Positions 1 through 64,000 of a stretch of 64,000 nucleotides of DNA are shown in pieces. Location of the stretch: positions 286,750,001 to 286,814,000 of the forward strand of contig OZ024743.1 in assembly GCA_964016885.1 (NCBI GenBank), in the 5' to 3' direction. Below the pieces are notes generated by a model, which had not been told where the DNA came from, made no database searches, and was given only the letters and a program-made list of their open reading frames with translations. This DNA comes from Eledone cirrhosa (Eukaryota). Every line of letters starts with the position of its first letter. Position 1 is the stretch's first letter. The position numbers and the translations under genes were made by a program.

Positions 1-17
1 AGCTTGCATGCCCCAGG

Positions 18-249
18 TGTGGAGGGCTGAACATTTTCATGATCATGATACCCCTAACATTTGGCCTTCTAACTCTCCTAATTTAACCCCTTTGGACTAC
101 TATGTCTGGGGAATTGAAAGGGATACCACAATACTAAGGATTCACTGATGTCTGCTTTCGGGGACATTATGGCCAACATGAATAAAGATCACCTGAAAAA
201 TGCATGTAGTTGAAGCGGTATTGAGGCTGATGGTGGTTTTATTAAATAA
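18..249 (+). mobile_element. Tc1/mariner-superfamily transposase C-terminal relic (frameshifted, with stops)
   Basis: Manual translation gives WPSNSPNLTPLDYYVWG (the conserved W-P-x-x-S-P-D-L-N-P-L-D-Y-x-x-W-G motif), then HNTKDSL...NACS* and the typical ending IEADGGFIK*. Confidence 0.75.
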
Positions 250-380
250 TCTTTTGCTATGTGTATGCAAGAATATGTTGCTTTGTTTCTAATAAATATA
301 ACTGTTTTCCTTAAATCAAAATTTTGTTTTCAAATAGCTGACACACACACTCACACCTTATATATATATATATATATATA

Positions 381-575
381 AGGTCCATATAGACATATAC
401 ATATGTCCCAAGGCTCTGATACCATCAACACTATAAACACAGAACTGGCATATCTAAGAACTGACTAACTGTCTGATGAGGTCATAGCCATTCAATGGCT
501 ATCATCGAAATATATATATATATAGCAGTAAATAAAGGATTATGAGTTTATGCAATTGACTCATGTTTCGTCACT
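381..575 (+). mobile_element. Probable Penelope-like element 3'/pLTR remnant inserted in (TA)n
   Basis: Flanked on both sides by (TA)n. A short ORF end (..NTINTELAYLRTD*) is followed directly by a hammerhead motif. Confidence 0.5.
468..529 (+). ncRNA. Minimal type-I hammerhead ribozyme motif
   Basis: ACTGT (stem I) CTGATGA (473-479), stem II with ATAGCCAT/ATGGCTAT, GAAA (507-510), palindromic (TA)6 stem III, TA, GCAGT (stem I'). Confidence 0.7.
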
Positions 576-1183
576 ATATATATATATGGGGGTGGTGTAG
601 GTGTATGTGTGTGTGTGCAAATAAAATTTGATTTGAAACAGTAATGTAAATTAATGTGTATCAGCATGGACATATGTGTATATATAGATATAGAATTAAT
701 CTACGTATAATATAAAAACCTATTTTCATAGATCTCCTTGTAAATCAAAATAAACTAAATTACATTTATTTCATAAGATAGATAAATAAATAAAAAATTT
801 AGTGGGGAAAATTGAAATTGATAAATGCTAAATGTTAAAATGATACCAATATGTACTATGACTATGAAAACAAGGTCTATTATCTTCAACTACTTAGTAG
901 GTGACTAAAGAGTTCGGAAGCTCAAATAATGTTGTATTGAGAAAATAATGGCTTCTTGCTGTTAGGAAAATTATAATCAATAGTAAAACATTATGTCAAT
1001 CAGTCATGCTATAATGATGATGTTAACAACAATAACAACAATAGCAACAATAACATCAACAACAACAACAGTAGCAACACTAAGATCAACAACAGTAACA
1101 ACAGTAGTAACAATAACAACAACAGGGACCAAAGCAGCAGCAATAACAACAGCAATAGCAGCATCAGTATCCTACACTAATGA

Positions 1184-1389
1184 TTTCTAGTATAGGCATA
1201 AGGCCAGCAATTTGGGGGAGGGGAAAGTCAATTAAATCGAACCTAGTGCATTACTGGTGCTTTATTTTATCAATCCCACAAGGATGTAAGGCAAAGCTAA
1301 CCTCGACAGGATTTGAGCTCAGCGCATAAAGGGTCTTAACTCTATGCTGAAAAGCATGGTGTCTGACACTCTACCGATCCTGCCAATCT
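1184..1389 (-). mobile_element. tRNA-derived SINE family A copy
   Basis: Reverse complement matches the full-length copy at 45577-45760 (core ..GACTTTGCCTTTCATCC..GGGGTCGATAAAATAAAGTACCAG, end GCTGGCCTTGTGCC). Confidence 0.8.
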
Positions 1390-1409
1390 ACAGCAGTAAT
1401 AACAATAAT

Positions 1410-1605
1410 GGTTTCTGGTTTAGGCACAAGGCCAGCAATTTGGGTGAGGGGAAAAGCTGATGAAATTAACCGCAGTACATGTTACTTTATGGATCGAGAA
1501 TGGAAGAATGAAAGGAAAATTGACTTCTGCAGGATTTAAATTCAGAACATAAGAAGCTGGAAAAAGTACCACAAAGCATTCCTCCAATGGTCCAATGATT
1601 ATGCC
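1410..1605 (-). mobile_element. Degenerate SINE family A copy
   Basis: GGCACAAGGCCAGCAATT start and a diverged core (GAATGAAAGGAAAATTGAC..GGATTTAAATTCAGAAC). Confidence 0.65.
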
Positions 1606-2454
1606 AAATCCTAACAAAAACAACAATAATACCAATAGCAAAAACATGAACAAAAATTCCAACATCTATTTTAACAATAACAACAAAACAACCATTAATA
1701 ATACCAAAAGTAATAATATTAATAAAAACAATCACAATAACAAGAGCAATACCAATATCAACATTGTCAACAACTACGGCAATAGCAACATATATATATT
1801 GATTTCTTATATAAACATAATACCACAAATTTAGAGAGTGGGAACAGTTAAATATATCTTTCCTAGCTCTTGACTTATCTTATCAACCCCTAGAAGGATG
1901 AATGGAAAAGTTGACAATAGTAGGATTTGATTTCAGATCATAAAGATCAGAAACTAGATACTGCATGGCATTTCTCTTCTGCTCTAACAACCAAGTCTTT
2001 GACTGGCAACAGTAACAATATTAAGGAAACTAACAGCAGTGTCAACAATGGCAACAACAGCAAAAGTACAATAACAACAAAACGTTTTGTAACAGAACCC
2101 TTCTCCCACATGGTAGCTGACAGATATCAATGCCTGTTACAATTCGGAACAGAGTATACTGGTTAAAGCAAAGTCATATATCGATAACAAAACTCCTGTG
2201 ACCTATGCACAGTTGAAGCACTACAGAACCTGTTTGCAAAAGAACTCAGAGAAGATCACAACATGCAACTATAAAATATTCAGGACACACCTGAATTATC
2301 AACCAGTTTTATATCCTGTTGGGATGGTACTTTAATTATCTGAAGGTTTATGCTTGCAGATTACATCTTGTAATAATTACGCTACTTCCTAATATTACAA
2401 ATCTGATGATAAACTCTCAACACAAAAAAAATTGAACAACTTTTTTTATAGACA

Positions 2455-2912
2455 CTAGCAGAAAAACTACCCTTGGGGTGGTTTTGTGCTAGCATGTGTA
2501 GTGTGTATATTGATATTATATGATAAATAAAATAAAATCGTAATTGACAATATACACAGAAATTGAACGAAGACTGTGTTACACTATCTTATGTAATCAG
2601 TAACGTAATCCATGATGCATTAAAAAAAGTGATATTATATATAAACTACATTAGGAGAAAATTAGTGACAGAAATATATGAATATTTATTTAAACGATTG
2701 CTAACTGAAAGTGTTGACATTTGAAAATTTTAAAGAAGTGAATTTTTAAATAAGTAATAACATATATTTAATCAATAGCCATGAAATTTAGAAGATAAAT
2801 TATGTAATATTTATTCACTATTTATTCAAAGTAATCCAACTTATTTTACTAAGGAGATAAAAAATTATAAACCGTACGCAATCCCATGCTTCTTACTTTA
2901 TTATAGTTTAGA
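2455..2912 (-). mobile_element. Non-autonomous Helitron-like element
   Basis: On the minus strand it begins A|TCTAAACTATAATAAAG (2912) and ends CTGCTAG|T (2455), with a hairpin (AAAACTACCC/GGGTGGTTTT) just upstream. Its 2700-2751 segment is the reverse complement of 29431-29480 inside the large Helitron. Confidence 0.65.
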
Positions 2913-2975
2913 TATTGTCACTATATTGGTTCAGGATAACTGCTTTTTATAAGCTGTTAATTATTATTATCAGTG

Positions 2976-4475
2976 ACTAGACCACCCGTGACTCATTGGG
3001 TCACGTTCACTTAAAAATAATTTTTAAATAATTAAAATATACACAGACATGTATATAAAGGTTTCTTATACAGGCACAAGACCAGCAATTTGGGGGGAGG
3101 GAAAAGTCGATGAAATTGGAAGGCCCATATATATGTGTGTGTGTGTGTGCGTGTGTATACATATATATATATCTGTGCATATATATATATGTGGGTGTCT
3201 GTGACCTACATATGCTGGTCACAGGCACACACACATATATACACACACACGCACACATATATATACACACACATATATATACACATGCACACACACATAC
3301 ACACATATATATATACACACAAATTTAGAAACCTTTCCTATTTAGCAGGAAATATTCGCTACACGCATCTTGTCCTAACACAAGTTATATGATAAATATG
3401 TCTTAATATTCATTCACTAAATTTTAGCTAGATACAGTAATGCTCTATTCAATTCTTTGAAGTCACCTGTTATAATTTCATTCAACAACAGCACTGTTAT
3501 GTATTGTGTACCTTACTTACTATGGTTACCCATGATTGAACCCATGATACACATACACACACACACACACACACATATATATAAATATATACATCTTTCA
3601 ATCTACTCTCTCACAACCACTATCTCTTTCTCTCTCTCTCTATTTATGAAGGTTCCCGAAAAAACCCTGTACCTCGGGAACCCGTGCTCCGATTTACGTG
3701 AAACTTGTTTTATTCCATTTGTATTCCCATTTCAGGGACAACTTCCTTTCAAAGTATTTTCCCATTATGTGCTGTTTTGGATGTATTAAATTACAAACAA
3801 GACACAATCACAGAGTTTTAGTAATATACTAGACCACCCATGACATGTTGGGTATCGAGTGGTCTAGTAATATGTATACTGTTGGCTATTTATGAAGTTA
3901 TTCGGAAAAACTTTGTATCTCGGGAACCTGTGCTTCAATTTACACAAAAATTGTTTTATTCTATTTGTATTCCCATTTCAGGTATTTTCAAAGCATTTAC
4001 CCATTATGCACCATTTTGGCTGTATTAAATTACAGACAAGCACATGATCACAGAGTTTTAGTAGTGTACTAGATCACCTGTGACCTGTTGGATCACGTTC
4101 ACTTAAACATATTCTAAAAAATCATATTTACTTAAAAGTAATTTTTAAATAATATATATGTATACACAGACATATATATATAGATATATATATATATATA
4201 ATGTAAAAGGAAATTGGAAGGTCCATATTTATAGGTGCGTGAGTGTATACATATAAATATATATGTGAGCGTGTGTATATATGTGTGGGTGTCTGTGACC
4301 TATATACACTGGTCACAGACACACACATATACACACACACAAGTCACTTGTTATAATTTCATTCAACAACACCACCAGCTCTCTCTCTCTCTCTTCCATT
4401 TTCCCCTCTCTGTCTCCTTCTCTCTCTCTCTATGTCTCTCTTTCAATCTACTCTCTCACAACCACTATCTCTTTT

Positions 4476-4480
<5 letters not shown>
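2976..4480. mobile_element. Tandem, partly duplicated Helitron/Helentron-like non-autonomous elements with internal microsatellites
   Basis: ACTAGACCACCCGTGAC..GTCACG terminus plus hairpin recurs at 2976, 3828 (full palindrome ACTAGACCAC..GTGGTCTAGT) and 4068. Segment 3644-3830 is repeated at 3890-4070. The same family occurs at 46458-48112. Confidence 0.6.
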
Positions 4481-4512
<32 letters not shown>

Positions 4513-4727
4513 GTATGTATGTATGCATGTATTGCACATGTATATATGGTATGTGTGTGTATGTCTATGTTCATATTTAAATATTGTATTATATGACGAT
4601 GTGTGTATAACACACATCCAGACTATATTTTTTATTGATTAGTTTTTTAATGTTGATCAGATATGTGTATGTATGTATGTATGTATGTATGTATGTATGT
4701 ATGTATGTATGTATGTATGTATATATG

Positions 4728-5008
4728 TGAAGGACCCCTAGCCTTTCTCAGGGCATTCTTCTAGGAGAAGGCAACTCAGGAAACTGGGATAACTCCGATA
4801 TAAAACCTGCGGCTCAGTAGTTACCGATGATGTTGATTTTTTCTTCTTTTCGGGTTATAGCTGCTGTCGCTCAGAGAGTGGGATTGGCTCAGTGCACAGT
4901 CTTTCGTCACTTTAAAAAATATCTTCATTGCACGATAGAATTAATTAATTATTATTAATAATGGTATATCGTGCAATGGCCATACTCGATAACGAGGGGG
5001 CAGCCATC
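4728..5008. repeat. Unclassified GC-richer insertion in (TATG)n tract
   Basis: Sharp compositional contrast with the flanks, a perfect 12-bp inverted repeat (4926-4937 / 4967-4978), and similar microsatellite-like sequence at 4520-4560 and 5010-5053. Confidence 0.4.
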
Positions 5009-5817
5009 ATGTATGCATGTATTGCACATGTATGTATGGTATGTGTGTGTGTGTTTCATACTGTGTATGCACCTTGTGAATGTGACTATGTATTGTTTAT
5101 ATCTATGTACGTGTTTGCTTCCACATTTTTTCTGTGCGGGTGTATATGTTGTTACATGTGCGTTAGTGTGTCTTATAATTGTCTCTATGTATCATTTCTA
5201 GATATGCATGTGTGCCTCTATTATCATAAGTGCCTGTGTGTTTATGCATCTGTATATTTATTTCTATATTTCTTTTCTAATATTAGGTGAAAATAACTTT
5301 TCTCTATTGATTTATATAAGAAAAAATTACTTTGTCTTCAAGATTCTTTGTCCATAAATTACAGCAGAAATTATTTAGGCCAAAGGGCATGTATTTAAAC
5401 AATTTTGTAGCATAATGGACAGTTTCAAAGGAACACACAAACAGAAATACATATGTTCAATGTAAGAATTCAATATGTATGTATATATATATATATATTT
5501 ATGTATACACGCACACGCGTATAACATGCACACACACACATACACTCACACATATATACACCACACACACACATATAAGAAAAAATCAAGAAGATTCAAA
5601 TGTTACTTTGGAAGTATTTAATAGTTCTTTACTTTCCGAGTAAAATAGACCTTAACAAAGGAAAAATGTTGAAGAAGGATCAGAGAGCAGAATTATACAC
5701 AGATTTCATGATATTTTATGACAGGGACTAAATTTCTAGGGAGTACAAACATAAGAGGTGCATGGGAGGAATTAGGTAAAACTTTAGACTCTTTCCTATG
5801 GTTTAGATGATATACAT

Positions 5818-5866
5818 ATACCTTCTGATGAGGAACCAACTAGGTTTGAAAATCAGTTAAAGGTAT
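5818..5866 (+). ncRNA. Degenerate minimal hammerhead ribozyme motif (probable Penelope pLTR relic)
   Basis: ATACCTT (stem I) CTGATGA, GAACC/GGTTT stem II, GAAA, ATCAGT, TA, AAGGTAT (stem I', 7 bp perfect). Stem III is degenerate. Downstream sequence is repeated in diverged form at about 6520-6650. Confidence 0.55.
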
Positions 5867-6036
5867 TTATTATTTTTCAGTTTATAGGGAATACATATAT
5901 TTGGCATGATTACATATCTATATACGAAAAATGTGTAAATTTATATACACATTTACGCATTCTCAGTTACTTCTATACTGTTTATGCACAGATATAACTT
6001 TATTGTATATTTCAGCTGCTAAGTGCACAGTTTAAT

Positions 6037-6405
6037 CATCATCATCATCATCATCACCATTTTACGTCCATTCTTCCATGCTAGCATGGGTTAGACGAGT
6101 TGTCCTGTTGAGAGCAATGCCAGATCAGGTGACCATGTCATGCTCATGCAGAACTGATCCTTGCTTGTTTCTACAGCTGGATGCCCTTCCTAACACCAAC
6201 CTCATTTACAGTGAGTACTGGGTGCTGTTTATCATGGCGCCTACATGACCGCTTTACAATGGGAGGGGGTGGGGGCATACTGTCTTTATGCTTCAGCTTC
6301 GGGTTGTACCCGTGGGAAGTCGGGTCTTCTGTATTATTGTGTAATGCCAGAGGTCTTGGTCCTGTGTCATCGCCTTTGAGATGTGCAATTGGGCAAGATG
6401 AGCTT
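6037..6405 (-). mobile_element. RTE-clade LINE 3' end fragment
   Basis: (ATC)n = (GAT)n tail on the minus strand, with a 3' UTR matching 51700-52035. Confidence 0.85.
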
Positions 6406-6670
6406 TTAATATATATCTTAATTAACTACCAGCATGAGTGCTAATAATATGCAAATTAGTACATCCATTTCAGGATATATTATAAGTGATAGGGTATATG
6501 AGCTCTTCAATTATGTATTTCCTTGAAAAATGATTAAAGGTATTTATCGTATTCTCAATTTCTAGATAAATACATATATTTGGTATGTTTACATGTCTAT
6601 ATACTAAAAATGTGTAAATTTATATACACATTTATGCAGTCTTGGTTACCTCTCTCTATATATATATACA

Positions 6671-7237
6671 TAATAAGAATCAAATGCTGTGTGCAGGAGA
6701 GGCGGTTGCGTTGGTATGGACATGTGATGCGTATGAAGGATGACAGCTGCATAAAAAGGTGCAGAGCACTAAAAGTCGATGGAAACCGCGGAGTGGGGAG
6801 ACCCAAGATGACCTGGGATGAGGTGATAAAAGCCGACCTTACCCAATTACACCTCTCAAAGGCGATGACACACGACCGTGACCTCTGGCGTCATGCAGTA
6901 ATACAGAGTACCCGACCTCCCATGGGTACAAGCTGAAGCATATAGACAATATGCCCCCACACCCTTCCACTGCAAGGTGGTCGTGGAGGTGCGACAGCAA
7001 AAAGCACCCAGCCCACACTGTAAAGTGGACGTGTAGGCGCCACGAAAAAGCACCCAGCACTCACTGTAAATGAGGTTGGTGTTAGGAAGGGCATCCAGCT
7101 GTAGAAATCAAGCCAAATCAGTTCCTGTATGAGCAAGGCATGGTCAGCCGACCAGACACTGCCCACAACAGGACAACCTGTCTAGCCCATGCTAGCGTGG
7201 AAGAACGGACGTAAAACGGTGATGAAGATGATGATGA

Positions 7238-7239
<2 letters not shown>
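6671..7239 (+). mobile_element. 5'-truncated RTE-clade LINE
   Basis: Encodes ..VQERRLRWYGHVMRM..GRPKMTW.., followed by the shared 3' UTR and a (GAT)n tail. Confidence 0.9.
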
Positions 7240-7289
<50 letters not shown>

Positions 7290-7325
7290 CTGTATTGTAT
7301 ACTTCGACTGCTGAGAGCACATAAT

Positions 7326-7897
7326 ATCATCATCATCATCATCATCATTTTACGTCCGCTTTTCCCTGCTTGCAAGGGTGGGATGGGAACTGATTCTGGC
7401 TTGATTTCTACAGCTGGATGCCCTTCCTAACACCAACCTCATTTACAGTGAGTGCTGAGTGCTTTTTTTGCCTTGGCACCTCCACAACCACTTTGCAGTG
7501 GAATGATATGGACCCCAGTCCCTATCATCTCATTTCTACAGCTGAGTAAACTGGAGCAATGTGAAATAAAGTGTCTTGCTCAAGGAAACAACACATCACC
7601 TGGTCTGAGAATTGAACTCACAACCTTTCGATTGCAAGGCCAATGCTCTAACCACTAATCCATGTGCCTCCATCATTTCATCATCATTTCATTTTACGTC
7701 CACTTTTCCCTGCTTGCAAGGGTGGGACGGGAACTGATTCTGGCTTGATTTCTACGGCTGGATGCCCTTCCTAACACCAACCTCATTTACAGTGAGTGCT
7801 GGGTGCTTTTTTGCTGTGGCACCTCCACGACCACTTTGCAGTGGAATGATAGGGACCTCAGTCCCTATCATCTCATTTCTACAGCTGAGTAAACTCC
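7326..7897 (-). mobile_element. SINE family B: full copy (7326-7671) plus adjacent 5'-truncated second copy (about 7672-7897)
   Basis: Reverse complement of 46497-46841: tRNA-like head, CCTTGAGCAAGACACTT core, RTE-derived tail with (GAT)n. Confidence 0.85.
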
Positions 7898-10800
7898 ATA
7901 TAAATTTATATAATATATGATGGTTATATTATAATAATCATCATAAATGCTCTAATGCCTGTTTTGCTATGTTACCATGGGTTGGACAGGTCTGTCGTAT
8001 GACAAAGATGATGACAGTATCGGTGAGGAGTAGGAGGAGTGGAAAAAAAGGACAGATAAGTAAAAAGGAAAAGAGTTAGAAGACAGTCAGCATGAGACTA
8101 AGTAATATATCAAATAAATTATCTCATGACAGGAAGTCGATGGGCAAAGAAGTGATGAAGTAATGAAGCGCAGTAGAAAAACAATAATATTTAATGAAAT
8201 GCTGAAAAGTCATCAATAGTTGATTATAAAGTAACAGTATCAACTCTCCGAGTCACATTGGCTAGACATTAGCCATCCAGATTATGGTTTCTCTCTCTGT
8301 CCTACCTCATAAATTCCTGGGAACTTTATCAATAAAAAAAGAATAGACTGATCGTTTGTTTTATTTATTTTTAAATTAATGTTTTTGATATTTGTTTCTG
8401 CCGTTGGTGTAGTTATTGTTTGCTTTTATTTTTTCAGCTGCTGCTGCTACTGTTGTTGGTTTTCTTACTATTGTTGCTTATATTGTTTTCTAAAGCTTTT
8501 GTTGATGATGTCTAAACCCAGATCAATTCCACTTGAAAAGACATATGATAAAAGACGTTCCAGCCATAACCATGCTGTCTTTTGTTTTTGTAGTTGTAAT
8601 TGCTGTGATGCATGTCGTAATACATGAAATAAATAAGTTTCCAAACAGTCAACCTGCAACATGGTTTTAATCTTTGTTTGAAGTATATTTTACTTTATTT
8701 ACAAAGTAAAAGACCTTTGAAAAATTTATGGCTATTCCTACTCCTCAAAATATATGTTCTTTGTGCATAGTCAAAGAGTGGAAGAAGAAAAATATATGTA
8801 TATATTTATATGTCTAGGTATATTGGATGAATTATGGTGAATGGTTATGACTTCCATAGAAACAGATCTAACCAGAAACTTGTTTCTTTACATCACACAC
8901 TAGTCACCTCTCTTCAGAAGTCTGGCAAAACTTTGCATTCAACACCAGTAAAGTCTTTGACTGTGTTGAATATGAGAACTCTCTGGCAAAGTTATCTACC
9001 TAGGGTCACTAGTCACCCATTGAATTGGAACTTTCTTGTGAAACTGCTTGTTTGAAACATTTGACAATAGTGTTTACTCATCTCCTCCTCCTCCACCTTA
9101 TGTTCTGCCTCCCACTCCCCACATCCCCTTTTCCTCCTCCTCTTCTCCTCTCCTCCTCCTCCTCCTCGTTCTCCTCGTTCTCCTCCTCTTCCTCTTCTCC
9201 CCTTTCCCTCATTATCTTACCCCCTCCCCATCACCCCCTCCTTATCACCCCATCCCCATAACCCTCCTCCACCTTATCTTCCCCATCGCCCTCCCCGTCA
9301 CTCCTTCTCCTTCCTTTCCTCCTCCTCCTCCATCTAGTTGTACTGCTCTGGATATTTTCAGTATCCCAGCAACTATCTCTGATAATCTGGTGTCATTTCT
9401 CTTCTTCACATCCTTATTGAAGTCTGAACTGTTGACCTTGATAGCTGGTCTCTTCGTTGTGTCTACTGAGAGTAGTCCCTCTTTTTCCAATACATTCTCT
9501 ACATTCATCAATCTCTAATAATAACAATTCCCAGATGCTTTTCCCAGTAACAATTTGATTCTCTGAGAAAAGACATAGTATTCACAACCATCTCTATCTC
9601 TCTATTCTATTTTCTAATCAGTATGAAGTCAATCTATCTGATTAGTAGGGGGTTAAATAACTATTACTGCAAGTGGCTTGTTATGACAAGCTTTAAAGCT
9701 TCATACATCTGAAACCAATGATCCACAGAAAGAAATTCATAAATATACACCAAATTCATGAGACAAAACCCATGAATACACCAATAAGTAACGACCACAA
9801 TAGCAACCAAACGTATGCAAAAGTACCCCCCCTCCCCCCTCCTATCCCCAACAGAACAAAACTTTCCCATTTCAGACACTAGACATTGATCACATAACCA
9901 ATTCAATAACAGCTACATCACTACATATTGAAGATATTAAGTCTGATTTCAGAAAAATAAAATCTCTGTAGTAAGTTAAATTTACCTAAATTTACCATTC
10001 CTCCTCTTCATCTACTTAATAAGAAAAAAACTAAAAACCACATTAACCTATTACCAAGTATGTATGTCTGCTTTTATTTGTCTCTTGTGGATAAATCATC
10101 ATCTTCGTTTAACGTCCATCTAATTGTAAATGTGACAGGAATTTAATTTAATGGACTCTAATTATATTGTACTGATGATGTTAAAGAAAGCGGAAACAAC
10201 AAGTTCTATATGGATATTAGAAGATTACAATTATAGTACCCATAAAAAAGATGGTATTTATAGTAAAAGTATTTAATTGAACAATTTCTTGATTAAGACA
10301 TTCTATGTAAAAATGCTTGAATCCTCTTCTCACATTGACCATCACCATATTTCATTTTACATTCATTCAAATCAATTGCAATATTTTTTCCCATATTTTC
10401 TGTAAACATTATGAAACACATATGTTCTAAATTCCGATGACTTATTGTTCCATCTATCTATCGCAACTCTAAACCTAACCCTAACAACAACCTCTCTAGT
10501 AACAGTGTCACGAAAATGCACCTGGTACACCCTGTAAAGTGATTGGCGACAGGAAGGGTGCCCACTGTAGAAACTATACCTAAAAGATATGAGAACACCC
10601 TTCAGTTGTGTCAATGGCACAACAATAGTCTGCTTATGAAATTAACCTGCAAGTGGCTGAGCATTCCACATACACGAGCACCTTAATGTAATTCTCAGAA
10701 GTTATTTTTAGATACAAGAACTGGACCAAATGCTCTTGTAAAGGCATATTAAGGTTACGGTGGGGCTGTTATACCAGGTGATTGATTAAGCCTACCCACC

Positions 10801-11192
10801 AAATGGCATTGTATGATGTATTTTTGTTGTTATAAAGATAGTTGGAATGTACAAACTATTGTTAATTATTTTGTAGGAATACACTTATGTTATACAGTGA
10901 GTTGATCAGCTGAGATTATAGAAGCAATTAGTAGACAAAGACTACCTCAAGGAGTGTTTGAAATCTAAAATCAACAAATAAGAGAAACAATTCCCATAAG
11001 ATCAGTTAATCAAAGGAAATTCAATTTACTAATTCTGATCTTTCCTCTAATTTCCATCACTTAATTATCCTACAAGATAATGGCATAGTAAATACAAGAG
11101 CTGATTAAGTGTCAAATATTAAGTGCTGCAGTTTACCTGGTGAGCATAAATACACTCACTGGATCAGTGAATCTATATATAATCTGTTTTAA

Positions 11193-11424
11193 TCCTTTTG
11201 TTACCAACTCAACCAAAACCAACTCTGGTTCTATGAAATAAAGGCACCCATTTTAAAGGTTTCCTGTATAAATTAAAATCATCCAACATAATTTTATATA
11301 AGAACCTCACATTAAGTTACTGTCTTAGTAATGAAATAATCGATAATTTTAGTAAATCCCTCAAAATTCTTCATTAATTAATTGGAATAGAGTGCATTTC
11401 ATTAGAAACACAGTCAGGAAAGGG
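11193..11424. mobile_element. TTAA-flanked MITE (piggyBac-like termini)
   Basis: TTAA|TCCTTT...AAAGGG|TTAA. A related partial inverted copy ends ..GGTAACTAAAGAG|TTAA at about 20010-20187. Confidence 0.65.
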
Positions 11425-11728
11425 TTAAGCAGCATCACAAGTATGAGAATAATTAATTTAAGAACATCCTTGGTATAAACAAAAGAATGAGAACAATCTA
11501 CCCCATGTGTTGAATAAAGGACTTGGTTTGAAATTCTGAGAATGTTATCAAATATGACAGATATTTGAAGATAGCCAGAGATTATAATGGCCAAGATTTC
11601 ATGACTATACCAACCAAGATGAGGACACTAGACTGACTATATCAATATATAATAGTAATATACATACAGTAATACTTCCTTATATTGGATAAAGGTCACA
11701 ATGTGTAAGATAAGGTGTAATTGATTAA

Positions 11729-11898
11729 CGTATATACTCAAATATAAGTGGATCTGAATATAAGCTGACTTTCACTATTTTTTGTCTGGGAAATGGGCAA
11801 AAATCTAAACCCAATGTATAAGCCAAAATAGGGAGAAAAAATTTACCATCGATTTTGTTTTGTAACATATTTCTTGGCTTATATACGAGTATATATGG
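11729..11898. mobile_element. Tc1/pogo(Tigger)-type MITE
   Basis: Imperfect TIRs CGTATATACTCAAATATAAG / CTTATATACGAGTATATATGG|TA. A similar right end occurs at about 60723-60747. Confidence 0.6.
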
Positions 11899-12327
11899 TA
11901 AATCGACCTCAGTAATATGCCTGCTACTTATTTATAAAAAAAGAAACAATTCCCAAACCACCATACTTAATGCAGTAAGCTGAAAATAATTTTTAACCAA
12001 CTGACTATAAGAACATTTTTTAACCAACCTACTATAAGAAAATTCATTAACATTAATGGCAATTACTCTCAATATAGTGTGTTATGGAACAAAATCAGTT
12101 TGGTAGAACTTATCTCTCTCCAAGCTATTAACTATGGTAAGCAATTAGAGATGGGAATATTAAGATGTACTGGCTCAATCAAGAATTGAACTTAAATCAC
12201 AGACTTGGCTAGCTGGCAGCCTACTATTTATTACCCTACAGCATTTTGTAAAATATAATCCAGTATATGACTCAAGGCAGTAAAAGATAATATATTTACA
12301 ATACAATGCAATATGGTATAATATGAT

Positions 12328-12496
12328 TGTTTCTACTTTTGGCACAAGGCCAGCAATTACCCCAGTTCAATACTGGTGCTTTATTTTATCGACCCCGTAA
12401 GGATGAAAGGCAAAGTGAACCTCGGTGGGATTTGAACTCAGAATGTAAAGGGCCATGCTGCAAAGCATGGTGTCCGACAATCTACCAATACTGCCA
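12328..12496 (-). mobile_element. SINE family A copy
   Basis: Near full-length reverse-complement match to 45577-45760. Confidence 0.85.
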
Positions 12497-14884
12497 TAAT
12501 ATAGTACAATAATGTTTCAATATAATGCATTAAAATACACTAGAATAAAAGATTTGTTACTTGAACTGATGCATGATGGCAATATTTCAAAATTAAATAA
12601 TTCTATGATTTTTCATTTGCAATCTTGTTGTGAGGATGCCTATTCTTAAAAACAACAACATATTGTTTCAAAACAGATATCGTCATGACAGAGAAACCAA
12701 AACTGTGCAGATATAATATGGATGGAAAAAAATACATAACTGAATAAATAAATATAAAAGATTAATTTAGCAATCACATTATGAATCACAAGGGAGAAAA
12801 ATAATATATAAACATTTACTCATAATATATGGCCATTCAGTAGGCTGTACAGTCGGTAGACATAGGAAAACATAAGACTCGGTGTTCTACAGTGTTTAGT
12901 TTCACTCCTGTATGTTTTGAGTTCACATTTCACTGAGGAGTGGGTGATTTTATATTCTATTCCTCCATAGTCATTATGTCTGTTTTTCCATATTGGCATG
13001 GGTTGTATGTGTTTCATATCATGTCACTCATCATACCCCGTTTTTATATGGCTTACTCACAGCATAAAAAAACAAAAATAAAACAAAACAAAACAAAAAA
13101 CCTGGCCAACTCTGATGTTGAGTATGTCATTTATTTTGTCAGTCTTTATAGTTGGATATCTTTCCTATCATTATGCACTTTACAGCATAGATGGGCTGCA
13201 TTATAACATATCACCAGCACAATAGAGATTGTTTTAACAGCTAAAGAGTTCTCCTCTCCCTATGTATCATTTCTTCTTTGGAATCACTACTTTTTTTAGA
13301 TAGGTTGCCTGCATTGCTTCTTGCAGCAGCCATGATATTTACTTAAAATAAATGCTAATAATATACTGGAGATGATTCAATCCACTATACCCTGTCATCA
13401 ACAAAAAATATACCTGGTTCAAATAAACCTTTATTGGCCATAGGGTAGAAGTACATTGCTGGTGAGCTGACTTTGTAGCAGTTTCAATTCTCATCAGAAC
13501 CATTTTAATTTACTATCTCTGCTAATATTTCTGTGACATTTCCCTATAGTACTGAAATGGCTGAAACAGTAGAGACAATATGGTGATGGGTATAGAATGA
13601 GGTGAGGTCTGACACTTCAGGCAAAGCTTTTATTGCTGAGACAGACTTCAGTAATTTTTTCTGATTTTATTTATTTTTTATTTTTTTCTTATTTTAAGTA
13701 CTGGTAATATATTGGAAGAGATATATCTGGTTATAACCCACTTTCCTATGAAAACTGACTCTGTGCTCATTGAAAATAAACTAACACTATTATAGACTGA
13801 TAATTTTCAATGCAACGTAGAAAATACAAAGGGAAAATGATGACAAATAAAACAGAACAAAGTAATGTTTTACCCAGCGTATTTCAACATATTTTAGGGC
13901 TATTACCCTCTTTTCAAATGTGTGGCTGATACAGTTCAAAACAAGACAAACGATTGATGTGTTTTTTCTCCTTAACTGGCCGGCGTGCCTGAAATATGTA
14001 TGTGAACTACACCACTTTATAGTGTATACTTTATAGTAACACATAATACATAAGATTTGGGAAGAAAAGTATATTATGTTGTTTTAAAACATTTCTAGTG
14101 AAATTCTCATTGGTTTAAATTTGCTAGGTTACAACAATGTGGCATGTCAGTGTATTTTTGTATTATATGCCATATTCATTTAGACAAAAATAACAATGAT
14201 GATACCAAGGGTTATTTAAGGCACAGCACAGCACCAAGTGCTCTCTTTTAAGTTTGACACCAAGACATTGGCTGTGGTGGTCAGCTATAATGGCCAGCAT
14301 TGCCACAGGCAAGCCAGCAATGGTTTCTTTATAATACATCTTGCTTACAGATTCCACCATGTCTAAATACATGAACATCATAACAAAATACTTTCCTTCC
14401 ATGAACTCTATATTGTACTAATATGTTAAAGATAACATGATAAGACACTTATTGTTATTTTAAATCTTTGCATATTCCTCTTGTGTTATTGTTTGTCATA
14501 TGTCAGTTGAATTTCATGGTCAGAAATAAACATATAAATTAGCATTCTTGTTTCTTTGTAGGTCTGTACCAATATTCCGGTGGGGAGGGGGGGGATTGTT
14601 TCCCCCATATCAATCTCTCACCACCATCATCAATTGCTTCAACCATACACCAACAAATGGCCATTTCGACCACCTATTAAACAAACCAGCTAAATATTTT
14701 TGCTAAAGATTACATTAAAAAGAAGCTAAGTATTTTTACTAAATAGATGATGATGAGGATGAAAAAGAAGCTAAATATTTTTCAGTAAATTTTTTTTGGT
14801 GGGAGATGGGAATTTTAATAACTAATTAGTTAGATATTTTTTACTGAGATTTACATTTTATCAATTAATGTTGAATGTAGGTGT

Positions 14885-15212
14885 AAAAGCCAAACTCACT
14901 ATTTTCAATTTGGTATTCATGCCAACCCTTACCTATGGTCACGAATCTTGGGTAATGACCAAAAGAATATGTTTGTGAATACAAGTGGCCAAAAGGGGGT
15001 TACTACTATCATGTAATGTTACTTTAGAGTAACATTACATGATAGAGTGCATAGCTCTGAGATCAGAGAATCGCTCCAAGTAGGGCTGCTACTTCTCCGA
15101 ATTGAGAGATCACATCTCCGACACTATGAGCATGTTGTTAGAATGTCTCAGGAAAGAATCCCTGGACGTATTTTATGGGCAAAACCAACTGAAGAAGAAG
15201 AAGAAGAAGAAG

Positions 15213-15241
<29 letters not shown>
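14885..15241 (+). mobile_element. Old RTE-like LINE 3' relic (different family) followed by (GAA)n
   Basis: Translates as PTLTYGHESWVMT...IRESLQV..LRIERSHLRHYEHVVRMSQERIP, the RTE C-terminal motif, with stops. Confidence 0.7.
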
Positions 15242-15243
<2 letters not shown>

Positions 15244-16779
15244 GAATAAAAAAATCATAGAAAACAATTTAGGTACATTAATAGAAATATATGATTGAAA
15301 TTCTGTGAAGATCATTTATCATTTAGAATCTAATTATATATTATTTAATATTTTAATTAGTATCCAATATCAGAGGAGCAATTAAACTAATGCCATAAAT
15401 TTCACTAAGATATCATAGTCATATTTTTAATAAGGCATAGTGTGTGTATGTACATACATGGAATGCTAAGATCACTTAGTCTCCACATACAATGACTTAT
15501 ATATGTATATGCATGCAAATAACTAAACATATAGATATAATATATGCAAACATTTACATGCGATTTCTTTAGGAAACATACAAAGCACTCTTGCTAGTAA
15601 ATTATTTTATTAATCCCCCCATGATCCACAAGTTATGAATTTATGCTTCATGAGTTATGAGTTCTAACTCTACCACACATTTTAAATTGTATCTTGGTAT
15701 AATCTAATAGAAAAAGGTAGGTATTAAGAATGGTACTTACACTCAAATAAAACTTTAACAAGTCATACAGAGTTTGACTTTTCAGATACATCTGTGGAAT
15801 AGACTTACCTCAACTTCAGACCACTGAAATTGTCTACTGACACCCCCCCCCCTCTCTCCCCCTCTCTCTCTCTCTCTCTCTTTTTTTTTCTGGATGATGG
15901 ACACTACAGCCTTCAAAACTTCTATGCTTCCCAAAATTCGCCAACACTATACCTGATATTCCCCCTCCACACACACACGCATGTGTGTGTATGTGTGCGT
16001 GTGTGTGTGTATCATGACTCATTCACTGTTCACTTTTCTGACATTTTTACATTATTTTATGTGTTATACATGTACTTTAGATGAGTTGTAGTGCAACTGG
16101 GCAATGTCACAATAATTTTCATTATTATTTTATGTTGCCTCTGAGTTATGTTTCTTCACTGGATACATTAAGTTGTTAAGTTGTACATCAACATTTGTGT
16201 ACAACTTCCGAATTAATTTGGAATATTCTCGAAGATTCTTTTTCTTTTGTCATGTGACAGCAGGTTATAGAATCTGAAGCCAGTGAAAAATCTTCAAAAT
16301 TTCACCTGAATTTATGCTGTTTATATTTGTAACTTTGAAAGTTGTTTTTGCCCCAAATTCTTTTCTTAATGAATTCTTTCCAAGGCACAAAAAATTATGT
16401 ATCATTTGGATTCGAGAGAATTATAATTTCACAGGGTATTTATCATTTGGGATAGCGTTCATTAATACTTACAAAAAAACAAAACAAAAAACTGCAAACA
16501 CTACATTAAGTTAGCTGTTGTAATTAATATTGGATTATTTGTGTATGCTATTTTTTCTATGCAGTTTTGTTATGTTAATCTTGTGTAGCGTAAATAAAAA
16601 GAGATTTTTATTTGCTTGTTATTTAATAGACTGTGTTTTTGGCTTTTTTATTTTCTTCTCCCACCTTTTATTTTCTTCTCCCACATTTAATCTATAACAG
16701 TATTGAAAAAAATCAGTAAAAAAATAGTCAGTATTAAAAATAAATCAAAATAAAGAAAGAGGAATAAACTACCTCTTAC

Positions 16780-17600
16780 CTGATTGGAAGAGAATATATC
16801 AAAACAAAAAAATTTCTCCTTGGAAATATTTTCATCCAATAAATCTTGTTTAATAATCACATCTCCAATCAAATCATGTCTTGAAAATCGATCAAAGTCA
16901 TAGAGACTAAATTGTACACTTCGATTATGCAGATCCTGACATGATACATTGAACATAAAGGTTTCGTTAAATTCAGGATTCAGTGTTTTGCGATGCACCT
17001 TCGTTTGAAATTTGGTTTTACGATCTGGCAGCAAGTAAACCTTTACATAGGGATCACTTGTACCAGAGAAATCTTTAGCTGGGAGATTGATTGCATTTAT
17101 TATTGTTACAAACAAATGTTCATTTTGCATATCATATCTAAGACTGAAATAAAGTGTACCACATGATTGTTCATGTTTTGTTTCATCTGCACAGGCTTGT
17201 TTGTAAAGTTCAGGTTTAATTTTACCTATTGATGGCTGACTTTTCTGAGACAAGCTCTGCACAGAAAATTCCACGTTTGACAGGTCAAGTTTGTGAGACA
17301 AACTTCGCTCAAATGTTAGGTGTCTCTCAGAAACAGTAGGTAATGTTGATTGGCGAAACGCTTGCAAACTTCTCTTGACAGTGCTCTTAATCCCTTCTTT
17401 GCCATCACATTCATTTGCAAGATTAGGACTACTTTGACTAATTGATAAATTTGCTCTTTCCTCTTTCAGAATTTCAGCTTCATGATATACATGATGGTTT
17501 TTTCCTATTCTACAAAACCGTCGGTATATTAAGAATCCAATTGATAAAATCAGGAAGGCGACAACACAAGTAATTCCAATAATTTCTCCTATAGGGAGAG
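16780..17600 (-). CDS. Syt9-like: Internal exon of a synaptotagmin-9-like gene (Syt3/6/9/10 group): TM helix, linker, complete C2A domain
   Basis: Acceptor TTTTCCTTTACAG| at 17601/17600 (phase 1) and donor AATCAG|GTAAGA at 16780/16779 (phase 0). The protein has TM IIGITCVVAFLILSIGFLIY, the group signature IGKIKPELYKQ, and C2A LPAKDFSGTSDPYVKVYLLPDRKTKFQTKVHRKTLNP..YDFDRFSRHDLIG with all five Ca2+-binding Asp. Flanking exons were not found in the window. Confidence 0.93.
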
Positions 17601-20600
17601 CTGTAAAGGAAAATAAAACATTTATTGGCATTTAATTATATACACTCGTATAACCATATGCATGCACAAAAACAATTGCATATTTACACACACAAGTTTG
17701 GAGACAGAAAGATAGTGAAACAAAGAGAAAGTGATTTAAAATAAATATAAAGATAAATAAATATATCATCCCTTTCATCCTCATACTAAGCATCACCATC
17801 ACTATCATTTTTACCATTACTAACAGTGTTACAGCTATTATCATCATAATTGTTTTGACATCAATATTCCCTTGTTGACAAGTTGAGTGGGCCTGCAAGC
17901 TTTTTTATACCCCTTGATCTTGCAGTATTACAAATATTAAACTTGCATTATAAGTCAACCTAACCTCATGTTCACAAGCCAATCTGAGTTTCTCATTACT
18001 GCTGCCATCACCAAACCCTAGCATTTTAAAATCATGTAATATATTCACATTACACAACTCTACCAATGCAGTTAGCTATCCTATTTATATTGTCTTTAAT
18101 TCCCACCACAACCATACTCAATTTGTCATGAGAATTTTCATTGTGTATTCAGTGGATCATTCTTGATTCCTCATGATCTACACATATATCATACTGTATG
18201 TCCTTTATTTGTAGAGAAAAATGTTTTGTTGCAAATAGGCACAGTAGCTCCTAACTTCCATAATCCTTTTCAACCCATGGTCACTCTACTATCACTGGAT
18301 CTGTCTCCAGAAACATGCCAAAAAAAAAAAAAGCTAATGAAGGAGATTTTTTTATAGTCGTTTGCACTACCAGAAATAGCAGCTAAATCTCCCTTAAATC
18401 ACACCTAATAGTCTTAAAAATAGACTCATTGTAATCCTATAAGACTGTAATCCAAAAAGACTGGATTGTCAAGGCTGGAACACATTTGATTATAGATCTG
18501 CTGAGTCAGAGCTGATCTGGAATTAAACAGCAGCAACAGCAGCAACAGCAGCAACAAAAACAACAACAATAATAACAAGAGCAACAACTATCTATTAGTC
18601 TTATATGAAAAGTCTATACTTTTCAGTATACAGGTGATTATTCTGTTAGCTTCTCTATTATTTTGGGTTCTTAAAAATTTGCCAAAGACACCACTATTCC
18701 TCTTTTCCACTATCATTTTAATGATTACAAAGTACTGAGTTTGTCTCTCTTCTTTCTCCTTGACAAGTAATTTCCCTAATATATTTGACATTTATACTTA
18801 GATATAAATGATGTCAATCAAATAATTTTTGGATTATTCTTGAGATTTTTATAAATATTTTGCAAAAGAATCTCTATGCTGGCAAACTAGATAGAGGATG
18901 GAGATAAAAAGAGTAATTTTATTTCAATTTGACGATGCTTTAAATAACCTTTTAAAATTAATCTATATGTAGTTTGCAGTAAAAATGAAGGCATTTAATA
19001 AAAAAAGTTTGACAGAAGAGTTTATGTTAGGAACAAACCTAATAAAAGCTGTGGTAGAATAGATGGTGAAAAACAATTGTTGCATTGTGGTAAAACATAA
19101 ACATTCTGATGTCGCCTCACTCTGCCTACTTTATCACAACTACAGTAGCCTCTGCTCCTCTAATCTATCTAGTTGTATACTACCTCTACCCATATCCACT
19201 CCCCTCATTACCTCTATTGTGTGTTCTACTCCATACTAACTTTTTAATCCTTCTTTCCAGAAGTGCCAACCCTTTGGAATTTTTTTCCCATCCACTTTTT
19301 TTCTTCAGATGCCGACTTACAGATGTTCAAACTGAATATCAACCATGTCAATCTCATCAGTTTATGAGATTCTGCAGAGGTCATGAGTACAACCACTTCC
19401 TACTGATTAAACTATAAAACTGAAGGCAGTTGTTGCACAGAATAAGAGATTTAACAAGACAGAAATCAGTTATAAGCCAGAAGCATTGTGTTAAAGCAGG
19501 GCCTTATAACTAGTATTGAGATGTTCTGTGTGAGCTTCAAACATTTTCAAATTTCTATATGTGACATATGATATATCAAACATGTCACGAAAGATTGAGA
19601 GGATTAAGGGCATGACAACCTCTCTAGTGCTGAAGACACAATAAATGCATCCGGTACACTCTGTAGTGTTGTTGATGATAAAAAGCGCTGGCCATTCAGC
19701 CATAGAAAACTTGCCAAACAAAGGGTTGAGAGGACAGTTAAATTGTGTCAAGGATATGACAACTTTTCTAGTGATGATGTCAAAATGAAATGCACCTGGT
19801 ACACTTTGTAAAGTATGAGAACATATGTAAGTGAGATGTGCACCCCCTCCTTTTCCATCTGAAAGGTTGGTGGCACCAATTAAGTACTGACTCAGCTTGT
19901 GATGACCTGTCTAACTCCTGCTAGCAGGGAAAACATTAAATAATGATGATGACGATGGAAGCCATGGCAAAACTAAAAAAAAAAATTAAATTAAAAATAT
20001 AAAAAATGTTAAGAAATTTGAGGGATTTACTAAAATTATTAATTATTTCATTACTAAGATAGTGACTTAATGTAAAGATTCTTATATAAAATGATGTGGA
20101 AAGATTTTAATTTAAAGGGGAAAACCTTTAAAATGAGTGTTTTATTTTATAGAGCCGGTTTGGCCGAGTTGGTAACTAAAGAGTTAAGAGAATATGACAA
20201 ATTTCATTTCTTCATGAAATACTTAAAGTTGGTTGAAATGTTAGAATATCATATATCACAGTTTTCTAAATTGTCTCTTCCCTTTGTTTCTTTCCCTTCA
20301 ACCCTTCTTTCTAGAAATTAATTGCATTTATAAAAGCAACAGTCTGTGAAGCTATATCCAGACTACAGACTCAGATGGCTATCACAAAGTCAATGAATAT
20401 GATAAGATAAGCTAAAACAAAAACAAAAACAAAAGCAACAACAAACTAAACAAATTGATGATGATCTCTAGAGCATTATGAAATAGGAATGTACTTGTCT
20501 TGTTCTGAAACATTAACTATCTCCTGTATCAACACCAACATTATTATCACTATCATTCTTCACCTCCTACCCTGTTGTCATTGTTGTCTTCATCATCATC

Positions 20601-21003
20601 ATCACTGTTATTATCATCGCCTTCATCCTCATCATCACCTTCATCATTAATGAATGTTTTTAATGTCCTCATCATTATCATTGTCAATGAGGACCACCTC
20701 TTATGAATTCCAATTTGATATGGCTTCTATGGCTGGGTGGCCTTCCTAAAACCAATCACTTTTCAAAGTGTACTAGGTACATCTTATTGTGGCACCAGCT
20801 CTACCATTTTACAGAGTATAAATATATCATCTTTTCAACTTTTCCATATTGGCATGTATTGGATTGGATGGGGCATTTTGAAGCAATGTTTTACAGGTGG
20901 ATGCTCTTCCTAGCACCCACTCTTTTAGTTGCTACTTACAACATACAGGGATTGAGTGTACTTATTCTAAACTGGATACACATGATGTATATATGTATAT
21001 ATG

Positions 21004-21073
<70 letters not shown>

Positions 21074-21197
21074 AGGAGGTGAGTTTTATTGTAGTACAAT
21101 AAAGCAATGCAGATATCGGATAAGAAGCACTCTACAGTTTGTAGGACTGGAGTATACATAATATAAGATCAAAAGATGGTTAAAGGAGTTCCATGTA

Positions 21198-21264
21198 TTT
21201 TATTATGCGCATTTCAAAAACAAACATCATCATGCAATAATATTTGTGTTTTCATCAGATAAAA
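21198..21264 (-). ncRNA. Minimal type-I hammerhead ribozyme in Penelope pLTR (element-sense copy)
   Basis: Exact reverse complement of 25463-25529. Confidence 0.82.
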
Positions 21265-22294
21265 CAGGAGAACATGATATGAAGGCTAAAAAACACTTGT
21301 GGATAGTGCAGTTTTAAATCAACATATGAAAAGTGGTTTTAGATTGATGTGTGATATTGGGAAAAATATTTTATTTATAGAGGGGGGGGGGGGGGGGGTG
21401 GAAAGGATGAAAAAGGGGAGGAGATGAGAGGGAGAGATGGGTGATAGAGAGAAAGAGATAGTTTTTATAACTGAGATGACATAGAGAGGTTGAAAACCGT
21501 TGGAAGATAATGTATAAATTAAAAGAATTTGAAAATTAACGAAGGGAGGATATGTGCGAGGAAAAAATATTTTATTTAGGGAGGGGGGGGGGGGGGGAGA
21601 GGATGAAAAAAGGGGGAGGAGATGAGAGTGAAGGTGGAGAGGGAGAGATGGGTGATAGAGAGAAAGAGATAGTTTTTATAACTGAGAAAAAGATATATTG
21701 TTTTACATAGAGAGGTTGAGAACCGTTGGAAGATAATGTATAAATTAAAGGAATTTGAAAATTAACGAAGGGAATTTATGTATGAAGATAGAGAGAAAAA
21801 ATAATAATTGTGGATGAATATTCTAACGTCAAAAAAAGTGTATGTTGATAAGTATTGTGGCAATTTCAAAATTAACGAAGAGAAAAATTATTAAGGTTTG
21901 TGTGTAGAAGGATTTGAGAAAAATAATGTGAAGTTAAAGTTTGTATATTGAAGGAATTGATAATATATGCGAATAAAGAGTTAATATGTATTAAGAATGA
22001 GTTCGTTGATGGGGAGAAAAAAATAATAAATTAAGGATGAAATTGAGATTAAAAAGTTTTATGATAGAGAGAAAAAATAATAATGATTGCGGATGAATAT
22101 TCTAACGTCAAAAAAACAAATGTATATGTTATGAAGGATTTTACAAGGTGAAGATAGAAAGAGGGTAATGAGTAAACAAGTATTATAGAGTGTATAATGC
22201 CCTTTAAAGTAAGGTAGGAAGATGGGTATATTTTAAAGAGGTGTATGTATATGTGCCTTTGAGAAAAGATTCTAAATTGATAAAGAATTGAATA

Positions 22295-24073
22295 TTAACT
22301 GTATACTTTGTGAAAAGTCCTATGGAATTTATGCAGGCAGATAGAAAAAAAATCTGTACGTCTATTTATTATAGAATCTGGGTTAGAGATAATGGTAAAT
22401 TTTTCATTTAGGCAGAGATTACAGATTTTAGATAGAGAGCTGTTCAAGTATGAGGATGCAGAAGAAACCTTCTTCCAAAAGATGGTATATTTAATGTTTT
22501 TGTCTTTCAAGGACCATATGAGTTCTGAGAGAGCCGTGTTGGTTCTTTTAAGTTTGTATTTGAAAGATGAATGATGATTATAGAGACGAGCTTTAAAAGA
22601 GGTGGAAGTGGAGCCAAAATAGGTGAAGGAATTGGTGCTAGTTATAATTTTACACTCATAAATTAAGTTTTTATCGAGACAATGGTTGTTGAGAGGACAT
22701 TTATTTTTATTTTTAATGCGGCAGTTGCAATTAGAGAGATTATTAATGAGTGACCTAGTGTTATCTATAGAAGGAATTGGATTGGAGAAGTTGTTTGCGA
22801 TAGGAATAATAGGAATAATAGTTTCTTGATTTAGAGTTGGATTATGAACATTTAGCGAAGTTGTGTTTGACGTTGTATTTGGGTTTACAGAAGTTAGCCT
22901 AGGGTTTACAATGACGTCGGAAGTACTATTACTGTTATTATGAAATTCAATGTTGGAAGGAAGAGATTTAGTATTTAGTATTTTATTGTTGTGTTTAGAG
23001 ATGATGTTAGAAATATTGGAGGATGTAGAATAAGAAAATTTGATGGTGTGTTTGTTAAATATTTTACTATAGATATGAGAGGGAGGGAAGCATTTATTTA
23101 AGGCACTAAAAAATAATTTAGGAATATTGTTATTAATAGAGATGGAGAAAGGAGCATTATACCAGATTATGTTTTTGTATCTAGGTCTTTTATTAAAATT
23201 ATTGGAATGATCATGATTAATTATTCTACTGTAAGTTTTTCTAGAATTTGTTTCTTTACTATATTTGATTTTATCTGGATAGCCGGCTTTAGAAAGTGCG
23301 TTATTATAGTAATTGGCGTTAGCATCAAAGATGTTTTTATTAGAAGATATGTTAGATATTCTTTTTCCAATATTACTAACTATAGCATTCTTGATATTGG
23401 TAGGATGGTTAGATTTAAAGTTAACATAATTTAGGTTCTCATTGTTTTTATGGTAAGGGTAATATAGGCAAGTGTCAAGATTAAGAGATACATCCAAGAA
23501 ATTAGCTAGTTTGATACTATTATCAAATTCAATTTTTAGGTTATGTTGGTTAAAGAGATTACGTATATTGTTCTTAATAATATTAAGGTTAACTATATTG
23601 CAATTTAGGATAGTAAAGAGTCCATCGTCACGATAAATTCCACCGCGAAGTTGAGGAATTTTCCGACTCAAAGAGTTCAAAATGAAGATACCAATTAAAT
23701 CAGTCAATTGGGATGAATCGGATGCTCCCATTGTGATGTCGAAGTTGTTAGAGGTATCGGCTCTGGTCCAATATTCGTTGTTGAACTCTAGGATGGTTTT
23801 ACGTGCGGTGAGGATGATGTGAAGTTCATCTGTGGTGATGTCAGAATATTTAAGTGCGAAAGATAGAGCATTATTGAGAAGTGAAGGCGAAATGGAGGAA
23901 TAGTAGCTGGCAATATCAAATTGAATAAATTTTAGTTTGTTTTTATTATCCAATTTGTTGAACCAGCCAATCACTTCAGAAGTACCAAACCATAAATTTA
24001 GGTTCAAAGAAGAGCAATTAGAACTAACCTGTGGGATAATTCTATCCAAGATGGCTTTACTAACAACCCCCAG
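22295..24073 (-). CDS. Penelope-like reverse transcriptase (5'-truncated) plus Cys-rich linker and GIY-YIG endonuclease, uninterrupted frame
   Basis: FIQFDIASYY, MGASDS and IYRDDG RT motifs, FLDVSL, CNCR..CPLNNHCL, and LIYECK..TYFGST..FKARLYNH (GIY-YIG). The first ~29 codons of the called ORF come from the inverted arm. Confidence 0.9.
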   Translation of the reverse strand: MGVVSKAILDRIIPQVSSNCSSLNLNLWFGTSEVIGWFNKLDNKNKLKFIQFDIASYYSSISPSLLNNALSFALKYSDITTDELHIILTARKTILEFNNEYWTRADTSNNFDITMGASDSSQLTDLIGIFILNSLSRKIPQLRGGIYRDDGLFTILNCNIVNLNIIKNNIRNLFNQHNLKIEFDNSIKLANFLDVSLNLDTCLYYPYHKNNENLNYVNFKSNHPTNIKNAIVSNIGKRISNISSNKNIFDANANYYNNALSKAGYPDKIKYSKETNSRKTYSRIINHDHSNNFNKRPRYKNIIWYNAPFSISINNNIPKLFFSALNKCFPPSHIYSKIFNKHTIKFSYSTSSNISNIISKHNNKILNTKSLPSNIEFHNNSNSTSDVIVNPRLTSVNPNTTSNTTSLNVHNPTLNQETIIPIIPIANNFSNPIPSIDNTRSLINNLSNCNCRIKNKNKCPLNNHCLDKNLIYECKIITSTNSFTYFGSTSTSFKARLYNHHSSFKYKLKRTNTALSELIWSLKDKNIKYTIFWKKVSSASSYLNSSLSKICNLCLNEKFTIISNPDSIINRRTDFFSICLHKFHRTFHKVYS

Positions 24074-25462
24074 TATGAATGTAAAATTATAACTAGCACC
24101 AATTCCTTCACCTATTTTGGCTCCACTTCCACCTCTTTTAAAGCTCGTCTCTATAATCATCATTCATCTTTCAAATACAAACTTAAAAGAACCAACACGG
24201 CTCTCTCAGAACTCATATGGTCCTTGAAAGACAAAAACATTAAATATACCATCTTTTGGAAGAAGGTTTCTTCTGCATCCTCATACTTGAACAGCTCTCT
24301 ATCTAAAATCTGTAATCTCTGCCTAAATGAAAAATTTACCATTATCTCTAACCCAGATTCTATAATAAATAGACGTACAGATTTTTTTTCTATCTGCCTG
24401 CATAAATTCCATAGGACTTTTCACAAAGTATACAGTTAATATTCAATTCTTTATCAATTTAGAATCTTTTCTCAAAGGCACATATACATACACCTCTTTA
24501 AAATATACCCATCTTCCTACCTTACTTTAAAGGGCATTATACACTCTATAATACTTGTTTACTCATTACCCTCTTTCTATCTTCACCTTGTAAAATCCTT
24601 CATAACATATACATTTGTTTTTTTGACGTTAGAATATTCATCCGCAATCATTATTATTTTTTCTCTCTATCATAAAACTTTTTAATCTCAATTTCATCCT
24701 TAATTTATTATTTTTTTCTCCCCATCAACGAACTCATTCTTAATACATATTAACTCTTTATTCGCATATATTATCAATTCCTTCAATATACAAACTTTAA
24801 CTTCACATTATTTTTCTCAAATCCTTCTACACACAAACCTTAATAATTTTTCTCTTCGTTAATTTTGAAATTGCCACAATACTTATCAACATACACTTTT
24901 TTTGACGTTAGAATATTCATCCACAATTATTATTTTTTCTCTCTATCTTCATACATAAATTCCCTTCGTTAATTTTCAAATTCCTTTAATTTATACATTA
25001 TCTTCCAACGGTTCTCAACCTCTCTATGTAAAACAATATATCTTTTTCTCAGTTATAAAAACTATCTCTTTCTCTCTATCACCCATCTCTCCCTCTCCAC
25101 CTTCACTCTCATCTCCTCCCCCTCTTTTCATCCCCCCCCTCCCTAAATAAAATATTTTTTCCTCGCACATATCCTCCCTTCGTTAATTTTCAAATTCTTT
25201 TAATTTATACATTATCTTCCAACGGTTTTCAACCTCTCTATGTAAAACAATATATCTCCTCTCAGTTATAAAAACTATCTCTTTCTCTCTATCACCCATC
25301 TCTCCCTCTCATCTCCTCCCCTTTTTCATCCTTTCCACCCCCCCCTCTATAAATAAAATATTTTTCCCAATATCACACATCAATCTAAAACCACTTTTCA
25401 TATGTTGATTTAAAACTGCACTATCCACAAGTGTTTTTTAGCCTTCATATCATGTTCTCCTG

Positions 25463-25529
25463 TTTTATCTGATGAAAACACAAATATTATTGCATGATGA
25501 TGTTTGTTTTTGAAATGCGCATAATAAAA
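25463..25529 (+). ncRNA. Minimal type-I hammerhead ribozyme in the inverted Penelope arm
   Basis: TTTTAT CTGATGA [stem II ACAAATATTAT/ATGATGTTTGT] GAAA TGCGCA (palindromic stem III) TA ATAAAA. Predicted cleavage is after 25523. Confidence 0.82.
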
Positions 25530-25561
25530 TACATGGAACTCCTTTAACCATCTTTTGATCT

Positions 25562-25595
<34 letters not shown>

Positions 25596-25599
<4 letters not shown>

Positions 25600-25856
25600 G
25601 TACCACAACATCTAGTCCTAAATAAATGAGGTCGTGTAGGTGTCACGACAAAAAAACACACAGTCCACGCTGTAATGTGGCTGTGTAGGTAACACGGTAA
25701 AAACCTCCCCGTCCACACTGTAAACGTGGTTGGTGTTAGGAAGGGCATCCAGCCGTAGAAAACCTGCCAGACAGTCCTATATGAGCAAGACAACCAATCT
25801 TGCCTCAAGTGGAAGATGGACGTTAAACGATGATGATGATGATGATGATGATGTTG
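25596..25856 (+). mobile_element. RTE LINE 3' UTR fragment
   Basis: Matches 54280-54675 but has a single copy of the 112-bp unit; (GAT)n tail. Confidence 0.85.
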
Positions 25857-25868
25857 ATATATATATAT

Positions 25869-25960
<92 letters not shown>

Positions 25961-25963
<3 letters not shown>

Positions 25964-26062
25964 GGCTTCTACAGGACTAGAACTGTTTCATTCAAAGAAA
26001 ATCATCAGGATTTCCTGATGATTTCCTTCGAATGAAACAGTTCTAGTCCTGTAGAAGCAATT
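25961..26062. repeat. 102-bp palindrome (50-bp arms, 3 mismatches, 2-nt loop) containing CTGATGA..GAAA in each arm
   Basis: Arms are 25961-26010 and 26013-26062. It lies between (TA)n(GA)n and a TA-rich tract. Confidence 0.85.
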
Positions 26063-26169
26063 GCCATATTAAATTTGTTGTATCCACTCTACTAATGTAT
26101 TGAATACCTTACTTACTGTGGTTACCCCTGATGGAACCCAAGACTCACACATATTTATATATATATACT

Positions 26170-26884
26170 AACAGGTAGGGAGAAATATGTATGCAGTAGA
26201 TGTACAGGGAAATTAGACAATAGAAGTCGCACTGATAGACACATTTTTCAAATGCAAGAGGGCGCTATAGAAGTGGTGGATAGCTTCCGGTACCTAGGAG
26301 ATCAGATTAGCATGGGAGGAGGGTGTTCCGAGGCCATAGTATCTAGAATAAGGACGGGTTGGAAGAAGTTTAGGGAGCTGCTTCCTCTGTTGATGAAGAA
26401 GGGTTTCTCCCTGCGTACGAAAGGCCGGTTGTATGATGCCTGTGTGAGGAGAGGAGCGCGATGCTGCATGGTAGTGAGACATGGGCAGCAACTGCAGAGG
26501 ATATGCGACGGCTGGAGAGAAATGAGGCAAGCATGCTCCGTTGGATGTGCAGTGTAAATGTGCGTGAACGACCCAGCATAAATGTGTTGAGAGAGAAACT
26601 GTGTCTGAGAGGGATAGAATGTAGTGTACGGGAGAGGAGACTGAGGTGGTATGGACATGTGATGCGCATGGAGGATGACCGATGGGTGAAGAAGTGCCAG
26701 GAAATGCCAGTTGAAGGAAGACGTGGTAGAGGTAGACCACGAAAAACATGGGCGGAGGTGGTGAGAACAGACCTCACATCATTGAAGCTCACGGTGGAGA
26801 TGAAGAAGGACTGTGACGAGTGGAGAGATGCTGTGCTGAATAAGACCCGTTCCACCCTTGCAAGCAGGGAAAAGCGGACGTAAA

Positions 26885-26918
<34 letters not shown>
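26170..26918 (+). mobile_element. 5'-truncated RTE-clade LINE, subfamily B (ORF runs up to the tail)
   Basis: CSRCTG..VVDSFRYLG..GWKKFRELLPLL..MLHGSETW..LRWYGHVMRM, with one frameshift near 26450. The stop at 26883 is immediately followed by (GAT)n. Confidence 0.9.
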
Positions 26919-26919
<1 letters not shown>

Positions 26920-27240
26920 ATGCCACATTTTCAGCTCAATTATAATTTTCCGTTTTTCTTCCTTAATGTAACAAATAATTTATTTAGATTAATTTTCATA
27001 TGCTTCCATATTAAACATTTCATTACTTTCATTATTTAAAATAATCAATAACGATTCTTACATGATGTTATAAATAACCATCATTAATAATTTTCTCATT
27101 AAAGATGTCTTTTGTAGATATAACAAATTTTTCCCTTTGTCTTGCTTCTGAAGATATACAATATTTGATAATCCTTTGTTATATTCAATATATTTACCCA
27201 CCTCATTATTCTATATTGTTATAACATAAATATTACTTAA

Positions 27241-27348
27241 CCTTTAGGAGGCTGAATCTTTTCATGAATTGCTTCCCTTGACACTGTATTATGTATTAAG
27301 GGGAAATTACTCTATTGGCGACTTGTTTCGCCGACAGTGCCAAAAGGG
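27241..27348. mobile_element. Short TTAA-flanked MITE
   Basis: TTAA|CCTTTAGG...CCAAAAGGG|TTAA. Confidence 0.55.
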
Positions 27349-27781
27349 TTAAATAACTTGTAATGAAACATTTTTAAGGTTATTAAATTATTTAAGAAAT
27401 CTATGCTATTATCTTAATTGGTTATGTGTATATATATGTATACACATAACATTATATACATATATATAATAATGAGTTTCTGTCTGATGGCTGAACTCAT
27501 GTCATTTCAACAGTGTATACTAAGTGGAACAATGGCCTTACTAGTCTAAACTAGTAACTTCTCATATATATATATTCTTCCCTTTCACTATAAATCAAAC
27601 CAAAACATAACCATCAGTCATTTTAATTGTGATATTTTGTACAACCAATCTTATACTAAAAATTTGCATTGCTTTATCTCACATTTTGTCCCCCATTCTG
27701 TCTCTCTTTGCAATATTGGAATAATTATTATGTGCATACATCATTATCGTTTGCTTTGGCAAACTGATGCTTTGTTGACTT

Positions 27782-27904
<123 letters not shown>

Positions 27905-29275
27905 GTGGCTTCTCATTGAATTAATACACTTAGAGTTGTCTTCCTTACTTGCTGATGAAAATATTAGCTATCAACTAATATCATTATCAAATGCTTTTTA
28001 CTGCATGCATAAATATACTTTTGCTTTATAATGTTTAAGCATTGAAAATATATTCATGTATACAACTGTCTAATAATTGCATTTGTTAGCTTGGGACTAA
28101 AATGAGAATATTTTCCCTCTTTTCCTCACTCATAATTTAAAGGAAAGAATCTGAATAATTACATACTTCACTCCTCAATGCGTTTGAACTAATGAAACTT
28201 TACCAAGAACCAGCCAATAAACTAACTGTTGCTGATGCAGATCATCATAAGTTTCCTCGAATTCCAAATTTTATCTTGTCTAATTGCACTATATAACATT
28301 AATTTTTTAGCAAATATTAGTAAATTTTAGGATGCTCTTTATGAATATGAAATCCATTTTGCTTCATCATGCCTTCATTCTGATCTATAAGATATACCAC
28401 ATATACAGAAAAAGTGTCTAATCTTGTGGACATTGTATGCAATCTATTAATGTACTAAACTACAATTTATCACAGTTAAAATAACAATATACACTTACAA
28501 AAAAAACTTAGCACAAAAAAAGTTACAGCATTGATTTCACTGTCAAGATCAGTAGCATGGAGTTCAAGTGTGAAGCCAGCAAAAGTCAGCCATTATGTGA
28601 GGATTGGCTCACCCTTGGTACCTTGTTTCAACAGTAATGATCACTTGATGAAATCTTTCACCATGCTCATCACTGATCCTACCCAAGTCCAAAGGAAAGA
28701 AATCCAAGTGATTCTTTTAAAAAGTGAATTTTCAAGGACACCCCGTGCATTGAAGGAATCCAAAAGGTCAGCTATGATTGCCTTGTAATTCAGGCTTCAG
28801 TTCTTTTCTGGAAAGTTTCCAACTGTCTTTAACACATCATCATAAAGTCATCGCTCAACTTCATTCAATGAAGCTCTGAACATCTGATTCTTCATTAATT
28901 TGCAAGTATCTGTTCCAACGAACACGCCTTCTTTAATCTTTGCTTTACTTAATTGAGGAAAGATGTCTTTCAGCACCTTGATTGATTGCCATACAAGATC
29001 CAGTGACTTCACAACATTTTTGAAGATTCCAAATTTAATATATAATGGTGGTAACACAGTTACCTCAAGTGAAACTAGTGATACATATTGAATGTATTTA
29101 TTCCCAGGTCTCCATTCATGACATGTTGGCCAATCCTGCCAACTGTAGTGCTCATTTCAAGACCAGCTATCCCACAGGCACAGGAAGAAGCAAAACTTTG
29201 CGTAGCCCTTTTGCATTCCAGTTAAAAAAACCTATGATATTCAATTCACCTCCAGCTTTCCACTTTAAATCATAA

Positions 29276-32200
29276 TCTATATTAATAAAGCTGATGGCCG
29301 TATGTATGTAACAAACTTTTCGCCAAACAGCTGAACCAAACAGCACCAAAGTTGCACCATAGATGTAACTTTTTCCAAGAAAGTGAGGGTATTTTTGTCT
29401 AATAAATTTTGTTAAAAGATTAAAGATATTATTTAAATATTCACTTCTTTAAAATTTTCAAATGTCAAAGCTTCCGGTTATACGACATTCCTCTCTCTTT
29501 CTAAGTCTGTCTTTTTAGATAGATACATAGCTATAACGTCGCGCCCTTATAATATGTCTGTGTATGTCTGGCTGTCTGCATCTGTACATTGACTTCACTA
29601 TCTATGTGTGTGTATATATATGTATATATAGTGTGTGTATATATATATATAGTGTGTATATATATATATATAGTGTTAGTATCATAAATAAGAGACAGTT
29701 TAACTTGTACATTTTATTACAGCATTCCTTTATACATATATATACGTATATATATATACATAAACATGTTATTTACAGTTGTATAAAAAAGAAGTATAAG
29801 CGAAGCTAGGTACGTCAGCTATATAGATATATATCTGGATGCCGTAGAACACACCAATGGTAGCCGGGCACCAGTCGGATGGGCCAGCTAGTACTATATA
29901 TTTTCAACAGTAATACTGTACTATACAATATATTTTCAACAGTAATACTGTACTATACTATACTATACTATATATTTCCAACAGTAATACTATACAATAT
30001 GTTTTCAACAGTAATACTATACTATATATTTCCAACAGTAATACTATACAATATGTTTTCAACAGTAATACGATACTATATATTTTCAACAGTAATACTA
30101 TACAATATATTTTCAACAGTAATACTATACTATATATTTTCAACAGTAATACTATACTATATGTTTTCAACAGTAATACTATACTATATATTTCCAACAG
30201 TAATACTATACAATATGTTTTCAACAGTAATACTATACTATATATTTTCAACAGTAATACTGTACTATATATTTTCAACAGTAATACTGTACTATACTAT
30301 ACTATACTATATATTTCCAACAGTAATACTATACAATATGTTTTCAACAGTAATACTATACAATATGTTTTCAACAGTAATACTATACTATATATTTTCA
30401 ACAGTAATACTATACTATATATTTTCAACAGTAATACTATACTATATATTTTCAACAGTAATACTATACTATACAATATATTTTCAACAGTAATACTATA
30501 CTATATATTTTCAACAGTAATACTATACTATATATTTTCAACAGTAATACTATACTATACAATATATTTTCAACAGTAATATTATACTATATATTTCCAA
30601 CAGTAATACTATACTATATATTTTCAACAGTAATACTATACTATACAATATATTTTCAACAGTAATACTGTACTATACAATATATTTTCAACAGTAATAC
30701 TATACTATATATTTTCAACAGTAATACTATACTATATATTTTCAACAGTAATACTATACTATATATTTTCAACAGTAATACTATACTATATATTTTCAAC
30801 AGTAATACTATACTATATATTTTCAACAGTAATACTATACTATATGTTTTCAACAGTAATACTATACTATATATTTTCAAAAGTAATACTATACTATATA
30901 TTTTCAACAGTAATACTATACTATACAATATATTTTCAACAGTAATACTATACAATATGTTTTCAACAGTAATACTATACAATATGTTTTCAACAGTAAT
31001 ACTATACAATATGTTTTCAACAGTAATACTATACTATATATTTTCAACAGTAATACTATACTATATATTTTCAACAGTAATACTATACTATATATTTCCA
31101 ACAGTAATACTGTACAATATATTTCCAACAGTAATACTATACTATATATTTCCAACAGTAATACTATACTATATATTTTCAACAGTAATACTGTACTATA
31201 TATTTTCAACAGTAATACTATACTATATATTTCCAACAGTAATACTATACTATATATTTCCAACAGTAATACTATACTATATATTTTCAACAGTCATACT
31301 ATACTATATATTTTCAACAGTAATACTATACTATATATTTTCAACAGTCATACTATACTATATATTTTCAACAGTAATACTATACTATATATTTCCAACA
31401 GTAATACTATACTATATATTTTCAACAGTAATACTGTACTATATATTTTCAACAGTAATACTGTACTATACTATATATTTTCAACAGTAATACTGTACTA
31501 TACAATATATTTTCAACAGTAATACTATACTATATATTTTCAACAGTAATACTGTACTATACAATATATTTTTAACAGTAATACTGTACTATACAATATA
31601 TTTTCAAAAGTAATACTATACTATATATTTTCAACAGTAATACTATACTATATATTTTCAACAGTAATACTATACTATATATTTTCAACAGTAATACTAT
31701 ACTATATATTTTCAACAGTAATACTATACTATATATTTTCAACAGTAATACTATACTATATGTTTTCAACAGTAATACTATACTATATATTTTCAAAAGT
31801 AATACTATACTATATGTTTTCAACAGTAATACTATACAATATTTTTTCAACAGTAATACTATACAATATGTTTTCAACAGTAATACTATACTATATATTT
31901 CCAACAGTAATACTATACTATATATTTTCAACAGTAATACTATACTATATATTTCCAACAGTAATACTGTACAATATATTTCCAACAGTAATACTATACT
32001 ATATATTTTCAACAGTAATACTATACTATATATTTCCAACAGTAATACTATACTATATATTTTCAACAGTAATACTATACTATATATTTTCAACAGTCAT
32101 ACTATACTATATATTTTCAACAGTAATACTATACTATATATTTCCAACAGTAATACTATACTATATATTTTCAACAGTAATACTGTACTATATATTTTCA

Positions 32201-35200
32201 ACAGTAATACTGTACTATACTATATATTTTCAACAGTAATACTGTACTATACAATATATTTTCAACAGTAATACTATACTATATATTTTCAACAGTAATA
32301 CTGTACTATACAATATATTTTCAACAGTAATACTGTACTATACAATATATTTTCAACAGTAATACTATACTATATATTTTCAACAGTAATACTATACTAT
32401 ATATTTTCAACAGTAATACTATACTATATATTTTCAACAGTAATACTATACTATACAATATATTTTCAACAGTAATACTATACTATATATTTTCAACAGT
32501 AATACTATACTATATATTTCAACAGTAATACTATACTATATGTTTTCAACAGTAATACTATACTATATATTTTCAAAAGTAATACTATACTATATGTTTT
32601 CAACAGTAATACTATACAATATGTTTTCAACAGTAATACTATACAATATGATTTCAACAGTAATACTATACTATATATTTCCAACAGTAATACTATACTA
32701 TATATTTTCAACAGTAATACTATACTATATATTTTCAACAGTAATACTATACTATATATTTCCAACAGTAATACTGTACAATATATTTCCAACAGTAATA
32801 CTATACTATATATTTTCAACAGTAATACTATACTATATATTTTCAACAGTAATACTGTACTATATATTTTCAACAGTAATACTATACTATATATTTCCAA
32901 CAGTAATACTATACTATATATTTCCAACAGTAATACTATACTATATATTTTCAACAGTCATACTATACTATATATTTTCAACAGTAATACTATACTATAT
33001 ATTTTCAACAGTCATACTATACTATATATTTTCAACAGTAATACTATACTATATATTTTCAACAGTCATACTATACTATATATTTTCAACAGTAATACTA
33101 TACTATATATTTCCAACAGTAATACTATACTATATATTTTCAACAGTAATACTGTACTATATATTTTCAACAGTAATACTGTACTATACTATATATTTTC
33201 AACAGTAATACTGTACTATACAATATATTTTCAACAGTAATACTATACTATATATTTTCAACAGTAATACTGTACTATACAATATATTTTTAACAGTAAT
33301 ACTGTACTATACAATATATTTTCAACAGTAATACTATACTATATATTTTCAACATTAATACTATACTATATATTTTCAACAGTAATACTATACTATATAT
33401 TTTCAACAGTAATACTATACTATATATTTTCAACAGTAATACTATACTATATATTTTCAACAGTAATACTATAGTATATGTTTTCAACAGTAATACTATA
33501 CTATATATTTTCAAAAGTAATACTATACTATATGTTTTCAACAGTAATACTATACAATATGTTTTCAACAGTAATACTATACAATATGTTTTCAACAGTA
33601 ATACTATACTATATATTTCCAACAGTAATACTATACTATATATTTTCAACAGTAATACTATACTATATATTTCCAACAGTAATACTGTACAATATATTTC
33701 CAACAGTAATACTATACTATATATTTCCAACAGTAATACTATACTATATATTTTCAACAGTAATACTGTACTATATATTTTCAACAGTAATACTATACTA
33801 TATATTTCCAACAGTAATACTATACTATATATTTCCAACAGTAATACTATACTATATATTTTCAACAGTAATACTATACTATATATTTTCAACAGTCATA
33901 CTATACTATATATTTTCAACAGTAATACTATACTATATATTTCCAACAGTAATACTATACTATATATTTTCAACAGTAATACTGTACTATATATTTTCAA
34001 CAGTAATACTGTACTATACTATATATTTTCAACAGTAATACTGTACTATACAATATATTTTCAACAGTAATACTATACTATATATTTTCAACAGTAATAC
34101 TGTACTATACAATATATTTTCAACAGTAATACTGTACTATACAATATATTTTCAACAGTAATACTATACTATATATTTTCAACAGTAATACTATACTATA
34201 TATTTTCAACAGTAATACTATACTATATATTTTCAACAGTAATACTATACTATACAATATATTTTCAACAGTAATACTATACTATATATTTTCAACAGTA
34301 ATACTATACTATATATTTCCAACAGTAATACTATACTATATGTTTTCAACAGTAATACTATACTATATATTTTCAAAAGTAATACTATACTATATGTTTT
34401 CAACAGTAATACTATACAATATGTTTTCAACAGTAATACTATACAATATGTTTTCAACAGTAATACTATACTATATATTTCCAACAGTAATACTATACTA
34501 TATATTTTCAACAGTAATACTATACTATATATTTTCAACAGTAATACTATACTATATATTTCCAACAGTAATACTGTACAATATATTTCCAACAGTAATA
34601 CTATACTATATATTTCCAACAGTAATACTATACTATATATTTTCAACAGTAATACTGTACTATATATTTTCAACAGTAATACTATACTATATATTTCCAA
34701 CAGTAATACTATACTATATATTTCCAACAGTAATACTATACTATATATTTTCAACAGTCATACTATACTATATATTTTCAACAGTAATACTATACTATAT
34801 ATTTTCAACAGTCATACTATACTATATATTTTCAACAGTAATACTATACTATATATTTCCAACAGTAATACTATACTATATATTTTCAACAGTAATACTA
34901 TACTATACAATATATTTTCAACAGTAATACTATACTATATGTTTTCAACAGTAATACTATACTATATATTTTCAACAGTAATACTATACTATATATTTTC
35001 AACAGTCATACTATACTATATATTTTCAACAGTAATACTATACTATATATTTCCAACAGTAATACTATACTATATATTTTCAACAGTAATACTGTACTAT
35101 ATATTTTCAACAGTAATACTGTACTATACTATATATTTTCAACAGTAATACTGTACTATACAATATATTTTCAACAGTAATACTATACTATATATTTTCA

Positions 35201-38200
35201 ACAGTAATACTGTACTATACAATATATTTTCAACAGTAATACTGTACTATACAATATATTTTCAACAGTAATACTATACTATATATTTTCAACAGTAATA
35301 CTATACTATATATTTTCAACAGTAATACTATACTATATATTTTCAACAGTAATACTATACTATATATTTTCAACAGTAATACTATACTATATATTTTCAA
35401 CAGTTATACTATACTATATATTTTCAACAGTAATACTATACTATATGTTTTCAACAGTAATACTATACTATATATTTTCAAAAGTAATACTATACTATAT
35501 GTTTTCAACAGTAATACTATACAATATGTTTTCAACAGTAATACTATACAATATGTTTTCAACAGTAATACTATACTATATATTTCCAACAGTAATACTA
35601 TACTATATATTTTCAACAGTAATACTATACTATATATTTTCAACAGTAATACTATACTATATATTTCCAACAGTAATACTGTACAATATATTTCCAACAG
35701 TAATACTATACTATATATTTCCAACAGTAATACTATACTATATATTTTCAACAGTAATACTGTACTATATATTTTCAACAGTAATACTATACTATATATT
35801 TCCAACAGTAATACTATACTATATATTTCCAACAGTAATACTATACTATATATTTTCAACAGTCATACTATACTATATATTTTCAACAGTAATACTATAC
35901 TATATATTTTCAATAGTCATACTATACTATATATTTCCAACAGTAATACTATACTATATATTTCCAACAGTAATACTATACTATATATTTTCAACAGTAA
36001 TACTGTACTATATATTTTCAACAGTAATACTGTACTATACTATATATTTTCAACAGTAATACTGTACTATGCAATATATTTTCAACAGTAATACTATACT
36101 ATATATTTTCAACAGTAATACTGTACTATACAATATATTTTCAACAGTAATACTGTACTATACAATATATTTTCAACAGTAATACTATACTATATATTTT
36201 CAACAGTAATACTATACTATATATTTTCAACAGTAATACTATACTATATATTTTCAACAGTAATACTATACTATATATTTTCAACAGTAATACTATACTA
36301 TATATTTTCAACAGTAATACTATACTATATATTTTCAACAGTAATACTATACTATACAATATATTTTCAACAGTAATACTATACTATATATTTTCAACAG
36401 TAATACTATACTATATATTTCCAACAGTAATACTATACTATATGTTTTCAACAGTAATACTATACAATATGTTTTCAACAGTAATACTATACTATATATT
36501 TCCAACAGTAATACTATACTATATGTTTTCAACAGTAATACTATACAATATGTTTTCAACAGTAATACTATACAATATGTTTTCAACAGTAATACTATAC
36601 TATATATTTCCAACAGTAATACTATACTATATATTTCCAACAGTAATACTGTACAATATATTTCCAACAGTAATACTATACTATATATTTCCAACAGTAA
36701 TACTATACTATATATTTTCAACAGTAATACTGTACTATATATTTTCAACAGTAATACTATACTATATATTTCCAACAGTAATACTATACTATATATTTCC
36801 AACAGTAATACTATACTATATATTTTCAACAGTCATACTATACTATATATTTTCAACAGTAATACTATACTATATATTTTCAACAGTCATACTATACTAT
36901 ATATTTTCAACAGTAATACTATACTATATATTTCCAACAGTAATACTATACTATATATTTTCAACAGTAATACTATACTATACAATATATTTTCAACAGT
37001 AATACTATACTATATATTTTCAACAGTAATACTATACTATATATTTCCAACGGTAATACTATACTATATGTTTTCAACAGTAATACTATACAATATGTTT
37101 TCAACAGTAATACTATACTATATATTTCCAACAGTAATACTATACTATATGTTTTCAACAGTAATACTATACTATATATTTTCAAAAGTAATACTATACT
37201 ATATGTTTTCAACAGTAATACTATACAATATGTTTTCAACAGTAATACTATACAATATGTTTTCAACAGTAATACTATACTATATATTTCCAACAGTAAT
37301 ACTATACTATATATTTCCAACAGTAATACTATACTATATATTTTCAACAGTAATACTGTACTATATATTTTCAACAGTAATACTATACTATATATTTCCA
37401 ACAGTAATACTATACTATATATTTCCAACAGTAATACTATACTATATATTTTCAACAGTCATACTATACTATATATTTTCAACAGTAATACTATACTATA
37501 TATTTTCAACAGTAATACTGTACTATACAATATATTTTCAACAGTAATACTATACTATATATTTTCAACAGTAATACTGTACTATACAATATATTTTCAA
37601 CAGTAATACTGTACTATACAATATATTTTCAACAGTAATACTATACTATATATTTTCAACAGTAATACTATACTATATATTTTCAACAGTAATACTATAC
37701 TATATATTTTCAACAGTAATACTATACTATACAATATATTTTCAACAGTAATACTATACTATATATTTTCAACAGTAATACTATACTATATATTTCCAAC
37801 AGTAATACTATACTATATGTTTTCAACAGTAATACTATACTATATATTTTCAAAAGTAATACTATACTATATGTTTTCAACAGTAATACTATACAATATG
37901 TTTTCAACAGTAATACTATACAATATGTTTTCAACAGTAATACTATACTATATATTTCCAACAGTAATACTATACTATATATTTTCAACAGTAATACTAT
38001 ACTATATATTTTCAACAGTAATACTATACTATATATTTCCAACAGTAATACTGTACAATATATTTCCAACAGTAATACTATACTATATATTTCCAACAGT
38101 AATACTATACTATATATTTTCAACAGTAATACTGTACTATATATTTTCAACAGTAATACTATACTATATATTTCCAACAGTAATACTATACTATATATTT

Positions 38201-41200
38201 CCAACAGTAATACTATACTATATATTTTCAACAGTCATACTATACTATATATTTTCAACAGTAATACTATACTATATAGTTTCAACAGTCATACTATACT
38301 ATATATTTTCAACAGTAATACTATACTATATATTTCCAACAGTAATACTATACTATATATTTTCAACAGTAATACTATACTATACAATATATTTTCAACA
38401 GTAATACTATACTATATGTTTTCAACAGTAATACTATACTATATATTTTCAACAGTAATACTATACTATATATTTTCAACAGTCATACTATACTATATAT
38501 TTTCAACAGTAATACTATACTATATATTTCCAACAGTAATACTATACTATATATTTTCAACAGTAATACTGTACTATATATTTTCAACAGTAATACTGTA
38601 CTATACTATATATTTTCAACAGTAATACTGTATTTATACAATATATTTTCAACAGTAATACTATACTATATATTTTCAACAGTAATACTGTACTATACAA
38701 TATATTTTCAACAGTAATACTGTACTATACAATATATTTTCAACAGTAATACTATACTATATATTTTCAACAGTAATACTATACTATATATTTTCAACAG
38801 TAATACTATACTATATATTTTCAACAGTAATACTATACTATATATTTTCAACAGTAATACTATACTATATATTTTCAACAGTTATACTATACTATATATT
38901 TTCAACAGTAATACTATACTATATGTTTTCAACAGTAATACTATACTATATATTTTCAAAAGTAAAACTATACTATATGTTTTCAACAGTAATACTATAC
39001 AATATGTTTTCAACAGTAATACTATACAATATGTTTTCAACAGTAATACTATACTATATATTTCCAACAGTAATACTATACTATATATTTTCAACAGTAA
39101 TACTATACTATATATTTCAACAGTAATACTATACTATATATTTCCAACAGTAATACTGTACAATATATTTCCAACAGTAATACTATACTATATATTTCCA
39201 ACAGTAATACTATACTATATATTTTCAACAGTAATACTGTACTATATATTTTCAACAGTAATACTATACTATATATTTCCAACAGTAATACTATACTATA
39301 TATTTCCAACAGTAATACTATACTATATATTTTCAACAGTCATACTATACTATATATTTTCAACAGTAATACTATACTATATATTTTCAATAGTCATACT
39401 ATACTATATATTTCCAACAGTAATACTATACTATATATTTCCAACAGTAATACTATACTATATATTTTCAACAGTAATACTGTACTATATATTTTCAACA
39501 GTAATACTGTACTATACTATATATTTTCAACAGTAATACTGTACTATGCAATATATTTTCAACAGTAATACTATACTATATATTTTCAACAGTAATACTG
39601 TACTATACAATATATTTTCAACAGTAATACTGTACTATACAATATATTTTCAACAGTAATACTATACTATATATTTTCAACAGTAATACTATACTATATA
39701 TTTTCAACAGTAATACTATACTATATATTTTCAACAGTAATACTATACTATATATTTTCAACAGTAATACTATACTATATATTTTCAACAGTAATACTAT
39801 ACTATATATTTTCAACAGTAATACTATACTATACAATATATTTTCAACAGTAATACTATACTATATATTTTCAACAGTAATACTATACTATATATTTCCA
39901 ACAGTAATACTATACTATATGTTTTCAACAGTAATACTATACAATATGTTTTCAACAGTAATACTATACTATATATTTCCAACAGTAATACTATACTATA
40001 TGTTTTCAACAGTAATACTATACAATATGTTTTCAACCATAATACTATACAATATGTTTTCAACAGTAATACTATACTATATATTTCCAACAGTAATACT
40101 ATACTATATATTTCCAACAGTAATACTGTACAATATATTTCCAACAGTAATACTATACTATATATTTCCAACAGTAATACTATACTATATATTTTCAACA
40201 GTAATACTGTACTATATATTTTCAACAGTAATACTATACTATATATTTCCAACAGTAATACTATACTATATATTTCCAACAGTAATACTATACTATATAT
40301 TTTCAACAGTCATACTATACTATATATTTTCAACAGTAATACTATACTATATATTTTCAACAGTCATACTATACTATATATTTTCAACAGTAATACTATA
40401 CTATATATTTCCAACAGTAATACTATACTATATATTTTCAACAGTAATACTATACTATACAATATATTTTCAACAGTAATACTATACTATATATTTTCAA
40501 CAGTAATACTATACTATATATTTCCAACGGTAATACTATACTATATGTTTTCAACAGTAATACTATACAATATGTTTTCAACAGTAATACTATACTATAT
40601 ATTTCCAACAGTAATACTATACTATATGTTTTCAACAGTAATACTATACTATATATTTTCAAAAGTAATACTATACTATATGTTTTCAACAGTAATACTA
40701 TACAATATGTTTTCAACAGTAATACTATACAATATGTTTTCAACAGTAATACTATACTATATATTTCCAACAGTAATACTATACTATATATTTCCAACAG
40801 TAATACTATACTATATATTTTCAACAGTAATACTGTACTATATATTTTCAACAGTAATACTATACTATATATTTCCAACAGTAATACTATACTATATATT
40901 TCCAACAGTAATACTATACTATATATTTTCAACAGTCATACTATACTATATATTTTCAACAGTAATACTATACTATATATTTTCAACAGTCATACTATAC
41001 TATATATTTTCAACAGTAATACTATACTATATATTTCCAACAGTAATACTATACTATATATTTTCAACAGTAATACTATACTATATATTTTCAACAGTAA
41101 TACTATACTATACTATATGTTTTCAACAGTAATACTATACAATATATTTTCAACAGTAATATTATACTATATATTTTCAACAGTAATACTATACAATATA

Positions 41201-44200
41201 TTTTCAACAGTAATACTATACTATATATTTTCAACAGTAATACTGTACTATACAATATATTTTCAACAGTAATACTATACTATATATTTTCAACAGTAAT
41301 ACTATACTATATATTTTCAACAGTAATACTATACTATATATTTCCAACAGTAATACTATACTATATGTTTTCAACAGTAATACTGTACTATACAATATAT
41401 TTTCAACAGTAATACTATATGTTTTCAACAGTAATACTATACTATACAATATATTTTCAACAGTAATACTGTACTATACAATATATTTTCAACAGTAATA
41501 CTATACTATATATTTTCAACAGTCATACTATACTATATATTTTCAATAGTAATACTATACAATATATTTTCAACAGTAATACTATACAATATATTTTCAA
41601 CAGTAATACTATACAATATATTTCCAACAGTAATACTATATATTTCCAACAGTAATACTATACTATATATTTTCAACAGTAATTCTATACTATATATTTT
41701 CAACAGTAATACTATACAATATATTTTCAACAGTAATACTGTACTATACAATATATTTTCAACAGTAATACTATACTATATATTTTCAACAGTAATACTG
41801 TACTATACAATATATTTTCAACAGTAATACTGTACTATACAATATATTTTCAACAGTAATACTATACTATATATTTTCAACAGTAATACTATACTATATA
41901 TTTCCAACAGTAATACTATACTATATGTTTTCAACAGTAATACTGTACTATACAATATATTTTCAACAGTAATACTATATGTTTTCAACAGTAATACTGT
42001 ACTATACAATATATTTTCAACAGTAAAACTATACTATATGTTTTCAACAGTAATACTATACTATACAATATATTTTCAACAGTAATACTGTACTATACAA
42101 TATATTTTCAACAGTAATACTATACTATATATTTTCAACAGTAATACTATACTATATATTTTCAACAGTAATACTATACAATATATTTTCAACAGTAATA
42201 CTATACAATATATTTTCAACAGTAATACTATACAATATATTTCCAACAGTAATACTATACTATATATTTCCAACAGTAATACTATACTATATATTTTCAA
42301 CAGTAATTCTATACTATATATTTTCAACAGTAATACTATACAATATATTTTCAACAGTAATACTGTACTATACAATATATTTTCAACAGTAATACTATAC
42401 TATATATTTTCAACAGTAATACTGTACTATACAATATATTTTCAACAGTAATACTGTACTATACAATATATTTTCAACAGTAATACTATACTATATATTT
42501 TTAACAGTAATACTATACTATATATTTCCAACAGTAATACTATACTATATGTTTTCAACAGTAATACTGTACTATACAATATATTTTCAACAGTAATACT
42601 ATATGCTTTCAACAGTAATACTGTACTATACAATATATTTTCAACAGTAAAACTATACTATATGTTTTCAACAGTAATACTATACTATACAATATATTTT
42701 CAACAGTAATACTGTACTATACAATATATTTTCAACAGTAATACTATACTATATATTTTCAACAGTAATACTATACTATATATTTTCAACAGTAATACTA
42801 TACAATATATTTTCAACAGTAATACTATACAATATATTTTCAACAGTAATACTATACAATATATTTCCAACAGTAATACTATACTATATATTTCCAACAG
42901 TAATACTATACTATATATTTTCAACAGTAATTCTATACTATATATTTTCAACAGTGATACTATACAATATATTTTCAACAGTAATACTGTACTATACAAT
43001 ATATTTTCAACAGTAATACTATACTATATATTTTCAACAGTAATACTGTACTATACAATATATTTTCAACAGTAATACTGTACTATACAATATATTTTCA
43101 ACAGTAATACTATACTATATATTTTCAACAGTAATACTATACTATATATTTCCAACAGTAATACTATACTATATGTTTTCAACAGTAATACTGTACTATA
43201 CAATATATTTTCAACAGTAATACTATATGTTTTCAACAGTAATACTGTACTATACAATATATTTTCAACAGTAAAACTATACTATATGTTTTCAACAGTA
43301 ATACTATACTATACAATATATTTTCAACAGTAATACTGTACTATACAATATATTTTCAACAGTAATACTATACTATATATTTTCAACAGTAATACTATAC
43401 TATATATTTTCAACAGTAATACTATACAATATATTTTCAACAGTAATACTATACAATATATTTTCAACAGTAATACTATACAATATATTTCCAACAGTAA
43501 TACTATACTATATATTTCCAACAGTAATACTATACTATATATTTTCAACAGTAATTCTATACTATATATTTTCAACAGTAATACTATACAATATATTTTC
43601 AACAGTAATACTATACTATATATTTTCAACAGTAATACTGTACTATACAATATATTTTCAACAGTAATACTATACAATATATTTTCAACAGTAATTCTAT
43701 ACTATATATTTTCAACAGTAATACTATACTATATGTTTTCAACAGTAATACTGTACTATATATTTTCAACAGTAATACTATACTATATATTTTCAAAAGT
43801 AATACTGTACTATATATTTTCAAAAGTAATACTGTACTATATATTTTCAAAAGTAATACTGTACTATATATTTTCAACAGTAATATTATACTATATATTT
43901 CCAACAGTAATACTATACTATATATTTTCAACAGTAATATTATACTATATATTTCCAACAGTAATACTATACTATATATTTTCAAAAGCAATACTATACT
44001 ATATATTTTCAACAGTAATACTGTACTATATATTTTCAACAGTAATATTATACTATATATTTCCAACAGTAATACTATACTATATATTTTCAAAAGTAAT
44101 ACTATACTATATATTTTCAACAGTAATACTGTACTATATATTTCCAACAGTAATACTATACTATATATTTTCAACAGTAATATTATACTATATATTTTCA

Positions 44201-44808
44201 ACAGTAATACTATACTATATATTTTCAACAGTAATACTATACTATACTATATATTTTCAAAAGTAATACTATACTATATATTTTCAAAAGTAATACTATA
44301 CTATATGTTTTCAACAGTAATATTATACTATATATTTTTAACAGTAATACTGTACTATATATTTTCAACAGTAATACTGTACTATATATTTTCAACAGTA
44401 ATATTATACTATATATTTTTAACAGTAATACTGTACTATATATTTTCAACAGTAATACTGTACTATATATTTCTAACAGTAATACTATACTATATATTTT
44501 CAAAAGTAATACTATACTATATATTTTCAACAGTAATACTGTACTATATATTTCCAACAGTACTACTATACTATATGTTTTCAACAGTATTACTATACTA
44601 TACTATATATTTTCAACAGTAATACTGTACTGTACTATATATTTTCAACAGTAATACTATATATACTATACTATATATTTTCAACAGTAATACTATACAA
44701 CACAGACGGATTATCGTCTGTTTATCCAAGCGAAACTAGGTACGTCAGCTATATAGATATATATCTGGATGCCGTAGAACACGCCAATGGTAGCCGGGCG
44801 CCAGCTAG
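29276..44808 (+). mobile_element. Composite non-autonomous Helitron-like insertion (15.5 kb) with two 3' termini
   Basis: Starts A|TCTATATTAATAAAG and ends CCAGCTAG|T with no TSD. Removing it restores the transposase frame (I-K-Y-Y-D-L-K-W). The ~80-bp 3' end is present twice (29798-29891 and 44728-44808). Confidence 0.85.
29892..44700. repeat. 27-bp satellite array (TACTATATATTTTCAACAGTAATACTA), roughly 540 monomers, with 22/32-bp variants and higher-order structure
   Basis: Directly visible. Monomer length varies by gain or loss of a TACTA/TACAA pentamer. Confidence 0.98.
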
Positions 44809-45576
44809 TACTTGATAAAAGAGAGTAACATCTTGATAGTGTTGTATGACTCTAGCCTTCCTCAAATAACCCACTGGAATAGCTGGGTACTCATTTGCAA
44901 CATGCAATAAACTGCTATCATTGAATAACTGCCAATCTGTCTCGACATCAGAAGAAATTCCCAGTACCATCATCAAACCAGTTATGTTCTAGCAACAAAC
45001 TAAACTCAGTTCATCATAAGTGTAAAAAAATTCAACAAATTTCTTCTCTTGGTGCCTGTACACTGTTTTTTTGGTTCCTTGAGCTAAGACACCAAATTCT
45101 CTGAACATTGTTCCAAAAGGTAATCATCATCTTTAGAAAGTCCCAACTTTTGAACAAAATGATCCAGTTGTTCTTGACTTAATTTAGGACAAGAATGAGG
45201 AATTTCAAAATATTTGTCATCCATTACCACTCTCTTATTAAGAGTGTTTCAAAAATAGACATGGCCTGATATCCATTATATCTACTTTCACAGCTCTCTC
45301 ATTAAAGGTTGTCAGAAAACGAACAATCAAAAGCATTCTTAAAAGACAAATAGGAACACTCAATTTACTGCATGCTATATTACATTTCTGTAAATTTGAT
45401 ACATAGTGGGGTATCTTGTAGATCAAAATCTAGATATGATGGAGCAGAATTGGTTTCATATTCAGAAAGAGCACCCTAAAATTAACTAAAATCACCCTAA
45501 TTATCTCTTGCTAAATAAACGTTTTTCATTTTGTCTTGCAGTGTTAGTATATGGATTGCATTATTGCATAAGCATT

Positions 45577-45760
45577 GGCGGTGGATTGGCAGTATCGGTA
45601 GAGGGTCGGACGCCATGCTTTCCAGCATAGTTACGTCCCTTTACGATCTGAGTTCAAATCCCGCCGAGGTTGACTTTGCCTTTCATCTTTACGGGGTCGA
45701 TAAAATAAAGTACCAGTAATGCACTGGGTAATTGCTGGCCTTGTGCCTAAAGTAGAAACA
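45577..45760 (+). mobile_element. Full-length tRNA-derived SINE family A with 17-bp TSD
   Basis: A box TGGCAGTATCGG and B box GAGTTCAAATCC. TSD ATTATTGCATAAGCATT at 45560-45576 and 45761-45777. Confidence 0.92.
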
Positions 45761-46496
45761 ATTATTGCATAAGCATTCTTGTGACTCATGTCATAAGATT
45801 TGTTTGTGCTAACATTAATTTCAGGCTTTCAACATTTATTTGTAATTTCACAAACATCAATCTCATATTCCCAAATCCCAGATAACTTTAGAAATAATGA
45901 AATGATTTGATAAACACATGCAATAATAAAAATTTATTTTATCAATATTTCTCTTACTCTACACCAAAAGTGTTTGCTTAACAATTCAGTTGCTAACACT
46001 TCGATAAGCTATGGAAAAGCTACACTTTACTGATAAGCCTCAACCATAGCAAAATAATTCATGCATCCAGTTATCTTGTGTGCTTACTGATAAATATATT
46101 ATTAGTCATCAACTTTTATTAATATTTTCTCTTAAGGCATGCCTTACTCCCTTTTTAATGGTTTTAGTTTTGAGGCTGGGGCTGTGCTATAGTTTCTGCT
46201 GACCATAATTTAATTATTTAATATTTCAATCATGAAATATTCTTTCACCTACATGATTGTCATTATCATAATTTTAAATAAGGGCATTGGGTAAGGGCGG
46301 TGGATTGGCAGTATTGGTAGTGAGTTCAAATCCCGCAGATTTTGAAAATCAAATCCATTTTTCTCTAGGATGCACTGTTTCAGCACCTTTCAGTGGCATA
46401 CATGCATACATATATGCACACATTTACTCTGAAATATATTATATATCATCATCATAGCTTAAAAATAATTTTAAAATAATTAAATTATACAGACAT

Positions 46497-46841
46497 GGTG
46501 GCACATGGCTTAGTGGTGGTTAAAGCATTGGCCTTGCAATCGAAAGGTTGTGAGTTCAATTCTCAGACCAGGTGATGTGTTGTTTCCTTGAGCAAGACAC
46601 TTTATTTCACATTGCTCCAGTTTACTCAGCTGTAGAAATGAGATGACAGGGACTGCAGTCCCTATCATACCACTGGAAAGTGGTCGTGGAGGTGCCACGG
46701 GAAAAAAGCACCCAGCACTCACTGTAAATGAGGTTGGTGTTAGGAAGGGCATCCAGCTGTAGAAATCAAGCCAGAATCAGTTCCCGTCCCACCCTTGTAA
46801 GCAGGGAAAAGCGGACGTAAAATGGAATGATGATGATGATG
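46497..46841 (+). mobile_element. Full-length tRNA-derived SINE family B with RTE-derived tail
   Basis: A box TGGCTTAGTGG, B box GAGTTCAATTC, CCTTGAGCAAGACACTT core, a tail matching RTE 3' ends, (GAT)n, and TSD AGACAT (46491-46496 / 46842-46847). Confidence 0.9.
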
Positions 46842-47039
46842 AGACATGTATATAATGTAAAATGAAATTGGAAGGCCCGTATATATATATATATGTGTGT
46901 GTGTGTACATATATATATATGTAGGTGTCAGTGACCTATATAAACTAGTCACTCACACACACACACACATACACACACACTGTTCTAACAAAAGCTATAT
47001 GATACATGTGACTTAATATTCAGTCACCAAATTCGAGTT

Positions 47040-47860
47040 CATCATCATCATCATCACCGTTTTACGTCCGTTCTTCCACGCTAGCATGGGTTAGATGGGT
47101 TGTCCTGTTGTGGGCAGTGTCTGGTCGGCTGACCATACCTTGCTCATACAGGAACTGATTTGGCTTGATTTCTACAGCTGGATGCCTTTCCTAACACCAA
47201 CCTCATTTACAGTGAGTGCTGGGTGCTTTTTCGTGGTGCCTACACGTCCACTTTACAGTGTAGGCGGGGTGCTTTTTTGCCGTGGCACCTCCACGACCAC
47301 CTTGCAGTGGGAGGATGTGGGGGCATATTTTCTATATGCTTCAGCTTGTACCCATGGGAGGTCGGGTACTCTGTATTACTGCGTGACGCCAGAGGTCAGC
47401 TTTTATCACCTCATCCCAGGTCATCTTGGGTCTCCCCACTCCACGGCTTCCATCGACTTCTAGTGGTCTGCACCTTTTTATGCAGCTGTCATCCTTCATA
47501 TGCATCACATCTCCATACCAATGCATCCGCCTCTCCACACAGCATTTGATTCCTCTTATGCTCAGTCAGTCTCTCTCTCAATTCATTTATGCTTTGTCGT
47601 TCGTGTATATTACTATTACACATCCATCGGAGCATGCAGGCTTCGTTTCTCTCTAATCTATGTAAGTCTTCCACCTTCAGTGCCCAGGTCTCACTACTAT
47701 GTAACATTGCTGTTCTGCCTTTCATTTTGAGGGAGAAGCCTTTTGCAGCTAGCAGTGGTAGTAGTTCCCTGAACTTCTTCCATCCCGTTCTTACCCTAGT
47801 TATTGTACTTTCTGAACACCCACCTCCGCTGCTAATTCGGTCACCTAGGTAGCAGAAGCT
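47040..47860 (-). mobile_element. 5'-truncated RTE-clade LINE with internal deletions
   Basis: SFCYLGDRISSGGG..RTGWKKFRELLPLL..; 3' UTR nearly identical to 6880-7239; (GAT)n tail. Confidence 0.9.
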
Positions 47861-48134
47861 GTAGATACTGTAATGCTGTATTCGATTGTTTGAAGTCACT
47901 TGTTATAATTTAATTCAACAACACCACTATCTCTCTCTCTCTCTTCTATTTTCCTTCTCCCTTTTTCTCTATCTTTCTCTCTCAAAACTTGTTTTATTCC
48001 ATTTGTATTCCCATTTCAGGGGCAACTTCCTTTCAAAGTATTTTCCAATTATGTGCCATTCTGGCTGTATTAAATTACAGACAAGCACACAATCACAGAG
48101 TTTTAGCAGTATATGGATATATATGTATATATAT

Positions 48135-48235
48135 GTTAGAAAGAGTTAGGGCCCAATGGTTGAGCTCTTGCCATTTCAAGAGCTAGTTCCAGACTCTGGA
48201 ATTAGCTGTCAAAATGGCCCCGACGCTTTCTAATA
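48135..48235. repeat. Imperfect ~100-bp hairpin/foldback
   Basis: Outer arms TAGAAAGAGTTAGGGCC / GGCCCCGACGCTTTCTA and inner arms GCCATTTCAAGAGCTAGTTCCAGA / TCTGGAATTAGCTGTCAAAATGGC. Confidence 0.7.
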
Positions 48236-48325
48236 TAGTTACACTCAACTATCCCAAGTATCGAGTAATCTGCTGAATAATGGTTTTATTAGTTTAAAAA
48301 CTGGTAAAATCCTGATCTATCAACC

Positions 48326-48397
<72 letters not shown>

Positions 48398-48402
<5 letters not shown>

Positions 48403-48700
48403 ATATACTTTCCTTGTGCATATTAACAGCTGAGTAGCCCGATTAACCCACTCGATATGCAAATTGGGCTACTCAACCATTAATATGCATAAGGAAAGTA
48501 TATACTTTCGGACATTCAACTATCTGGCCGGAAGGTATACATTGCTGACGATAGCTAACAAGCTTGAAACTAGTACAGCATTCCTTTGTCAGTGTTGTAC
48601 AAAGGAGCAACGATGGTTGCTAGACATTACGGCTTAATACGGGATGTTTGTTTACAAACGCACCGAGCATTATAATAAATGTGGTGAATCCATACGTACA
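48398..48700 (+). mobile_element. Probable Penelope-like remnant: ~47-bp inverted repeat followed by a hammerhead motif, in (TA)n
   Basis: Inverted arms 48398-48447 / 48462-48508, hammerhead motif at 48542-48578, microsatellite flanks. Confidence 0.5.
48542..48578 (+). ncRNA. Minimal hammerhead ribozyme motif
   Basis: TTG CTGACGA T-AGC-TAACAA-GCT-T GAAA CTAG (palindromic stem III) TA CAG. Stem I is only about 3 bp. Confidence 0.55.
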
Positions 48701-48796
48701 TATATATATGTGTGCATGTATGTATATATACATACTACTGTACGTCTGTATACATATATGTATGTACGTATACATACTTATATATATACACATATA

Positions 48797-49380
48797 TCAT
48801 CATCATCATCATCATTCTATGTCCACTTTTCCCTGCTTGCAAGGGTGGGAAGGGTCTTATTAAGCACGAGATCTCTCCATTCATCACGGTCCTTTGTCAT
48901 CTCCTCCGCGAACTACAACGATCTGAGGTTTGCTCTCACTACCTCTGCCCATGTTTTTCGTGGTCTTCCTCGACTGTGTCTTCCTTCTACTGGGATTTCT
49001 TGGTCATCCTCTATGCACATCACATGTCCATACCAACGCAGTCTTCTCTCCAGCACACTACAGCCTATCCCTCTTATACACAGTTTCTCTCTCAACTCGT
49101 CTATGCTTGGTCATTAACGCACATTGGCATTGCACATCCAACGGAGCATGCTTTCTTCATTTCTCTCCAGCTGTCGCATATCTTCTACAGTTGCTGCCCA
49201 TGTCTCACTACCATGCAGCATCGCACATCTCACACAGGCATCATATAACCAGCCTTTCGTTCGTAGGGAGAAACCCTTCTTTGTCAACAGAGGAAGCAGC
49301 TCCCTAAACTTCTTCCAACCTGTCCTTATTCTGGAAACTATGGCCTCAGAGCACCCTCCTCCCTTACTAATCTGATCTGA
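48797..49380 (-). mobile_element. RTE subfamily B 3' fragment
   Basis: Reverse-complement homolog of 26297-26918, with a small internal deletion; (GAT)n tail. Confidence 0.9.
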
Positions 49381-49424
49381 TATATATATATCATATATAT
49401 ATATATGATCTGATATATATATAT

Positions 49425-52035
49425 AAAAGCCTTCCCTGGTGAGGAATGTACCTCCCAACATAACTTAGTTGTCAGTGACCTCATTGTCAAAACTAGACGA
49501 ACTTGGAAACAGAAGACAACCTGGAGAAGAAAGATCTAGAAGCTGAAAGACCCCACAGCCAGTAACAGATTTTAAAATATTTTACTCAACGCCTATGACA
49601 GTAAAGAAGAACAGATAGATACATTCAATGTAGAAGAGGACTGGGAATTCCTAAAAAATAATTTACTAAAAGACGAGATCTGGGGTTGGAGCAAGACCAC
49701 AGGGAGGAGGAAAGCGACTTGGTGGTGGAACAATAAGGTAGATGAGGCAGTTAAGGCCAAGAGACAGGCATGGAAAGAATGGAAGAATGGGGGAAGCAGG
49801 GTACATTACATAGAGACCAGGAGGGAAGCTAGGCGACAAGTATACTTAGCTAGAAGGGAAGCATGTTTTGCAACGTGAGGGACCAGAAACAAGAGGTGTT
49901 CAAGATTGTGAGGCAGTGTGTCAGAGAGAATTGTGATGTCATTGGAGAGAAGTGTATCCAGAATGATAAAGGTGAGCTTGCCCTCACAAGTACCGAGAGG
50001 AAAGATGCGTGGAAGAGCCATTATGAAAGATTACTAAAAGAGGAGAATGCATGGGAAAAAGAGACCCTACCCCAAGTGGACCCTATAGAGGGGCCAGCAG
50101 TACAAGTCAGCAGCAGCGTAGTAAGTAAGGCAATCAAAGATATGAAGACAGGTAAGGCAACCGGTCCATCGAGTATAGCTGCCGAAATGCTGAAGGCACC
50201 AGGGTCGGTAGGTCACACCATAACCACACGTATTGTTAACCAGGTAATACTAGAGGCTGTCATACCAAAAGATTGGTGCAGTAGCATCATTGTAAACTGC
50301 TACAAGGGTAAAGGTGATGCACTAAATAGAGGAAACTATAGAGGTATAAAGCTGATGGACCAGGTCATGAAAGTAACGGAAAGAGTTATAGCACAGTTGA
50401 TTAGGGACTGGGTAAAACTAGATGAGATGCAATTTGGGTTTGTGCCAGGAAAAGGCACCACTGATGCCCTCTTCCTTGTGAGGCAATTACAGGAAAAGTA
50501 CCTAGCTAAAAGTAAGCCGCTCTATCTGGCATTTGTCGATCTGGAAAAAGCTTCCGACAGAGTCCCCCGTGCTATAATCTGGTGGGCTCTTCGAAAACTA
50601 GGAGTAGATGAATGGCTTGTGAAAGCTGTAGAAACCATGTATAGAGGAGCAGTCAGCAAAGTTAGGATTAGCAATGACTATAGCGAGGAATTTATCATAC
50701 AGGTCGGTGTCCACCAGGGCTCTATTCTTAGCCCTCTCCTGTTCATTATAATTTTGCAGGCAATAACAGAGGAGTTTAAGACCAAATGCCCATGGAAACT
50801 CCTATATGCGGATGACCTCGCACTTATAGCTGAATCTATGGTAGAACTAGAGAGGAAATTCCAAACATGGAAGCAGGGACTAGAAAGAAAGGGTCTCAAA
50901 GTCAACTTGACAAAGACTAAGGTCCTCGTAAGTAGACGAGAAAACAGAATCCAGATCCCCTCAGGGAAATGGCCTTGCTCAGTTTGTAGGAAAGGTGTAG
51001 GAACTCCATCCTCTGCCCCAAAGGCAAACAATGGGTACACAAGAGATGCAGTGGGATCTCAGAAAGCTTAACTATGAATGTAGGCTTCATATGTAGCAGC
51101 TGCACTGGGACAGCAAGCATCAAACAGCCACAGGAAATAAGCACCACCAAACTCTGGGAGGGCTCTGTAGAAACAGTAGACAGCTTCTGCTATCTAGGTG
51201 ACCGAATTAGCAGCGGAGGTGGGTGTTCGGAAAGTACAGTAACTAGGGTAAGAACAGGATGGAAGAAGTTCAGGGAGCTACTGCCACTGCTAGCTACAAA
51301 AGGCTTTTCCCTCAAAATGAAAAGCAGACTGTATGATGTGTGTATACGGACAGCAATGTTACATGGTAGTGAGACCTGGGTGCTGTCTGTGGAAGACTTG
51401 CATAGATTAGAAAGAAACGAAGCCTGCATTCTCCGATGGATGTGTAATAGTAATATATGCAAACGGCAAAGCATAAATGAATTGAGAGAGAGACTGAGCA
51501 TAAGAGGAATCAAATGCTGTGTGCAGGAGAGGAGGTTGTGCTGGTATAGACATGTGATGTGTATGAAGGATGACAGGTGCATAAAAAGGTGCAGAGCACT
51601 AGAAGTCGATGGAAGCCACAGAGTGGGGAGACCCAAGAAGACCTGGAATGAGGTGATAGAAGCTGCCTTGCCCAATTGCACCTCTCAAAGGTGATGACAC
51701 ATGACCATGACCTCTGGTGTCATGCAGTAATACGGAAGACCCGACTTCCCACAGGTACAAGCTGAAGCTGAAGCATATAGGCAACATACCCACCCCATCC
51801 CACTGTAAAGTGGACGTGGAGGTGCCACGGAAAAAAAGCACCCAGCACTCATTGTAAATGAGGTTGGTGTTAGGAAGGGCATCCAGCTGTAGAAATCATG
51901 CCAGAATCAGTTCCCATATGAGCAAGACAAGTTCAGCCGACCAGACACTGCCCACAACAGGACAACCCGTCTAACCCATGCTAGCATGGAAGAATGGACG
52001 TAAAACGATGATGATGATGATGATGATGATGATGA
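49425..52035 (+). mobile_element. Long 5'-truncated RTE-clade LINE (end of APE domain, RT, PHD-like finger, 3' UTR), frameshifted
   Basis: KAFPGEECTSQHNLVVSDL (APE C-terminus), TWWWN, NYRGIKL, QFGFVPGKGTTDA, GVHQGSILSPLLF, LLYADDL; frameshift near 51002; (GAT)n tail. Confidence 0.95.
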
Positions 52036-52231
52036 TATAGCTAACTAAACACACACTTGCTTTCTCTGCCAACATTTTTTTTTCTATTTTTTCCTCTACT
52101 TCCTCTATTTTTCTTTCTATTTCTTCTTTTATCGTTCATCCCCTTTTCTGATGAATGACTAATGTTCACAACATTAAGACTCTTTTCCTACTATATCAAG
52201 TGTCTTGTTTCCCTGTGTTATTTATCCATTT

Positions 52232-52360
52232 AATCCCTTTATGATCTGAGTTCAAATCCCGCCGAGGTTAACTTTGCCTTTCATCCTTACGGGGTCGATA
52301 AAATAAAGTACCAGTAATGCACTGGAATAATTGCTGGCCTTGTGCCAAAAGCAGAAACAG
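52232..52360 (+). mobile_element. 5'-truncated SINE family A
   Basis: Matches 45637-45760. TTATTTATCCATTTAAT occurs on both sides as a probable TSD. Confidence 0.85.
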
Positions 52361-52750
52361 TTATTTATCCATTTAATGTTTGCATACATTTACACACATA
52401 CACACACACACACATACATATACTCACATATGTACACACATATATACATATATAGTTGCTTTTCTTTGAGAGATATATTAAAACTGTGTTCTAGTTTAAT
52501 CTTTTTAATTAATGTTTTCAAATATTTCTGCACACACAAACACAAACTACCAACTATTTATCTGTAAATATTGATATTTTCTGAATGGTCCATCTCATGC
52601 TAGCATGAATTGAGTAGTTTTGAAGATTATGAAAACATACTTTAAAAAGTTATTAAGAAACGAAAAAAATAAACAAAAAAGCATTATATGTATGTATGAA
52701 TACATAATTGTTTCTACTTTTGGCACAAGGCCAGCAATTACCCAGTGTAT

Positions 52751-54674
52751 AGGAGTAACTATAGAGGCATTAAATTAATCGACCAGGTCATGAAGGTCAC
52801 CGAAAAAGTTATAGCGCAACTAATCAGAGAGAGAATTGATCTAGATGAAATGCAATTTGGGTTTGTGTCAGGCAAAAGTACCACAGACGCTCTTTTCATT
52901 GTACGACAACTACAGGAGAAGTACCTAGCTAAAAGTAAACCCCTATACTTAGCTTTTGTTGACTTGGAGAAAGCCTTCGACAGAGTCCCCCCTTCCATTA
53001 TCTGGTGGGCTCTTAGAAAACTAGGTGTTGACGAATGGCTTGTGAGAGCCATACAAGCCATGTATAAAGAAACAGTCAGCAAGGTTAGAATTAACGACGA
53101 ATATAGTGAAGAGTTTAGTGTAAAAGTTGGTGTACATCAGGACTCTGTTCTTAGCCCCCTACTATTTATTATTGCCCTTCAGGCTATAACAGTGGAGTTC
53201 AAGACCGGCTGCCCATGGGAACTCCTATACGCAGATGACCTAACACTCATAGCTGAATCAATGGCCGAGCTAGAGAAGAAATTCCAAACATGGAAGCATG
53301 GCCTAGAATCAAAAGGGCTTAAAATTAACCTGGCTAAGATTAAAGTTCTAGTTTGTAGGAAAGAAAATAAGGCGACGGTCCCTTCCGGGAAATGGCCATG
53401 CTCAGTGTGTAGGAAAGGCGTAGGTAGAAACTCCATTTTATGTCCCAAATGCAAAGTATGGGTGCATAAAAGATGTAGTGGGATCACAGGTAAGCTAACT
53501 AAGAACATAGATTTTGCATGTGGCCGGTGCTCTGGTGCAATAAGTAGCAGCAAGTGCCCACAAAATACTAGTTCTTTCAATTGCGCAGAGGGTTCTATAG
53601 TGGACAGCTTCCGTTACCTGGGTGACAAAATCAGCAGTGGGGGAGGGTGCTCTGAAAGTACAGTAGCTAGAGTCAGAACTGGATGAAAAAAGTTCAGAGA
53701 GCTTATACCACTATTAGCCACTAAAAGGTTCTCCCTAAAAATGAAAGGCAGGTTGTATGATGCCTGCATACAAACAGCAATATTGCATGGCAGTGAGACC
53801 TGGGCATTGTGTGCAGAGGATATACGCAGACTGGAGAGGAACGAAGCTTGCATGCTCCGCTGGATGTGTAATAGTAATATACGTGAACGGCAAAGCATAA
53901 GCGAACTAAGGAAAAAATTAGAAATAAGAGGGATCAGATGTTGTTTACTCGAGAGAAGGCTACGTTGGTATGGTCACGTGATGCGCATGAAAGACGACAG
54001 CTGTATAACAAAGTGCAGGGCAATAAAGATACACGGTAGCTACGGAGTAGGAAGACCCAGAAAAACCTGGGACGAGCTGATAAATTCCGACCTCACACAC
54101 TTACACCTCTCCAAGGCAATGTCACTGGACCAAGACCTTTGGCGGTACTCAGTAACAGAGAAGACCCGCCTTACCTAAATACAAAGTAAAACCTACTACA
54201 GTCGGTAGGCATCTCTAACAAAATACACCCCGTCCCACCACCCCACCCCATCCACACTGCCCCTTTCAATGTAAAGTTATGTTGGTGCCACAACATCCAG
54301 GCCGAAACAAATGAGATCGTGTAGGTGTCACGACAAAAAAACACACAGTCCACGCTGTAATGTGGCCGTGTAGGCAACACGGTAAAAACCTCCCAGCCCC
54401 ACACTGTAAATGTGGTTGGTGTTAGGAAGGGCATCCATCTGTAGAAAACCCGCCAGACAGTCCACGCTGTAATGTGGCCGTGTAGGCAACATGGTAAAAA
54501 CCTCCCAGCCCCACACTGTAAATGTGGTTGGTGTTAGGAAGGGCATCCAGCTGTAGAAAACCCGCCAGACAGTCCTATGTGAGCAAGACAATCACTCTTG
54601 CCTCAAGTGGGAAAACCCCCGTCCAAACCCATGCAAGCGTGGAACACGGACGTTAAACGATGATGATGATGATG
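52751..54674 (+). mobile_element. 5'-truncated RTE-clade LINE inserted inside a SINE A
   Basis: RT (LLYADDL), PHD-like finger, one in-frame stop at 53686, 112-bp tandem duplication in the 3' UTR, (GAT)n tail. SINE halves lie at 52710-52750 and 54675-54781. Confidence 0.93.
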
Positions 54675-54780
54675 ATTACTGGTACTTTATTTTATCGACC
54701 CCATAAGGATGAAAGGCAAAGTTAACCTCGGCGGGATTTGAACTCAGATCATAAAGGGACCAAAGCATGGTGTCCGACTC

Positions 54781-55030
54781 TGGTGGAGTTGGGCCGCTGA
54801 CAGCGAAGTTCTTGTCATCACTGGTGACTCATTTTACTGAGGTGTCAGGTGATGCCTGTGAGGGGGTCTCGTTATTTCGGTGCCTTAGTCTCTCTATCAC
54901 CCGTGATAATGCTGCAAGCGTGTTGGCTTGCCTCAAAGTGTGTAGTTAACCCCTAATGAATTATATTCAATGAATTATATTATTATATTTTTATACACGT
55001 TGAAGAATTAATAAAGTCCTTAATAAAAAA
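54781..55030 (+). mobile_element. 3' fragment of a CRE-like (restriction-like endonuclease) non-LTR retrotransposon
   Basis: GGVGPLTAKFL..VSGDACEGVSLFRCLSLSITRDNAASVL resembles the RLE C-terminal motif (..LFQRLSxAxQRGNAASxL); AATAAA/A-rich end. Confidence 0.65.
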
Positions 55031-55525
55031 TACACAAAATATAAAACATCAGAAAAGATATCTAATGAACAATATATGATACTATTTTCTTGTTCTGAGA
55101 TTGAGTGACTGCTTCTTTATGTTATATAAAATTGATATTGTTTATGTTATATACAATTTTATAAAATAGATATTGCATGTTTATGTTATATATTGTAGTA
55201 TTAAAAAAATCTGATTGACTTAATAAACATTAAAATATGTTAAAATACAACAAGTGGGGAGTCAGAGGCCCCTTAGCATACTGATTAACATATTTGCCCA
55301 ATATCTGAGAGATGCTGAGTTTGATTCCTTGCAGGTATTTCTGACCAGATTTTTCCATCTCCTGATTTTTTTCAACTATTATTGTGATGCTACTGCCACA
55401 CATGCACGTGCACACACACACACACTGAAGGGTAGTATTTTTTTTACTAGTTGAAGTATGGTAACCACCTCTTTAACTTTTTTTATCTGCTGTCATCATA
55501 TACATTTTTGTGATTTAATTATGTT

Positions 55526-55667
<142 letters not shown>

Positions 55668-56469
55668 AATGGTACTACTGAAATGAAATTTATGACTTTC
55701 CAAAGTTCTCATACAAAACATGATCTTGAAAATAATTAAGTTTGTTGATTAATTTCTGAAAAAAAATCCAATCTTAAGATAATTAACTTGGAAGTTCTCT
55801 AACATTCAGTGGAATATCATTTAACAAAACTAAATCTGGAGTTGATTTTATTTTTATTTAGAATTTGTTTCTATGTCTTTATAAAGCACTTTAGGAAGGG
55901 ACTGATGGGAAGAATTGACTGTAGGCAAAATATGAAGGATTGTTGGAGGATACAAGAGTTATGGTGAAACTTAAGAATTGTCCCAAAACATAAAATAATA
56001 TGGTAGAATATAAAAGCTGCCATAAAGATAAGTTGTGATAAGGTAGAAAAGATTGTGATAAGATAGAAAAGATTGTGGTCTAAAAAAGAATGACTTGTGT
56101 GGAGAAAAGAACCATGTTAAGATTACTGCAGCAGAATGTAAGAACTGTGGGAGAATGTGAGAGCTGTGCTAAACAAAAAGAATGTACTAAAGTAGAAAAG
56201 AGTTTTTTTTCTAAGTGATGCGAGTTATTATGTCAGACTACAATTGACAAGACAACAACAGAAACATTGGACAGAAAATCTTCTTTTCTTTCCTTCCTAT
56301 TTTATTATTTTAAATTTGAAAAATCTTACATTAAGGAAGTTTCTATATATGTATATATGTATATGTATCATAAATACACAGATTACTACCATCGCTAACT
56401 CAATGATATATTCCTAGACAATGTGAGAGAATTCTCACTAATTTGCAAAACCCCAGGTGCATGTTACCT

Positions 56470-57200
56470 CATGGTTCTAGTGGACAGAATAAAGAAAGCA
56501 TTACCCGCAAGGGAGATGCATTGAAATAGCCATTCCAACTCGTGGCATTCACTCCTGTGGGTAACCAACACCATCCAAATAGCAGCATGCAGAGAGGTGG
56601 TTTGAGGATCAAGAATTCCTGAAGTCTGCTATAAGAGGTACAACAACATATCTGTTGAAAAGCAGCTGATTCTTCAACAGCTTGTGATCTTCAGCTTGTC
56701 AAAATCTGGTTCTGTGCTGAATTCACTAGATTGCTGGTGGAGAAAGTGTCACTGCATGCCACATCCCAGATAAAGAGGTTTACCATCATGGAACAGGAAC
56801 ATTGTAATGCTATCTGGCCTTTTGACATCTCTTTAGTTTAACCAAGCTGAAACTGCAATGGAAAGTCAGAAGCATCCAAGCCAAGCTTAATGAACTTATT
56901 GAGAGTGATATAGCATTGGAGATGACAGGCACTGTGATGGCATGAAAGTGGGTGAAGGATAAAAGCTTTCACAGTGACATTTATGTTGCCTGCGCATCTG
57001 GAGGCTGAGCCTCAGGAAAACACCAATCCTATTCAGCTAAGTACTGGTTGAGAGCAAAGGTACACCATTTATCCAGGCACCACTATGAGGTTGGGAGGCA
57101 TAATGGAAACATGACTGATACTACTGGTCAAGCAGGTGCATGAAGCTATCTGAAGCTTTGTTGCATTGGGGAGACTGGATGAGTTATGGTAAAAATAACC
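56470..57200 (-). mobile_element. Old CRE-like non-LTR retrotransposon relic
   Basis: Broken minus-strand translation shows GAW..; HKCHC..HPLSC (zinc knuckle); KRPDSITMF..WDVACSDTF (RLE PD..D); LEWLFQCISLA-GNA. Confidence 0.65.
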
Positions 57201-57411
57201 AAGGAAGGGTCACAAAGCTAAGTTTTGTTTCTCTAAGATTGCTATAGTACAACAAATGAAATATAATGTGACAGTTATTTTAAATAGTCTGGAGATGATT
57301 CCAAAATAAATTACTGTTTAAAATAATCTGGGTTTACTTGCAAAGGAGATGTTACTAACAGATTACCAGAGAAAAGATCATTGTCAATTGAACCTTGCAG
57401 TTCTAACTTGT

Positions 57412-57560
57412 TGTTCTGAGTACAAATCCCGTCGAGGTTAGCTTTGCCTTTCATCCTTATGGGGTCGATAAAATAAAGTACCAGTAATGCACTGGGATAG
57501 ATTTAATCTACTTTCCTCTAGCCTCCAAATTTTCTGGCCTTGTGCCTAAATCAGAAACCA
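57412..57560 (+). mobile_element. 5'-truncated SINE family A
   Basis: Core CTTTGCCTTTCATCC..GGGGTCGATAAAATAAAGTACCAG and end CTGGCCTTGTGCCTAAA. Confidence 0.85.
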
Positions 57561-57789
57561 TTATTATTCCCTTTTTTACTCTTTTTATACAATCCCTTAC
57601 TGGATTCTTACCTGCAACCTGAGTCATGAGAAGGTAACTGAATGAATAGTTGCTTTCACCTACCTCATTAAGGCGTGTCATAAAAACGTTATTTACAGTA
57701 AGAAATGTATGCTTTGTAAGTATACTTTGGTGTTGAATATATATGAAGTTTAGAGATATATACAGTATAATTTGAATTACACTTTATAT

Positions 57790-59960
57790 ACTTGTAAATC
57801 TACAAATACAGACGATCAACATCCACTTGGTTTGGTATATTTTGTTTTGTGTCTGTTCGTTTAATTTCCCTTTTGTTCCAGTTGATGATGTTAAATTTGT
57901 AAGTTACAACTGAGACTGCTAGGATGTTTGTGGCACTTGTTCTATCTTTTCCATTCAGTTCAGTCTTTAGGATGGTTCTTACTCTCCTGATGCATTCCCA
58001 TTTTTCTTTCATTGTGGTATGTTGTACACTATTTCCTTTGTTAGCACTATTTATAGACTCTCACCTGATCTAGTTTTGATTACTATGTCTGTGTCAAGCT
58101 TGACTGATTCATTTTTTATTAACTTTTCCACTTTTGAATGTAGGCTTTATATACTTATCCATACCAAACTCTATAACTATGTTGTCTTGAAACTCTTGAC
58201 TGTTTTCAAAAGCCCTTCAAGTTCTCTGTTATTCTCATTGTGGAGATTTAAATCATCCATATAAAATAAATGTGTGACCTTTTTATTCTTGGTCTTTATT
58301 CAAAACTTGTTTTGTTTAGTTGTGATGACAAAGGAATAAAGGAGAGACAGAAAAAGAGGAAAGAAAGCATGAGTATTCATGAAAAATGCCACAGTTAATG
58401 TTTATGTTGAGTATTAAACAATGGGGTTAGCATTCTACAAGGTTATGTTGTACCCCAAGAAATTGACTAGTATAGGTGGTACTTTTTAAAGTTCTAGGGA
58501 CTTTAGTATCCATGAATGTGAGACAATGTTAAACGATTTCTTGTAGTAGCTGAATCCACAGCTAAAGTTCCTGTGTTTTGAGAAGCAGTTTTCAAGTACC
58601 ATGCAGTTGATCTTTATATCCATATGGGCTGGGGTGACAACCCTTTTGCTCTATTCAGAAAAGAGTATTTCCTTCCATATGAGTATATGTATAGTAGATC
58701 AATATTGATGTTACAAATTTGCATGAGGTTGACAGGCAGGTAATTGGTCTATAATCTGGAGGTTGTCATGTTCCATGATCTTGGTAGTAAAGTTATTCTT
58801 CTGCATAGCCAGCTTAGTGTTTTAGTTGGCTCTAACATAACTTTGTTGAGAAGCTTTGTGAGAATTTTGTGGGTAAATGACAGAATGGAGCACCAAAAGT
58901 TTAATATTGTGTCTATATTTGGGGGTTTCCATTTATAGGCCTTTCTAAGAGTTTCTTTAAGTTCTTCAGTTGTTATATTTTGCCATTCTTGTTCTTGTAT
59001 TTTGCTGTTTTCCTGTTGTATGCTGTATATTTATTCAAAAATGTTATTGTGACCCTTTTGGTCACTCCTTATGTCACATTAGAATTGCTTATATTTTCTG
59101 TTTAAGTTGTTCTTTGATTGATAGTATGTCTTCAATCTTCTTTAGTCCATATTCTTTCTTTACCTTTTTTTCCTCTCTTGGTTTTACATCCTTAGTTTTG
59201 CTGATTAACTCCAAGATCAATATTTCTCCTCTTATGAGATCAATTTCTTTCTTTATCTTTTCCTTTCATCTAGGTTTCTTGCACTGCACAGTTTTATTTT
59301 TTCTTGATAGGTATTTTGAATCATGTACTTTGTCTGAGGTATAGATCAGTTGATTGGGTTCAAACAAATTAAACTTAGTAGTGCTGAAATGATTTGATTG
59401 TAGTGTTTTCCATCTTCATCAATCTCTTTTAATTTATTAATTTTGTCAGTGATTCCCCTTCAGTCATATTTGTGTGATTTATTCTGGCAAGTTCTGTTAC
59501 AATTTCTTCCTTCATGTTTTTAATGTCTTCAGTAAATTTTTTTTAAATCAGAAACTGATCATTTTCTAGTTTGTTGGCAATCCCTCCATCCATTTCTTCA
59601 TTGTCATTTTACTTCTAAGTACCATTCCTCACATTTTCAATCTGTTACTCTGTTTGCTTCTGTTGGAACAATGGAATAGTAACTAGGATATTTCTTCTTT
59701 CGGTTGGTTCTTCTACTCTGTTCTTATTTAAACCTTTTTGAACAAGTCATATTTCACTTAATTCTGTGTCTGCAAGACTTCTTGTTTCGTTGTGTCCATT
59801 CTTACGCAGACTAGCTTATTAGGATTTAGGTATTTATGACTATTCTTATTTCTATTTCTCCAAATCTTAAAGGAGCCTTCATTTTTTTTTGTCCTTGTTT
59901 TTTCTATTGAGTAATAGAAAACATACAAATCTTTTTTGTACTCTTCACACATCCATTTAA
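57790..59960 (-). mobile_element. Highly decayed R4/Dong-like LINE
   Basis: Minus-strand relics NYRPITCLST, YGYKDQL, KSFNIVSHSWI, VTHLFYMDDL, RRVRTILKTELNGK..INW..DVDRLY, with many stops and frameshifts. Confidence 0.72.
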
Positions 59961-61694
59961 ATTTGTATCTGTTGGGTGTTATTAGGTGGTGGTGGTAATT
60001 CAGCAGGGCCAGGGATAGGGTTTATCTTGTCCTGGTGATCATCCTGCCACGAATTTTTCAAAATTTGGTGGATTTTCCTGTTTTGAGCAATTGTCCAAGT
60101 ATTTAACCTAAATAGATGTTACCCCTAACAAAATTTGAACATTTTAATACATAAATATCCCATACACATACATGCAGGTACATGCACATACACACATACA
60201 TATTTTTCTAAAACTTAATAATATTTTTTCTTTCAATCTTATGTACTTCCAACTTATATTTTATTGCTTTCACTCTCTCGCCTTTCTCACTCTTGCCTTC
60301 TCTTTTTTCTCTTTGCTTCCCCTTTCTCTCACATGCTGTCTCTCCCTCCCTCTTCTACTCTATTTATCCCTGTACAAACTTGTCTCATTTGATTTCTTGC
60401 TTTCAAATTACTCCTAGCATGTGAGTGGCCAGAAATAAACAAAAATTTCAGAAACCTGTTGAAATTTTATAAAATGGATGAAATGGTAAAAAAATAATTT
60501 TATAATGGAGTTGGGAAACAAAAACTATACCCTAAACGACACTTAAAGCATTTTAAATATCAAAATATTAAAACTTCATAAATATATTTGATACTCATGA
60601 GACTTTCAAAACCACGCTATCTAAACATATGTTGATTAGCTGCTTCAGCTTATAAAAAGGGTTTGGATGTTTGCCCAGTTCTCAGCCAATAAAATAGGTG
60701 GATGTCCACTGATATTCATATCAGCTTATATTTGGGTATATACAGTAATTGTTTAAATATTTTACTCTCTTTACTGTTTTCTTTCTCATGCTGTTCTAGC
60801 TTGGGTTGTATAAATCTGAAAATTTTATATCTATATTCAAATTCTCGGAATCAGTAATTTTACTTCAAGATATTCATTCTTTCCAACATTAATCCCACAA
60901 CTGCAAAGTAGATTTGACATATCTTTTTCATAGCTAGGTATACTGAATCCATCATAAATATTTTCTTTTCCACTTTTATTTCGTACCTTGCTTATGATTT
61001 CATTTTATTTGTCTCCTATTTTCTATTTCTTTCATTCTCTGAAGATTTGTTTGTTTTATTCTTGTGACTGAACAATACATTATCAAACTACCTATATCTG
61101 GTTAGTATAGTACTTTAAGCTGAGAGAAAATGGTGAAGTGAATAATGTGTTGAACTAATAACTTATAGTTAATGTTTTTCTTATATGTAATTTTTATGCA
61201 TTTCAGAATAGTATTCTACTTTCCCTCAGATAACTTAATTGTCATTATTAAATATAAAGTTATTTGGAAATGTTATCTAAAATAAGTTGGATTGCAAGAG
61301 AAGATTTATCACTTATCAGCTTCACATCAAAAACAGTAGCTATCAATCACTGAAGGATTTGATCTTGCCAAGATAGCTTAACCAACATTCTTATGATTTT
61401 CTAGTTATTTTCGCACTCCAACATCAAATTATTTTTTCTCCCTTTTACTCTCTATCTCATATACACACCCATTTTTCTCTCTTGACATCCACCACTACCA
61501 AAACTCTCACCACCAACCATTCTTATCTGAGCAGTGCTTCTACACATAAAACTATGAATACCAAGATGTGGAAGACTAACAATTGCCTATGCATGTAGGT
61601 GTCCCCTCTCCAAGCCAGCAATGTTCTTGAAGGGAAAGTTAATTCTGATACAGATTGGCACCAGTGTTGATGCAGGTATTGCATCATCATCATC

Positions 61695-61728
<34 letters not shown>

Positions 61729-61839
61729 TCACTGTTTAACGTCCATTTTCCATGCTTGCAATGGGTTAGATGGGTCGTCCCCTTTATGAGAAAAGTTTGG
61801 CCAGTTGGCTATGTTGTACCTATCACCAACCATGTTTAT

Positions 61840-61873
<34 letters not shown>

Positions 61874-61901
61874 CACATGCATACATATACATGCATATAT
61901 A

Positions 61902-62462
61902 TTTAACGAAGGGTTTAGGTAAGAAATTGTTAGATGGAATAACATGGTTATTAGATGAAATAACAAGAATGGCCGATTTACTTTATATATAAAGGTTTAC
62001 TTCACTTGAGTCAAAAAGAACAATAAACAAGTTACCACGAGTTGTGAAGGTTGACAATGTTATTTTTGTTGTTGGTTGATGAGGCTGGTGTAGTCTGAGA
62101 CCAAGAGAGAGAGAAAGGTAGTAATGGTCTGTAGACCTCTGAATGGTCTGTAGTTGACTGTAGACCACAGTGGCTTGTAGATAGCGGTGAATCTTTCACA
62201 TAGCTTGTAATAGCGTACTGCTCCAATCTCTCTGTATTTCTGTAGACCTCTGGGGCCTGAAGGTAGCGGTGAATCTTTCACATGGCTGGTCTGTATCGTG
62301 GTGCTCCGATCTCTCTGTATAAACGTGGGATGATACAGGCTTTATATACCTGTCGCTTTCTGTCTCCCACCTTGAGGGGATAGCCCACACATGAACCTGT
62401 TCACACCAAAAGTTTGACCTTTAGGTGTCACCCAAAGTTCAAGGTGGACAGATCTCGCTACA
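61902..62462 (-). mobile_element. Probable solo LTR inserted in a TA/CA microsatellite
   Basis: Minus strand starts TGTAGCGAG and ends TTCGTTAAA (degenerate TG..CA inverted ends). It has TATATAAA about 115 nt in, an internal ~80-bp tandem duplication, and no ORF. Confidence 0.5.
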
Positions 62463-64000
62463 TATATACATGCATACATATACATGCATACATATACATG
62501 CATATACATATATGTATACACACACATATTACGTTGAAGCTCAAATCTTTGCCCAATACACTGATCCCATCCCTGAGCTATATGGTTGTCATATCAACAA
62601 CTATATTGAGGCTACCACATTCACCTGAGAACAGCTCAACTCCTTTCTCTCCTTTCTCTGTTCCTTGCACCCTGCCCTTGGCTTGCCACTTCCATTTCCA
62701 CCACCTACGTCCCCGTCCTGGATATCTCTGTTTCCATTGACTACTTCCATTGCTCCCTCATTACCTCCACTTTCTTCACACCCACTAACTCCTACTCCTA
62801 CCTCAACTTCACCTCATCCCTCCTCAAACACTCCATCCCTACTCTCAATTCCTCCACTTCCACTTCCACTGTCAAACACATAATTTCAAAATGCAAACCC
62901 ATTAAATAGCTAGACTGTTCACTCTGCTAGACTATTCACTCCCCATGCCCATGAAGTTAACTACACTACCACCCTCACACCACACCCTCGCCCTCCTATT
63001 AACCGACTCCTATTCCCCTTACCTACCACCCATCTACTTTGCTCCTCTTGAAAATATTTCTCTATCTCTTCCACTGATTCCAGTCGGAGCCCTCCCCATC
63101 CCCCATTTCCCTCTCTACCCTCCTCTCCTTCAAGTGTGCATACAACCTCTGGAATCTCCTTATTTGCTGTTCCTGTCATTCATCAACTCCTTCAGTGGAT
63201 CCCACTTTTTCTCTAGATCCCACTCATGCTCCTGACTCCGTTGCCTCACATGCAACTTCATCATCAAAACCACCACTCTAACTGGGCTCAATAGCCAAGC
63301 CTTCCAAGTAGTGACTCCTTCTGCTGTACCTCCTCCAGTCTTGTCTTTGGACTCTGATGCATACTATGCAAAGCTGTCTACATTGGACAAACTGGTCATT
63401 GACTAGCAGACAAGTTCGCTGAGCATCTCTAGGACATCTGACTCAGCAACCAGTCTCTGGTTGCCCAACATTTCTGCTCTGCCTGACACACCACCAACCA
63501 CCTCACTTTCTGGCCTTGTTGCTTGCTCCAAACCCTTGGACTCACGCCTGAGAAGGAAGCAGCACCTCACTTTTCTCTCCAAACCATTAGTGGACATGAT
63601 CTAAACATTCCACCCCTCTTCCTTTAGCCTACCCTTTCCCAGTACCCACTTCTCATTCCCTTTCACACCAACACACTAACTCACATGCACACTTAGATAC
63701 ACACATAGATGCGTAAAACACAGACACTAACACAACTAATTAATTAGTTACACCAACACAATCACAATACACATTTAATTCTACTAACACTACAAATTAA
63801 CTAATCAATTATACTTACAGACCAAAAACCACCAACACACTCACATGCTTACATGGACACACCAACAAAATCATAGATAAATTCACACATTATATTTTTC
63901 CTAAAGCTACTAATGAACTAACTAATCATACTAATATGTCTAACTATACTACACAGCCAACTTGATATTTATTACCAGTATACACACACACACATACACC

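Follow-up and report, generated by a model that had tools for sequence, protein, structure and literature searches.

In the 64,000-nucleotide stretch of Eledone cirrhosa DNA analysed here (the window), positions 29276 to 44808 are occupied by a Helitron whose family natively carries a 27-bp tandem repeat (the 27-mer). The history that we favour, and consider rather probable, has such a Helitron entering a dead transposase gene between A and T. There, its 3’ part would probably have undergone duplication, and expansion of its array to 14.8 kb would probably have come later. The features of the locus are as follows.

28290..29275, minus strand: host fossil DDE transposase, C-terminal part (blastn to paralogs, tblastn to homologues P0001/P0002), with stops and frameshifts
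29276..29799, plus strand: Helitron 5’ body, comprising the TC start, the conserved 5’ 306 bp, a (TA/TG)n tract and a 122-bp middle segment
29798..29799, plus strand: AA microhomology at an internal deletion, where the middle segment is joined straight to the terminus (comparison with family copies L005 and L007)
29798..29891, plus strand: terminus copy 1, 94 bp, with full-length GC-rich hairpin region, CTAG end and private G at 29826
29892..44699, plus strand: minisatellite array (27-bp unit, about 533 copies) that shows higher-order blocks and less homogenized edges
35157..37513, plus strand: internal block of which 38635-40990 is a second copy, with 3 mismatches over 2356 bp
44700..44727, plus strand: hairpin segment, which follows the array in ordinary family copies (comparison with family copies)
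44728..44808, plus strand: terminus copy 2, 81 bp, with a 13-bp deletion in the hairpin region, CTAG end and private G at 44756
44809..44818, plus strand: target 3’ flank, starting with TACT (as does the array at 29892) and with TA at +8/+9
44809..45546, minus strand: host fossil DDE transposase, N-terminal part (blastn to paralogs, tblastn to homologues P0001/P0002)

Clean insertion of a Helitron into a fossil transposase gene

The 5’ junction reads CATAA|TCTATATT at 29275/29276, with the TC start after A, and the last CTAG (44805-44808) is followed by TACTTG without a target-site duplication, as a first-pass annotation of this DNA had already described. When the flanks at 29275 and 44809 are joined, the host frame IKYYDLKW is intact, again as claimed there, and unbroken host homologues read LIKYNDFEWRAGGDLK across the site with zero extra residues. 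The host sequence matched 40 other places in the genome, 24 of which were compared. Left and right flank adjoin with gap 0 in 15 of these paralogs, deletions of 3-75 bp lie near the site in seven, one carries an insertion away from the junction and one is without the right flank. The gap-0 paralogs uphold the notion of an exactly definable empty site; extra sequence at the junction, which would speak against it, was found in 0 of the 24 paralogs compared and in none of the unbroken homologues.

The unit displays the traits of canonical Helitrons, namely 5’ TC, 3’ CTRR (CTAG at both termini and in the family copies) and A|T insertion without duplication. Its earlier identification as a cleanly inserted Helitron is borne out by the TC/CTAG ends, the A|T target and the gap-0 paralogs. 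TC is preceded by A in most of 20 family loci, and removal of Helitrons nested in arrays restores the array unit, supporting A|T insertion without duplication. Targets here are A|T, and the T-rich (TT) target of the Helentron/HINE/DINE-1 type was not encountered.

The host 'gene' spans about 28290-45546 on the minus strand, contains many stops and frameshifts and is 75-84% identical to its paralogs; we read it as a dead transposase gene, not an intact one. The initial reading of the unit held for the junctions and termini, and it missed both this fossil state and the 28-bp hairpin segment (44700-44727) between the array and the second terminus. Full host homologues combine an N-terminal Cys/His zinc finger with a Transib/RAG1-type DDE core, as judged by eye, and the nearest named Atlas clusters to the host protein are RAG1 fragments, at 0.90. 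Going by its motifs, the fossil presumably is a Chapaev3-like transposase. With the host protein, a Pfam search gave no match, a PDB search no relevant match, and a first homologue search returned nothing usable. Background on the Chapaev3-like family is provided by PMC4411706.

The 27-mer is a native repeat of a dispersed Helitron family

Genome matches comprised 2712 first-look candidates for the 5’ end and 468 for the 3’ end, and the best other copy of the 5’ body was 94% identical. Complete copies, such as L005 and L007, measure about 1.2 kb and follow the order TC, body, (TA)n, middle segment, captured SINE-like piece, short 27-mer array, 28-bp hairpin segment, terminus, CTAG|T. A 27-mer array lies directly upstream in 47 of 48 distinct family termini, this locus included, a count that carries a small bias from the few array bases in the 3’-end query; the arrays beside these termini have a median of 14.5 units (about 14 for the other 47). 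Moreover, the genome contains 147 exact array-to-hairpin joints. Therefore, the 27-mer was not captured at this locus; it belongs, as a native internal repeat, to the standing make-up of a Helitron family that is non-autonomous and dispersed. The first-pass annotation had taken the locus for a satellite being born, which is ruled out by these 147 joints, the 27-mer standing in at least 147 copies genome-wide. Its suggestion that other arrays might be tied to the terminus proved right, with an adjoining array at 46 of the 47 other termini. A tandem array within conserved ends, dispersed and occasionally long, is what defines a Helitron-borne satellite, and this was found here.

We also considered the array as a separate mini-element starting with TACT and rejected this. 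Among 48 array starts there was no stand-alone copy after unique DNA, and where Helitrons are nested in arrays, the two sides together make up an intact unit.

One locus with the family 5’ end and the same last bases (L215) contains RepHel fragments, detected by tblastn (E 8e-29), which match a 1718-aa ORF with PF14214 and PF05970; such fragments also occur in L199 and L223. Pfam did not recognise these short fragments, though tblastn detects them. RepHel genes are plentiful, the best 150 of 3704 genome candidates having been scored, and an intact RepHel partner with the family ends was found in none of the 10 stretches examined.

Sister termini enclose the array

A CTAG-ending terminus stands both before and after the array (94 and 81 bp), and the array starts at 29892, the base directly following the first CTAG (29888-29891); both points had been made before and hold. 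The 28-bp hairpin segment is present before the second terminus and not before the first. Between the middle segment and the first terminus, 418-563 bp of full-length copies are missing, and this deletion joint was in no other of 40 scored genomic places. The predicted 3’ stems are imperfect, at -3.8 to -5.6 kcal/mol (raw values without shuffle control).

An alignment of the two termini spans 98 columns; the aligned part contains 2 mismatches, and the second terminus has the 13-bp deletion. Common to both is a private G in the terminal (TA)n. The 17-mer containing it occurs twice in 3 Gb, once per terminus, and the G was present in 0 of 61 other family termini. This unique shared base marks the two termini as sister copies, confirming that they are copies of one another. 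Relative to the family majority, copy 1 has four private sites and copy 2 one; changes since the duplication amount to four of CpG type in copy 1, and to one change and the 13-bp deletion in copy 2. The same deletion is also found in L056 and several other family ends. At this locus, the hairpin region of the inner terminus is intact and the outer one carries the deletion.

TACT follows both CTAGs, on the array side and on the host side. Elsewhere it follows 0 of 67 Helitron ends outside arrays, and 1 of 100 listed ends inspected by eye. No second terminal duplication with shared private bases was seen among seven inspected loci with an internal end, and the private variant, sought across this one assembly as the mark of a donor with a matching inner end and the DNA behind it, occurs at this locus only. 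A head-to-tail rolling-circle dimer was rejected as the origin of the joint; it would yield CTAG|TC, unlike the observed CTAG|TACT.

Most of the array is young or homogenized

Tandem Repeats Finder (TRF) reported a period of 27 with 532.9 copies at 29892-44695, and a unit census gave 532 units of 51 types, 442 of them 27 bp and 79 of them 32 bp long. Exact repeats of at least 250 bp cover 70% of the array, with both edges lying outside such repeats. The longest exact repeat measures 951 bp, compared to 157-230 bp in five unit shuffles, and a 624-bp period spans 1356 bp with 6 mismatches. Singleton units make up 4% of this array compared to 40% in pooled short arrays, and the unit variants abundant here are absent from 488 pooled short-array units elsewhere.

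The conserved 5’ 306 bp differ at 9 sites from the column majority of 18 copies (other copies 6-17). Blocks within the array differ by 0.13% compared to about 3% for the element itself, an age that presumes no diverged source copy missing from the assembly; relative to the element, divergence between the internal duplications is about 20 times lower. Judged by these values, most of the array length is far younger than the insertion, or has been homogenized since, and the block divergence argues that the 14.8 kb likely arose after insertion. The first-pass proposal that the array, or its seed, arrived in one rolling-circle event would accordingly stand for the seed, which came inside the Helitron, and fall for the 14.8 kb, as the internal duplications are some 20-fold less diverged.

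Another array (C7, 32,420,626-32,505,206) extends over 84.6 kb with about 3,100 units of the same 27-mer; a normal family body lies upstream, and the terminus is absent in the 260 bp read downstream. A further locus (L109) has a 3-kb array with ordinary ends, and another array measures 5.5 kb. As the 84.6-kb and 3-kb arrays show, an array can become long without a doubled end.

Arrays are recurrent Helitron targets with a TA motif

GCTAG stands directly before an array at 36 places in the genome, 32 of them at the phase of this locus and four of them five bases earlier; the 27-mer unit has three more A|T sites, which account for 0 of the 36 joints. At least four Helitron 3’-end types occur upstream of these joints. 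The upstream survey of the 35 other joints covered 33 stretches of about 9 kb. Both an array and a TC start were found upstream at 21 of the 35 joints (18 clean, 3 less clean), the unit being restored across both sides, and the four early-phase ends pair with AA|TC starts (pairing by adjacency). At about 12 joints the array is absent upstream within 8-9 kb, and the remainder are ambiguous. The nested Helitrons include family members with the same 5’ end (L213, L215, L219). Since the unit is restored on both sides of the nested elements, Helitrons have used the 27-mer array as a target repeatedly. Two other Helitron families have at least 8,256 exact ends, of which about 16 lie in the array (by eye); this is roughly 15-30 times the array’s share of the genome, a rough factor based on a guessed share.

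Of 100 listed ends, 97 have T at +1 past CTAG, and among the 69 that do not lie in (TA)n, 62 have a TA beginning at +8 or +9 (both by eye); at the loci examined outside arrays and (TA)n, TA at +8/+9 was found in 35 out of 35. As background, the motif occurs in the window at 20% of A|T sites (n = 9,784) and, among the A/T-rich ones (n = 1,627), at 33%. The motif is present at the host site in the window and at 0 of 16 paralogous sites. Likewise, the two used array sites bear it and three unused ones do not, which accounts for the array positions that Helitrons enter. A position weight matrix from 31 sites also ranked the used phase first, weakly, the TA rule being sharper. As 12 of 14 start types in the loci examined carry the motif at their 5’ ends, one common type being without it, the comparison suggests that Helitron targets mimic the element’s own 5’ end.

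We offer as a tentative idea, which we hold with some doubt, that transposases choose 5’-end-like targets (A|T with TA at +8 or +9) and that the 27-mer may serve as a Helitron-borne landing pad that draws several families, builds composites, disperses the repeat and seeds arrays of 15-85 kb. An A/T preference strongest 3’ of the insertion site has been described by Grabundzija et al. (PMC4778049, accessible part). No statement of a position-specific Helitron target motif was found in the main text of openly available literature, and the accessible parts of PMC13286980, PMC5876387 and PMC13282606 contain none on a target motif or the 27-mer.

History of the locus and alternative explanations

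The starting point is the observed family anatomy, TC-body-array-hairpin-terminus-CTAG, and its clean A|T insertion. On arrival, the copy would have measured about 1.2-1.5 kb, its array still being short. A switch of template from the TACT of the host flank behind CTAG to a TACT in the array may then have duplicated array, hairpin and terminus, a step whose chances we see as evenly balanced, and a deletion at 2-bp microhomology would have removed the first array, possibly within the same repair event. Repeated unequal exchange or slippage of 0.6-3.5-kb blocks, the young ages of which are apparent from their divergence, would have enlarged the array. The switch from host flank to array would explain the shared base, the phase, the flank TACT and the missing donor together. 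Several points run counter to this history: the CTAG|TACT joint is also expected from Helitron insertion into an array (21 of the 35 other joints) and on its own requires no duplication, the seven inspected loci with an internal end yielded no second terminal duplication of this type, and homogenization of an already-long array also lowers internal divergence.

The inner joint could also stem from insertion of the element’s own circle, or that of a sister or later-converted copy, into its own array at A|TACT, followed by one deletion of the left array with most of the nested copy and by later growth in place. That at least four 3’-end types sit in arrays at this phase, that the 18 clean and 3 less clean nested cases match in phase on both sides, and that nested family members share the 5’ end all speak for such an event. 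We nevertheless consider it unlikely, as the nested copy must share a base seen nowhere else, Helraiser showed no local hopping in the available part of PMC4778049, and the phase would be explained with the host-flank TACT (about 1% of sites) left as coincidence. Still less probable in our view is the model of the first-pass annotation, in which a composite formed elsewhere and moved, with a short or long array, in one rolling-circle event past the first CTAG. Such bypass has been demonstrated for Helraiser and bat Helitrons (PMC4778049, same part), the outer junctions are both clean here, and the roughly 12 joints without an upstream array may be such composites. However, no donor or sister with the private G or the deletion joint was found, though transposition is replicative. 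A damaged hairpin would be expected on the inner terminus, but the 13-bp deletion is on the outer one, and arrival of the full 14.8 kb conflicts with the 0.13% block divergence. The missing donor and the intact inner hairpin both tell against 3’-end bypass as the maker of this structure.

Mis-assembly of the array length or the internal joint is very improbable. The 14.8 kb are the length given by the assembly, and no record bridging the left junction (29275/29276) was found among the read records listed; reads of the RAD-seq runs X4 and X5 miss the junctions. The right junction, in contrast, is contained in short-read contigs: for one sample, which may be that used for the assembly, three runs gave a contig matching 44781-45000 with zero mismatches and with 28 letters on the element side (below the tool’s bar of 31). 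Furthermore, the outer flanks are collinear in paralogs, the termini differ at several sites, and the unit variants are locus-specific and ordered.

Relation to known systems and significance

A Helitron-borne satellite is a known kind of structure, arising by a known transposon-to-satellite route; the family described here appears to be new. In Drosophila, the internal repeat of the rolling-circle element DINE-TR1 has reportedly expanded into satellite-sized arrays. Rolling-circle elements of Drosophila and mites contain central arrays that are sometimes satellite-sized (PMC4067079, accessible part); expansion of the internal repeats of DINE-1/HINE resembles the situation here, whereas these elements belong to the Helentrons, have subterminal inverted repeats and insert into T-rich targets, unlike the A|T found here. 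Central arrays that sometimes become satellites are reviewed as common in Helitrons (PMC12628747, in part), and end bypass is discussed in the accessible part of PMC6544945. No statement on Helitron satellites in cephalopods was found in the main text of openly available literature.

The closest comparison is with Crassostrea gigas, for which the available parts of PMC7492417 and PMC8268682 describe the Helitron/Helentron-borne satellites Cg_HINE and CgiSat01/Cg170. Like our family, Cg_HINE as described there is of the non-autonomous rolling-circle kind: it has conserved ends, and it contains a microsatellite as well as a central tandem array. The arrays are mostly short and in a few cases long, two-sided and one-sided forms occur, and there are empty paralogous sites. 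In contrast, the ends here are TC...CTAG with A|T targets instead of TT targets, the unit measures 27 bp instead of 140-180 bp, and the arrays are themselves targets of other Helitrons. Element-associated monomers reach a maximum of 89 in those sources, compared to the 533 units between the ends here and the roughly 3,100 of the C7 array. Xenopus Heli2Xen/Helitron-N2_XT are likewise non-autonomous Helitrons made largely of minisatellite, but are of the Helitron2 type with 2-7 repeats of a 166-bp unit (PMC12001565, in part). Helibat/Helraiser share the AT target, the A/T-rich preference strongest 3’ and the gain of new ends via insertion beside other Helitrons and bypass; they involve no satellite, and the accessible text of PMC4778049, its logo figure aside, does not mention a TA at the specific positions +8/+9.

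Within one genome, arrays of the same 27-mer thus form a datable series that begins with a single unit and extends to about 3,100. The defined empty site at this locus makes 'carried in long' and 'grown in place' directly testable alternatives, and the data favour growth in place. If general, the target rule would be a testable statement on how Helitrons integrate, which is the step of their cycle that is least understood, and it would account for their piling into one another and into TA-rich repeats.

Long 27-mer arrays and repeated Helitron loci in the assembly

On sequence C7 of the genome assembly (G000:C7:32420626-32505206; loci L226, L227 and L231-L237), an 84.6-kb array of about 3,100 units is built from the same 27-mer as the window array. 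It is bordered on its 5' side by the normal body of the 27-mer Helitron family and on its 3' side by unrelated DNA. On C2, a single nested Helitron-in-array locus is present in three copies about 50 kb apart (L010, L011 and L172, at G000:C2:134.70, 134.75 and 134.80 Mb), which likely constitute a tandem segmental repeat. Matches to the Helitron-coded protein RepHel on C20 (3.5-5.2 Mb) have similar scores, lie on one strand and are spaced 70-210 kb apart, and similar-scoring matches with comparable spacing were found at G000 C27:13.1-15.5 Mb, C19:35-40 Mb and C16:0.5-0.8 Mb. This recurrent spacing suggests giant tandem or segmental units, each carrying a Helitron.

Context of the window locus

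Contig depth at the right junction (window 44781-45000) was 2.8-5.9, roughly half the 7-12 of some left-flank contigs; the locus or its flank may therefore be heterozygous in the sample that gave those contigs. Elsewhere in the window, 21153-25574 contains inverted arms of 1070 bp with 100% complementarity (21591-22660 versus 24074-25143), along with shorter arms, enclosing a minus-strand reverse-transcriptase-like frame; the whole resembles a young Penelope-like element. Several LINE-like reverse-transcriptase frames, the longest of 405 aa, occupy 47489-54178.

Origin of the terminus

At L122 (G000:C1:249.63 Mb) a terminus continues into an array with its final G missing and a CTA overlap at the joint, which is possibly of recombination type. 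In both terminus copies of the window, the opening segment (29798-29822 and 44728-44752) is similar to the 3' end of the RepHel-coding elements examined, and (TA)n comes directly after it. Accordingly, the end of the 27-mer family may itself consist of an older end plus its target, lengthened in an earlier bypass.

What the first reader, a model, noticed from the sequence alone, without database searches (positions are those of the whole stretch)
29892..44808. The satellite monomer may be the amplified 5' terminus of a second mini-Helitron
Seen: after the first CTAG the sequence reads TACTATATATTTTCAACAGTAA, close to the Helitron-type start TCTATAT... used at 29276. The last monomer runs directly into a unique hairpin (ACAGACGG-ATTA-TCGTCTGT, 44702-44721) and then the CTAG terminus. 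Collapsing the array to one monomer gives a ~135-bp mini element placed head-to-tail behind the 616-bp one. Inference: repeated re-initiation or slippage at the rolling-circle start, rather than expansion of an internal repeat, seeded the array. That would be an unusual route to satellite DNA.
Basis: inference. Interest (0 to 1): 0.7.

Follow-up and report, generated by a model that had tools for sequence, protein, structure and literature searches.

The report
Octopus Helitron carrying a 27-bp satellite
In what is likely an octopus genome, a 15.5-kb block (a small non-coding element, about 530 copies of a 27-base repeat, and a second copy of the element's end) sits at a single point inside a dead transposon gene; it is likely an ordinary satellite-carrying rolling-circle (Helitron) composite, and the idea that the repeat is an element's amplified start remains untested.

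Summary
The sequence features are real, but the 5'-terminus reading is not shown. The block 29276-44808 is one insertion at an A|T bond, with no target duplication, inside a decayed transposase gene. It holds a 616-bp TC...CTAG element (E1), about 533 monomers of 27 bp, a 20-bp hairpin, and a second copy of E1's 3' end with a 13-bp deletion. Against the 5'-end idea: the array starts TA, not TC; its likeness to E1's start is chance-level; 31% of A|T sites inside the array are followed by the same TACTATA; no hairpin or tail fragments lie in the array; and its growth shows multi-kb block duplications. The family's true 5' boundary could not be seen, because no genome is held and the one read-laying run hid 162 loose-end rows. 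Best reading (0.5): a satellite carried inside a Helitron family, captured with its 3' end by an upstream Helitron. Interest 0.3.

The parts
29276..44808 (+). Whole composite insertion, 15,533 bp, TC...CTAG, between host A29275 and T44809, no target-site duplication or loss
   Evidence: Flanks rejoin in frame as ...LLSFIKY-YDLKWKAGG..., collinear with homolog P0003 ...MLSLIKY-NDFEWRAGG...
29276..29891 (+). E1: 616-bp non-coding Helitron1-type element; TC start, internal (TA/TG)n tracts, long form of the 3' end
   Evidence: no stop-to-stop frame longer than 93 aa over its unique part
29798..29891 (+). First copy of the shared 3' tail (right terminal sequence), long form as in most family copies
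   Evidence: 96% over 77 nt to 44728-44804; long terminus matches the loose end behind 44805 in 22 and 23 contigs
29892..44700 (+). 27-bp satellite array, about 533 monomers; 5-bp (TACTA/TACAA) length variants; interior block duplications of 624, 1,248, about 1,750 and 3,477 bp; both edges lack the long duplications
44702..44721 (+). 20-bp hairpin between array and tail; internal, not the terminal hairpin; shared with other family copies (family letter at 44710 is C)
   Evidence: z -5.0; 44710 A>C in 1519 of 1564 and 1276 of 1309 contig depth, 126 of 129 and 147 of 149 reads
44728..44808 (+). Second copy of the 3' tail; 13 bp shorter than E1's, most simply by deletion between two GCCAGC repeats of the family form; ends CTAG|T
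   Evidence: the deletion mechanism is inference
28558..29275 (-). Host: 3' half of a decayed DNA-transposase gene (Chapaev-like motifs)
   Evidence: tblastn of homologs, 35-74% identity; motifs per PMC4079192 seen in P0003
44809..45221 (-). Host: 5' half of the same decayed transposase gene
   Evidence: tblastn residues 115-267 of P0003

Best explanation
The 15.5-kb block is a single insertion at an A|T bond with TC and CTAG ends, and is likely a composite non-autonomous Helitron in which the 27-bp array is likely an internal repeat of a satellite-carrying family rather than an element's start. Inferred steps: (1) the family has the form [unknown 5' part]-array-hairpin-tail-CTAG; (2) E1, which shares the family's tail, inserted at an A|T inside a monomer, which leaves the array starting TACTATA; (3) a Rep/helicase supplied in trans started at E1's TC, read through E1's CTAG, stopped at the downstream tail and moved the unit here, leaving the family's own 5' part behind; (4) the interior of the array then grew by ordinary slippage and unequal exchange. 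Shown: the single insertion point, the two tails, the recurrence of monomer-hairpin-tail elsewhere, and the block duplications.
For: Single A|T site, no duplication. Only one TC start in the block, at 29276; no ATC anywhere in the array. 797 of 2,577 A|T sites in the array (31%) are followed by TACTATA, so the observed start is the commonest outcome of an insertion into a monomer. Monomer-hairpin-tail is bridged by contigs that differ from this locus (4 of the 16 pieces shown: X1 records 3, 4; X2 records 10, 11) and by one RAD locus with another 3' flank. Summed contig depth per monomer bin (134,000-274,000) is about 20-70 times that of the tail bins (3,800-7,200), which fits long arrays better than 1-few monomers per copy; the tool warns that this depth is no copy number. 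E1's first 19 nt pair with the tail (15 of 19; 2% of 2,000 control A|T sites; 0 of 38 sites with the same first 5 nt by gapped score), whereas the array start does not (10 of 19; 57-68% of controls); this is post hoc and weak. Read-through to a neighbouring or 5'-truncated Helitron's 3' end is documented in Myotis, and Helraiser prefers AT-rich DNA on the 3' side of the site (PMC4778049 passages). Internal satellites in Helitrons are common.
Against: The family's upstream part was never seen, so 'internal' is inferred from precedent and from the missing TC. Both array edges lack long duplications (median longest exact repeat 89 bp in the first 500 bp; 80-84 bp in the last 800; 157-951 bp in the bins between 30392 and 43391), so the E1 junction is not a recent cut through the duplicated interior; this also fits a true old 5' edge. 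The model needs read-through of E1's long-form end and termination at a tail that now carries a 13-bp deletion.
Confidence: 0.5

Rival explanations
1. One reading: the monomer is the 5' terminus of a second mini-Helitron (140 bp here, 153 bp with the family's long end). The terminus was duplicated and then expanded, and E1 later inserted at, or a few bases inside, that 5' end.
For: Monomer-hairpin-tail-CTAG|T recurs at other loci. The junction CTAG|T followed by TA-rich sequence fits E1 inserting at the A|T that a 5' junction regenerates. The 5' edge of the array is old. Helitrons abutting or nesting in each other's 5' ends are in print (PMC4778049; PMC5148889), as are multiple-5'/single-3' arrays (PMC12628747 citing Xiong et al. 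2016).
Against: Start is TA, where HLE1 elements start TC (PMC11417382). Likeness to E1's start is chance-level. No loose end with non-monomer letters before a monomer is among the 24 rows shown, while the 3' boundary shows as 22 and 23 contigs at one place; 162 rows were hidden and short junction contigs may not have been laid. No aborted pieces reach into the hairpin; length variants are almost all 5-bp steps. One RAD locus has the hairpin preceded by about 66 nt that did not align as monomer (62 and 69 reads).
Confidence: 0.3
2. E1-array-hairpin-tail is the normal full-length form of a subfamily with an internal spare 3' end, present at many loci; E1's TC start is the family's 5' end and nothing here is locus-specific.
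For: Weak complementarity of E1's start to the tail. The two tails are 96% alike. Families defined by a shared right end with several left parts are the rule (PMC11417382).
Against: The consensus after the long CTAG end in 22 and 23 contigs is mixed AT-rich sequence (agreement 0.72-0.74), not the monomer. All RAD reads covering the tail's start also cover the hairpin (129 of 129 and 149 at both places), so E1-type upstream sequence was not seen there; these reads come mostly from two loci.
Confidence: 0.13
3. The array arose or arrived in place after E1 inserted, by recombination or repair that copied array and tail from another locus, without transposition of the composite.
For: One-sided satellite/Helitron hybrids are attributed to recombination in oyster (PMC8268682; PMC12628747). 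The four letters TACT follow both CTAG ends, a possible microhomology.
Against: Both ends of the block fall exactly on the canonical TC and CTAG at an A|T with no host base lost. The T is required by the target rule and the rest of TACT is weak in AT-rich DNA.
Confidence: 0.07

Closest known systems
Non-autonomous Helitron1 (HLE1) elements with de novo 3' ends, e.g. HelibatN541/N542/N580 in Myotis (PMC4778049, passages)
   Same: TC start, CTAG end, A|T target, no duplication; a second 3' end gained by lying next to another or a 5'-truncated Helitron
   Different: Here 14.8 kb of satellite lies between the two ends; no autonomous partner was found
Satellite-carrying Helitrons/Helentrons: oyster Cg_HINE and CgiSat arrays (PMC7492417 first part of text; PMC8268682 passages), C. 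elegans Helitron1/HelitronY 35-bp minisatellite (10.64898/2026.08.08.743475 passages), Xenopus Heli2Xen 166-bp arrays (PMC12001565 passages), Paramecium LTS-satellites-RTS elements (PMC13085455 passages)
   Same: Tandem repeat tied to Helitron terminal modules and spread to many loci; one-sided forms occur
   Different: Oyster and Xenopus cases are HLE2-type, while this has HLE1 ends; about 533 monomers exceeds the longest element-associated CgiSat01 array (89 monomers), though those monomers are about six times longer
Helitron arrays with multiple 5' and a single 3' end: plant centromeric arrays (Xiong et al. 2016, seen only as summarised in PMC12628747) and FoHeli elements of Fusarium (PMC5148889 passages)
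   Different: There the repeated unit is recognisably the element's 5' end; here it is 27 bp, starts TA and was not shown to be a terminus

Membership tests
Helitron1/HLE1, non-autonomous (whole block or E1) | 5' TC start | tested here: met
   29276-29277 TC, boundary fixed by host-gene collinearity
Helitron1/HLE1, non-autonomous (whole block or E1) | 3' CTRR end | tested here: met
   CTAG at 29888-29891 and 44805-44808; family tails end CTAG|T before varied flanks
Helitron1/HLE1, non-autonomous (whole block or E1) | Insertion between A and T without target-site duplication | tested here: met
   Empty site rejoins in frame with no residue gained or lost against P0003
Helitron1/HLE1, non-autonomous (whole block or E1) | Short hairpin about 10 nt before CTRR | tested here: inconclusive
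   Last 40 nt fold weakly (-5.6 and -3.8 kcal/mol); the terminal 53-66 nt are no better than shuffles (z +0.55, +0.78)
Helitron1/HLE1, non-autonomous (whole block or E1) | Many copies sharing a sharp 5' boundary | not tested
   The one read-laying run covered only 44590-45200; no genome held
Helitron1/HLE1, non-autonomous (whole block or E1) | Autonomous RepHel partner with the same termini | not testable with these tools
   No genome; Pfam on 4 of the long non-array frames of the window gave no Rep or helicase family
   Starts TA at 29892; no ATC in the array
   4 of 16 contig pieces shown bridge monomer and tail with 5-10 differences; one RAD locus with another flank
   0 of 24 loose-end rows shown fit; 162 rows hidden
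Helitron2/HLE2/Helentron (HINE) | Insertion between T and T | tested here: not met
   Site is A|T; rule from PMC11417382
Helitron2/HLE2/Helentron (HINE) | Short (sub)terminal inverted repeats | tested here: inconclusive
   One 20-nt, 80% pair between 29275-29294 and 29815-29834, among 151 inverted pairs; 1.5-2% of control sites do as well
Satellite DNA | Long head-to-tail array with higher-order structure, abundant in the genome | tested here: met
   14.8 kb, block duplications to 3,477 bp; summed contig depth far above what this locus supplies
Satellite DNA | Heterochromatic or centromeric location | not testable with these tools
   No chromosome context; the window holds a synaptotagmin exon about 12 kb away
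Chapaev (CMC) transposase, host gene | C(2)C, LH and H(4)H motifs; CAC...GTG ends; placement in a tree | tested here: inconclusive
   Motifs named in PMC4079192 are visible in homolog P0003; no Pfam match for the window pieces; ends and tree not tested

The most novel reading that the evidence does not exclude
The 27-bp monomer is itself the nicking origin of a roughly 150-bp mini-Helitron that has given up the TC rule. Every monomer is a usable start, so each jump carries away a variable run of monomers plus the 3' end, and the satellite is the element's own origin multiplied hundreds of times at many octopus loci.
Probability: 0.2. Interest if true: 0.6.

Novelty: new member of a known kind. 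Interest (0 to 1): 0.3.

Why it matters
As it most likely stands, it is a clean octopus example of known processes: a Helitron family that spreads a satellite, and a composite with two 3' ends whose boundaries are fixed to the base by the gene it interrupts. Two literature searches (15 of 17 and 7 of 7 papers listed) showed no description of this satellite, but repeat libraries in supplements, such as that of PMC13282606, were not read and may hold it. If the monomer were the origin itself, it would be a minimal case of 5'-end amplification and would test whether the TC start is really required; one pass over a long-read octopus assembly decides this.

Tried and rejected
Exact-pattern scans for the tail and for the monomer gave 0 hits in metagenome, viral and prokaryotic genome collections, as expected for animal DNA. 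Searching for spurious proteins translated from array plus tail, to see upstream parts, failed: 0 hits and 1 unrelated low-complexity repeat protein. Rfam: 0 matches in the window. No other copy of tail, hairpin or monomer in the window; only a 53-nt piece of E1 at 2701-2753. A 13-nt monomer core in the left flank (28626) is chance: 2 hits against a mean of 0.93 in 30 shuffles. The 30 letters before the hairpin in one RAD locus resemble a diverged monomer (p 0.016 against shuffles, but 8.9% of 2,000 real window 30-mers score as well): suggestive only, not used as support. Protein coding by the array rejected: frames are 9-residue low-complexity repeats. Insertion of two elements with a target duplication rejected by the in-frame empty site. 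PDB search with the host transposase homolog gave nothing below E 0.5. Earlier notes of this scan: none by sequence or place.
Full report
Context. The window is AT-rich animal DNA. A long frame at 16687-17631 is 91% identical to synaptotagmin-9/10-like proteins of Octopus sinensis and O. bimaculoides and 86% to Argonauta, so the organism is likely an octopod. No whole genome is held.

Observation. The array runs from 29892 to about 44700: period 27, 532.9 copies by TRF, 531 cores by script. It starts right after a CTAG and is followed by a real 20-bp hairpin at 44702-44721 (z -5.0, 0 of 200 shuffles). The hairpin is not terminal. After it comes a second copy of the last part of the upstream 616-bp element E1 (77 nt at 96%, then a 13-nt gap) and the final CTAG at 44805-44808. 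The collapsed unit is 140 bp. The likeness of the array start to E1's start is not above chance: 7-29% of 3,000 sampled A|T sites elsewhere in the window match as well, depending on length.

Boundaries. The two flanks are halves of one decayed transposase gene on the minus strand. Of the 20 homologs printed, 17 hit both flanks in order and 3 only the left flank (28 homologs found). The flanks rejoin in frame, with no residue gained or lost against homolog P0003. So 29276-44808 (15,533 bp) sits at one A|T bond with TC at its left end and CTAG at its right and no target duplication. These are the Helitron1 rules as stated in PMC11417382 (passages) and PMC4778049 (passages). The host gene has Chapaev-like motifs (PMC4079192 passages; P0003); its membership was not tested further.

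The family elsewhere. I laid 4 of 6 listed runs on 44590-45200: two contig sets of one sample, which may be the window's own source, and two RAD read sets of two other samples. A contig identical to this locus's right junction has depth 4.3 and 5.9; tail bins have summed depth 3,800-7,200 and monomer bins 134,000-274,000. The tool warns that these sums are no copy number, so I take only the order: a tail family of many copies and far more monomers than this locus holds. Most copies differ from this locus at 44710 and 44735 and carry E1's longer terminus, followed by T and mixed flanks (22 and 23 contigs, agreement 0.74 and 0.72). The short end at 44808 is therefore likely a local 13-bp deletion between two GCCAGC repeats (inference). 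Four of the 16 contig pieces shown bridge monomer, hairpin and tail with 5-10 differences from this locus. The RAD reads fall mostly into two loci, which I infer from matching counts and lengths: one joins a monomer core to hairpin, tail and a CTAG|T end with another flank (60-63 and 71-72 reads); the other has about 66 nt before the hairpin that did not align as monomer (62 and 69 reads). Those letters resemble a diverged monomer only weakly (p 0.016 against shuffles; 8.9% of window 30-mers as good). None of the 24 loose-end rows shown has non-monomer letters before a monomer, but 162 rows were hidden and reads from a single start are not listed below 50, so the 5' boundary is unresolved.

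How the array grew. Spacers between cores are 13 nt in 440 of 530 cases and 18 nt in 79; nearly all length changes are 5-bp steps. No word longer than 8 nt is shared with the hairpin/tail, so there are no aborted longer 5' pieces of the kind repeated re-initiation would likely leave (inference). The interior has exact repeats up to 951 bp at a lag of 3,477 bp and 656 bp at 1,248 bp; the first 500 bp and last 800 bp have medians of 80-89 bp. Growth to 533 copies thus looks like ordinary satellite turnover between two old edges.

Mechanism. The array's first letters need no special explanation: 797 of 2,577 A|T sites in the array are followed by TACTATA, and ATC never occurs. The simplest account is that E1 inserted at an A|T in a monomer of a satellite-carrying relative, and that a later round started at E1's TC, passed its CTAG and ended at the relative's tail. 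Such gains of a downstream Helitron's 3' end are reported in Myotis, and bypass of the 3' end was shown experimentally (PMC4778049 passages). A weak, post hoc hint points the same way: E1's first 19 nt pair with the tail (15 of 19; 2% of controls), the array's do not (10 of 19; 57-68%). I give this 0.5. It fails the TC test at this locus. A standard two-ended subfamily gets 0.13 and in-place recombination 0.07.

Comparison with what is known. Satellites carried by Helitron-type elements are described in oyster (PMC7492417, first of 7 parts read; PMC8268682 passages), C. elegans (10.64898/2026.08.08.743475 passages), Xenopus (PMC12001565 passages) and Paramecium (PMC13085455 passages). Multiplied 5' ends with one 3' end are described for plants (Xiong et al. 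2016, not read; summary in PMC12628747 passages) and Fusarium. Double insertion as a seed of satellites is treated in 10.1101/158386 (passages), for elements that make target duplications. The O. vulgaris repeat paper has no passage on satellites in its main text (PMC13282606); its supplements were not read. Earlier notes of this scan on other genomes describe similar satellite-carrying elements; they are unchecked and were not used as support.

Verdict. A real, well-bounded composite with Helitron1-type ends, carrying an abundant 27-bp satellite; a new member of a known kind. Interest 0.3; novel case probability 0.2, interest 0.6 if true.

Noticed in passing
window 28314-28400 and 45406-45492: 87-nt inverted pair (82%) on either side of the host transposase gene, possibly subterminal repeats of the host transposon.
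   Followed up: partly
window 29275-29294 and 29815-29834 (also 44745-44764): E1's first 20 nt are 80% complementary to part of the shared tail; with a 6-nt gap 14 of 14 letters pair. Helitron2-like geometry on an element with Helitron1 ends; about 2% of control sites do as well.
   Followed up: partly
window 44726-44752: The start of the tail holds a second CTAG (44736-44739), 14 nt after the hairpin, and a GCGAAGC motif in the family form; it may be an older 3' end now internal (inference; it folds weakly).
   Followed up: partly
loose end behind 44631: Two contigs leave the monomer mid-core into about 130 nt of unrelated sequence, so some arrays end without hairpin or tail. Two other contigs skip 44646-44757 or 44710-44769: internally deleted family copies.
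   Followed up: no
window 2701-2753 (-): 53-nt piece about 90% like E1's interior (29429-29481), without E1's ends.
   Followed up: partly
window 16687-17631 (-): Long exon of a synaptotagmin-9/10-like gene (C2 domain); whether the insertion lies in its intron was not worked out.
   Followed up: no
window 49854-51071 and 52700-53686 (+): Two reverse-transcriptase frames, the second followed by a PHD finger: retroelement remains.
   Followed up: no
window 22295-24163 (-): 622-codon open frame with no Pfam match at E 0.1.
   Followed up: no
window 45578-45766 with copies at 1241-1394, 12323-12496, 52234-52365, 54675-54760, 57415-57496: A short dispersed repeat, 82-95% alike, at least six copies in the window; SINE-like by recall, not tested.
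   Followed up: no
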